From Auanema rhodensis (taxonomy: Eukaryota > Animalia > Nematoda), in the NCBI GenBank assembly GCA_964057225.1, contig OZ059898.1, positions 14,012,001 through 14,076,000 on the forward strand: a DNA stretch of 64,000 nucleotides, in the 5' to 3' direction. The stretch's first letter is position 1; every line of letters begins with the position of its first letter. The notes below the pieces were generated by a model. The model was not told where the DNA came from, did not search any database, and was given only the letters and a program-made list of their open reading frames with translations. Shown here one piece after another: positions 1 through 64,000 of the stretch. The translations under genes and the position numbers were made by a program.

Positions 1-141
1 GACACATCTTTGACTTCATTGATAATTACGAATGAAAAGCAGTAACATATTTTTTTCAAACGTTTCACATCAAAAAATCAAAAATGAACAAGCTCAAGTA
101 TTTTCAAAATCTTTGCAACATATTGCAATCAAATCATTCAC

Positions 142-154
142 AAAAAATGAAAAA
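142..154 (-). terminator. RNA polymerase III terminator (oligo-dT), repeated in every unit
   Basis: Minus strand directly after the tRNA 3' end reads TACA-TTTTT-CA-TTTTTT. Confidence 0.85.
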
Positions 155-158
155 TGTA

Positions 159-230
159 TGCGTTCGGGGGGAATCGAACCCCCGTCGAATGCTTGGTAGG
201 CATCCATGCTGACCATTACACCACGAACGC
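159..230 (-). tRNA. tRNA-Gly variant with anticodon ACC (A>T at 197 on the + strand)
   Basis: + strand reads gcttggtaggcatcc instead of gcttggaaggcatcc, so the anticodon loop is CT-ACC-AA; rest of the gene is identical to consensus. Confidence 0.8.
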
Positions 231-696
231 TACGATGGCTCTTGAACTATTTGATTAGATGAGTTGACACATCTTTGACTTCATTGATAATTACGAATGA
301 AAAGCAGTAACATATTTTTTTCAAACGTTTCACATCAAAAATTCAAAAATGGACAAGCTCAAGTACTTTCAAAATCTTTGCAACATATTGCAAAACGTCA
401 AACCATTCTTAAAAAATGAAAAATGTATGCGTTTGGGGGGAATCGAACCCCCGTCGAATGCTTGGAAGGCATCCATGCTGACCATTACACCACGAACGCT
501 ACAATAGGTTGTGAACTATTAGATCAGATGAGTTGACACATCTTTGACTTCATTGATAATTACGAATGAAAAGCAGTAACATATTTTTTTCAAACGTTTC
601 ACATCAAAAATTCAAAAATGGACAAGCTCAAGTACTTTCAAAATCTTTGCAACATATTGCAAAACGTCAAACCATTCTTAAAAAACGAAAAATGTA

Positions 697-768
697 TGCG
701 TTCGGGGGGAATCGAACCCCCGTCGAATGCTTGGAAGGCATCCATGCTGACCATTACACCACGAACGC
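697..768 (-). tRNA. tRNA-Gly(TCC), representative consensus copy
   Basis: GCGTTCG TG GTGT AATGGTCA GCAT G GATGC CTTCCAA GCATT CGAC GGGGG TTCGATT CCCCC CGAACGC A: acceptor, D, anticodon and T stems all pair; A and B boxes intact; no encoded CCA (eukaryotic). Confidence 0.97.
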
Positions 769-1768
769 TACGATGGCTCTTGAACTATTAGATTAGATGA
801 GTTGACACATCTTTGACTTCATTGATAATTACGAATGAAAAGCAGTAACATATTTTTTTCAAACGTTTCACATCAAAAAATCAAAAATGGACAAGCTCAA
901 GTATTTTCAAAATCTTTGCAACATATTGCAATCAAATCGTTCACAAAAAATGAAAAATGTATGCGTTCGGGGGGAATCGAACCCCCGTCGAATGCTTGGA
1001 AGGCATCCATGCTGACCATTACACCACGAACGCTACGATGGCTCTTGAACTATTTGATTAGATGAGTTGACACATCTTTGACTTCATTGATAATTACGAA
1101 TGAAAAGCAGTAACATATTTTTTTCAAACGTTTCACATCGAAAATTCAAAAATGGACAAGCTCAAGTACTTTCAAAATCTTTGCAACATATTGCAAAACG
1201 TCAAACCATTCTTAAAAAATGAAAAATGTATGCGTTCGGGGGGAATCGAACCCCCGTCGAATGCTTGGAAGGCATCCATGCTGACCATTACACCACGAAC
1301 GCTACAATAGGTTGTGAACTATTAGATTAGATGAGTTGACACATCTTTGACTTCATTGATAATTACGAATGAAAAGCAGTAACATATTTTTTTCAAACGT
1401 TTCACATCAAAAATTCAAAAATGGACAAGCTCAAGTATTTTCAAAATCTTTGCAACATATTGCAAAACGTCAAATCATTCAGCAAAAATGAAAAATGTAT
1501 GCGTTCGGGGGGAATCGAACCCCCGTCGAATGCTTGGAAGGCATCCATGCTGACCATTACACCACGAACGCTACAATAGGTTGTGAACTATTAGATTAGA
1601 TGAGTTGACACATCTTTGACTTCATTGATAATTACGAATGAAAAGCAGTAACATATTTTTTTCAAACGTTTCACATCGAAAATTCAAAAATGGACAAGCT
1701 CAAGTACTTTCAAAATCTTTGCAACATATTGCAAAACGTCAAACCATTCTTAAAAAATGAAAAATGTA

Positions 1769-1840
1769 TGCGTTCGGGGGAAATCGAACCCCCGTCGAAT
1801 GCTTGGAAGGCATCCATGCTGACCATTACACCACGAACGC
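1769..1840 (-). tRNA. tRNA-Gly(TCC) C61T B-box/T-stem variant (representative; ~14 copies in block 1)
   Basis: + strand gggggaaatcgaacc gives GGTTCGATTTCC on the minus strand; the G53-C61 pair becomes G.U. Confidence 0.8.
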
Positions 1841-2302
1841 TACGATGGCTCTTGAACTATTTGATTAGATGAGTTGACACATCTTTGACTTCATATATAA
1901 TTACGAATGAAAAGCAGTAACATATTTTTTTCAAACGTTTCACATCAAAAAATCAAAAATGGACAAGCTCAAGTATTTTCAAAATCTTTGCAACATATTG
2001 CAAAACGTCAAACCATTCTTAAAAAATGAAAAATGTATGCGTTCGGGGGAAATCGAACCCCCGTCGAATGCTTGGAAGGCATCCATGCTGACCATTACAC
2101 CACGAACGCTACAATAGGTTGTGAACTATTAGATTAGATGAGTTGACACATCTTTGACTTCATATATAATTACGAATGAAAAGCAGAAACATATTTTTTT
2201 CAAACGTTTCACATCAAAAATTCAAAAATGGACAAGCTCAAGTATTTTCAAAATCTTTGCAACATATTGCAATCAAATCATTCACAAAAAATGAAAAATG
2301 TA

Positions 2303-2374
2303 TGCGTTCGGGGGGAATCAAACCCCCGTCGAATGCTTGGAAGGCATCCATGCTGACCATTACACCACGAACGC
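2303..2374 (-). pseudogene. tRNA-Gly(TCC) C56T B-box mutant, probably transcriptionally impaired (also 5243, 6046, 8183, 8986, 11926, their duplicates where present, and 54338)
   Basis: + strand gaatcaaacc gives a T-loop of TTTGATT instead of TTCGATT; C56 is invariant in tRNAs and important for TFIIIC binding. Confidence 0.7.
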
Positions 2375-5300
2375 TACGATGGCTCTTGAACTATTAGATT
2401 AGATGAGTTGACACATCTTTGACTTCATTGATAATTACGAATGAAAAGCAGTAACATATTTTTTTCAAACGTTTCACATCAAAAAATCAAAAATGAACAA
2501 GCTCAAGTATTTTCAAAATCTTTGCAACATATTGCAATCAAATCATTCACAAAAAATGAAAAATGTATGCGTTCGGGGGGAATCGAACCCCCGTCGAATG
2601 CTTGGAAGGCATCCATGCTGACCATTACACCACGAACGCTACGATGGCTCTTGAACTATTTGATTAGATGAGTTGACACATCTTTGACTTCATTGATAAT
2701 TACGAATGAAAAGCAGTAACATATTTTTTTCAAACGTTTCACATCAAAAATTCAAAAATGGACAAGCTCAAGTACTTTCAAAATCTTTGCAACATATTGC
2801 AAAACGTCAAACCATTCTTAAAAAATGAAAAATGTATGCGTTCGGGGGGAATCGAACCCCCGTCGAATGCTTGGAAGGCATCCATGCTGACCATTACACC
2901 ACGAACGCTACGATGGCTCTTGAACTATTAGATTAGATGAGTTGACACATCTTTGACTTCATTGATAATTACGAATGAAAAGCAGAAACATATTTTTTCA
3001 ACGTTTCACATCAAAAATTCAAAAATGGACAAGCTCAAGTATTTTCAAAATCTTTGCAACATATTGCAATCAAATCGTTCACAAAAAATGAAAAATGTAT
3101 GCGTTCGGGGGGAATCGAACCCCCGTCGAATGCTTGGAAGGCATCCATGCTGACCATTACACCACGAACGCTACGATGGCTCTTGAACTATTTGATTAGA
3201 TGAGTTGACACATCTTTGACTTCATTGATAATTACGAATGAAAAGCAGTAACATATTTTTTTCAAACGTTTCACATCAAAAATTCAAAGATGGACAAGCT
3301 CAAGTATTTTCAAAATCTTTGCAACATATTGCAAAACGTCAAATCATTCAGCAAAAATGAAAAATGTATGCGTTCGGGGGGAATCGAACCCCCGTCGAAT
3401 GCTTGGAAGGCATCCATGCTGACCATTACACCACGAACGCTACAATAGGTTGTGAACTATTAGATTAGATGAGTTGACACATCTTTGACTTCATTGATAA
3501 TTACGAATGAAAAGCAGTAACATATTTTTTTCAAACGTTTCACATCGAAAATTCAAAAATGGACAAGCTCAAGTACTTTCAAAATCTTTGCAACATATTG
3601 CAAAACGTCAAATCATTCAGCAAAAATGAAAAATGTATGCGTTCGGGGGGAATCGAACCCCCGTCGAATGCTTGGAAGGCATCCATGCTGACCATTACAC
3701 CACGAACGCTACGATGGCTCTTGAACTATTAGATTAGATGAGTTGACACATATTTGACTTCATTGATAATTACGAATGAAAAGCAGTAACATATTTTTTT
3801 CAAACGTTTCACATCAAAAATTCAAAAATGGACAAGCTCAAGTATTTTCAAAATCTTTGCAACATATTGCAATCAAATCGTTCAGAAAAAATGAAAAATG
3901 TGTGCGTTCGGTGGGAATCGAACCCCCGTCGAATGCTTGGAAGGCATCCATGCTGACCATTACACCACGAACGCTACAATAGGTTGTGAACTATTAGATT
4001 AGATGAGTTGACACATCTTTGACTTCATATATAATTACGAATGAAAAGCAGTAACATATTTTTTTCAAACGTTTCACATCAAAAATTCAAAAATGGACAA
4101 GCTCAAGTACTTTCAAAATCTTTGCAACATATTGCAAAACGTCAAACCATTCTTAAAAAATGAAAAATGTATGCGTTCGGGGGGAATCGAACCCCCGTCG
4201 AATGCTTGGAAGGCATCCATGCTGACCATTACACCACGAACGCTACGATGGCTCTTGAACTATTAGATTAGATGAGTTGACACATCTTTGACTTCATTGA
4301 TAATTACGAATGAAAAGCAGTAACATATTTCTTTAAAGGTTTCACGTAAAAAGTTAAAAAATGGACAAGCTAAAGTACTTTCAAAATCTTTGCAACATAT
4401 TGCAAAACGTCAAATCATTCAGCAAAAATGAAAAATGTATGCGTTCGGGGGGAATCGAACCCCCGTCGAATGCTTGGAAGGCATCCATGCTGACCATTAC
4501 ACCACGAACGCTACGATGGCTCTTGAACTATTAGATTAGATGAGTTGACACATCTTTGACTTCATTGATAATTACGAATGAAAAGCAGTAACATATTTTT
4601 TTCAAACGTTTCACATCGAAAATTCAAAAATGGACAAGCTCAAGTACTTTCAAAATCTTTGCAACATATTGCAAAACGTCAAACCATTCTTAAAAAATGA
4701 AAAATGTATGCGTTCGGGGGAAATCGAACCCCCGTCGAATGCTTGGAAGGCATCCATGCTGACCATTACACCACGAACGCTACGATGGCTCTTGAACTAT
4801 TTGATTAGATGAGTTGACACATCTTTGACTTCATATATAATTACGAATGAAAAGCAGTAACATATTTTTTTCAAACGTTTCACATCAAAAAATCAAAAAT
4901 GGACAAGCTCAAGTATTTTCAAAATCTTTGCAACATATTGCAAAACGTCAAACCATTCTTAAAAAATGAAAAATGTATGCGTTCGGGGGAAATCGAACCC
5001 CCGTCGAATGCTTGGAAGGCATCCATGCTGACCATTACACCACGAACGCTACAATAGGTTGTGAACTATTAGATTAGATGAGTTGACACATCTTTGACTT
5101 CATATATAATTACGAATGAAAAGCAGAAACATATTTTTTTCAAACGTTTCACATCAAAAATTCAAAAATGGACAAGCTCAAGTATTTTCAAAATCTTTGC
5201 AACATATTGCAATCAAATCATTCACAAAAAATGAAAAATGTATGCGTTCGGGGGGAATCAAACCCCCGTCGAATGCTTGGAAGGCATCCATGCTGACCAT

Positions 5301-8300
5301 TACACCACGAACGCTACAATAGGTTGTGAACTATTAGATTAGATGAGTTGACACATCTTTGACTTCATTGATAATTACGAATGAAAAGCAGTAACATATT
5401 TTTTTCAAACGTTTCACATCGAAAATTCAAAAATGGACAAGCTCAAGTACTTTCAAAATCTTTGCAACATATTGCAAAACGTCAAACCATTCTTAAAAAA
5501 TGAAAAATGTATGCGTTCGGGGGAAATCGAACCCCCGTCGAATGCTTGGAAGGCATCCATGCTGACCATTACACCACGAACGCTACGATGGCTCTTGAAC
5601 TATTTGATTAGATGAGTTGACACATCTTTGACTTCATATATAATTACGAATGAAAAGCAGTAACATATTTTTTTCAAACGTTTCACATCAAAAAATCAAA
5701 AATGGACAAGCTCAAGTATTTTCAAAATCTTTGCAACATATTGCAAAACGTCAAACCATTCTTAAAAAATGAAAAATGTATGCGTTCGGGGGAAATCGAA
5801 CCCCCGTCGAATGCTTGGAAGGCATCCATGCTGACCATTACACCACGAACGCTACAATAGGTTGTGAACTATTAGATTAGATGAGTTGACACATCTTTGA
5901 CTTCATATATAATTACGAATGAAAAGCAGAAACATATTTTTTTCAAACGTTTCACATCAAAAATTCAAAAATGGACAAGCTCAAGTATTTTCAAAATCTT
6001 TGCAACATATTGCAATCAAATCATTCACAAAAAATGAAAAATGTATGCGTTCGGGGGGAATCAAACCCCCGTCGAATGCTTGGAAGGCATCCATGCTGAC
6101 CATTACACCACGAACGCTACGATGGCTCTTGAACTATTAGATTAGATGAGTTGACACATCTTTGACTTCATTGATAATTACGAATGAAAAGCAGTAACAT
6201 ATTTTTTTCAAACGTTTCACATCAAAAAATCAAAAATGAACAAGCTCAAGTATTTTCAAAATCTTTGCAACATATTGCAATCAAATCATTCACAAAAAAT
6301 GAAAAATGTATGCGTTCGGGGGAAATCGAACCCCCGTCGAATGCTTGGAAGGCATCCATGCTGACCATTACACCACGAACGCTACGATGGCTCTTGAACT
6401 ATTTGATTAGATGAGTTGACACATCTTTGACTTCATTGATAATTACGAATGAAAAGCAGTAACATATTTTTTTCAAACGTTTCACATCAAAAATTCAAAA
6501 ATGGACAAGCTCAAGTACTTTCAAAATCTTTGCAACATATTGCAAAACGTCAAACCATTCTTAAAAAATGAAAAATGTATGCGTTCGGGGGGAATCGAAC
6601 CCCCGTCGAATGCTTGGAAGGCATCCATGCTGACCATTACACCACGAACGCTACGATGGCTCTTGAACTATTAGATTAGATGAGTTGACACATCTTTGAC
6701 TTCATTGATAATTACGAATGAAAAGCAGAAACATATTTTTTCAACGTTTCACATCAAAAATTCAAAAATGGACAAGCTCAAGTATTTTCAAAATCTTTGC
6801 AACATATTGCAATCAAATCGTTCACAAAAAATGAAAAATGTATGCGTTCGGGGGGAATCGAACCCCCGTCGAATGCTTGGAAGGCATCCATGCTGACCAT
6901 TACACCACGAACGCTACGATGGCTCTTGAACTATTTGATTAGATGAGTTGACACATCTTTGACTTCATTGATAATTACGAATGAAAAGCAGTAACATATT
7001 TTTTTCAAACGTTTCACATCAAAAATTCAAAAATGGACAAGCTCAAGTACTTTCAAAATCTTTGCAACATATTGCAAAACGTCAAACCATTCTTAAAAAA
7101 TGAAAAATGTATGCGTTCGGGGGGAATCGAACCCCCGTCGAATGCTTGGAAGGCATCCATGCTGACCATTACACCACGAACGCTACGATGGCTCTTGAAC
7201 TATTAGATTAGATGAGTTGACACATCTTTGACTTCATTGATAATTACGAATGAAAAGCAGTAACATATTTCTTTAAAGGTTTCACGTAAAAAGTTAAAAA
7301 ATGGACAAGCTAAAGTACTTTCAAAATCTTTGCAACATATTGCAAAACGTCAAATCATTCAGCAAAAATGAAAAATGTATGCGTTCGGGGGGAATCGAAC
7401 CCCCGTCGAATGCTTGGAAGGCATCCATGCTGACCATTACACCACGAACGCTACGATGGCTCTTGAACTATTAGATTAGATGAGTTGACACATCTTTGAC
7501 TTCATTGATAATTACGAATGAAAAGCAGTAACATATTTTTTTCAAACGTTTCACATCGAAAATTCAAAAATGGACAAGCTCAAGTACTTTCAAAATCTTT
7601 GCAACATATTGCAAAACGTCAAACCATTCTTAAAAAATGAAAAATGTATGCGTTCGGGGGAAATCGAACCCCCGTCGAATGCTTGGAAGGCATCCATGCT
7701 GACCATTACACCACGAAAGCTACGATGGCTCTTGAACTATTTGATTAGATGAGTTGACACATCTTTGACTTCATATATAATTACGAATGAAAAGCAGTAA
7801 CATATTTTTTTCAAACGTTTCACATCAAAAAATCAAAAATGGACAAGCTCAAGTATTTTCAAAATCTTTGCAACATATTGCAAAACGTCAAACCATTCTT
7901 AAAAAATGAAAAATGTATGCGTTCGGGGGAAATCGAACCCCCGTCGAATGCTTGGAAGGCATCCATGCTGACCATTACACCACGAACGCTACAATAGGTT
8001 GTGAACTATTAGATTAGATGAGTTGACACATCTTTGACTTCATATATAATTACGAATGAAAAGCAGAAACATATTTTTTTCAAACGTTTCACATCAAAAA
8101 TTCAAAAATGGACAAGCTCAAGTATTTTCAAAATCTTTGCAACATATTGCAATCAAATCATTCACAAAAAATGAAAAATGTATGCGTTCGGGGGGAATCA
8201 AACCCCCGTCGAATGCTTGGAAGGCATCCATGCTGACCATTACACCACGAACGCTACAATAGGTTGTGAACTATTAGATTAGATGAGTTGACACATCTTT

Positions 8301-11300
8301 GACTTCATTGATAATTACGAATGAAAAGCAGTAACATATTTTTTTCAAACGTTTCACATCGAAAATTCAAAAATGGACAAGCTCAAGTACTTTCAAAATC
8401 TTTGCAACATATTGCAAAACGTCAAACCATTCTTAAAAAATGAAAAATGTATGCGTTCGGGGGAAATCGAACCCCCGTCGAATGCTTGGAAGGCATCCAT
8501 GCTGACCATTACACCACGAACGCTACGATGGCTCTTGAACTATTTGATTAGATGAGTTGACACATCTTTGACTTCATATATAATTACGAATGAAAAGCAG
8601 TAACATATTTTTTTCAAACGTTTCACATTAAAAAATCAAAAATGGACAAGCTCAAGTATTTTCAAAATCTTTGCAACATATTGCAAAACGTCAAACCATT
8701 CTTAAAAAATGAAAAATGTATGCGTTCGGGGGAAATCGAACCCCCGTCGAATGCTTGGAAGGCATCCATGCTGACCATTACACCACGAACGCTACAATAG
8801 GTTGTGAACTATTAGATTAGATGAGTTGACACATCTTTGACTTCATATATAATTACGAATGAAAAGCAGAAACATATTTTTTTCAAACGTTTCACATCAA
8901 AAATTCAAAAATGGACAAGCTCAAGTATTTTCAAAATCTTTGCAACATATTGCAATCAAATCATTCACAAAAAATGAAAAATGTATGCGTTCGGGGGGAA
9001 TCAAACCCCCGTCGAATGCTTGGAAGGCATCCATGCTGACCATTACACCACGAACGCTACGATGGCTCTTGAACTATTAGATTAGATGAGTTGACACATC
9101 TTTGACTTCATTGATAATTACGAATGAAAAGCAGTAACATATTTTTTTCAAACGTTTCACATCAAAAAATCAAAAATGAACAAGCTCAAGTATTTTCAAA
9201 ATCTTTGCAACATATTGCAATCAAATCATTCACAAAAAATGAAAAATGTATGCGTTCGGGGGGAATCGAACCCCCGTCGAATGCTTGGAAGGCATCCATG
9301 CTGACCATTACACCACGAACGCTACGATGGCTCTTGAACTATTTGATTAGATGAGTTGACACATCTTTGACTTCATTGATAATTACGAATGAAAAGCAGT
9401 AACATATTTTTTTCAAACGTTTCACATCAAAAATTCAAAAATGGACAAGCTCAAGTACTTTCAAAATCTTTGCAACATATTGCAAAACGTCAAACCATTC
9501 TTAAAAAATGAAAAATGTATGCGTTCGGGGGGAATCGAACCCCCGTCGAATGCTTGGAAGGCATCCATGCTGACCATTACACCACGAACGCTACGATGGC
9601 TCTTGAACTATTAGATTAGATGAGTTGACACATCTTTGACTTCATTGATAATTACGAATGAAAAGCAGAAACATATTTTTTCAACGTTTCACATCAAAAA
9701 TTCAAAAATGGACAAGCTCAAGTATTTTCAAAATCTTTGCAACATATTGCAATCAAATCGTTCACAAAAAATGAAAAATGTATGCGTTCGGGGGGAATCG
9801 AACCCCCGTCGAATGCTTGGAAGGCATCCATGCTGACCATTACACCACGAACGCTACGATGGCTCTTGAACTATTTGATTAGATGAGTTGACACATCTTT
9901 GACTTCATTGATAATTACGAATGAAAAGCAGTAACATATTTTTTTCAAACGTTTCACATCAAAAATTCAAAGATGGACAAGCTCAAGTATTTTCAAAATC
10001 TTTGCAACATATTGCAAAACGTCAAATCATTCAGCAAAAATGAAAAATGTATGCGTTCGGGGGGAATCGAACCCCCGTCGAATGCTTGGAAGGCATCCAT
10101 GCTGACCATTACACCACGAACGCTACAATAGGTTGTGAACTATTAGATTAGATGAGTTGACACATCTTTGACTTCATTGATAATTACGAATGAAAAGCAG
10201 TAACATATTTTTTTCAAACGTTTCACATCGAAAATTCAAAAATGGACAAGCTCAAGTACTTTCAAAATCTTTGCAACATATTGCAAAACGTCAAATCATT
10301 CAGCAAAAATGAAAAATGTATGCGTTCGGGGGGAATCGAACCCCCGTCGAATGCTTGGAAGGCATCCATGCTGACCATTACACCACGAACGCTACGATGG
10401 CTCTTGAACTATTAGATTAGATGAGTTGACACATATTTGACTTCATTGATAATTACGAATGAAAAGCAGTAACATATTTTTTTCAAACGTTTCACATCAA
10501 AAATTCAAAAATGGACAAGCTCAAGTATTTTCAAAATCTTTGCAACATATTGCAATCAAATCGTTCAGAAAAAATGAAAAATGTGTGCGTTCGGGGGGAA
10601 TCGAACCCCCGTCGAATGCTTGGAAGGCATCCATGCTGACCATTACACCACGAACGCTACAATAGGTTGTGAACTATTAGATTAGATGAGTTGACACATC
10701 TTTGACTTCATATATAATTACGAATGAAAAGCAGTAACATATTTTTTTCAAACGTTTCACATCAAAAATTCAAAAATGGACAAGCTCAAGTACTTTCAAA
10801 ATCTTTGCAACATATTGCAAAACGTCAAACCATTCTTAAAAAATGAAAAATGTATGCGTTCGGGGGGAATCGAACCCCCGTCGAATGCTTGGAAGGCATC
10901 CATGCTGACCATTACACCACGAACGCTACGATGGCTCTTGAACTATTAGATTAGATGAGTTGACACATCTTTGACTTCATTGATAATTACGAATGAAAAG
11001 CAGTAACATATTTCTTTAAAGGTTTCACGTAAAAAGTTAAAAAATGGACAAGCTAAAGTACTTTCAAAATCTTTGCAACATATTGCAAAACGTCAAATCA
11101 TTCAGCAAAAATGAAAAATGTATGCGTTCGGGGGGAATCGAACCCCCGTCGAATGCTTGGAAGGCATCCATGCTGACCATTACACCACGAACGCTACGAT
11201 GGCTCTTGAACTATTAGATTAGATGAGTTGACACATCTTTGACTTCATTGATAATTACGAATGAAAAGCAGTAACATATTTTTTTCAAACGTTTCACATC

Positions 11301-13122
11301 GAAAATTCAAAAATGGACAAGCTCAAGTACTTTCAAAATCTTTGCAACATATTGCAAAACGTCAAACCATTCTTAAAAAATGAAAAATGTATGCGTTCGG
11401 GGGAAATCGAACCCCCGTCGAATGCTTGGAAGGCATCCATGCTGACCATTACACCACGAACGCTACGATGGCTCTTGAACTATTTGATTAGATGAGTTGA
11501 CACATCTTTGACTTCATATATAATTACGAATGAAAAGCAGTAACATATTTTTTTCAAACGTTTCACATCAAAAAATCAAAAATGGACAAGCTCAAGTATT
11601 TTCCAAATCTTTGCAACATATTGCAAAACGTCAAACCATTCTTAAAAAATGAAAAATGTATGCGTTCGGGGGAAATCGAACCCCCGTCGAATGCTTGGAA
11701 GGCATCCATGCTGACCATTACACCACGAACGCTACAATAGGTTGTGAACTATTAGATTAGATGAGTTGACACATCTTTGACTTCATATATAATTACGAAT
11801 GAAAAGCAGAAACATATTTTTTTCAAACGTTTCACATCAAAAATTCAAAAATGGACAAGCTCAAGTATTTTCAAAATCTTTGCAACATATTGCAATCAAA
11901 TCATTCACAAAAAATGAAAAATGTATGCGTTCGGGGGGAATCAAACCCCCGTCGAATGCTTGGAAGGCATCCATGCTGACCATTACACCACGAACGCTAC
12001 GATGGCTCTTGAACTGTTAGATTAGATGAGTTGACACATCTTTGACTTCATTGATAATTACGAATGAAAAGCAGTAACATATTTTTTTCAAACGTTTCAC
12101 ATCGAAAATTCAAAAATGGACAAGCTCAAGTACTTTCAAAATCTTTGCAACATATTGCAAAACGTCAAATCATTCAGCAAAAATGAAAAATGTATGCGTT
12201 CGGGGGAAATCGAACCCCCGTCGAATGATTGGAAGGCATCCATGCTGACCATTACACCACGAACGCTACAATAGGTTGTGAACTATTAGATTAGATGAGT
12301 TGACACATCTTTGACTTCATTGATAATTACGAATGAAAAGCAGTAACATATTTTTTTCAAACGTTTCACATCAAAAATTCAAAAATGGACAAGCTCAAGT
12401 ATTTTCAAAATCTTTGCAATATATTGCAATCAAATCATTCACAAAAAATGAAAAATGTATGCGTTCGGGGGGAATCGAACCCCCGTCGAATGCTTGGAAG
12501 GCATCCATGCTGACCATTACACCACGAACGCTACGATGGCTCTTGAACTATTAGATTAGATGAGTTGACACATCTTTGACTTCATTGATAATTACGAATG
12601 AAAAGCAGTAACATATTTTTTTCAAACGTTTCACATCAAAAATTCAAAAATGGACAAGCTCAAGTACTTTCAAAATCTTTGCAACATATTGCAATCAAAT
12701 CATTCACAAAAAATGAAAAATGTATGCGTTCGGGGGGAATCGAACCCCCGTCGAATGCTTGGAAGGCATCCATGCTGACTATTACACCACGAACGCTACG
12801 ATGGCTCTTGAACTATTAGATTAGATGAGTTGACACATCTTTGACTTCATATATAATTACAGAATGAGAAGCAGAAACATATTTTTTTAACGTTTCACAT
12901 CAAAAAATCAAAAATGGACAAGCTCAAGTATTTTCAAGATCTTTGCAACATATAGCAAAACGTCAAACCATTCTTAAAAAATGAAAAATGTATGCGTTCG
13001 GGGGGAATCGAACCCCCGTCGAATGCTTGGAAGGCATCCATGCTGACCATTACACCACGAACGCTACGATGGCTCTTGAACTATTAGATTAGATGAGTTG
13101 ACACATCTTTGACTTCATATAT

Positions 13123-13467
13123 CGTTCCGTTATGCTCCTGCGTCGATAATATAAACCATTGTAGTTTATACTATGACGCGCATAGTATTCCTTGGTGTAG
13201 CGGTAAGGAATAAAGAGCATAAGGTCAATCATAAGATAAAAGAGAGAAAGATTTATTAGCATGAAACTACAACAATAATATACAAAGATAAAGATACAAT
13301 ACAATAAGATAAATATAAGTATAAAGACTAAACTACAAGCCGTCCATGAGCTTGCTAAGAGGCGAACTCCCGACCAAGGGAACGAGGGAAGGCGGAGCCA
13401 TTCCTCGGTCCTCTGGTCGTCTGGCTCTAACCCTTCAGCTACATATATGGGGAGTCCGAATGGAACG
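13123..13467 (-). mobile_element. Solo LTR (345 bp) of gypsy family B
   Basis: Reverse complement is near-identical to LTRs at 55592 and 58811; CGTTCC...GGAACG termini; 4 bp TSD ATAT (13119-13122 / 13468-13471) restores the spacer sequence gacttcatatataattac. Confidence 0.95.
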
Positions 13468-14617
13468 ATATAATTACAGAATGAAAAGCAGAAACATATT
13501 TTTTTCAAACGTTTCACATCAAAAATTCAAAAATGGACAAGCTCAAGTATTTTCAAGATCTTTGCAACATATAGCAAAACGTCAAACCATTCTTAAAAAA
13601 TGAAAAATGTATGCCTTCGGGGGGAATCGAACCTCCGTCGAATGCTTGGAAGGCATCCATGCTGACCATTACACCACGAACGCTACAATAGGTTGTGAAC
13701 TATTAGATTAGATGAGTTGACACATCTTTGACTTCATATATAATTACGAATGAAAAGCAGTAACATATTTTTTTCAAACGTTTCACATCAAAAATTCAAA
13801 AATGGACAAGCTCAAGTACTTTCAAAATCTTTGCAACATATTGCAAAACGTCAAACCATTCTTAAAAAATGAAAAATGTATGCGTTCGGGGGGAATCGAA
13901 CCCCCGTCGAATGCTTGGAAGGCATCCATGCTGACCATTACACCACGAACGCTACGATGGCTCTTGAACTATTAGATTAGATGAGTTGACACATCTTTGA
14001 CTTCATTGATAATTACGAATGAAAAGCAGAAACATATTTTTTCAACGTTTCACATCAAAAATTCAAAAATGGACAAGCTCAAGTATTTTCAAAATCTTTG
14101 CAACATATTGCAATCAAATCGTTCACAAAAAATGAAAAATGTATGCGTTCGGGGGGAATCGAACCCCCGTCGAATGCTTGGAAGGCATCCATGCTGACCA
14201 TTACACCACGAACGCTACGATGGCTCTTGAACTATTTGATTAGATGAGTTGACACATCTTTGACTTCATTGATAATTACGAATGAAAAGCAGTAACATAT
14301 TTTTTTCAAACGTTTCACATCAAAAATTCAAAGATGGACAAGCTCAAGTATTTTCAAAATCTTTGCAACATATTGCAATCAAATCGTTCAGAAAAAATGA
14401 AAAATGTGTGCTTTCGGGGGGAATCGAACCCCCGTCGAATGCTTGGAAGGCATCCATGCTGACCATTACACCACGAACGCTACAATAGGTTGTGAACTAT
14501 TAGATTAGATGAGTTGACACATCTTTGACTTCATATATAATTACAGAATGAAAAGCAGAAACATATTTTTTTCAAACGTTTCACATCAAAAATTCAAAAA
14601 TGGACAAGCTCAAGTAT

Positions 14618-14982
14618 CGTTCCATGCGGACGCCTAGTGTATGTAGTTAGTGGGTTAGAGTTAGACTGACTAGAGGACTGAGGAATAGCTCCGCCTTACC
14701 TCGGTTCTCTAACCAGGAGTTCGCCTCTTAGCAAGCCCATGGACGGTTTGTATCTAGTTTAGTTTATCTTGTACATTAGTCATTGTCTTGTAAATGTAGT
14801 CTACTCCATTCTTGTATTATTGTAGTGTAATGTTGTTGTATCGTGTATAATAAATCTATCCTTTTCCTTATCTTATGATATCCTTATGCTCTGTTTTCAT
14901 ACGCTACACTTATGGAATACTATCCGCGTAGTTGAGCAGACTACAATGGTCTGTTCAGTATACGCAGGAGCATAATGGAACG
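14618..14982 (+). repeat. 5' LTR, family A copy 1
   Basis: Direct repeat of 25768-26132; 8 bp terminal inverted repeat CGTTCCAT/ATGGAACG; AATAAA at 14849-14854. Confidence 0.96.
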
Positions 14983-14995
14983 TGGAGGTTCCACC
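14983..14995 (+). promoter_or_regulatory. Primer binding site complementary to the tRNA-Gln 3' end
   Basis: TGGAGGTTCCACC directly after the LTR is the reverse complement of ...GGTGGAACCT-CCA of metazoan tRNA-Gln (from memory). Confidence 0.88.
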
Positions 14996-15079
14996 TCGAA
15001 CTCACTTTTGATCAAAATTAACCTCGAAAAGTCCATTTTTTGAAACTAAATTAAAATTTCCTCCACGGTTAGCAACTAA

Positions 15080-15690
15080 ATGTAGGCGCCAACTTGTATT
15101 TAGGGTACAGATACAAGGGATCTCTTTTGATTGAGAGATAGGACAAAAATTTTTCAAAAATTGCCCGCCGTTCTCATATTTAAACCGTCTGAATGTCCAC
15201 CCTTTGTAATACCGTATCTCGTACCGCTTCTTATGCATTTTTTTTTGAGGACGTTTGGACTAAAATAGAGAACGATTTTACCAGACGAAAACTAATCGAA
15301 TTTTGATTACATTTTGCAATGAGAAGAATAACTCTTGGAAACAAAATAACATAAACGCGCGCATAACTATAACATTTTTAATTTTGTGGTCAGGACTAGC
15401 ATACTTCAAATTATGATCATATTCAGACGCACAAGATCACAGATTGAATAACATTTTGCGGGAAATTGACTGAAAGTCAGAGAAAATCATTAAGATAGAC
15501 CACACTAGTCCGAAAAATCCTGGTAAATCTGCTCAGTGAGACTTTTTTAGCTCTTACTTGACAGTCAGGTCAGGTTGGCGAAAACATAACTGCTTTGGAT
15601 TTTATCCCCATAGAGTATGTAACCTTCCTCAACTCATTTTGTTGCATACATCATAAGATAACCACATATTCCTACCGTAACCTTAAAATT
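15080..15690 (+). ncRNA. Conserved structured cis-acting RNA domain in the retroelement leader (function unknown)
   Basis: Multiple complementary segment pairs conserved in family B (56045-56640), several with compensatory or G.U-consistent changes; 1-nt indels between families argue against coding. Confidence 0.65.
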
Positions 15691-16321
15691 TTCACATATT
15701 TCTGTTAAAACCGGAATAATTTTCGTATTCTTCAGCAAATAAGCGAAAAAAAAAAAAAAAAATTTTCTCGTTCTTTTGTTGTTCATATTTGATTGCGAAA
15801 TTTTATTTAATAATTTTACTTCAAAAAGGTACAATCGAAAAAAAAAAAAAAGAAAAAAGCGATGTAATTTTCTATTCATTTGTGAACGACAAAGGAAACA
15901 CAAAGTAAACTTATGCCTCATACACTTTTTGTATTGTGAAGGTTATTCAAAATGGTTGCAATTCCATTTTGAAATTGGTTCCAAGTGACTAAAAGAACCG
16001 GAAACACAAAAGAAAAAAAAAATTTTTGAAAAGTACACATGTACAACAAACACCGTCATTACGGATTTAATAGAAGGACCGAGTATGTCAAATTATAAAC
16101 ACGATTGCTGATTGCCGAATACGGTGGATGGGCGGAGTTAGATCTCTGGCCAAGATTGAAAATTCCTTCTCATTCACCCTGCAGCATCGCCCCAGCGACG
16201 CACGAAAAGTTTCTACTTTAATACAACTCTCATCCTATCTACAGAATACTCAGCTACTAACGTCAACATCCCTCACGTAGCCCACCACTCTCGGTTTTTC
16301 CAAACCAAGAGTACTACAAAG

Positions 16322-19300
16322 GTGGCAAAGAGATTTGCTTCGGCTTTTTCAGCCCTTCACCCATCAGATTCTAACAGCGACGCTACCGTCGCTAGCCGTA
16401 CAAGAAGCCGCACACGACTCCTCAGTGTTCAAATAGAAGAGTCTAATCAGCCGGACGAAAAGCCGAAACCACAACTCGACAAATTCTATACTCCACGCGA
16501 AGGTACATATTCACCTTCTGACGACACCGACGAAGACCCGGACTTCATCATAGCCGACGGCAACGCTCAAACTCCCACTACAAACCCCAAGGTACGCTCA
16601 TTTAATACTAATAAAAATCGAAAAATTCAAAAAGAAAATCCGACAACCGTATCTGCCTCTCCTGTTAACTCAGATCCAAACACTTTATCAGCTATCACTG
16701 ATAACACACTCTCTCCTTCTATAGAGCTAACCCAGAGTCCACAGGCGTATTCCGCAACTACAGACCTTCGAAACTCTTCAAATCAAGAGCTCACCGAAGC
16801 TAATACTAGCCAATCTCCTTTATCAGCTATCACTGATAAGCTCAAAAAGAATATTTCCAATAAGAGGAAAACCAGCACACCCCGTAAACGAACAAAAGTA
16901 ACCACTGAGGCAGAAGCACCCTCCGCAGAAGCTTCAGAAGTTTCACCGTTATCACTTACAACTGATAAGTACAAAAACAAGAGATCGTTAACAGCCCGAC
17001 TGATAAAGATCTTAAACTTATCTCCAGGTGATAAAGCAACAACTCCCAATACCGTAAGACCTCGATTTGCTTCACATAACTCTTATCTTAACAAATCAGA
17101 TAGCGCAATCCTTAGCTCCCAATCAACTCCTATAACACCGCCTCAGGCATCTGGCAGGGTTATCAAGGTCCAAAAAGCTCGTTCTACAACAGCGGTTCCC
17201 GTTATAAGCTCTTCAATCGATTCAGAGACCGGTGGCTCTTCAGAGACAAGAAGAAACACTTACCCAGAAGCATCAATAAGTGAAGTGATAACATCACCTA
17301 TCACACACCCCAAAGGCATTTCATCAGAAATGACTGAAACACCACGTCTCCCGGGAGCTGGTAAATCAACCATTGCTCAGGCATTAAGCTCTCCATACTG
17401 CCCCATATATGATGGAAGTCGTAACTTTCGAGATTTCGTTGCGAAATTTAACACCTTCTCTAATGCCTTAGGCTTAGTGATGCCTGAGAGATTAACTATC
17501 TTGCCTCTACTTCTCAAAAATGAAAGAGCGGAAGAAGCTTATACACAGCTGGCCAATGAAATAAAGACAGCTGGACCTTGGATCACACTGATCGAAGAGT
17601 TAACATCGAAGCTTTGCCCTGAATATAATCAGGACCCGGCACTGATAACGCTTCAAAATTCCACCCAAGGCGACTTATCAGTGGATGGATTTGCGCAAAC
17701 CCTACGTAACTTAAGTTTGAACGCATTTTCTCAGAGTGATCCTCACAAGGATCACATCCTCCGATCAACATTTTTGCGAGGACTCAAAAACAGCATACGC
17801 CCTGGGGTAATCAGAGCAAAACCCAAAACTTTTTCTGAAGCTATTGATAACGCCCGTTGGGAAGAATCAATAGCTAATCAAGTAGCTGACCCTCAAGCGT
17901 TACTTGTAAACGCAATAGAAAGAACATTCCCACAAAGGAGAGATCCTGGTAGGCGAGGAAACGGTAGAGGATATCAATCATTCAACAATAAAAATTATCA
18001 AAATTATCAAAATTATCAAAATTCATCAAACTATCAAAAACCTCAAAATTATCAAAATTCATTTGCAAGAAATCGCAATTTTGGTAATCGCGGTCGAAAT
18101 TTTTCAAATCAACCTAACTCGAATTGGTATCAAAGAAATAATACTTTATCACGCAACCAGGAGATAAACGATAACCGTCAACGCTTAAATAATCCCTTCA
18201 GGGGAAATAACAACAACAGAGGAAGAGGAAGAGGCTCTAGAGTCAATAACTTGACTTTAATATCTCCTTTAACATTAGCAGTAGCTTTATCAGTAATCTT
18301 ATCACTGATCACCACTGTGGAAGCTTATCAGCTATGCACAAAAGCTACCGGAGGAGCCCTTCTGATTCCACCTTCCCTTAGAAAATGTTCCATACCATCA
18401 ACAAAACACGTGCTTCGGACAAGAATTCATCTTTACACAAGAAATCAAACAGCTCACGAATGGGACGCCTGGAGATGCTCTAAAGAGGTTCATAAAATAT
18501 GTATAAGAGACCTCCTATTTCTTCGAGACTACAACAGTACAGTTGACAGAATCGAAAAAATACCAGCCGCAGAATGCAGGTTGGCAGTACGAGATAGGAA
18601 ATGGAGCTCTGAGGAATTGAAAAAACTTGATAGCATTACATATGCAACAAACGAGCCAACATTTTCGCCCGGACGATCGCTCAATAATGAACAATGCGAA
18701 GAAAAACCTCGACTGGTACTAGAACGAGGAGTAATGACAAGAATGCCAGATGACACTGTAATATCGAATTTAATTTTGAATACTGAAGGCTGTCTTTCGC
18801 ATCACGGAGAATGTGCGTCTAACACTTCTATAATCATTTGGGACAAACAGCCTTACGAGAATCGTTGTAATTACATTGACATGAGCGAATATGATGCTAT
18901 AATTGGAGACAGCATCATTCTCATCCCAACAACGCAGTCTGCACTTGTCATTGAGAACAAAAAAGTCCCGAAAGAAATATCATCTTGTTTCCAACAACCA
19001 ATTTTTCACACTACAACTGGAAATTATATTCTCTTCCCGAAGTTCCCAAACGACATCAATATACATGAACTGATCGAAAGAGAATTCAAGAAATTACCGC
19101 CAAAAAGGACAAAAAGAGCCATTGCAGAATGCAAGGTTGAAATGAACAAAGAATGGATTCAACAACAGGAAGATTTTGAAACAATAATTTTAAACATATG
19201 CCCATATCCATTTCTCCGACCAGTTATGAGCAACCCGGGAATTTCCCAAATTATCCCACTCATGCGTAGCAGACAAATAGCAGATCCTTCATACTCTGTT

Positions 19301-22300
19301 GTCGACTGGATTTCCGCACATCCTGAGAAATTCTATTTCTTTCTTCGAAATCCCGTCTCAGATAAATCAATACAACGATTTTTCAAAATTTACGAACTGC
19401 GTAACCCTGAAGAGGCTATACTCTTCTTTTTGGCACAAAAAGAGCTGGCAGCAACCACAAGAGGCGCTATCCGGTACCTTACTTCTCTACAACTATTAGA
19501 GCAGATCGGCGACAGATTGTCAGCGGAAGAATTTGACGAAAAACTCTTAAAGAAAGATGGATCATACCGCGAAAGAGCAGAAATCATAGCATTAGAACTA
19601 GCATTTACGCCCGTAGTATTTGAAAACAACTTGTCGGTACCATCAAAACAAGAAGTTTTAAAAGCCTTTGTGAACATGCCGCCTACGAGGCCCAGTTTAA
19701 CGACTGATAGTGAGGAGGAGAGAAGAGTACTTGAAAACACTCTCGACTTATATCACAACATAATCAAACTACGCGTGGCTAGGCCAAATAGAACGATAGC
19801 CGCCAAGGATGATGAAAGGTTTCGTCATCTGCCGGTTCCTGCCACCAAACTACCAGATATACATACATTATACCACGATATAGAGAACAATTTTGGTATA
19901 CCGGTGGGCCCACATCCTCGTATACAGAATCCTAGCAAAGATACGCGAGAATTGCTCATTCGGACATTCCTACCTTTGCTAGAAGACACACGCAAACCAC
20001 CTTACTTGAGTAGAAGACTGCCTATTACCACCACTCAAATGACACCACTATCAGGGCCTCCGGAAACAATTTACAAAGAACCTACAAAAAGTCAGACGAC
20101 CTATGCACCACAGCCAGTAACAAAAACCGCTACCTTGGTGCAGCAAACAACAAGATTTGATGAAACTACTGAGACAACCACGACACACGCAACAAGCACG
20201 ATGTTATATGCTTTGTACACTGAGAAAACACCTTCAACAATGACACCCATATCCGAAACCACGCTACGCTCCTTAAGGAAACAAAGAACATCATCGCCTC
20301 CTATAGAAACAAAAGCGATTCAGGCTCAGAGCAATTATATAGCATCAAAAGTGAACAATGAAATGCAAACTAATCAAAATACATCTCGAAAAATAGCACA
20401 AGATCATCTGCAATACGCTACCACAATTGTGCAGGAAGAACTACAACGACATTTTGTGGAATCTTTTGAATCCATATGTGAAATCCAGAATAGATACCTG
20501 GAATTATGGCGTTCTATTTTACAAATAGAGCCCACAATTGCAATGAGGACCATACTAGGTAGAGACGATATTGCAGCGCGTTTTGTGGGCAGCGAGATAG
20601 TACATGTTCACATATGTCTACCTCTGAAGCCTAAGACTGTTCATTATTCACATAAGATCAACGAAACTTGCTATCTAGAGACGCCAGTAACAACAGAGGA
20701 GAATAAATTGTATTTTGCTGCACCAGGATCGAAAGATTTATTGACACATGGAAAAGAAATAAATTGCGATCACGTACCAACTGATGTATATTCAAAAGAT
20801 GGCGAGTGGATGAATGTCAATGGGTCGGTAGAAGTGAACCCCATCTCACTTCTTGATGGTGCTCACCATCATCAAATTACACCATTGAAATTTACAGGAG
20901 CTCATCTTTATACGAATCTTTCATCACGAATATACTCAATGACTACAGCAATCGCATACGGAGCTAGTCTTGCATCAATACGACAAAATCACGTATTACA
21001 TACCATTCACAATGATCCTCAAATAACATCGACATTTAATCTTTTGAAAAGGGGCAGCGATTATATCTCGAAAGCTAAAGAATTTACATCTACAGCCTGG
21101 AACAGTGTCATAGATAGTTTGATAGGGTCAATTGAAAAAACACTCATATTCATAGGATCCGTGGTCATAATTATCGCATTGACCATTATTGTTATCGTCA
21201 TCGCTAAACTATACTTCTGTAAAACAATGCCGTTACCTATCATGCACATTCAAGGCATGGATCATGAGCCCCCAGGCTATGAAGAAACATTGGAACTTGT
21301 TAGTCGAGCAGATCAACCAATGCCAGAAAGCATAATGAAACAATACTATCCAGCTCTGGTGACATTTATTCCATTAGCAATGCCATTCATCTCTTCTATT
21401 AGAGCAACGGAAACAAAGTTACCTTTGATATACATATCAGTAGAGGACAAGCTGATACTAGCACTATGGGATTCAGGCTCATCAGTCTCATATGTTAGGC
21501 TATCGACACTAAAATATTTAAATATGGCTCAACATATTAAAAAGAGACGTTTAGTTGCAATGGCTGCTAATAAATCAACATTCACATTATATGGAAAAAT
21601 AGAACTCATTATTGAAATTGCTGGTTATGAAATCGAACACACATTTTTGGTCTCGAGCGATAACGATTGCCCAGCCCCAGCGTTAATTGGACTCGACTTC
21701 ATGAAAACGCTCGATAGCGAAAACATCGACGTCAGCCTGAAACCATCCAAAAAAACGCTCGAGATTGGTAACCACGCTCTTCCTTTGATTGAACAAGAAG
21801 TCATTAAACAGAAATCAATAACTGTAAACATCATCAATTTAAAAAGACGTATACTACAGCCTGAAGAAGAAGCTCCTATACCAATCAAAACAGACAGGCC
21901 ACTCGAACAAAACGAAGTGGTAGTCTTAGGAGACAACGGAAGCGCGTTAGCCACCAGTTATCCAACAGCGTTTCGTGATACATGTGGAGTATATGTTATA
22001 TTCAGAAACAATACAGATAAAACGATAGAAATAGAACCCAACTCGGTAATTGGGCAAGCAAACATAGGAGAAATCCAGTCCTGGCAGTCCATCAAGAACG
22101 AGCCAACAACGCCTTATATACCACCCGAGGCAGACTGGGAAAACAAATTACCACACTTTCCCAGAGATTTCATGAAAGACCTTAACCTTGAGAAAGCTGA
22201 CCTAACAAAGGAAGATAAACAAGAACTAACAAAAATAATCGAACAACATAGGGAAGCTTTTCTAAATGAAGATAGAAAAATAGGCTTATTCAAAGGACCC

Positions 22301-25138
22301 GTCGAACATACTATTCCATTAAGAACGGACATGGATATGCCAAGACCAAGAATAACACGTATTCCACTTGGAAAACAAGAAGAAATAGAAAGACAAATCC
22401 TAGAAATGCTTGAACAAGACATTATTGAACCATCTACATCTTTGTTCAATAGCCCTGTAGTATTGGTCAAGAAGAAAGACGATACTTATAGGTTCGTGAC
22501 AGATTTTCGAGCCTTAAATAACGTAACACGCAAGCAAACATATGTAATACCAAGCATTTCGGACATAGTTGACATGGCAGCGGGAGCTAAATTCTTCTCA
22601 AACTTCGACTTAGTATCAGGATTCTTTCAAATATCTTTACGGAAATCAGATCGACGATTAACAGCATTTACTACAACATCAGGAACGTATCAATACAAAC
22701 GTATGCCTATGGGTCTCTGTGGAGCCCCACATACATTTCAAACAGCTGTAAGATACTTGCAAAGTAAATGTTCTTGCAAACTATTTGTCTACCTGGACGA
22801 TCTATTAGTCATATCAGATACAAGAGAACAACATCTCAAAGACATCGACGAATTATTGCACGCAGTAGAAAAATTAGGAATGAAAATAAAGCTCAAGAAA
22901 TGCGCTTTTGCACAACCAGAAGTGAAATTCTTAGGACTAATAGTTGGACGACAAGGAATGAAGCCAGATCCTCAAAAGGTCGCGGCTATACAGGACTATC
23001 CTGCACCTAAGAACGCAACAGGAGTACGCGCTTTCTTAGGAATGGTTGGATTCTTTCGAAAATTTATAAAAGATTTTGCACGGATCGCAAGTCCTTTATA
23101 CGACTTAACAAAGGCAGAGACTGAATTTATATGGAATAAAGAACATCAAGAAGCTATAGATCTCCTAAAAAGAAGTCTTATACAGGCACCCGTGTTAAGC
23201 CCACCAAAATCAGATCGCTTATTTATCATTGAAAGCGACGGGAGTAACATTGCCATAGGTGCCGTATTACTACAACCAGAAGATCCAAGACAACCTCTAA
23301 AGAATCTACATCCAATCGCATTTGCAAGCAGAAAATTAGTAAAAGCAGAAAGGAATTATGCGCCTATAGAAATAGAAGCGCTAGGCCTAGTGTACGCGCT
23401 AAATCAGTTTCGAACATATATTCTTGGAACACATACAATATGCATTACGGACCATCGACCTCTTACTAGCTTACTAACGCGAAGAGACTTATTTGGACGA
23501 CTCGCGAAATTTCAGCTAGTAATCCAAGAATACGATATCGAGATAAGATATAGAGAAGGCCAATTGAACAAAGTATGCGATGCTTTATCCCGATACATAG
23601 GAGAAGAAGCCAACGACGCAAGGCCTGAGACGAAGAAGAAGAAGAAAAAGGAAGAAATTCACATAAATGCCATAAATACACCAACAATAAAGGAGCTTCA
23701 ACTAAACACCCCTTGGATTAAAAGAACGATAGCGGAGATAGAATATAGAGCACAAAAGAATATGACAGCAAACGATAGATACTGCGTTATAAACGATTTG
23801 CTCTATACAAGACCAACAGACAAAAAGCCTCATCCTGCAATCGTTATACCACAAGACCATCCAATAACGGACGAAATTATCAAATTATTTCACGAAGATC
23901 CCACCATAGCAGCACATCAAGGAATAAATAAGACAAAGGAAGCAATATTAAGAAGATTTTATTGGACAAACATGCAGAATGACATCACAATGTTTATCAA
24001 AAACTGCATAAAATGTGCGCAAAGAAAGAAGGATCCCCATTCTATGACAGTTCAACCAATCGGACAATTTGAAATACCAAGTAAACCATTCGAACGGGTT
24101 CACATGGATATTATGGGACCATTCCCTCCCACACGAAGAAATTGCACCCATGTAATTACCATACAAGACTCATTCACTAAGTGGGCGACAACAATAGCAG
24201 TTCCGTGTATTACAACAGAAATTACCATCGACAGATTTCTAAGGAATTTTGTATACATTTATGGACCTCCCCAGCGACTGATCACCGACCGAGGATCCAA
24301 TTTTGTATCAAAAAAGTTCGAAGAAATGTGTAAAATGGTTGGAATAATACATGAACCTACCCTTCCTCATCAAAAGAACTCTAACGGTCAAGTCGAAAGA
24401 CTACATAGAACGTTAGAGGAAGGGTTAACACACTATATGAAAGAAGACCTAAGCGAATGGGATACCATTTTACCCAAGATTACTTTCGCGATCAACAATA
24501 TTCAGCACGCTACAACCGGAATTGCACCATATGTAGCACTATTCGGAAAAGAAGGCAGAATGATACTCGATGCCGAATTACCAGACACCATACGGAGAAT
24601 ACAGGAAATTTCTGATGAACTACTAGCAAGAAAGCCACAAATGATGAAAAGAAACCAAATAATTCATGACCGAATAGCGCAGAATCAAGAAAATGCAAAG
24701 AAAAAGAAGGACCAAACACAAAGAACGCGCGACAGAAATATACAACCAGGAGATATGGTCATGACCACTATAAAATCACATCAAATTGGTCAGAAACTAC
24801 GAAAAAGCTACGATGGACCCTTCGAAGTCATCAATGTCGAAGGATCTAAGGTCCAAATAAGGAATGGAGCAGGAAAAATTCAAGACATTCATAAAGACAA
24901 CCTCAAATTATTCTCTAATTCGGAACAAGACAGCGCTTACAATACCAGAGCGAGCAAATGGAAACAACAAGCCGAGGAAGAAGACGACAGCGATATTGAG
25001 GTCATCGAAGTAATAAAAGGGAACAAGGGAAGCGACTCAGAAACAGAACCAGAATCAGAAATGGAGGATGGAAACGAACTATGGTTACCGACTAATACGA
25101 ACCGACAGAGAATAAAAAAAGTAAAATATTATAATTGA
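16322..25138 (+). CDS. Gag-Env-Pol polyprotein (2938 aa from GTG; first in-frame ATG at 17330)
   Basis: Capsid-like PIYDGS...FLRGL region; N/Q/R/G-rich segment; signal peptide 18251-18325; Cys-rich ectodomain; furin site RTKR 19106-19117; gB-like block 20474-20767; TM 21143-21205; protease LWDSGS (21470); RT YLDD (22790); RNase H ESDGS/TDHRPL/DALSR; integrase H-H-CxxC, MDIMGP, TDRGSNF, NGQVER, GPF. Confidence 0.96.
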   Translation: MAKRFASAFSALHPSDSNSDATVASRTRSRTRLLSVQIEESNQPDEKPKPQLDKFYTPREGTYSPSDDTDEDPDFIIADGNAQTPTTNPKVRSFNTNKNRKIQKENPTTVSASPVNSDPNTLSAITDNTLSPSIELTQSPQAYSATTDLRNSSNQELTEANTSQSPLSAITDKLKKNISNKRKTSTPRKRTKVTTEAEAPSAEASEVSPLSLTTDKYKNKRSLTARLIKILNLSPGDKATTPNTVRPRFASHNSYLNKSDSAILSSQSTPITPPQASGRVIKVQKARSTTAVPVISSSIDSETGGSSETRRNTYPEASISEVITSPITHPKGISSEMTETPRLPGAGKSTIAQALSSPYCPIYDGSRNFRDFVAKFNTFSNALGLVMPERLTILPLLLKNERAEEAYTQLANEIKTAGPWITLIEELTSKLCPEYNQDPALITLQNSTQGDLSVDGFAQTLRNLSLNAFSQSDPHKDHILRSTFLRGLKNSIRPGVIRAKPKTFSEAIDNARWEESIANQVADPQALLVNAIERTFPQRRDPGRRGNGRGYQSFNNKNYQNYQNYQNSSNYQKPQNYQNSFARNRNFGNRGRNFSNQPNSNWYQRNNTLSRNQEINDNRQRLNNPFRGNNNNRGRGRGSRVNNLTLISPLTLAVALSVILSLITTVEAYQLCTKATGGALLIPPSLRKCSIPSTKHVLRTRIHLYTRNQTAHEWDAWRCSKEVHKICIRDLLFLRDYNSTVDRIEKIPAAECRLAVRDRKWSSEELKKLDSITYATNEPTFSPGRSLNNEQCEEKPRLVLERGVMTRMPDDTVISNLILNTEGCLSHHGECASNTSIIIWDKQPYENRCNYIDMSEYDAIIGDSIILIPTTQSALVIENKKVPKEISSCFQQPIFHTTTGNYILFPKFPNDINIHELIEREFKKLPPKRTKRAIAECKVEMNKEWIQQQEDFETIILNICPYPFLRPVMSNPGISQIIPLMRSRQIADPSYSVVDWISAHPEKFYFFLRNPVSDKSIQRFFKIYELRNPEEAILFFLAQKELAATTRGAIRYLTSLQLLEQIGDRLSAEEFDEKLLKKDGSYRERAEIIALELAFTPVVFENNLSVPSKQEVLKAFVNMPPTRPSLTTDSEEERRVLENTLDLYHNIIKLRVARPNRTIAAKDDERFRHLPVPATKLPDIHTLYHDIENNFGIPVGPHPRIQNPSKDTRELLIRTFLPLLEDTRKPPYLSRRLPITTTQMTPLSGPPETIYKEPTKSQTTYAPQPVTKTATLVQQTTRFDETTETTTTHATSTMLYALYTEKTPSTMTPISETTLRSLRKQRTSSPPIETKAIQAQSNYIASKVNNEMQTNQNTSRKIAQDHLQYATTIVQEELQRHFVESFESICEIQNRYLELWRSILQIEPTIAMRTILGRDDIAARFVGSEIVHVHICLPLKPKTVHYSHKINETCYLETPVTTEENKLYFAAPGSKDLLTHGKEINCDHVPTDVYSKDGEWMNVNGSVEVNPISLLDGAHHHQITPLKFTGAHLYTNLSSRIYSMTTAIAYGASLASIRQNHVLHTIHNDPQITSTFNLLKRGSDYISKAKEFTSTAWNSVIDSLIGSIEKTLIFIGSVVIIIALTIIVIVIAKLYFCKTMPLPIMHIQGMDHEPPGYEETLELVSRADQPMPESIMKQYYPALVTFIPLAMPFISSIRATETKLPLIYISVEDKLILALWDSGSSVSYVRLSTLKYLNMAQHIKKRRLVAMAANKSTFTLYGKIELIIEIAGYEIEHTFLVSSDNDCPAPALIGLDFMKTLDSENIDVSLKPSKKTLEIGNHALPLIEQEVIKQKSITVNIINLKRRILQPEEEAPIPIKTDRPLEQNEVVVLGDNGSALATSYPTAFRDTCGVYVIFRNNTDKTIEIEPNSVIGQANIGEIQSWQSIKNEPTTPYIPPEADWENKLPHFPRDFMKDLNLEKADLTKEDKQELTKIIEQHREAFLNEDRKIGLFKGPVEHTIPLRTDMDMPRPRITRIPLGKQEEIERQILEMLEQDIIEPSTSLFNSPVVLVKKKDDTYRFVTDFRALNNVTRKQTYVIPSISDIVDMAAGAKFFSNFDLVSGFFQISLRKSDRRLTAFTTTSGTYQYKRMPMGLCGAPHTFQTAVRYLQSKCSCKLFVYLDDLLVISDTREQHLKDIDELLHAVEKLGMKIKLKKCAFAQPEVKFLGLIVGRQGMKPDPQKVAAIQDYPAPKNATGVRAFLGMVGFFRKFIKDFARIASPLYDLTKAETEFIWNKEHQEAIDLLKRSLIQAPVLSPPKSDRLFIIESDGSNIAIGAVLLQPEDPRQPLKNLHPIAFASRKLVKAERNYAPIEIEALGLVYALNQFRTYILGTHTICITDHRPLTSLLTRRDLFGRLAKFQLVIQEYDIEIRYREGQLNKVCDALSRYIGEEANDARPETKKKKKKEEIHINAINTPTIKELQLNTPWIKRTIAEIEYRAQKNMTANDRYCVINDLLYTRPTDKKPHPAIVIPQDHPITDEIIKLFHEDPTIAAHQGINKTKEAILRRFYWTNMQNDITMFIKNCIKCAQRKKDPHSMTVQPIGQFEIPSKPFERVHMDIMGPFPPTRRNCTHVITIQDSFTKWATTIAVPCITTEITIDRFLRNFVYIYGPPQRLITDRGSNFVSKKFEEMCKMVGIIHEPTLPHQKNSNGQVERLHRTLEEGLTHYMKEDLSEWDTILPKITFAINNIQHATTGIAPYVALFGKEGRMILDAELPDTIRRIQEISDELLARKPQMMKRNQIIHDRIAQNQENAKKKKDQTQRTRDRNIQPGDMVMTTIKSHQIGQKLRKSYDGPFEVINVEGSKVQIRNGAGKIQDIHKDNLKLFSNSEQDSAYNTRASKWKQQAEEEDDSDIEVIEVIKGNKGSDSETEPESEMEDGNELWLPTNTNRQRIKKVKYYN
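18251..21280 (+). other. Envelope glycoprotein region within the polyprotein (class III fusogen-like, herpesvirus gB/chuvirus G type)
   Basis: Hydrophobic LTLAVALSVILSLITTVEA|YQLC signal; CEIQNRYLELWRSILQIEPTIAMRTILGRDDIAARFVGSEIVHVHICLPL...CYLETPV parallels HSV gB [45 protein letters not shown]...CYSRPLV (recalled); N-glycosylation sequons; single C-terminal TM. Confidence 0.82.
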
Positions 25139-25756
25139 TAACGATGAATTAGAAATTTCTTTGCAAGACATTAGAAATAGGCATCAAAAGAAGAGATTTC
25201 AAAAAATAATAAACTTATGATGATATTAATTAATACTAAGACCAAAGCCGTAAAACTATGCTGATTACAGAGATTTGAAACTTGTGAAAAAAAAAATAAT
25301 ATAATAAATAAATAAATCAATAAAATGAAAAGCTCTACATGCCTCCCCATGATAGATGAGACGAACACTGACAGGCATATAGACCACATGTCAACTGAGT
25401 GGTAGCCGCCATTAGTACTCGAGGATTCGCTCTGGGAGACAGGTAGAGACAGAGAAAAATAGAAATCAATACCTCTACCACAGCTAGTATACGAGTTAGC
25501 AGTTGCAAGTATTAGTACAATGACCAAACTATACAAAAGCGATATACAAAAAAAAAAAAAAAAAATCTCTACTTATGATGACTATATGAAACAAACATAT
25601 GAACTAAATATAAAAATTCTAATTCTTCGTTACCAAAAATTACGTATTTCATATTATTGTGTTAAAATTTTTTTTTCTCTCCAAACTGTAAAACACAACT
25701 ACATACCAACTCAAAAACTTTTTGGTTAAAATTCGCGAGGACGCGAAAAATCTTTT

Positions 25757-25765
25757 GAAAAAGGG
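25757..25765 (+). promoter_or_regulatory. Polypurine tract
   Basis: GAAAAAGGG followed by CA and the 3' LTR; same motif in family B (58800-58808). Confidence 0.85.
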
Positions 25766-25767
25766 CA

Positions 25768-26132
25768 CGTTCCATGCGGACGCCTAGTGTATGTAGTTAG
25801 TGGGTTAGAGTTAGACTGACTAGAGGACTGAGGAATAGCTCCGCCTTACCTCGGTTCTCTAACCAGGAGTTCGCCTCTTAGCAAGCCCATGGACGGTTTG
25901 TATCTAGTTTAGTTTATCTTGTACATTAGTCATTGTCTTGTAAATGTAGTCTACTCCATTCTTGTATTATTGTAGTGTAATGTTGTTGTATCGTGTATAA
26001 AAAATCTATCCTTTTCCTTATCTTATGATATCCTTATGCTCTGTTTTCATACGCTACACTTATGGAATACTATCCGCGTAGTTGAGCAGACTACAATGGT
26101 CTGTTCAGTATACGCAGGAGCATAATGGAACG
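25768..26132 (+). repeat. 3' LTR, family A copy 1
   Basis: Same as the 5' LTR except T>A at 26001; followed by TSD GTAT. Confidence 0.96.
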
Positions 26133-29100
26133 GTATTTTCAAGATCTTTGCAACATATAGCAAAACGTCAAACCATTCTTAAAAAATGAAAAATGTATGC
26201 CTTCGGGGGGAATCGAACCTCCGACGAATGCTTGGAAGGCATCCATGCTGACCATTACACCACGAACGCTACGATGGCTCTTGAACTATTAGATTAGATG
26301 AGTTGACACATCTTTGACTTCATATATAATTACAGAATGAAAAGCAGAAACATATTTTTTTCAAACGTTTCACATCAAAAAATCAAAAATGGACAAGCTC
26401 AAGTATTTTCAAAATCTTTGCAACATATTGCAATCAAATCGTTCAGAAAAAATGAAAAATGTGTGCGTTCGGGGGGAATCGAACCCCCGTCGAATGCTTG
26501 GAAGGCATCCATGCTGACCATTACACCACGAACGCTACAATAGGTTGTGAACTATTAGATTAGATGAGTTGACACATCTTTGACTTCATTGATAATTACG
26601 AATGAAAAGCAGTAACATATTTTTTTCAAACGTTTCACATCAAAAAATCAAAAATGGACAAGCTCAAGTATTTTCAAAATCTTTGCAACATATTGCAATC
26701 AAATCGTTCAGAAAAAATGAAAAATGTGTGCGTTCGAGGGGAATCGAACCCCCGTCGAATGCTTGGAAGGCATCCATGCTGACCATTACACCACGAACGC
26801 TACAATAGGTTGTGAACTATTAGATTAGATGAGTTGACACATCTTTGACTTCATATATAATTACGAATGAAAAGCAGTAACATATTTTTTTCAAACGTTT
26901 CACATCAAAAATTCAAAAATGGACAAGCTCAAGTATTTTCAAAATCTTTGCAACATATAGCAAAACGTCAAACCATTCTTAAAAAATGAAAAATGTATGC
27001 CTTCGGGGGGAATCGAACCTCCGTCGAATGCTTGGAAGGCATCCATGCTGACCATTACACCACGAACGCTACGATGGCTCTTGAACTATTAGATTAGATG
27101 ACTTGACACATCTTTGACTTCATATATAATTACAGAATGAAAAGCAGAAACATATTTTTTTCAAACGTTTCACATCAAAAAATCAAAAATGGACAAGCTC
27201 AAGTATTTTCAAAATCTTTGCAACATATTGCAATCAAATCATTCACAAAAAATGAAAAATGTATGCGTTCGGGGGGAATCGAACCCCCGTCGAATGCTTG
27301 GAAGGCATCCATGCTGACCATTACACCACGAACGCTACAATAGGTTGTGAACTATTAGATTAGATGAGTTGACACATCTTTGACTTCATATATAATTACG
27401 AATGAAAAGCAGTAACATATTTTTTTCAAACGTTTCACATCAAAAATTCAAAAATGGACAAGCTCAAGTATTTTCAAAATCTTTGCAACATATTGCAATC
27501 AAATCGTTCAGAAAAAATGAAAAATGTGTGCGTTCGGGGGGAATCGAACCCCCGTCGAATGCTTGGAAGGCATCCATGCTGACCATTACACCACGAACGC
27601 TACAATAGGTTGTGAACTATTAGATTAGATGAGTTGACACATCTTTGACTTCATATATAATTACGAATGAAAAGCAGTAACATATTTTTTTCAAACGTTT
27701 CACATCAAAAATTCAAAAATGGACAAGCTCAAGTATTTTCAAAATCTTTGCAACATATTGCAATCAAATCATTCACAAAAAATGAAAAATGTATGCGTTC
27801 GGGGGGAATCGAACCCCCGTCGAATGCTTGGAAGGCATCCATGCTGACCATTACACCACGAACGCTACGATGGCTCTTGAACTATTAGATTAGATGAGTT
27901 GACACATCTTTGACTTCATTGATAATTACGAATGAAAAGCAGTAACATATTTTTTTCAAACGTTTCACATCAAAAAATCAAAAATGGACAAGCTCAAGTA
28001 TTTTCAAAATCTTTGCAACATATTGCAATCAAATCATTCACAAAAAATGAAAAATGTATGCGTTCGGGGGGAATCGAACCCCCGTCGAATGCTTGGAAGG
28101 CATCCATGCTGACCATTACACCATGAACGCTACGATGGCTCTTGATCTATTAGATTAGATGAGTTGACACATCTTTGACTTCATTGATAATTACGAATGA
28201 AAAGCAGTAACATATTTTTTTCAAACGTTTCACATCAAAAATTCAAAAATGGACAAGCTCAAGTATTTTCAAAATCTTTGCAACATATTGCAATCAAATC
28301 ATTCACAAAAAATGAAAAATGTATGCGTTCGGGGGGAATCGAACCCCCGTCGAATGCTTGGAAGGCATCCATGCTGACCATTACACCACGAACGCTACGA
28401 TGGCTCTTGAACTATTAGATTAGATGAGTTGACACATCTTTGACTTCATTGATAATTACGAATGAAAAGCAGTAACATATTTTTTTCAAACGTTTCACAT
28501 CAAAAAATCAAAAATGGACAAGCTCAAGTATTTTCAAAATCTTTGCAACATATTGCAATCAAATCGTTCAGAAAAAATGAAAAATGTGTGCGTTCGGAGG
28601 GAATCGAACCCCCGTCGAATGCTTGGAAGGCATCCATGCTGACCATTACACCACGAACGCTACAATAGGTTGTGAACTATTAGATTAGATGAGTTGACAC
28701 ATCTTTGACTTCATATATACATACGAATGAAAAGCAGTAACATATTTTTTTCGAACGTTTCACATCAAAAATTCAAAAATGGACAAGCTCAAGTACTTTC
28801 AAAATCTTTGCAACATATTGCAAAACGTCAAATCATTCAGCAAAAATGAAAAATGTATGCGTTCGGGGGGAATCGAACCCCCGTCGAATGCTTGGAAGGC
28901 ATCCATGCTGACCATTACACCACGAACGCTACGATGGCTCTTGAACTATTAGATTAGATGAGTTGACACATATTTGACTTCATTGATAATTACGAATGAA
29001 AAGCAGTAACATATTTTTTTCAAACGTTTCACATCAAAAATTCAAAAATGGACAAGCTCAAGTATTTTCAAAATCTTTGCAACATATTGCAATCAAATCG

Positions 29101-32100
29101 TTCAGAAAAAATGAAAAATGTGTGCGTTCGGGGGGAATCGAACCCCCGTCGAATGCTTGGAAGGCATCCATGCTGACCATTACACCACGAACGCTACAAT
29201 AGGTTGTGAACTATTAGATTAGATGAGTTGACACATCTTTGACTTCATATATAATTACGAATGAAAAGCAGTAACATATTTTTTTCAAACGTTTCACATC
29301 AAAAATTCAAAAATGGACAAGCTCAAGTACTTTCAAAATCTTTGCAACATATTGCAAAACGTCAAACCATTCTTAAAAAATGAAAAATGTATGCGTTCGG
29401 GGGGAATCGAACCCCCGTCGAATGCTTGGAAGGCATCCATGCTGACCATTACACCACGAACGCTACGATGGCTCTTGAACTATTAGATTAGATGAGTTGA
29501 CACATCTTTGACTTCATTGATAATTACGAATGAAAAGCAGTAACATATTTCTTTAAAGGTTTCACGTAAAAAGTTAAAAAATGGACAAGCTAAAGTACTT
29601 TCAAAATCTTTGCAACATATTGCAAAACGTCAAATCATTCAGCAAAAATGAAAAATGTATGCGTTCGGGGGGAATCGAACCCCCGTCGAATGCTTGGAAG
29701 GCATCCATGCTGACCATTACACCACGAACGCTACGATGGCTCTTGAACTATTAGATTAGATGAGTTGACACATCTTTGACTTCATTGATAATTACGAATG
29801 AAAAGCAGTAACATATTTTTTTCAAACGTTTCACATCGAAAATTCAAAAATGGACAAGCTCAAGTACTTTCAAAATCTTTGCAACATATTGCAAAACGTC
29901 AAACCATTCTTAAAAAATGAAAAATGTATGCGTTCGGGGGAAATCGAACCCCCGTCGAATGCTTGGAAGGCATCCATGCTGACCATTACACCACGAACGC
30001 TACGATGGCTCTTGAACTATTTGATTAGATGAGTTGACACATCTTTGACTTCATATATAATTACGAATGAAAAGCAGTAACATATTTTTTTCAAACGTTT
30101 CACATCAAAAAATCAAAAATGGACAAGCTCAAGTATTTTCAAAATCTTTGCAACATATTGCAAAACGTCAAACCATTCTTAAAAAATGAAAAATGTATGC
30201 GTTCGGGGGAAATCGAACCCCCGTCGAATGCTTGGAAGGCATCCATGCTGACCATTACACCACGAACGCTACAATAGGTTGTGAACTATTAGATTAGATG
30301 AGTTGACACATCTTTGACTTCATATATAATTACGAATGAAAAGCAGAAACATATTTTTTTCAAACGTTTCACATCAAAAATTCAAAAATGGACAAGCTCA
30401 AGTATTTTCAAAATCTTTGCAACATATTGCAATCAAATCATTCACAAAAAATGAAAAATGTATGCGTTCGGGGGGAATCAAACCCCCGTCGAATGCTTGG
30501 AAGGCATCCATGCTGACCATTACACCACGAACGCTACAATAGGTTGTGAACTATTAGATTAGATGAGTTGACACATCTTTGACTTCATTGATAATTACGA
30601 ATGAAAAGCAGTAACATATTTTTTTCAAACGTTTCACATCGAAAATTCAAAAATGGACAAGCTCAAGTACTTTCAAAATCTTTGCAACATATTGCAAAAC
30701 GTCAAACCATTCTTAAAAAATGAAAAATGTATGCGTTCGGGGGAAATCGAACCCCCGTCGAATGCTTGGAAGGCATCCATGCTGACCATTACACCACGAA
30801 CGCTACGATGGCTCTTGAACTATTTGATTAGATGAGTTGACACATCTTTGACTTCATATATAATTACGAATGAAAAGCAGTAACATATTTTTTTCAAACG
30901 TTTCACATCAAAAAATCAAAAATGGACAAGCTCAAGTATTTTCAAAATCTTTGCAACATATTGCAAAACGTCAAACCATTCTTAAAAAATGAAAAATGTA
31001 TGCGTTCGGGGGAAATCGAACCCCCGTCGAATGCTTGGAAGGCATCCATGCTGACCATTACACCACGAACGCTACAATAGGTTGTGAACTATTAGATTAG
31101 ATGAGTTGACACATCTTTGACTTCATATATAATTACGAATGAAAAGCAGAAACATATTTTTTTCAAACGTTTCACATCAAAAATTCAAAAATGGACAAGC
31201 TCAAGTATTTTCAAAATCTTTGCAACATATTGCAATCAAATCATTCACAAAAAATGAAAAATGTATGCGTTCGGGGGGAATCAAACCCCCGTCGAATGCT
31301 TGGAAGGCATCCATGCTGACCATTACACCACGAACGCTACGATGGCTCTTGAACTATTAGATTAGATGAGTTGACACATCTTTGACTTCATTGATAATTA
31401 CGAATGAAAAGCAGTAACATATTTTTTTCAAACGTTTCACATCAAAAAATCAAAAATGAACAAGCTCAAGTATTTTCAAAATCTTTGCAACATATTGCAA
31501 TCAAATCATTCACAAAAAATGAAAAATGTATGCGTTCGGGGGAAATCGAACCCCCGTCGAATGCTTGGAAGGCATCCATGCTGACCATTACACCACGAAC
31601 GCTACGATGGCTCTTGAACTATTTGATTAGATGAGTTGACACATCTTTGACTTCATTGATAATTACGAATGAAAAGCAGTAACATATTTTTTTCAAACGT
31701 TTCACATCAAAAATTCAAAAATGGACAAGCTCAAGTACTTTCAAAATCTTTGCAACATATTGCAAAACGTCAAACCATTCTTAAAAAATGAAAAATGTAT
31801 GCGTTCGGGGGGAATCGAACCCCCGTCGAATGCTTGGAAGGCATCCATGCTGACCATTACACCACGAACGCTACGATGGCTCTTGAACTATTAGATTAGA
31901 TGAGTTGACACATCTTTGACTTCATTGATAATTACGAATGAAAAGCAGAAACATATTTTTTCAACGTTTCACATCAAAAATTCAAAAATGGACAAGCTCA
32001 AGTATTTTCAAAATCTTTGCAACATATTGCAATCAAATCGTTCACAAAAAATGAAAAATGTATGCGTTCGGGGGGAATCGAACCCCCGTCGAATGCTTGG

Positions 32101-35100
32101 AAGGCATCCATGCTGACCATTACACCACGAACGCTACGATGGCTCTTGAACTATTTGATTAGATGAGTTGACACATCTTTGACTTCATTGATAATTACGA
32201 ATGAAAAGCAGTAACATATTTTTTTCAAACGTTTCACATCAAAAATTCAAAAATGGACAAGCTCAAGTACTTTCAAAATCTTTGCAACATATTGCAAAAC
32301 GTCAAACCATTCTTAAAAAATGAAAAATGTATGCGTTCGGGGGGAATCGAACCCCCGTCGAATGCTTGGAAGGCATCCATGCTGACCATTACACCACGAA
32401 CGCTACGATGGCTCTTGAACTATTAGATTAGATGAGTTGACACATCTTTGACTTCATTGATAATTACGAATGAAAAGCAGTAACATATTTCTTTAAAGGT
32501 TTCACGTAAAAAGTTAAAAAATGGACAAGCTAAAGTACTTTCAAAATCTTTGCAACATATTGCAAAACGTCAAATCATTCAGCAAAAATGAAAAATGTAT
32601 GCGTTCGGGGGGAATCGAACCCCCGTCGAATGCTTGGAAGGCATCCATGCTGACCATTACACCACGAACGCTACGATGGCTCTTGAACTATTAGATTAGA
32701 TGAGTTGACACATCTTTGACTTCATTGATAATTACGAATGAAAAGCAGTAACATATTTTTTTCAAACGTTTCACATCGAAAATTCAAAAATGGACAAGCT
32801 CAAGTACTTTCAAAATCTTTGCAACATATTGCAAAACGTCAAACCATTCTTAAAAAATGAAAAATGTATGCGTTCGGGGGAAATCGAACCCCCGTCGAAT
32901 GCTTGGAAGGCATCCATGCTGACCATTACACCACGAAAGCTACGATGGCTCTTGAACTATTTGATTAGATGAGTTGACACATCTTTGACTTCATATATAA
33001 TTACGAATGAAAAGCAGTAACATATTTTTTTCAAACGTTTCACATCAAAAAATCAAAAATGGACAAGCTCAAGTATTTTCAAAATCTTTGCAACATATTG
33101 CAAAACGTCAAACCATTCTTAAAAAATGAAAAATGTATGCGTTCGGGGGAAATCGAACCCCCGTCGAATGCTTGGAAGGCATCCATGCTGACCATTACAC
33201 CACGAACGCTACAATAGGTTGTGAACTATTAGATTAGATGAGTTGACACATCTTTGACTTCATATATAATTACGAATGAAAAGCAGAAACATATTTTTTT
33301 CAAACGTTTCACATCAAAAATTCAAAAATGGACAAGCTCAAGTATTTTCAAAATCTTTGCAACATATTGCAATCAAATCATTCACAAAAAATGAAAAATG
33401 TATGCGTTCGGGGGGAATCAAACCCCCGTCGAATGCTTGGAAGGCATCCATGCTGACCATTACACCACGAACGCTACAATAGGTTGTGAACTATTAGATT
33501 AGATGAGTTGACACATCTTTGACTTCATTGATAATTACGAATGAAAAGCAGTAACATATTTTTTTCAAACGTTTCACATCGAAAATTCAAAAATGGACAA
33601 GCTCAAGTACTTTCAAAATCTTTGCAACATATTGCAAAACGTCAAACCATTCTTAAAAAATGAAAAATGTATGCGTTCGGGGGAAATCGAACCCCCGTCG
33701 AATGCTTGGAAGGCATCCATGCTGACCATTACACCACGAACGCTACGATGGCTCTTGAACTATTTGATTAGATGAGTTGACACATCTTTGACTTCATATA
33801 TAATTACGAATGAAAAGCAGTAACATATTTTTTTCAAACGTTTCACATTAAAAAATCAAAAATGGACAAGCTCAAGTATTTTCAAAATCTTTGCAACATA
33901 TTGCAAAACGTCAAACCATTCTTAAAAAATGAAAAATGTATGCGTTCGGGGGAAATCGAACCCCCGTCGAATGCTTGGAAGGCATCCATGCTGACCATTA
34001 CACCACGAACGCTACAATAGGTTGTGAACTATTAGATTAGATGAGTTGACACATCTTTGACTTCATATATAATTACGAATGAAAAGCAGAAACATATTTT
34101 TTTCAAACGTTTCACATCAAAAATTCAAAAATGGACAAGCTCAAGTATTTTCAAAATCTTTGCAACATATTGCAATCAAATCATTCACAAAAAATGAAAA
34201 ATGTATGCGTTCGGGGGGAATCAAACCCCCGTCGAATGCTTGGAAGGCATCCATGCTGACCATTACACCACGAACGCTACGATGGCTCTTGAACTATTAG
34301 ATTAGATGAGTTGACACATCTTTGACTTCATTGATAATTACGAATGAAAAGCAGTAACATATTTTTTTCAAACGTTTCACATCAAAAAATCAAAAATGAA
34401 CAAGCTCAAGTATTTTCAAAATCTTTGCAACATATTGCAATCAAATCATTCACAAAAAATGAAAAATGTATGCGTTCGGGGGGAATCGAACCCCCGTCGA
34501 ATGCTTGGAAGGCATCCATGCTGACCATTACACCACGAACGCTACGATGGCTCTTGAACTATTTGATTAGATGAGTTGACACATCTTTGACTTCATTGAT
34601 AATTACGAATGAAAAGCAGTAACATATTTTTTTCAAACGTTTCACATCAAAAATTCAAAAATGGACAAGCTCAAGTACTTTCAAAATCTTTGCAACATAT
34701 TGCAAAACGTCAAACCATTCTTAAAAAATGAAAAATGTATGCGTTCGGGGGGAATCGAACCCCCGTCGAATGCTTGGAAGGCATCCATGCTGACCATTAC
34801 ACCACGAACGCTACGATGGCTCTTGAACTATTAGATTAGATGAGTTGACACATCTTTGACTTCATTGATAATTACGAATGAAAAGCAGAAACATATTTTT
34901 TCAACGTTTCACATCAAAAATTCAAAAATGGACAAGCTCAAGTATTTTCAAAATCTTTGCAACATATTGCAATCAAATCGTTCACAAAAAATGAAAAATG
35001 TATGCGTTCGGGGGGAATCGAACCCCCGTCGAATGCTTGGAAGGCATCCATGCTGACCATTACACCACGAACGCTACGATGGCTCTTGAACTATTTGATT

Positions 35101-38100
35101 AGATGAGTTGACACATCTTTGACTTCATTGATAATTACGAATGAAAAGCAGTAACATATTTTTTTCAAACGTTTCACATCAAAAATTCAAAGATGGACAA
35201 GCTCAAGTATTTTCAAAATCTTTGCAACATATTGCAAAACGTCAAATCATTCAGCAAAAATGAAAAATGTATGCGTTCGGGGGGAATCGAACCCCCGTCG
35301 AATGCTTGGAAGGCATCCATGCTGACCATTACACCACGAACGCTACAATAGGTTGTGAACTATTAGATTAGATGAGTTGACACATCTTTGACTTCATTGA
35401 TAATTACGAATGAAAAGCAGTAACATATTTTTTTCAAACGTTTCACATCGAAAATTCAAAAATGGACAAGCTCAAGTACTTTCAAAATCTTTGCAACATA
35501 TTGCAAAACGTCAAATCATTCAGCAAAAATGAAAAATGTATGCGTTCGGGGGGAATCGAACCCCCGTCGAATGCTTGGAAGGCATCCATGCTGACCATTA
35601 CACCACGAACGCTACGATGGCTCTTGAACTATTAGATTAGATGAGTTGACACATATTTGACTTCATTGATAATTACGAATGAAAAGCAGTAACATATTTT
35701 TTTCAAACGTTTCACATCAAAAATTCAAAAATGGACAAGCTCAAGTATTTTCAAAATCTTTGCAACATATTGCAATCAAATCGTTCAGAAAAAATGAAAA
35801 ATGTGTGCGTTCGGGGGGAATCGAACCCCCGTCGAATGCTTGGAAGGCATCCATGCTGACCATTACACCACGAACGCTACAATAGGTTGTGAACTATTAG
35901 ATTAGATGAGTTGACACATCTTTGACTTCATATATAATTACGAATGAAAAGCAGTAACATATTTTTTTCAAACGTTTCACATCAAAAATTCAAAAATGGA
36001 CAAGCTCAAGTACTTTCAAAATCTTTGCAACATATTGCAAAACGTCAAACCATTCTTAAAAAATGAAAAATGTATGCGTTCGGGGGGAATCGAACCCCCG
36101 TCGAATGCTTGGAAGGCATCCATGCTGACCATTACACCACGAACGCTACGATGGCTCTTGAACTATTAGATTAGATGAGTTGACACATCTTTGACTTCAT
36201 TGATAATTACGAATGAAAAGCAGTAACATATTTCTTTAAAGGTTTCACGTAAAAAGTTAAAAAATGGACAAGCTAAAGTACTTTCAAAATCTTTGCAACA
36301 TATTGCAAAACGTCAAATCATTCAGCAAAAATGAAAAATGTATGCGTTCGGGGGGAATCGAACCCCCGTCGAATGCTTGGAAGGCATCCATGCTGACCAT
36401 TACACCACGAACGCTACGATGGCTCTTGAACTATTAGATTAGATGAGTTGACACATCTTTGACTTCATTGATAATTACGAATGAAAAGCAGTAACATATT
36501 TTTTTCAAACGTTTCACATCGAAAATTCAAAAATGGACAAGCTCAAGTACTTTCAAAATCTTTGCAACATATTGCAAAACGTCAAACCATTCTTAAAAAA
36601 TGAAAAATGTATGCGTTCGGGGGAAATCGAACCCCCGTCGAATGCTTGGAAGGCATCCATGCTGACCATTACACCACGAACGCTACGATGGCTCTTGAAC
36701 TATTTGATTAGATGAGTTGACACATCTTTGACTTCATATATAATTACGAATGAAAAGCAGTAACATATTTTTTTCAAACGTTTCACATCAAAAAATCAAA
36801 AATGGACAAGCTCAAGTATTTTCCAAATCTTTGCAACATATTGCAAAACGTCAAACCATTCTTAAAAAATGAAAAATGTATGCGTTCGGGGGAAATCGAA
36901 CCCCCGTCGAATGCTTGGAAGGCATCCATGCTGACCATTACACCACGAACGCTACAATAGGTTGTGAACTATTAGATTAGATGAGTTGACACATCTTTGA
37001 CTTCATATATAATTACGAATGAAAAGCAGAAACATATTTTTTTCAAACGTTTCACATCAAAAATTCAAAAATGGACAAGCTCAAGTATTTTCAAAATCTT
37101 TGCAACATATTGCAATCAAATCATTCACAAAAAATGAAAAATGTATGCGTTCGGGGGGAATCAAACCCCCGTCGAATGCTTGGAAGGCATCCATGCTGAC
37201 CATTACACCACGAACGCTACGATGGCTCTTGAACTGTTAGATTAGATGAGTTGACACATCTTTGACTTCATTGATAATTACGAATGAAAAGCAGTAACAT
37301 ATTTTTTTCAAACGTTTCACATCGAAAATTCAAAAATGGACAAGCTCAAGTACTTTCAAAATCTTTGCAACATATTGCAAAACGTCAAATCATTCAGCAA
37401 AAATGAAAAATGTATGCGTTCGGGGGAAATCGAACCCCCGTCGAATGATTGGAAGGCATCCATGCTGACCATTACACCACGAACGCTACAATAGGTTGTG
37501 AACTATTAGATTAGATGAGTTGACACATCTTTGACTTCATTGATAATTACGAATGAAAAGCAGTAACATATTTTTTTCAAACGTTTCACATCAAAAATTC
37601 AAAAATGGACAAGCTCAAGTATTTTCAAAATCTTTGCAATATATTGCAATCAAATCATTCACAAAAAATGAAAAATGTATGCGTTCGGGGGGAATCGAAC
37701 CCCCGTCGAATGCTTGGAAGGCATCCATGCTGACCATTACACCACGAACGCTACGATGGCTCTTGAACTATTAGATTAGATGAGTTGACACATCTTTGAC
37801 TTCATTGATAATTACGAATGAAAAGCAGTAACATATTTTTTTCAAACGTTTCACATCAAAAATTCAAAAATGGACAAGCTCAAGTACTTTCAAAATCTTT
37901 GCAACATATTGCAATCAAATCATTCACAAAAAATGAAAAATGTATGCGTTCGGGGGGAATCGAACCCCCGTCGAATGCTTGGAAGGCATCCATGCTGACT
38001 ATTACACCACGAACGCTACGATGGCTCTTGAACTATTAGATTAGATGAGTTGACACATCTTTGACTTCATATATAATTACAGAATGAGAAGCAGAAACAT

Positions 38101-39837
38101 ATTTTTTTAACGTTTCACATCAAAAAATCAAAAATGGACAAGCTCAAGTATTTTCAAGATCTTTGCAACATATAGCAAAACGTCAAACCATTCTTAAAAA
38201 ATGAAAAATGTATGCGTTCGGGGGGAATCGAACCCCCGTCGAATGCTTGGAAGGCATCCATGCTGACCATTACACCACGAACGCTACGATGGCTCTTGAA
38301 CTATTAGATTAGATGAGTTGACACATCTTTGACTTCATATATCGTTCCGTTATGCTCCTGCGTCGATAATATAAACCATTGTAGTTTATACTATGACGCG
38401 CATAGTATTCCTTGGTGTAGCGGTAAGGAATAAAGAGCATAAGGTCAATCATAAGATAAAAGAGAGAAAGATTTATTAGCATGAAACTACAACAATAATA
38501 TACAAAGATAAAGATACAATACAATAAGATAAATATAAGTATAAAGACTAAACTACAAGCCGTCCATGAGCTTGCTAAGAGGCGAACTCCCGACCAAGGG
38601 AACGAGGGAAGGCGGAGCCATTCCTCGGTCCTCTGGTCGTCTGGCTCTAACCCTTCAGCTACATATATGGGGAGTCCGAATGGAACGATATAATTACAGA
38701 ATGAAAAGCAGAAACATATTTTTTTCAAACGTTTCACATCAAAAATTCAAAAATGGACAAGCTCAAGTATTTTCAAGATCTTTGCAACATATAGCAAAAC
38801 GTCAAACCATTCTTAAAAAATGAAAAATGTATGCCTTCGGGGGGAATCGAACCTCCGTCGAATGCTTGGAAGGCATCCATGCTGACCATTACACCACGAA
38901 CGCTACAATAGGTTGTGAACTATTAGATTAGATGAGTTGACACATCTTTGACTTCATATATAATTACGAATGAAAAGCAGTAACATATTTTTTTCAAACG
39001 TTTCACATCAAAAATTCAAAAATGGACAAGCTCAAGTACTTTCAAAATCTTTGCAACATATTGCAAAACGTCAAACCATTCTTAAAAAATGAAAAATGTA
39101 TGCGTTCGGGGGGAATCGAACCCCCGTCGAATGCTTGGAAGGCATCCATGCTGACCATTACACCACGAACGCTACGATGGCTCTTGAACTATTAGATTAG
39201 ATGAGTTGACACATCTTTGACTTCATTGATAATTACGAATGAAAAGCAGAAACATATTTTTTCAACGTTTCACATCAAAAATTCAAAAATGGACAAGCTC
39301 AAGTATTTTCAAAATCTTTGCAACATATTGCAATCAAATCGTTCACAAAAAATGAAAAATGTATGCGTTCGGGGGGAATCGAACCCCCGTCGAATGCTTG
39401 GAAGGCATCCATGCTGACCATTACACCACGAACGCTACGATGGCTCTTGAACTATTTGATTAGATGAGTTGACACATCTTTGACTTCATTGATAATTACG
39501 AATGAAAAGCAGTAACATATTTTTTTCAAACGTTTCACATCAAAAATTCAAAGATGGACAAGCTCAAGTATTTTCAAAATCTTTGCAACATATTGCAATC
39601 AAATCGTTCAGAAAAAATGAAAAATGTGTGCTTTCGGGGGGAATCGAACCCCCGTCGAATGCTTGGAAGGCATCCATGCTGACCATTACACCACGAACGC
39701 TACAATAGGTTGTGAACTATTAGATTAGATGAGTTGACACATCTTTGACTTCATATATAATTACAGAATGAAAAGCAGAAACATATTTTTTTCAAACGTT
39801 TCACATCAAAAATTCAAAAATGGACAAGCTCAAGTAT
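26133..39837 (-). repeat. Tandem tRNA-Gly(TCC) array, block 2 (~50 units; contains one solo LTR)
   Basis: Same unit as block 1; tRNAs from 26198 to 39629. Confidence 0.97.
38343..38687 (-). mobile_element. Solo LTR family B, duplicated copy
   Basis: Matches 13123-13467 at +25220 with the same ATAT TSD. Confidence 0.95.
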
Positions 39838-42800
39838 CGTTCCATGCGGACGCCTAGTGTATGTAGTTAGTGGGTTAGAGTTAGACTGACTAGAGGACTG
39901 AGGAATAGCTCCGCCTTACCTCGGTTCTCTAACCAGGAGTTCGCCTCTTAGCAAGCCCATGGACGGTTTGTATCTAGTTTAGTTTATCTTGTACATTAGT
40001 CATTGTCTTGTAAATGTAGTCTACTCCATTCTTGTATTATTGTAGTGTAATGTTGTTGTATCGTGTATAATAAATCTATCCTTTTCCTTATCTTATGATA
40101 TCCTTATGCTCTGTTTTCATACGCTACACTTATGGAATACTATCCGCGTAGTTGAGCAGACTACAATGGTCTGTTCAGTATACGCAGGAGCATAATGGAA
40201 CGTGGAGGTTCCACCTCGAACTCACTTTTGATCAAAATTAACCTCGAAAAGTCCATTTTTTGAAACTAAATTAAAATTTCCTCCACGGTTAGCAACTAAA
40301 TGTAGGCGCCAACTTGTATTTAGGGTACAGATACAAGGGATCTCTTTTGATTGAGAGATAGGACAAAAATTTTTCAAAAATTGCCCGCCGTTCTCATATT
40401 TAAACCGTCTGAATGTCCACCCTTTGTAATACCGTATCTCGTACCGCTTCTTATGCATTTTTTTTTGAGGACGTTTGGACTAAAATAGAGAACGATTTTA
40501 CCAGACGAAAACTAATCGAATTTTGATTACATTTTGCAATGAGAAGAATAACTCTTGGAAACAAAATAACATAAACGCGCGCATAACTATAACATTTTTA
40601 ATTTTGTGGTCAGGACTAGCATACTTCAAATTATGATCATATTCAGACGCACAAGATCACAGATTGAATAACATTTTGCGGGAAATTGACTGAAAGTCAG
40701 AGAAAATCATTAAGATAGACCACACTAGTCCGAAAAATCCTGGTAAATCTGCTCAGTGAGACTTTTTTAGCTCTTACTTGACAGTCAGGTCAGGTTGGCG
40801 AAAACATAACTGCTTTGGATTTTATCCCCATAGAGTATGTAACCTTCCTCAACTCATTTTGTTGCATACATCATAAGATAACCACATATTCCTACCGTAA
40901 CCTTAAAATTTTCACATATTTCTGTTAAAACCGGAATAATTTTCGTATTCTTCAGCAAATAAGCGAAAAAAAAAAAAAAAAATTTTCTCGTTCTTTTGTT
41001 GTTCATATTTGATTGCGAAATTTTATTTAATAATTTTACTTCAAAAAGGTACAATCGAAAAAAAAAAAAAAGAAAAAAGCGATGTAATTTTCTATTCATT
41101 TGTGAACGACAAAGGAAACACAAAGTAAACTTATGCCTCATACACTTTTTGTATTGTGAAGGTTATTCAAAATGGTTGCAATTCCATTTTGAAATTGGTT
41201 CCAAGTGACTAAAAGAACCGGAAACACAAAAGAAAAAAAAAATTTTTGAAAAGTACACATGTACAACAAACACCGTCATTACGGATTTAATAGAAGGACC
41301 GAGTATGTCAAATTATAAACACGATTGCTGATTGCCGAATACGGTGGATGGGCGGAGTTAGATCTCTGGCCAAGATTGAAAATTCCTTCTCATTCACCCT
41401 GCAGCATCGCCCCAGCGACGCACGAAAAGTTTCTACTTTAATACAACTCTCATCCTATCTACAGAATACTCAGCTACTAACGTCAACATCCCTCACGTAG
41501 CCCACCACTCTCGGTTTTTCCAAACCAAGAGTACTACAAAGGTGGCAAAGAGATTTGCTTCGGCTTTTTCAGCCCTTCACCCATCAGATTCTAACAGCGA
41601 CGCTACCGTCGCTAGCCGTACAAGAAGCCGCACACGACTCCTCAGTGTTCAAATAGAAGAGTCTAATCAGCCGGACGAAAAGCCGAAACCACAACTCGAC
41701 AAATTCTATACTCCACGCGAAGGTACATATTCACCTTCTGACGACACCGACGAAGACCCGGACTTCATCATAGCCGACGGCAACGCTCAAACTCCCACTA
41801 CAAACCCCAAGGTACGCTCATTTAATACTAATAAAAATCGAAAAATTCAAAAAGAAAATCCGACAACCGTATCTGCCTCTCCTGTTAACTCAGATCCAAA
41901 CACTTTATCAGCTATCACTGATAACACACTCTCTCCTTCTATAGAGCTAACCCAGAGTCCACAGGCGTATTCCGCAACTACAGACCTTCGAAACTCTTCA
42001 AATCAAGAGCTCACCGAAGCTAATACTAGCCAATCTCCTTTATCAGCTATCACTGATAAGCTCAAAAAGAATATTTCCAATAAGAGGAAAACCAGCACAC
42101 CCCGTAAACGAACAAAAGTAACCACTGAGGCAGAAGCACCCTCCGCAGAAGCTTCAGAAGTTTCACCGTTATCACTTACAACTGATAAGTACAAAAACAA
42201 GAGATCGTTAACAGCCCGACTGATAAAGATCTTAAACTTATCTCCAGGTGATAAAGCAACAACTCCCAATACCGTAAGACCTCGATTTGCTTCACATAAC
42301 TCTTATCTTAACAAATCAGATAGCGCAATCCTTAGCTCCCAATCAACTCCTATAACACCGCCTCAGGCATCTGGCAGGGTTATCAAGGTCCAAAAAGCTC
42401 GTTCTACAACAGCGGTTCCCGTTATAAGCTCTTCAATCGATTCAGAGACCGGTGGCTCTTCAGAGACAAGAAGAAACACTTACCCAGAAGCATCAATAAG
42501 TGAAGTGATAACATCACCTATCACACACCCCAAAGGCATTTCATCAGAAATGACTGAAACACCACGTCTCCCGGGAGCTGGTAAATCAACCATTGCTCAG
42601 GCATTAAGCTCTCCATACTGCCCCATATATGATGGAAGTCGTAACTTTCGAGATTTCGTTGCGAAATTTAACACCTTCTCTAATGCCTTAGGCTTAGTGA
42701 TGCCTGAGAGATTAACTATCTTGCCTCTACTTCTCAAAAATGAAAGAGCGGAAGAAGCTTATACACAGCTGGCCAATGAAATAAAGACAGCTGGACCTTG

Positions 42801-45800
42801 GATCACACTGATCGAAGAGTTAACATCGAAGCTTTGCCCTGAATATAATCAGGACCCGGCACTGATAACGCTTCAAAATTCCACCCAAGGCGACTTATCA
42901 GTGGATGGATTTGCGCAAACCCTACGTAACTTAAGTTTGAACGCATTTTCTCAGAGTGATCCTCACAAGGATCACATCCTCCGATCAACATTTTTGCGAG
43001 GACTCAAAAACAGCATACGCCCTGGGGTAATCAGAGCAAAACCCAAAACTTTTTCTGAAGCTATTGATAACGCCCGTTGGGAAGAATCAATAGCTAATCA
43101 AGTAGCTGACCCTCAAGCGTTACTTGTAAACGCAATAGAAAGAACATTCCCACAAAGGAGAGATCCTGGTAGGCGAGGAAACGGTAGAGGATATCAATCA
43201 TTCAACAATAAAAATTATCAAAATTATCAAAATTATCAAAATTCATCAAACTATCAAAAACCTCAAAATTATCAAAATTCATTTGCAAGAAATCGCAATT
43301 TTGGTAATCGCGGTCGAAATTTTTCAAATCAACCTAACTCGAATTGGTATCAAAGAAATAATACTTTATCACGCAACCAGGAGATAAACGATAACCGTCA
43401 ACGCTTAAATAATCCCTTCAGGGGAAATAACAACAACAGAGGAAGAGGAAGAGGCTCTAGAGTCAATAACTTGACTTTAATATCTCCTTTAACATTAGCA
43501 GTAGCTTTATCAGTAATCTTATCACTGATCACCACTGTGGAAGCTTATCAGCTATGCACAAAAGCTACCGGAGGAGCCCTTCTGATTCCACCTTCCCTTA
43601 GAAAATGTTCCATACCATCAACAAAACACGTGCTTCGGACAAGAATTCATCTTTACACAAGAAATCAAACAGCTCACGAATGGGACGCCTGGAGATGCTC
43701 TAAAGAGGTTCATAAAATATGTATAAGAGACCTCCTATTTCTTCGAGACTACAACAGTACAGTTGACAGAATCGAAAAAATACCAGCCGCAGAATGCAGG
43801 TTGGCAGTACGAGATAGGAAATGGAGCTCTGAGGAATTGAAAAAACTTGATAGCATTACATATGCAACAAACGAGCCAACATTTTCGCCCGGACGATCGC
43901 TCAATAATGAACAATGCGAAGAAAAACCTCGACTGGTACTAGAACGAGGAGTAATGACAAGAATGCCAGATGACACTGTAATATCGAATTTAATTTTGAA
44001 TACTGAAGGCTGTCTTTCGCATCACGGAGAATGTGCGTCTAACACTTCTATAATCATTTGGGACAAACAGCCTTACGAGAATCGTTGTAATTACATTGAC
44101 ATGAGCGAATATGATGCTATAATTGGAGACAGCATCATTCTCATCCCAACAACGCAGTCTGCACTTGTCATTGAGAACAAAAAAGTCCCGAAAGAAATAT
44201 CATCTTGTTTCCAACAACCAATTTTTCACACTACAACTGGAAATTATATTCTCTTCCCGAAGTTCCCAAACGACATCAATATACATGAACTGATCGAAAG
44301 AGAATTCAAGAAATTACCGCCAAAAAGGACAAAAAGAGCCATTGCAGAATGCAAGGTTGAAATGAACAAAGAATGGATTCAACAACAGGAAGATTTTGAA
44401 ACAATAATTTTAAACATATGCCCATATCCATTTCTCCGACCAGTTATGAGCAACCCGGGAATTTCCCAAATTATCCCACTCATGCGTAGCAGACAAATAG
44501 CAGATCCTTCATACTCTGTTGTCGACTGGATTTCCGCACATCCTGAGAAATTCTATTTCTTTCTTCGAAATCCCGTCTCAGATAAATCAATACAACGATT
44601 TTTCAAAATTTACGAACTGCGTAACCCTGAAGAGGCTATACTCTTCTTTTTGGCACAAAAAGAGCTGGCAGCAACCACAAGAGGCGCTATCCGGTACCTT
44701 ACTTCTCTACAACTATTAGAGCAGATCGGCGACAGATTGTCAGCGGAAGAATTTGACGAAAAACTCTTAAAGAAAGATGGATCATACCGCGAAAGAGCAG
44801 AAATCATAGCATTAGAACTAGCATTTACGCCCGTAGTATTTGAAAACAACTTGTCGGTACCATCAAAACAAGAAGTTTTAAAAGCCTTTGTGAACATGCC
44901 GCCTACGAGGCCCAGTTTAACGACTGATAGTGAGGAGGAGAGAAGAGTACTTGAAAACACTCTCGACTTATATCACAACATAATCAAACTACGCGTGGCT
45001 AGGCCAAATAGAACGATAGCCGCCAAGGATGATGAAAGGTTTCGTCATCTGCCGGTTCCTGCCACCAAACTACCAGATATACATACATTATACCACGATA
45101 TAGAGAACAATTTTGGTATACCGGTGGGCCCACATCCTCGTATACAGAATCCTAGCAAAGATACGCGAGAATTGCTCATTCGGACATTCCTACCTTTGCT
45201 AGAAGACACACGCAAACCACCTTACTTGAGTAGAAGACTGCCTATTACCACCACTCAAATGACACCACTATCAGGGCCTCCGGAAACAATTTACAAAGAA
45301 CCTACAAAAAGTCAGACGACCTATGCACCACAGCCAGTAACAAAAACCGCTACCTTGGTGCAGCAAACAACAAGATTTGATGAAACTACTGAGACAACCA
45401 CGACACACGCAACAAGCACGATGTTATATGCTTTGTACACTGAGAAAACACCTTCAACAATGACACCCATATCCGAAACCACGCTACGCTCCTTAAGGAA
45501 ACAAAGAACATCATCGCCTCCTATAGAAACAAAAGCGATTCAGGCTCAGAGCAATTATATAGCATCAAAAGTGAACAATGAAATGCAAACTAATCAAAAT
45601 ACATCTCGAAAAATAGCACAAGATCATCTGCAATACGCTACCACAATTGTGCAGGAAGAACTACAACGACATTTTGTGGAATCTTTTGAATCCATATGTG
45701 AAATCCAGAATAGATACCTGGAATTATGGCGTTCTATTTTACAAATAGAGCCCACAATTGCAATGAGGACCATACTAGGTAGAGACGATATTGCAGCGCG

Positions 45801-48800
45801 TTTTGTGGGCAGCGAGATAGTACATGTTCACATATGTCTACCTCTGAAGCCTAAGACTGTTCATTATTCACATAAGATCAACGAAACTTGCTATCTAGAG
45901 ACGCCAGTAACAACAGAGGAGAATAAATTGTATTTTGCTGCACCAGGATCGAAAGATTTATTGACACATGGAAAAGAAATAAATTGCGATCACGTACCAA
46001 CTGATGTATATTCAAAAGATGGCGAGTGGATGAATGTCAATGGGTCGGTAGAAGTGAACCCCATCTCACTTCTTGATGGTGCTCACCATCATCAAATTAC
46101 ACCATTGAAATTTACAGGAGCTCATCTTTATACGAATCTTTCATCACGAATATACTCAATGACTACAGCAATCGCATACGGAGCTAGTCTTGCATCAATA
46201 CGACAAAATCACGTATTACATACCATTCACAATGATCCTCAAATAACATCGACATTTAATCTTTTGAAAAGGGGCAGCGATTATATCTCGAAAGCTAAAG
46301 AATTTACATCTACAGCCTGGAACAGTGTCATAGATAGTTTGATAGGGTCAATTGAAAAAACACTCATATTCATAGGATCCGTGGTCATAATTATCGCATT
46401 GACCATTATTGTTATCGTCATCGCTAAACTATACTTCTGTAAAACAATGCCGTTACCTATCATGCACATTCAAGGCATGGATCATGAGCCCCCAGGCTAT
46501 GAAGAAACATTGGAACTTGTTAGTCGAGCAGATCAACCAATGCCAGAAAGCATAATGAAACAATACTATCCAGCTCTGGTGACATTTATTCCATTAGCAA
46601 TGCCATTCATCTCTTCTATTAGAGCAACGGAAACAAAGTTACCTTTGATATACATATCAGTAGAGGACAAGCTGATACTAGCACTATGGGATTCAGGCTC
46701 ATCAGTCTCATATGTTAGGCTATCGACACTAAAATATTTAAATATGGCTCAACATATTAAAAAGAGACGTTTAGTTGCAATGGCTGCTAATAAATCAACA
46801 TTCACATTATATGGAAAAATAGAACTCATTATTGAAATTGCTGGTTATGAAATCGAACACACATTTTTGGTCTCGAGCGATAACGATTGCCCAGCCCCAG
46901 CGTTAATTGGACTCGACTTCATGAAAACGCTCGATAGCGAAAACATCGACGTCAGCCTGAAACCATCCAAAAAAACGCTCGAGATTGGTAACCACGCTCT
47001 TCCTTTGATTGAACAAGAAGTCATTAAACAGAAATCAATAACTGTAAACATCATCAATTTAAAAAGACGTATACTACAGCCTGAAGAAGAAGCTCCTATA
47101 CCAATCAAAACAGACAGGCCACTCGAACAAAACGAAGTGGTAGTCTTAGGAGACAACGGAAGCGCGTTAGCCACCAGTTATCCAACAGCGTTTCGTGATA
47201 CATGTGGAGTATATGTTATATTCAGAAACAATACAGATAAAACGATAGAAATAGAACCCAACTCGGTAATTGGGCAAGCAAACATAGGAGAAATCCAGTC
47301 CTGGCAGTCCATCAAGAACGAGCCAACAACGCCTTATATACCACCCGAGGCAGACTGGGAAAACAAATTACCACACTTTCCCAGAGATTTCATGAAAGAC
47401 CTTAACCTTGAGAAAGCTGACCTAACAAAGGAAGATAAACAAGAACTAACAAAAATAATCGAACAACATAGGGAAGCTTTTCTAAATGAAGATAGAAAAA
47501 TAGGCTTATTCAAAGGACCCGTCGAACATACTATTCCATTAAGAACGGACATGGATATGCCAAGACCAAGAATAACACGTATTCCACTTGGAAAACAAGA
47601 AGAAATAGAAAGACAAATCCTAGAAATGCTTGAACAAGACATTATTGAACCATCTACATCTTTGTTCAATAGCCCTGTAGTATTGGTCAAGAAGAAAGAC
47701 GATACTTATAGGTTCGTGACAGATTTTCGAGCCTTAAATAACGTAACACGCAAGCAAACATATGTAATACCAAGCATTTCGGACATAGTTGACATGGCAG
47801 CGGGAGCTAAATTCTTCTCAAACTTCGACTTAGTATCAGGATTCTTTCAAATATCTTTACGGAAATCAGATCGACGATTAACAGCATTTACTACAACATC
47901 AGGAACGTATCAATACAAACGTATGCCTATGGGTCTCTGTGGAGCCCCACATACATTTCAAACAGCTGTAAGATACTTGCAAAGTAAATGTTCTTGCAAA
48001 CTATTTGTCTACCTGGACGATCTATTAGTCATATCAGATACAAGAGAACAACATCTCAAAGACATCGACGAATTATTGCACGCAGTAGAAAAATTAGGAA
48101 TGAAAATAAAGCTCAAGAAATGCGCTTTTGCACAACCAGAAGTGAAATTCTTAGGACTAATAGTTGGACGACAAGGAATGAAGCCAGATCCTCAAAAGGT
48201 CGCGGCTATACAGGACTATCCTGCACCTAAGAACGCAACAGGAGTACGCGCTTTCTTAGGAATGGTTGGATTCTTTCGAAAATTTATAAAAGATTTTGCA
48301 CGGATCGCAAGTCCTTTATACGACTTAACAAAGGCAGAGACTGAATTTATATGGAATAAAGAACATCAAGAAGCTATAGATCTCCTAAAAAGAAGTCTTA
48401 TACAGGCACCCGTGTTAAGCCCACCAAAATCAGATCGCTTATTTATCATTGAAAGCGACGGGAGTAACATTGCCATAGGTGCCGTATTACTACAACCAGA
48501 AGATCCAAGACAACCTCTAAAGAATCTACATCCAATCGCATTTGCAAGCAGAAAATTAGTAAAAGCAGAAAGGAATTATGCGCCTATAGAAATAGAAGCG
48601 CTAGGCCTAGTGTACGCGCTAAATCAGTTTCGAACATATATTCTTGGAACACATACAATATGCATTACGGACCATCGACCTCTTACTAGCTTACTAACGC
48701 GAAGAGACTTATTTGGACGACTCGCGAAATTTCAGCTAGTAATCCAAGAATACGATATCGAGATAAGATATAGAGAAGGCCAATTGAACAAAGTATGCGA

Positions 48801-51352
48801 TGCTTTATCCCGATACATAGGAGAAGAAGCCAACGACGCAAGGCCTGAGACGAAGAAGAAGAAGAAAAAGGAAGAAATTCACATAAATGCCATAAATACA
48901 CCAACAATAAAGGAGCTTCAACTAAACACCCCTTGGATTAAAAGAACGATAGCGGAGATAGAATATAGAGCACAAAAGAATATGACAGCAAACGATAGAT
49001 ACTGCGTTATAAACGATTTGCTCTATACAAGACCAACAGACAAAAAGCCTCATCCTGCAATCGTTATACCACAAGACCATCCAATAACGGACGAAATTAT
49101 CAAATTATTTCACGAAGATCCCACCATAGCAGCACATCAAGGAATAAATAAGACAAAGGAAGCAATATTAAGAAGATTTTATTGGACAAACATGCAGAAT
49201 GACATCACAATGTTTATCAAAAACTGCATAAAATGTGCGCAAAGAAAGAAGGATCCCCATTCTATGACAGTTCAACCAATCGGACAATTTGAAATACCAA
49301 GTAAACCATTCGAACGGGTTCACATGGATATTATGGGACCATTCCCTCCCACACGAAGAAATTGCACCCATGTAATTACCATACAAGACTCATTCACTAA
49401 GTGGGCGACAACAATAGCAGTTCCGTGTATTACAACAGAAATTACCATCGACAGATTTCTAAGGAATTTTGTATACATTTATGGACCTCCCCAGCGACTG
49501 ATCACCGACCGAGGATCCAATTTTGTATCAAAAAAGTTCGAAGAAATGTGTAAAATGGTTGGAATAATACATGAACCTACCCTTCCTCATCAAAAGAACT
49601 CTAACGGTCAAGTCGAAAGACTACATAGAACGTTAGAGGAAGGGTTAACACACTATATGAAAGAAGACCTAAGCGAATGGGATACCATTTTACCCAAGAT
49701 TACTTTCGCGATCAACAATATTCAGCACGCTACAACCGGAATTGCACCATATGTAGCACTATTCGGAAAAGAAGGCAGAATGATACTCGATGCCGAATTA
49801 CCAGACACCATACGGAGAATACAGGAAATTTCTGATGAACTACTAGCAAGAAAGCCACAAATGATGAAAAGAAACCAAATAATTCATGACCGAATAGCGC
49901 AGAATCAAGAAAATGCAAAGAAAAAGAAGGACCAAACACAAAGAACGCGCGACAGAAATATACAACCAGGAGATATGGTCATGACCACTATAAAATCACA
50001 TCAAATTGGTCAGAAACTACGAAAAAGCTACGATGGACCCTTCGAAGTCATCAATGTCGAAGGATCTAAGGTCCAAATAAGGAATGGAGCAGGAAAAATT
50101 CAAGACATTCATAAAGACAACCTCAAATTATTCTCTAATTCGGAACAAGACAGCGCTTACAATACCAGAGCGAGCAAATGGAAACAACAAGCCGAGGAAG
50201 AAGACGACAGCGATATTGAGGTCATCGAAGTAATAAAAGGGAACAAGGGAAGCGACTCAGAAACAGAACCAGAATCAGAAATGGAGGATGGAAACGAACT
50301 ATGGTTACCGACTAATACGAACCGACAGAGAATAAAAAAAGTAAAATATTATAATTGATAACGATGAATTAGAAATTTCTTTGCAAGACATTAGAAATAG
50401 GCATCAAAAGAAGAGATTTCAAAAAATAATAAACTTATGATGATATTAATTAATACTAAGACCAAAGCCGTAAAACTATGCTGATTACAGAGATTTGAAA
50501 CTTGTGAAAAAAAAAATAATATAATAAATAAATAAATCAATAAAATGAAAAGCTCTACATGCCTCCCCATGATAGATGAGACGAACACTGACAGGCATAT
50601 AGACCACATGTCAACTGAGTGGTAGCCGCCATTAGTACTCGAGGATTCGCTCTGGGAGACAGGTAGAGACAGAGAAAAATAGAAATCAATACCTCTACCA
50701 CAGCTAGTATACGAGTTAGCAGTTGCAAGTATTAGTACAATGACCAAACTATACAAAAGCGATATACAAAAAAAAAAAAAAAAAATCTCTACTTATGATG
50801 ACTATATGAAACAAACATATGAACTAAATATAAAAATTCTAATTCTTCGTTACCAAAAATTACGTATTTCATATTATTGTGTTAAAATTTTTTTTTCTCT
50901 CCAAACTGTAAAACACAACTACATACCAACTCAAAAACTTTTTGGTTAAAATTCGCGAGGACGCGAAAAATCTTTTGAAAAAGGGCACGTTCCATGCGGA
51001 CGCCTAGTGTATGTAGTTAGTGGGTTAGAGTTAGACTGACTAGAGGACTGAGGAATAGCTCCGCCTTACCTCGGTTCTCTAACCAGGAGTTCGCCTCTTA
51101 GCAAGCCCATGGACGGTTTGTATCTAGTTTAGTTTATCTTGTACATTAGTCATTGTCTTGTAAATGTAGTCTACTCCATTCTTGTATTATTGTAGTGTAA
51201 TGTTGTTGTATCGTGTATAAAAAATCTATCCTTTTCCTTATCTTATGATATCCTTATGCTCTGTTTTCATACGCTACACTTATGGAATACTATCCGCGTA
51301 GTTGAGCAGACTACAATGGTCTGTTCAGTATACGCAGGAGCATAATGGAACG
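39838..51352 (+). mobile_element. Full-length env-bearing gypsy element, family A, copy 2 (LTRs 39838-40202 and 50988-51352)
   Basis: Same TSD GTAT, same flanks and same inter-LTR mismatch as copy 1, so it arose by duplication rather than a new insertion. Confidence 0.96.
41542..50358 (+). CDS. Gag-Env-Pol polyprotein, copy 2
   Basis: Translation appears identical to 16322-25138. Confidence 0.96.
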   Translation: MAKRFASAFSALHPSDSNSDATVASRTRSRTRLLSVQIEESNQPDEKPKPQLDKFYTPREGTYSPSDDTDEDPDFIIADGNAQTPTTNPKVRSFNTNKNRKIQKENPTTVSASPVNSDPNTLSAITDNTLSPSIELTQSPQAYSATTDLRNSSNQELTEANTSQSPLSAITDKLKKNISNKRKTSTPRKRTKVTTEAEAPSAEASEVSPLSLTTDKYKNKRSLTARLIKILNLSPGDKATTPNTVRPRFASHNSYLNKSDSAILSSQSTPITPPQASGRVIKVQKARSTTAVPVISSSIDSETGGSSETRRNTYPEASISEVITSPITHPKGISSEMTETPRLPGAGKSTIAQALSSPYCPIYDGSRNFRDFVAKFNTFSNALGLVMPERLTILPLLLKNERAEEAYTQLANEIKTAGPWITLIEELTSKLCPEYNQDPALITLQNSTQGDLSVDGFAQTLRNLSLNAFSQSDPHKDHILRSTFLRGLKNSIRPGVIRAKPKTFSEAIDNARWEESIANQVADPQALLVNAIERTFPQRRDPGRRGNGRGYQSFNNKNYQNYQNYQNSSNYQKPQNYQNSFARNRNFGNRGRNFSNQPNSNWYQRNNTLSRNQEINDNRQRLNNPFRGNNNNRGRGRGSRVNNLTLISPLTLAVALSVILSLITTVEAYQLCTKATGGALLIPPSLRKCSIPSTKHVLRTRIHLYTRNQTAHEWDAWRCSKEVHKICIRDLLFLRDYNSTVDRIEKIPAAECRLAVRDRKWSSEELKKLDSITYATNEPTFSPGRSLNNEQCEEKPRLVLERGVMTRMPDDTVISNLILNTEGCLSHHGECASNTSIIIWDKQPYENRCNYIDMSEYDAIIGDSIILIPTTQSALVIENKKVPKEISSCFQQPIFHTTTGNYILFPKFPNDINIHELIEREFKKLPPKRTKRAIAECKVEMNKEWIQQQEDFETIILNICPYPFLRPVMSNPGISQIIPLMRSRQIADPSYSVVDWISAHPEKFYFFLRNPVSDKSIQRFFKIYELRNPEEAILFFLAQKELAATTRGAIRYLTSLQLLEQIGDRLSAEEFDEKLLKKDGSYRERAEIIALELAFTPVVFENNLSVPSKQEVLKAFVNMPPTRPSLTTDSEEERRVLENTLDLYHNIIKLRVARPNRTIAAKDDERFRHLPVPATKLPDIHTLYHDIENNFGIPVGPHPRIQNPSKDTRELLIRTFLPLLEDTRKPPYLSRRLPITTTQMTPLSGPPETIYKEPTKSQTTYAPQPVTKTATLVQQTTRFDETTETTTTHATSTMLYALYTEKTPSTMTPISETTLRSLRKQRTSSPPIETKAIQAQSNYIASKVNNEMQTNQNTSRKIAQDHLQYATTIVQEELQRHFVESFESICEIQNRYLELWRSILQIEPTIAMRTILGRDDIAARFVGSEIVHVHICLPLKPKTVHYSHKINETCYLETPVTTEENKLYFAAPGSKDLLTHGKEINCDHVPTDVYSKDGEWMNVNGSVEVNPISLLDGAHHHQITPLKFTGAHLYTNLSSRIYSMTTAIAYGASLASIRQNHVLHTIHNDPQITSTFNLLKRGSDYISKAKEFTSTAWNSVIDSLIGSIEKTLIFIGSVVIIIALTIIVIVIAKLYFCKTMPLPIMHIQGMDHEPPGYEETLELVSRADQPMPESIMKQYYPALVTFIPLAMPFISSIRATETKLPLIYISVEDKLILALWDSGSSVSYVRLSTLKYLNMAQHIKKRRLVAMAANKSTFTLYGKIELIIEIAGYEIEHTFLVSSDNDCPAPALIGLDFMKTLDSENIDVSLKPSKKTLEIGNHALPLIEQEVIKQKSITVNIINLKRRILQPEEEAPIPIKTDRPLEQNEVVVLGDNGSALATSYPTAFRDTCGVYVIFRNNTDKTIEIEPNSVIGQANIGEIQSWQSIKNEPTTPYIPPEADWENKLPHFPRDFMKDLNLEKADLTKEDKQELTKIIEQHREAFLNEDRKIGLFKGPVEHTIPLRTDMDMPRPRITRIPLGKQEEIERQILEMLEQDIIEPSTSLFNSPVVLVKKKDDTYRFVTDFRALNNVTRKQTYVIPSISDIVDMAAGAKFFSNFDLVSGFFQISLRKSDRRLTAFTTTSGTYQYKRMPMGLCGAPHTFQTAVRYLQSKCSCKLFVYLDDLLVISDTREQHLKDIDELLHAVEKLGMKIKLKKCAFAQPEVKFLGLIVGRQGMKPDPQKVAAIQDYPAPKNATGVRAFLGMVGFFRKFIKDFARIASPLYDLTKAETEFIWNKEHQEAIDLLKRSLIQAPVLSPPKSDRLFIIESDGSNIAIGAVLLQPEDPRQPLKNLHPIAFASRKLVKAERNYAPIEIEALGLVYALNQFRTYILGTHTICITDHRPLTSLLTRRDLFGRLAKFQLVIQEYDIEIRYREGQLNKVCDALSRYIGEEANDARPETKKKKKKEEIHINAINTPTIKELQLNTPWIKRTIAEIEYRAQKNMTANDRYCVINDLLYTRPTDKKPHPAIVIPQDHPITDEIIKLFHEDPTIAAHQGINKTKEAILRRFYWTNMQNDITMFIKNCIKCAQRKKDPHSMTVQPIGQFEIPSKPFERVHMDIMGPFPPTRRNCTHVITIQDSFTKWATTIAVPCITTEITIDRFLRNFVYIYGPPQRLITDRGSNFVSKKFEEMCKMVGIIHEPTLPHQKNSNGQVERLHRTLEEGLTHYMKEDLSEWDTILPKITFAINNIQHATTGIAPYVALFGKEGRMILDAELPDTIRRIQEISDELLARKPQMMKRNQIIHDRIAQNQENAKKKKDQTQRTRDRNIQPGDMVMTTIKSHQIGQKLRKSYDGPFEVINVEGSKVQIRNGAGKIQDIHKDNLKLFSNSEQDSAYNTRASKWKQQAEEEDDSDIEVIEVIKGNKGSDSETEPESEMEDGNELWLPTNTNRQRIKKVKYYN

Positions 51353-54300
51353 GTATTTTCAAGATCTTTGCAACATATAGCAAAACGTCAAACCATTCTT
51401 AAAAAATGAAAAATGTATGCCTTCGGGGGGAATCGAACCTCCGACGAATGCTTGGAAGGCATCCATGCTGACCATTACACCACGAACGCTACGATGGCTC
51501 TTGAACTATTATATTAGATGAGTTGACACATCTTTGACTTCATATATAATTACAGAATGAAAAGCAGAAACATATTTTTTTCAAACGTTTCACATCAAAA
51601 AATCAAAAATGGACAAGCTCAAGTATTTTCAAAATCTTTGCAACATATTGCAATCAAATCGTTCAGAAAAAATGAAAAATGTGTGCGTTCGGGGGGAATC
51701 GAACCCCCGTCGAATGCTTGGAAGGCATCCATGCTGACCATTACACCACGAACGCTACAATAGGTTGTGAACTATTAGATTAGATGAGTTGACACATCTT
51801 TGACTTCATTGATAATTACGAATGAAAAGCAGTAACATATTTTTTTCAAACGTTTCACATCAAAAAATCAAAAATGGACAAGCTCAAGTATTTTCAAAAT
51901 CTTTGCAACATATTGCAATCAAATCGTTCAGAAAAAATGAAAAATGTGTGCGTTCGAGGGGAATCGAACCCCCGTCGAATGCTTGGAAGGCATCCATGCT
52001 GACCATTACACCACGAACGCTACAATAGGTTGTGAACTATTAGATTAGATGAGTTGACACATCTTTGACTTCATATATAATTACGAATGAAAAGCAGTAA
52101 CATATTTTTTTCAAACGTTTCACATCAAAAATTCAAAAATGGACAAGCTCAAGTATTTTCAAAATCTTTGCAACATATAGCAAAACGTCAAACCATTCTT
52201 AAAAAATGAAAAATGTATGCCTTCGGGGGGAATCGAACCTCCGTCGAATGCTTGGAAGGCATCCATGCTGACCATTACACCACGAACGCTACGATGGCTC
52301 TTGAACTATTAGATTAGATGACTTGACACATCTTTGACTTCATATATAATTACAGAATGAAAAGCAGAAACATATTTTTTTCAAACGTTTCACATCAAAA
52401 AATCAAAAATGGACAAGCTCAAGTATTTTCAAAATCTTTGCAACATATTGCAATCAAATCATTCACAAAAAATGAAAAATGTATGCGTTCGGGGGGAATC
52501 GAACCCCCGTCGAATGCTTGGAAGGCATCCATGCTGACCATTACACCACGAACGCTACAATAGGTTGTGAACTATTAGATTAGATGAGTTGACACATCTT
52601 TGACTTCATATATAATTACGAATGAAAAGCAGTAACATATTTTTTTCAAACGTTTCACATCAAAAATTCAAAAATGGACAAGCTCAAGTATTTTCAAAAT
52701 CTTTGCAACATATTGCAATCAAATCGTTCAGAAAAAATGAAAAATGTGTGCGTTCGGGGGGAATCGAACCCCCGTCGAATGCTTGGAAGGCATCCATGCT
52801 GACCATTACACCACGAACGCTACAATAGGTTGTGAACTATTAGATTAGATGAGTTGACACATCTTTGACTTCATATATAATTACGAATGAAAAGCAGTAA
52901 CATATTTTTTTCAAACGTTTCACATCAAAAATTCAAAAATGGACAAGCTCAAGTATTTTCAAAATCTTTGCAACATATTGCAATCAAATCATTCACAAAA
53001 AATGAAAAATGTATGCGTTCGGGGGGAATCGAACCCCCGTCGAATGCTTGGAAGGCATCCATGCTGACCATTACACCACGAACGCTACGATGGCTCTTGA
53101 ACTATTAGATTAGATGAGTTGACACATCTTTGACTTCATTGATAATTACGAATGAAAAGCAGTAACATATTTTTTTCAAACGTTTCACATCAAAAAATCA
53201 AAAATGGACAAGCTCAAGTATTTTCAAAATCTTTGCAACATATTGCAATCAAATCATTCACAAAAAATGAAAAATGTATGCGTTCGGGGGGAATCGAACC
53301 CCCGTCGAATGCTTGGAAGGCATCCATGCTGACCATTACACCATGAACGCTACGATGGCTCTTGATCTATTAGATTAGATGAGTTGACACATCTTTGACT
53401 TCATTGATAATTACGAATGAAAAGCAGTAACATATTTTTTTCAAACGTTTCACATCAAAAATTCAAAAATGGACAAGCTCAAGTATTTTCAAAATCTTTG
53501 CAACATATTGCAATCAAATCATTCACAAAAAATGAAAAATGTATGCGTTCGGGGGGAATCGAACCCCCGTCGAATGCTTGGAAGGCATCCATGCTGACCA
53601 TTACACCACGAACGCTACGATGGCTCTTGAACTATTAGATTAGATGAGTTGACACATCTTTGACTTCATTGATAATTACGAATGAAAAGCAGTAACATAT
53701 TTTTTTCAAACGTTTCACATCAAAAAATCAAAAATGGACAAGCTCAAGTATTTTCAAAATCTTTGCAACATATTGCAATCAAATCGTTCAGAAAAAATGA
53801 AAAATGTGTGCGTTCGGAGGGAATCGAACCCCCGTCGAATGCTTGGAAGGCATCCATGCTGACCATTACACCACGAACGCTACAATAGGTTGTGAACTAT
53901 TAGATTAGATGAGTTGACACATCTTTGACTTCATATATACATACGAATGAAAAGCAGTAACATATTTTTTTCGAACGTTTCACATCAAAAATTCAAAAAT
54001 GAACAAGCTCAAGTATTTTCAAAATCTTTGCAACATATTGCAATCAAATCATTCACAAAAAATGAAAAATGTATGCGTTCGGGGGGAATCGAACCCCCGT
54101 CGAATGCTTGGAAGGCATCCATGCTGACCATTACACCACGAACCTACGATGGCTCTTGAACTATAAGATTAGATGAGTTGACACATCATTGACTTCATTG
54201 ATAATTACGAATGAAAAGCAGTAACATATTTTTTTCAAACGTTTCACATCAAAAATTCAAAAATGGACAAGCTCAAGTATTTTCAAAATCTTTGCAACAT

Positions 54301-55591
54301 ATTGCAATCAAATCATTCACAAAAAATGAAAAATGTATGCGTTCGGGGGGAATCAAACCCCCGTCGAATGCTTGGAAGGCATCCATGCTGACCATTACAC
54401 CACGAACGCTACGATGGCTCTTGAACTATTAGATTAGATGAGTTGACACATCTTTGACTTCATTGATAATTACGAATGAAAAGCAGTAACATATTTTTTT
54501 CAAACGTTTCACATCAAAAAATCAAAAATGGACAAGCTCAAGTATTTTCAAAATCTTTGCAACATATTGCAAAACGTCAAACCATTCTTAAAAAATGAAA
54601 AATGTATGCGTTCGGGGGGAATCGAACCCCCGTCGAATGCTTGGAAGGCATCCATGCTGACCATTACACCACGAACGCTACAATAGGTTGTGAACTATTA
54701 GATTAGATGAGTTGACACATCTTTGACTTCATTGATAATTACGAATGAAAAGCAGTAACATATTTTTTTCAAACGTTTCACATCAAAAAATCAAAAATGG
54801 ACAAGCTCAAGTATTTTCAAAATCTTTGCAACATATTGCAAAACGTCAAACCATTCTTAAAAAATGAAAAATGTGTGCGTTCGGAGGGAATCGAACCCCC
54901 GTCGAATGCTTGGAAGGCATCCATGCTGACCATTACACCACGAACGCTACAATAGGTTGTGAACTATTAGATTAGATGAGTTGACACATCTTTGACTTCA
55001 TTGATAATTACGAATGAAAAGCAGTAACATATTTTTTTCAAACGTTTCACATCAAAAAATCAAAAATGGACAAGCTCAAGTATTTTCAAAATCTTTGCAA
55101 CATATTGCAAAACGTCAAACCATTCTTAAAAAATGAAAAATGTATGCGTTCGGGGGGAATCGAACCCCCGTCGAATGCTTGGAAGGCATCCATGCTGACC
55201 ATTACACCTCGAACGCTACGATGGCTCTTGAACTATTAGATTAGATGAGTTGACACATCTTTGACTTCATATATAATTACAGAATGAAAAGCAGAAACAT
55301 ATTTTTTTTAACGTTTCACATCAAAAAATCAAAAATGGACAAGCTCAAGTATTTTCAAAATCTTTGCAACATATTGCAAAACGTCAAACCATTCTTAAAA
55401 AATGAAAAATGTATGCGTTCGGGGGGAATCGAACCCCCGTCGAATGCTTGGAAGGCATCCATGCTGACCATTACACCACGAACGCTACAATAGGTTGTGA
55501 ACTATTAGATTAGATGAGTTGACACATCTTTGACTTCATATATAATTACGAATGAAAAGCAGTAACATATTTTTTTCAAACGTTTCACATC
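51353..55591 (-). repeat. Tandem tRNA-Gly(TCC) array, block 3 (~16 units)
   Basis: Same unit; tRNAs from 51418 to 55414. Confidence 0.96.
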
Positions 55592-58500
55592 CGTTCCATT
55601 CGGACTCCCCATATATGTAGCTGAAGGGTTAGAGCCAGACGACCAGAGGACCGAGGAATGGCTCCGCCTTCCCTCGTTCCCTTGGTCGGGAGTTCGCCTC
55701 TTAGCAAGCTCATGGACGGCTTGTAGTTTAGTCTTTATACTTATATTTTTCTTATTGTATTGTATCTTTATCTTTGTATATTATTGTTGTAGTTTCATGC
55801 CAATAAATCTTTCTCTCTTTTATCTTATGATTGACCTTATGCTCTTTATTCCTTACCGCTACACCAAGGAATACTATGCGCGTCATAGTATAAACTACAA
55901 TGGTTTATATTATCGACGCAGGAGCATAACGGAACGTGGAGGTTCCACCTCGAACTCATCTTTTGAAAAAAAAAAAAATTTTTTTTATTGTAAAAGTCCA
56001 TTTTTGCATTCTAAATTATAAATTCCTCCACTTGAAACAACAAAATGAAGGCGCCAATTTGTTTTAAGGTACAGATACAAGGGATCTCGCTTAAATGCGA
56101 GATAGGACCAATAAAAATTTTTGCCCACCGTCCTCAATTTAAAACCGTCTGAATGTCCACCCTTTTCTATATCGTATCTTGTACCGCTTCTCATGCCATT
56201 TTGAGGACGTTTGGATTGAAATAGAGGACAATTTCGCCAAACGAGAAATTATAATTGTTCACATTTTTTTTTTGGGCATAGAGAAGTTTGATTATTGGAA
56301 CAAAAAGTTATAAGACGCGCGCAATTGATTATAGTTTGTATATTTTGTGGTCAGGACTAGAATTTTGAAAAATTATTATATTCAGACGTAAAAGATTATT
56401 TTACATATTATTTTGCGGGAAACCAAAAACGGTTACATAAATTGAATATAAAAAGAGACCACACTAGTCCGAAAAAGCCTGGTAAATCTGCAATAAGACT
56501 TCTCAGCTCTTATTTGACAGTCAGGTCAAGTTGGCGGAAGCATAACTGCTACGGATTTTATCCCCGTAGATTATGTCACCTTCCTCAAATCATTTCGTTG
56601 TTTCAACTCATAAGATACCCCTTATTTCCTACAGTAATCCTAAGTAAATTGGAAATGTTTAAAAATAGACGTATTTTTCTCATTTTTAAAAAGAAATTCG
56701 CTTAGGAAAACGCACTTTTGCTTATTTTGATCAAGAAAAAGGACAGCCTTTTCAATAACTCTCCTCAAACCTCATTAGCATGCACAATGTCGAAAACATT
56801 TTGAGCAAAACATGCTATTTAAGGGAAAAGGAATGAGGAAAAGATTGCAAACATAAGTCCATTTTCTTGACGAAAACAGAGCAAAGTGCACAAAAATAAA
56901 AACACAGAGTACAAACTTTATTCAGTCAATACCCATATTTGATTTGCAACCGAGTTCGAAACTCAGAGGCAAGAAACATAGGAGTTTCGCTCGCAATTAA
57001 ATCTTCACTATATTCTAAACCTCGCGAAACCCTAAGTTCCAAACCAAATAATGAGTCATCATAAACAATATAGATTTTAAACCATAATCTATATAATAAA
57101 TAATAATAAAAATGACTCTTTTCCTGGTACCAGGCCCAAGGGCGTGCGGTTAATAAACCGGCCCTACCATTATATACATGAGCGCATAGATCAACTAAGC
57201 ACCTTCGACCAACAAGCTCCACTTCGGGAGCTACATCTACGAAGGTGGCAAAGTTTATATGGCCCTGCCCCAAATAATACATTTGGTGATCTTCGATAAA
57301 CTAAAGTAATCAAATAATCAAACATAAAATGGAGATACACAAACCATTAAAATTATATCAAGATTTGGCCTATAAGCCAAAACTCCTTCTCCATCGTACT
57401 CAACGATGGATTCGTATAATTTCCACAGGACATAAGTCATGCCAGTGGGATTATAACGTTGGAAATCCATTTTTTTTTCTTTCTTTCTTTTCTTTTCTTT
57501 TGTTTCTAACCTTAAAATAAATGTCCAAAGGCCGCAAAAGTACAAAGGGGATGACATGAATAAAGTTTTTTTTAAAGATTCTAGAGCAGTAAGAAAACAA
57601 AATTAGAGGAAAGTGCAAGAGCGGATAAAAATAGTTTTTGCGAAGAGATAAACATCATTAACTATAATAAGCTTACGGTAGATAGGCGGAGTCAGATTCC
57701 TGGCCAGGATTTGAAAAACTCCCTCTCATTTACCCTCCGCATCGCCCAGCAAAGCATGACTATCCTATTGCTCCCGAATCTTTCTCTCTCCCAACACACA
57801 TCTAAAAGAATCTTACGCACCTTACGTCAACATCCCACACGTAGCTCACCATTCTCGGTTTTTCCAAACCAAGAGTAATATAAAGGTGGCCAAAAGATTC
57901 TCATCGGTTTTCCGAGCCCTTTACTCGTCCGATACCAACAGTGACGCTACTGTCGCAAGTCGTCGCAGAAGCCGTACCCGACTTCTTAGTGTTCAAATAG
58001 AAAAACCGCACCAACCAGCCGAGAAGCCGAAGCCGCAAGTCGACCAGTTTTATACTCCCCGAGAAGGAACATATTCACCTTCTGACGACACCTACGAAGA
58101 TCCGGACTTCATCAAAGCCGACGACAGAAAAAATTTTTATATACATTCTTTTCTTTTCTGTAAATTGTAAAAGGAAAGTAACGGTGAATTAGAAAACTTT
58201 TTGATGAGAGATTAAGTGAGTAAACAACCAAAAATAAGGAATAAGTGAAAATATAATAGAAATAAATGGCTACCGTAATCCTATACGACCGATAGAGATA
58301 AAATTTTGCGCTAAACTGAGCTCCATATGTATCTCCAGGAAGAGACGAACATTGGCAGGCGCCTAAGCCACACCCCATCTGAGTGGTAGCCTCCATTAGT
58401 ACTCAAGGATTCATTCAGAGAGACATATGGAGACGAGTAAATTATTAACTAAAATTATCCCCATCATCATTAGGATACGAGTAACCATGTAACCGAAATG

Positions 58501-59155
58501 TTTAATAATTCCTTAGTGTCTCACATAAATCACACATTCATGAAACAAAGAATTTTTTTTTATTACAGTACTACAATGACTAAATTTATTTTCTAATCCT
58601 CCGTTACAAAATAACATAAAACCTATTATTGTATTCAAATTCTATCTTAATACCATAAAGAAACCTATTAAAACTATTTATATATCTTTCTACATGTAGA
58701 TTTTGAAACTTTTAAATTTATTTGTAAACTCCTAGACTCTAAAACTCAGCTACATATACACTAAAAACTCTTTATATCGCGCGGACGCGAAAAATCTTTG
58801 AAAAAGGGCACGTTCCATTCGGACTCCCCATATATGTAGCTGAAGGGTTAGAGCCAGACCACCAGAGGACCGAGGAATGGCTCCGCCTTCCCTCGTTCCC
58901 TTGGTCGGGAGTTCGCCTCTTAGCAAGCTCATGGACGGCTTGTAGTTTAGTCTTTATACTTATATTTATCTTATTGTATTGTATCTTTATCTTTGTATAT
59001 TATTGTTGTAGTTTCATGCCAATAAATCTTTCTCTCTTTTATCTTATGATTGACCTTATGCTCTTTATTCCTTACCGCTACACCAAGGAATACTATGCGC
59101 GTCATAGTATAAACTACAATGGTTTATATTATCGACGCAGGAGCATAACGTTCCA
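55592..59155 (+). mobile_element. Non-autonomous, internally deleted LTR element, family B (sister of family A)
   Basis: LTRs 55592-55936 and 58811-~59150 (2 mismatches seen, last 5 nt of the 3' LTR replaced); same tRNA-Gln PBS (55937-55949) and PPT; leader and 3' UTR blocks homologous to family A; only ~80 codons of the ORF remain; probable TSD CATC. Confidence 0.93.
57886..58170 (+). pseudogene. Truncated N-terminus of the family B polyprotein
   Basis: MAKRFSSVFRALYSSDTNSDATVASR...YTPREGTYSPSDD..EDPDFI aligns with the first ~80 aa of the family A ORF with many synonymous changes; homology ends at ~58125. Confidence 0.88.
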
Positions 59156-60687
59156 CATCGAAAATTCAAAAATGGACAAGCTCAAGTATTCTTAAAAAAT
59201 GAAAAATGTATGCGTTCGGGGGGAATCGAACCCCCGTCGAATGCTTGGAAGGCATCCATGCTGACCATTACACCACGAACGCTACGATGGCTCTTGAACT
59301 ATTAGATTAGATGAGTTGACACATCTTTGACTTCATTGATAATTACGAATGAAAAGCAGAAACATATTTTTTCAACGTTTCACATCAAAAAATCAAAAAT
59401 GGACAAGCTCAAGTATTTTCAAAATCTTTGCAACATATTGCATTCAAATCGTTCACAAAAAATGAAAAATGTATGCGTTCAGGGGGAATCGAACCCCCGT
59501 CGAATGCTTGGAAGGCATCCATGCTGACCATTACACCTCGAACGCTACGATGGCTCTTGAACTATTTGATTAGATGAGTTGACACATCTTTGACTTCATT
59601 GATAATTACGAATGAAAAGCAGTAACATATTTTTTTCAAACGTTCCACATCGAAAATTCAAAAATGGACAAGCTCAAGTATTTTCAAAATCTTTGCAACA
59701 TATTGCAAAACGTCAAACCATTCTTAAAAAATGAAAAATGTATGCGTTCGGGGGGAATCGAACCCCCGTCGAATGCTTGGAAGGCATCCATGCTGACCAT
59801 TACACCACGAACGCTACAATAGGTTGTGAACTATTAGATTAGATGAGTTGACACATCTTTGACTTCATTGATAATTACGAATGAAAAGCAGTAACATATT
59901 TTTTTCAAACGTTTCACATCAAAAAATCAAAAATGGACAAGCTCAAGTATTTTCAAAATCTTTGCAACATATTGCAAAACGTCAAACCATTCTTAAAAAA
60001 TGAAAAATGTATGCGTTCGGGGGGAATCGAACCCCCGTCGAATGCTTGGAAGGCATCCATGCTGACCATTACACCACGAACGCTACAATAGGTTGTGAAC
60101 TATTAGATTAGATGAGTTGACACATCTTTGACTTCATTGATAATTACGAATGAAAAGCAGTAACATATTTTTTTCAAACGTTTCACATCAAAAAATCAAA
60201 AATGGACAAGCTCAAGTATTTTCAAAATCTTTGCAACATATTGCAATCAAATCGTTCAGAAAAAATGAAAAATGTGTGCGTTCGGGGGGAATCGAACCCC
60301 CGTCGAATGCTTGGAAGGCATCCATGCTGACCATTACACCTCGAACGCTACGATGGCTCTTGAACTATTAGATTAGATGAGTTGACACATCTTTGACTTC
60401 ATATATAATTACAGAATGAAAAGCAGAAACATATTTTTTTTAACGTTTCACATCAAAAAATCAAAAATGGACAAGCTCAAGTATTTTCAAAATCTTTGCA
60501 ACATATTGCAAAACGTCAAACCATTCTTAAAAAATGAAAAATGTATGCGTTCGGGGGGAATCGAACCCCCGTCGAATGCTTGGAAGGCATCCATGCTGAC
60601 CATTACACCACGAACGCTACGATGGCTCTTGAACTATTAGATTAGATGAGTTGACACATCTTTGACTTCATATATAACTACAGAATG
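59156..60687 (-). repeat. Tandem tRNA-Gly(TCC) array, block 4 (6 units)
   Basis: tRNAs at 59211, 59474, 59743, 60012, 60277, 60546; first spacer has a 40 bp deletion. Confidence 0.95.
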
Positions 60688-60751
60688 TGTCGCGATAAGC
60701 GAGTGAGTTTGTATAATTTTTTTATCTTCAACAATTGTTTTATTCGTTTCT

Positions 60752-60754
<3 letters not shown>

Positions 60755-60809
<55 letters not shown>
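60755..60809. repeat. (CT)n microsatellite inside the BEL LTR
   Basis: Uninterrupted tctctc... run of about 55 bp. Confidence 0.95.
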
Positions 60810-60812
<3 letters not shown>

Positions 60813-61065
60813 TTCTTCTTTCTTCTAACTTCCTAAGTAATTTTTATCCATACCACATGTTGTGTTATACATGTGGCATGACTAACTCTTTGTTTCAGGC
60901 TGACGACCGCCCACGAGAAGAGATCAGTCTTACATTTTCAACGTTCGCAGTCAGTGATTTTATTCCGTGCTTGTCTTGTTAATTCATCAATAAACCCTTT
61001 TTTACATATTCGCTTTGTGTTTTACTTCCAACCATACTATACACTTGTGGTATAACGCCATAAAT

Positions 61066-61077
61066 TGGTGCATCGGC
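61066..61077 (+). promoter_or_regulatory. Primer binding site complementary to tRNA-Gly(GCC)
   Basis: TGGTGCATCGGC is the reverse complement of ...GCCGATGCA-CCA of invertebrate tRNA-Gly(GCC) (from memory). Confidence 0.78.
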
Positions 61078-61350
61078 TAGTTTAGATCTTAGCCGCTTTA
61101 AGTCCCGCGTGGCAGGTGAGATACAACTCGAACCAAGCGTGTTTGAGCAAAAAACATACTTAATAAAAATCGTGGCGATCATAAGTCCACGTCAAGTCAC
61201 ACCAAACAGACTTGAACAATAAGCAAACTCTGAAATTAGAAACAGAGGTTTGAATTTCCTTACGTTCACATATACTGTGATCACCAAACAAACAAAGAAA
61301 AAAGAAAACAAAAAAGGAATATAAGCATTATTCCTACATCTACAACAAAA

Positions 61351-64000
61351 ATGTCACTCCTTTTTGTCAATCATATCAAACAATCTAACCAGTTTCTTGG
61401 AGAACTGCTTACACGATACGAGATGGAAGTGAAGGACCTTCCTGGTATTCTGGTAGATTGCGACTTCCACACTGAGGAAGAAGAGGAAACCCTCTCTTGC
61501 CTTATCATTCGCTGGACAAAAGTCCAACACCAATTCAAAGAATCGTTAAAAAATCATCAAGATAACGAGAAAAAATTCCAAAAATTTTACGAAGCATCAG
61601 ACAAAACGCTTCGTAAAGCATTAGACGAACAGTACATCGCCTTCACATCCGATGAAGACTTTGAACCCAACATTAAAAAGGTTCAAAACGCCATTATTGA
61701 GCTTGACGAACACATCATGAAAGCCGAACGCATACTTAGAAAGCTGAGAAAAACGCTTCATAAGAATGAATCTGAGCACAACAGCAATTGCTCAACAGAA
61801 AACAATGAAACAGAAAACAAATCGAATGATCAATTTCTGGAAATTATCAAGTCATTCCTACACATCCAACAAACTAGCATCCAAAAACCAGCGATGTCGC
61901 TACCTACATTTGATGGCAAACCAGAGAACTTCAAATCATTCTGGGGCCGTTTTGATAGACTTGTTCATGATAATGAACAGTTTACAACCTTAGAAAAGGT
62001 AAACCTACTCTGTGAAAGCCTCAAAGGCAATTCACAAATAGCAATCAGAGGAATAGAACCCTCTGCTCAAAATTATGAGCTCATGCGTGAAGCATTAGTT
62101 TCTGAATTTGGAGACTATTCGTCGGATATCAACTCTCTTTTAACACAACTACGTAATTTGAGATTTGCAAGCAATAATGCAAAAGCATGCAAAGAAACAT
62201 TTGGAGAAACCAAGGCACTTATCAGGCAAATTGAAGCAGCCGGAGCTACAGTATCCCGCGAAATGTGTACCGCGATGATTCTCAACAAATTCCCATACCA
62301 CATCGTGGAAGACATTCTAATTCATCCAAACAACTACCATTCTACTAAAGAAATGCTGGCAGCTGTAGACCATAAAATCTATTCGTTTATTCTAAAAGAA
62401 CAAACAAGAAATAGTCATGAACAAAAGTTTCGAAATCACAAAGACAATGTCACATCTGTTTCACATAAAGACAGCACTGCAGAACAACGGAAAACCCAAA
62501 CTTGGCCATGTGTCTTTTGCGACTCATCCGAGCATCGTTTTTATCAATGCACCACATTTGAAACACCAGAGAAAAGAAGGTACCGCATTCGCGGAAAGGC
62601 CATCTGTTGGATTTGCTTTTCCGATAAACACAAAAGTTCGGAATGCAGAAAACAAAAATGTCGCAATTGCCAAGGAGATCATAATTCCGCCTTGTGCTCA
62701 CAAGGAAGAAAAAGTGTACAAAATATCCAAAAAGATAAAGAAACTCCCACAATTAAAAAAGATCAGGCTTTACTGATCACCACAGAAGAATTATTGAATA
62801 AAAAAACAACAGAATATAAACAAGACTCTGACACTAATAATCGAATCCCTACTGAGGCACTTAATGCACCAGTATCGCTTAATCACATTGCCGACACCCA
62901 TAATATTGAAGAAAGTCAAGTAATATTACGAACAGCAATGGCAAACATATACAACCACAATAGTAAAAAATATGAGCAAGTACGCATGCTCATAGATGAA
63001 GGATCCATGAGATCTTTTATATCCAAGGACTTATCCACTAAGTTAGGATTGCCCATCCTTGGTTCTCAAAAGAAAACCTTTTACGGTATCGGAGCATTGT
63101 CCGAAACGCACGAAGTTCAGGACGTAAAGGTAATTATTGGAACCTCAAGTGGATCCCTTATCGTAACAAAACTATTCACCAAACCCATGTTAACCACACC
63201 CATACGTTGTCCAAAACTATCTAAAGAAGACTTGAAATTTATAAAGACAAGAAAAATAAAATTAGCCAATCCACAAACAAACGGAGAATCATTTACTCCG
63301 GATATACTGATAGGTATGGATAGATACAAACTGTTCATGCATTTAAACGAAGAAACCGAACTCCCCTCACGTATGAGATTGAAAAATTCGGTATTCGGCC
63401 ACATGATACATGGAGAAGCTCCTCTTCCCGATGATAATACACAACAAGAAGTAATATTATGCTCTACAGTAGAAGAAATAACAAAAGAAACCTCTCATAA
63501 AGAACTCCTCACTAATCTGTTTGAACTGGATTCTATCGGCATCAATACAGAAAATGCCAACGCAGACCGCACTATTGATTACTATGAAGAATACTCAAAA
63601 GATATAAAAATTGAGAACAACCGTATTATTGCACCGTTCCCGTTAAAAAATAACTTCAAAAATCTTAAAAACAACAAAATGCCCGCGTACCATAGATTCG
63701 TATCCCTATGGCGAAAGTTACTGCACAATCCAGAAATGCTCTCACACTATACTACAACCATTGAAAGTTACCTCAAAGATAACATTGTCGAACAAATTCC
63801 CAACAATCACCAGGAGCCTTTAGAGTTTTATATGCCCCACCATGGGGTTTGGAAGCCCAGCAAGGCTAACCCTCTCAGAATCGTTTTTGACGCCTCCGCT
63901 AAACAGAAAGACAGCCCGTCGTTGAATGAGATAATACACACAGGACGATCATTTATCACATATATACACGACATCATGATCTCCTGCAGAACAAGACCAA
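61351..64000 (+). CDS. BEL/Pao Gag-Pol polyprotein, 3'-incomplete (absent from the ORF track, presumably because no stop occurs in the window)
   Basis: ATG 61351; LPTFDGKPENFKSFWGRF (DUF1759-type Gag); CVFC..H..C, CWIC..H..C, CRNC..H..C knuckles (~62509-62697); protease MLIDEGS (62995); YMPHHGVWK...LRIVFDASAK (63830-63903). Confidence 0.92.
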   Translation, partial: MSLLFVNHIKQSNQFLGELLTRYEMEVKDLPGILVDCDFHTEEEEETLSCLIIRWTKVQHQFKESLKNHQDNEKKFQKFYEASDKTLRKALDEQYIAFTSDEDFEPNIKKVQNAIIELDEHIMKAERILRKLRKTLHKNESEHNSNCSTENNETENKSNDQFLEIIKSFLHIQQTSIQKPAMSLPTFDGKPENFKSFWGRFDRLVHDNEQFTTLEKVNLLCESLKGNSQIAIRGIEPSAQNYELMREALVSEFGDYSSDINSLLTQLRNLRFASNNAKACKETFGETKALIRQIEAAGATVSREMCTAMILNKFPYHIVEDILIHPNNYHSTKEMLAAVDHKIYSFILKEQTRNSHEQKFRNHKDNVTSVSHKDSTAEQRKTQTWPCVFCDSSEHRFYQCTTFETPEKRRYRIRGKAICWICFSDKHKSSECRKQKCRNCQGDHNSALCSQGRKSVQNIQKDKETPTIKKDQALLITTEELLNKKTTEYKQDSDTNNRIPTEALNAPVSLNHIADTHNIEESQVILRTAMANIYNHNSKKYEQVRMLIDEGSMRSFISKDLSTKLGLPILGSQKKTFYGIGALSETHEVQDVKVIIGTSSGSLIVTKLFTKPMLTTPIRCPKLSKEDLKFIKTRKIKLANPQTNGESFTPDILIGMDRYKLFMHLNEETELPSRMRLKNSVFGHMIHGEAPLPDDNTQQEVILCSTVEEITKETSHKELLTNLFELDSIGINTENANADRTIDYYEEYSKDIKIENNRIIAPFPLKNNFKNLKNNKMPAYHRFVSLWRKLLHNPEMLSHYTTTIESYLKDNIVEQIPNNHQEPLEFYMPHHGVWKPSKANPLRIVFDASAKQKDSPSLNEIIHTGRSFITYIHDIMISCRTRP

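Follow-up and report, generated by a model that had tools for sequence, protein, structure and literature searches.

In the env-bearing BEL/Pao elements (Tas, Cer7, Atlas), Env is downstream of pol and Gag is of the DUF1759 type. In the flavivirus C-prM and alphavirus structural polyproteins, a cytosolic capsid comes first; next is an internal signal, with cleavage on either side of the membrane. A set of nematode elements named NERVs by Sacco and colleagues reportedly has one continuous gag-env-pro-pol ORF and a nyamivirus-like Env. Chary and Hayashi (eLife 2026, PMC13524379) described a gB-type ENV in the order GAG-ENV-POL in Nematoda, Bryozoa and Platyhelminthes, and credited Sacco et al. 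2022 (J Gen Virol, PMID 35550022) with nematode ERVs in which ENV and POL are flipped. The nematode GAG-ENV-POL group has been little studied. A word search of the main text of PMC13524379 found no mention of in-frame fusion, polyprotein, splicing or late domains; that is, processing is not treated there, and the text is silent on how a membrane-spanning frame would be processed and on Gag excess. A literature search on late domains and processing of such elements found nothing beyond that paper, as far as its text goes.

We found an element with this layout in the window, the 64,000-nucleotide stretch of DNA that was analysed. The element extends from 14618 to 26132, LTR to LTR. Our preferred reading, which we consider quite probable, is that it is a young Ty3/gypsy LTR element, still intact and probably from a rhabditid nematode, with a gB-like fusogen between Gag and Pol in one frame, and that its predicted membrane-spanning polyprotein is processed by host signal peptidase, by furin and by the protease that the element encodes. 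The features of the element are listed below. Amino acid 1 is nucleotide 16322, the numbering of an earlier sequence-only reading of this DNA.

14614..14617, plus strand: left copy of a 4-bp target-site duplication (right copy at 26133-26136)
14618..14982, plus strand: 5' LTR of 365 bp, with CG...CG inverted termini, not TG...CA, and one mismatch to the 3' LTR
14983..14994, plus strand: primer-binding site of the tRNA-Gln type; its reverse complement is the 12-nt Gln_UUG_CUG entry in supplement 1 of PMC13524379
16123..16178, plus strand: predicted RNA hairpin, common to the sister element at 55592-59150, that buries the out-of-frame ATG at 16128
16160..25138, plus strand: one open frame of 2,992 codons, Gag-Env-PR-RT-RH-IN
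16262..17329, plus strand: Met-free N-terminal extension of 356 codons, rich in S, T and P, with its first 99 codons under purifying selection
17330..18253, plus strand: Gag from the first ATG, with a capsid-like domain, then an N/Q/R/G-rich region without a zinc knuckle, and a terminal protease-like site VN/NL
18254..18325, plus strand: internal signal peptide, aa 645-668, with small residues at -3/-1
18326..21142, plus strand: class III (gB-like) fusogen ectodomain
19106..19117, plus strand: furin-type site RTKR, aa 929-932
19118..20011, plus strand: lineage-restricted helical insert (~300 aa) past the furin site, aa 933-1230, without a fold match
20012..20296, plus strand: mucin-like stalk, 38% Ser/Thr, pLDDT < 50
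21146..21211, plus strand: transmembrane (TM) anchor, aa 1609-1630
21212..21406, plus strand: cytosolic tail or spacer with protease-like sites IM/HI and IS/SI, PPGY (21269-21280) and YPAL
21407..21811, plus strand: aspartic protease (PR), DSG at aa 1717
22466..22942, plus strand: reverse transcriptase (RT), YLDD
23132..23533, plus strand: RNase H (RH)
23864..24601, plus strand: integrase (IN), HHCC and DDE core
25757..25765, plus strand: short purine run ahead of the 3' LTR, candidate PPT
25768..26132, plus strand: 3' LTR

The location of Env within the polyprotein is real. The sequence-only reading had described an uninterrupted ORF in which a signal peptide, a Cys-rich ectodomain, a furin site, a gB-like block and a TM segment lie between Gag and PR-RT-RH-IN, and the open frame, Pfam and hydropathy all agreed with this anatomy. 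The Pfam family Monjiviricetes_fusion matched above its cut-off (E 3e-14) between the gag/capsid matches and PR-RT-RH-IN, and Glycoprotein_B matched in the Env region (E 5e-8), below its curated cut-off. The gag/capsid matches in the window's Gag are weak (E 0.005-0.009, below cut-off); a homologue, P0002, clears the cut-off for Retrotrans_gag. The order of the Pol domains, PR-RT-RH-IN, is that of Ty3/gypsy (Metaviridae). Two slippery-like heptamers, at 18097 and 18202, are candidates for a frameshift that would terminate Gag. Two details of the earlier description had to be changed. The domain anatomy stood, but the start that had been placed at 16322 is a GTG, and the first in-frame ATG is at 17330. 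The label 'nucleocapsid' was dropped: a motif scan found no CCHC knuckle in that N/Q/R/G-rich region of Gag.

The element has the structural features of a Ty3/gypsy element: paired LTRs, a tRNA primer site, a purine tract and a short target duplication. Based on the 365-bp LTRs with a single mismatch, the 4-bp duplication and the primer site, the element is young and structurally complete. The catalytic motifs of PR, RT and IN are unbroken.

Could the layout be an assembly artefact, or a one-off recombinant in which an env was fused into a dead element? The locus contains a 25-kb exact duplication in a tandem array, where misassembly is common. However, DNA contigs from another run (X5) have the same frame. 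They cover 16530-21186, 21271-22564 and 22535-25534 with three letters changed and zero gaps, and they argue against a chimera at the Gag/Env junction, although the X5 study includes possible source runs and is not fully independent. X5 contigs also join 14613/14614 to 26133-26137; that is, they represent empty array units. In addition, the order recurs in 65 homologues and has been published, and intact catalytic motifs are not those of a dead element. An artefact or a one-off fusion is hardly credible for the layout and is already largely refuted; the second copy of the element alone is possibly artefactual. The second copy and the surroundings of the element are as follows.

1..60688, minus strand: ~269-bp tandem array with one tRNA-Gly(TCC) gene per unit, interrupted by LTR elements
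13123-13469 and 38343-38689, minus strand: solo LTR of the sister family, in opposite orientation, with a 4-bp target duplication
39838..51352, plus strand: second, identical element copy (frame 41380-50358)
55592-59150, plus strand: non-autonomous 3.56-kb deletion derivative of the sister family (~74% identical), with LTRs 99% identical
60688-64000+, plus strand: start of a BEL/Pao-type element with DUF1759 Gag and protease; its frame, 61240-63999, runs past the window edge

There are 125 tRNA-Gly(TCC) genes in the window, in 20 sequence variants, the commonest of which occurs 56 times. The two copies of the element lie 25,220 bp apart in a tandem duplication, which also takes in array units and the solo LTR (3548-28781 versus 28768-54001, with 2 differences only). 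The identity of the copies runs for 22.4 kb and includes the flanks, indicating that one insertion was duplicated with its surroundings, by unequal crossing-over within the array very recently, or that the duplication arose in assembly. As one duplicated insertion, the two copies are no evidence of repeated transposition. The sister element at 55592-59150 has the primer site, leader, hairpin and first ~100 codons of the window element; its 3' LTR is without the last 5 bp, and its target duplication is irregular.

We also considered tRNA targeting at a fixed distance, like that of Ty3. The distance to the nearest tRNA 5' end varies among the four independent insertions (solo LTR, 58 bp; BEL/Pao, 70 bp; sister, 106 bp; window element, 137 bp), and fixed-distance targeting is therefore unsupported. 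The four insertions fit loose tRNA targeting and passive accumulation alike.

The identification of Env as a gB-like class III fusogen, made originally from the sequence, agrees with three kinds of structural matches. We used an AlphaFold2 model of aa 669-1607 that was built from 21 sequences (pLDDT 64, pTM 0.45). The best match in a Foldseek search of the PDB was HSV gB (E 3.7e-11). Matches in BFVD included rhabdo-like, nyamivirus and herpes glycoproteins (Nyavirus G, E 1.2e-11), and class III fusogens filled the top ten rows from VIA-align (Z 10.4 to 5.5), with prefusion HSV gB at Z 8.7 (rmsd 9.9, 372 aligned). Global TM-scores of the model against gB were low (0.13-0.20, rmsd 26-29 Å), which is explained by a pLDDT < 50 at 352 of 939 residues and by a different placement of the domains. 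Judging from the model, the class III gB-like fold class of Env is secure and its conformation is not.

Env is similar to herpesvirus gB and to the G proteins of rhabdoviruses, nyamiviruses and chuviruses in fold class, central helix, cysteines and the presence of a furin site after the N-terminal domains and ahead of the central helix. Unlike these glycoproteins, it is one part of a polyprotein encoded by a retroelement, contains a ~400-aa insert plus stalk, and is without gH/gL partners. There are 16 Cys and 9 sequons in the ectodomain, and 14 of the 16 Cys are conserved across full-length homologues. RTKR is the sole R-x-K/R-R site of the polyprotein; several homologues, but not all, have a basic cluster at this position. 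A conserved hydrophobic hairpin tip in the model (aa 732-733) is a candidate fusion loop. The ~300-aa helical insert is full-length in 9 proteins, including that of the window, and partial in 8 more. Folded alone, it had a pLDDT of 70. BFVD gave 0 matches at E <= 0.001, the ESM Atlas gave none, and the best Z in VIA-align was 3.9; this lack of a fold match does not show a new fold.

The sequence-only reading had called for a search for the same domain order in other nematodes, and the order recurs. Among 121 proteins from word-index searches, 19 have Env ahead of Pol in a single chain, as do 46 of 144 further Env homologues, although proteins taken from NCBI may be spliced gene models. Among the 144, capsid precedes Env in 28 (17 have both arrangements), and the rest have Pol before Env (7), Env only (78), or matches below cut-off (2). 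The named relatives with Env before Pol belong to Auanema, Caenorhabditis and Diploscapter, and they make a nematode host probable. Seven homologues (P0146, P0161, P0189, P0196, P0147, P0218 and P0234) have an Env of this kind joined behind integrase in one protein. For the DNA context of relatives, we found no locus among viral contigs; identity did not exceed 44% in 80 metagenome loci, none of which matched Env.

We compared RT-RH sequences in a quick tree of 60 rows, made without named reference families, that contained the window and 59 of the 121 proteins (others were omitted by rank or short match). The window element paired with an Auanema protein (67% identity) as its sister, and the two fell in a clade of 12 rows (SH-aLRT 98), all with Env before Pol. 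Three other Env-before-Pol proteins were placed outside this clade. Scattered tree placement of the GAG-ENV-POL layout is also reported in PMC13524379.

The layout had been put forward as possibly novel. This claim fails because the same order with a gB-type Env has already been published for nematodes (PMC13524379); in addition, the tree puts the RT among rhabditid elements with that order. By its domain order and Env type, the element belongs with the known nematode GAG-ENV-POL elements, and its layout is odd but already known. It is most readily compared with nematode elements of the Clat_errantivirus_4 type, which have a Ty3/gypsy Pol, GAG-ENV-POL order, a gB-type Env between signal and TM, and a ~11.5-kb span, as the window element does. 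Its tRNA-Gln primer site is identical in 12 of 12 nt to those of Clat_errantivirus_4 and Ctro_errantivirus_1, but not to those of all members. By eye, the Cys spacing of Env domains I-II looks the same as in Clat_errantivirus_4-type elements, and these Cys, which are conserved among homologues, resemble the Nematoda C1 rows. P0012, one of the Env-before-Pol proteins with which the window element groups in the RT tree, has an Env that resembles that of Clat_errantivirus_4, by eye only. No Auanema element is present among 30 of the 36 nematode rows of PMC13524379. In the published text that was searched, we did not find the likely protease sites on both sides of Env, the Met-free extension with its hairpin, the ~300-aa insert or a site in a tRNA-Gly array.

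Cer1 of Caenorhabditis elegans had been suspected as a relative. It too is a nematode Ty3/gypsy element with the order PR-RT-RH-IN. In contrast to the window element, which has Env before Pol and is without CCHC, Cer1 has an extra ORF after pol and CCHC fingers in Gag (PMC10309623), and the suspicion was not borne out. The window element also does not have the characters of BEL/Pao; the DUF1759 Gag at this locus is that of the separate element at 60688 onward.

The predicted topology rests on hydropathy, measured in 19-aa windows with a threshold of 2.0. Only two such windows exceed 2.0: aa 645-663 (2.26) and aa 1609-1627 (3.36). A hydrophobic segment is located just before the first ectodomain Cys in 32 of 32 capsid-before-Env proteins, including that of the window. 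These two peaks and the conserved internal signal support the topology with signal peptide and TM anchor that had been proposed at the outset.

Sites that resemble those of the viral protease are found on either side of Env. Upstream, a [VI]Nx[VILM] site is within 35 aa of the signal in 18 of 32 proteins and is missing in 14. Downstream, we counted [VI]Nx[VIL] sites in spacers between TM and PR. In a first set, from which P0009, P0010 and P0018 were left out because their protease motif was not matched, there were 19 sites versus 1.9 in shuffled sequences (13 of 17 proteins), with the pattern itself derived from these same sequences. In a second set there were 27 versus 3.7 (16 of 34 proteins). 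None of 2000 shuffles reached the observed count in either set, in which relatives are not independent. The tail site of the window, IM/HI, is a variant that is not caught by the strict pattern, and variants of the site are found at domain borders in the window's protein (aa 529, 641, 1640, 1690, 1835 and 2448). These patterns indicate that viral protease sites are likely on both cytosolic sides of Env.

Just before the protease, at aa 1675-1693 (21344-21400), most close relatives have a conserved hydrophobic block, P-x-[LM]-[TS]-[YF]-[IVL]-P. Its hydropathy, 1.4, is too weak for a membrane helix. The spacers also contain motifs like those of late domains. PPxY was rejected as a late domain of the whole family, since it occurs in 2 of 17 spacers in the first set and in 0 of 34 in the second. 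Classical late-domain motifs, pooled, numbered 7 versus 0.84 shuffled in the first set (6 of 17 proteins) and 4 versus 1.03 in the second (4 of 34 proteins), where one, YPWL at the TM edge, is likely spurious. Such motifs, PPGY and YPAL in the window, are a hint and not a family trait.

Based on this topology, we infer the following course of processing. Gag would be made in the cytosol. The internal signal (aa 645-668) would thread Env into the ER, with a signal peptidase cut at aa 668/669, and the anchor (aa 1609-1630) would bring Pol back to the cytosol. Furin would cut at aa 932. The viral protease would cut just before the signal, ~10 residues past the anchor, and just before PR, releasing Gag, a short-tailed Env, and Pol. 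Before these cuts, Gag and Pol would be held at the Env-bearing membrane, and capsid assembly and budding could thus be coupled to Env. The tethering of Pol to the membrane through the Env tail, suggested earlier, is likely only transient because protease-like sites flank the tail.

It is possible, but in our view rather unlikely, that splicing or early termination gives separate Gag, Env and Gag-Pol products, with little or none of the full polyprotein being produced. A capsid requires far more Gag than Pol. The window has a nematode-type splice acceptor, TTTTCAG, at 16346-16352, and Cer1 makes a spliced mRNA in addition to genomic RNA (PMC10309623). However, the acceptor at 16346 differs in the sister element, and no consensus acceptor turned up near the start of Env or before PR in a pattern scan. 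Furthermore, the frame is open across both Env junctions in many lineages, and the signal peptide is embedded in-frame in all 32 of the proteins compared. One contig (X14, from a run guessed to be RNA) is unspliced from TM to PR, a weak point against separate products.

The N-terminal extension bears on the same question: being Met-free and under selection, it needs a spliced exon or a non-AUG start. Between 16129 and 17329 there is no ATG in any frame, compared to 5.4 expected from a dinucleotide model (0 in 25 of 5000 draws). The first 99 codons from 16262 differ from those of the sister element at 12, 7 and 34 first, second and third positions, with a dN/dS of 0.11. This third-position bias and the low dN/dS make translation of the extension likely, by one of the two routes just named. 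The predicted hairpin upstream has 20 pairs; relative to the sister element there are 2 compensatory changes, 3 one-sided changes and 0 broken pairs, in a comparison of two sequences only, and the folding z-scores (-1.8 and -1.2) are weak. The hairpin could equally be a packaging signal. A myristoylated start at the ATG at 16128 is not favoured: this ATG is out of frame and is ATA in the sister element.

We also weighed the possibility that the element moves within germ cells, and that Env is used for cell-to-cell passage in gonad or embryo or for membrane-coupled assembly and not for infection between animals. This is a tenable suggestion, which we hold tentatively and slightly disfavour. According to the Discussion of PMC13524379, transmission outside Drosophila is not known. 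Tandem tRNA loci are among the germline-restricted repeats of Auanema rhodense (bioRxiv 10.64898/2026.08.27.747507), and by analogy the tRNA array that holds the element may be germline-restricted and lost from soma. On the other hand, the cysteines and the candidate fusion loop of the fusogen are conserved, and near-identical DNA is found under four organism codes: 11 DNA runs from three DNA studies contain 83-100% of the sampled element words. This distribution could reflect spread among hosts or, equally, differing labels for one species or mixed samples. The contigs compared with the window all came from runs under one of these codes, organism A. There was no RNA run among the listed holders, and three runs guessed to be RNA cover mainly 23-25.8 kb and are not evidence of expression.

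A more elaborate version of our preferred reading is a flavivirus-style retroelement. It would make a long, AUG-free Gag driven by the hairpin plus a short AUG form, thread the ER twice, and have its protease act on both sides of Env; the Env tail would carry ESCRT late domains, the insert would bind the target cell, and the provirus would reside in a germline-limited tRNA array. We regard this full combination as distinctly improbable. The likeness to flavivirus and alphavirus polyproteins is one of analogy, and homology is not claimed: the fusogen of the window is class III and its enzymes are retroviral.

An intact copy gives handles on processing and initiation in a group of elements for which these have had little attention: the internal signal, the flanking protease-like sites, the Met-free extension and the insert. 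If the four organism codes are different species, then the element has moved recently between hosts. Drosophila gypsy uses a route from soma to germline. That route would be unusable at this locus if the array proves to be confined to the germline of an Auanema-like host.
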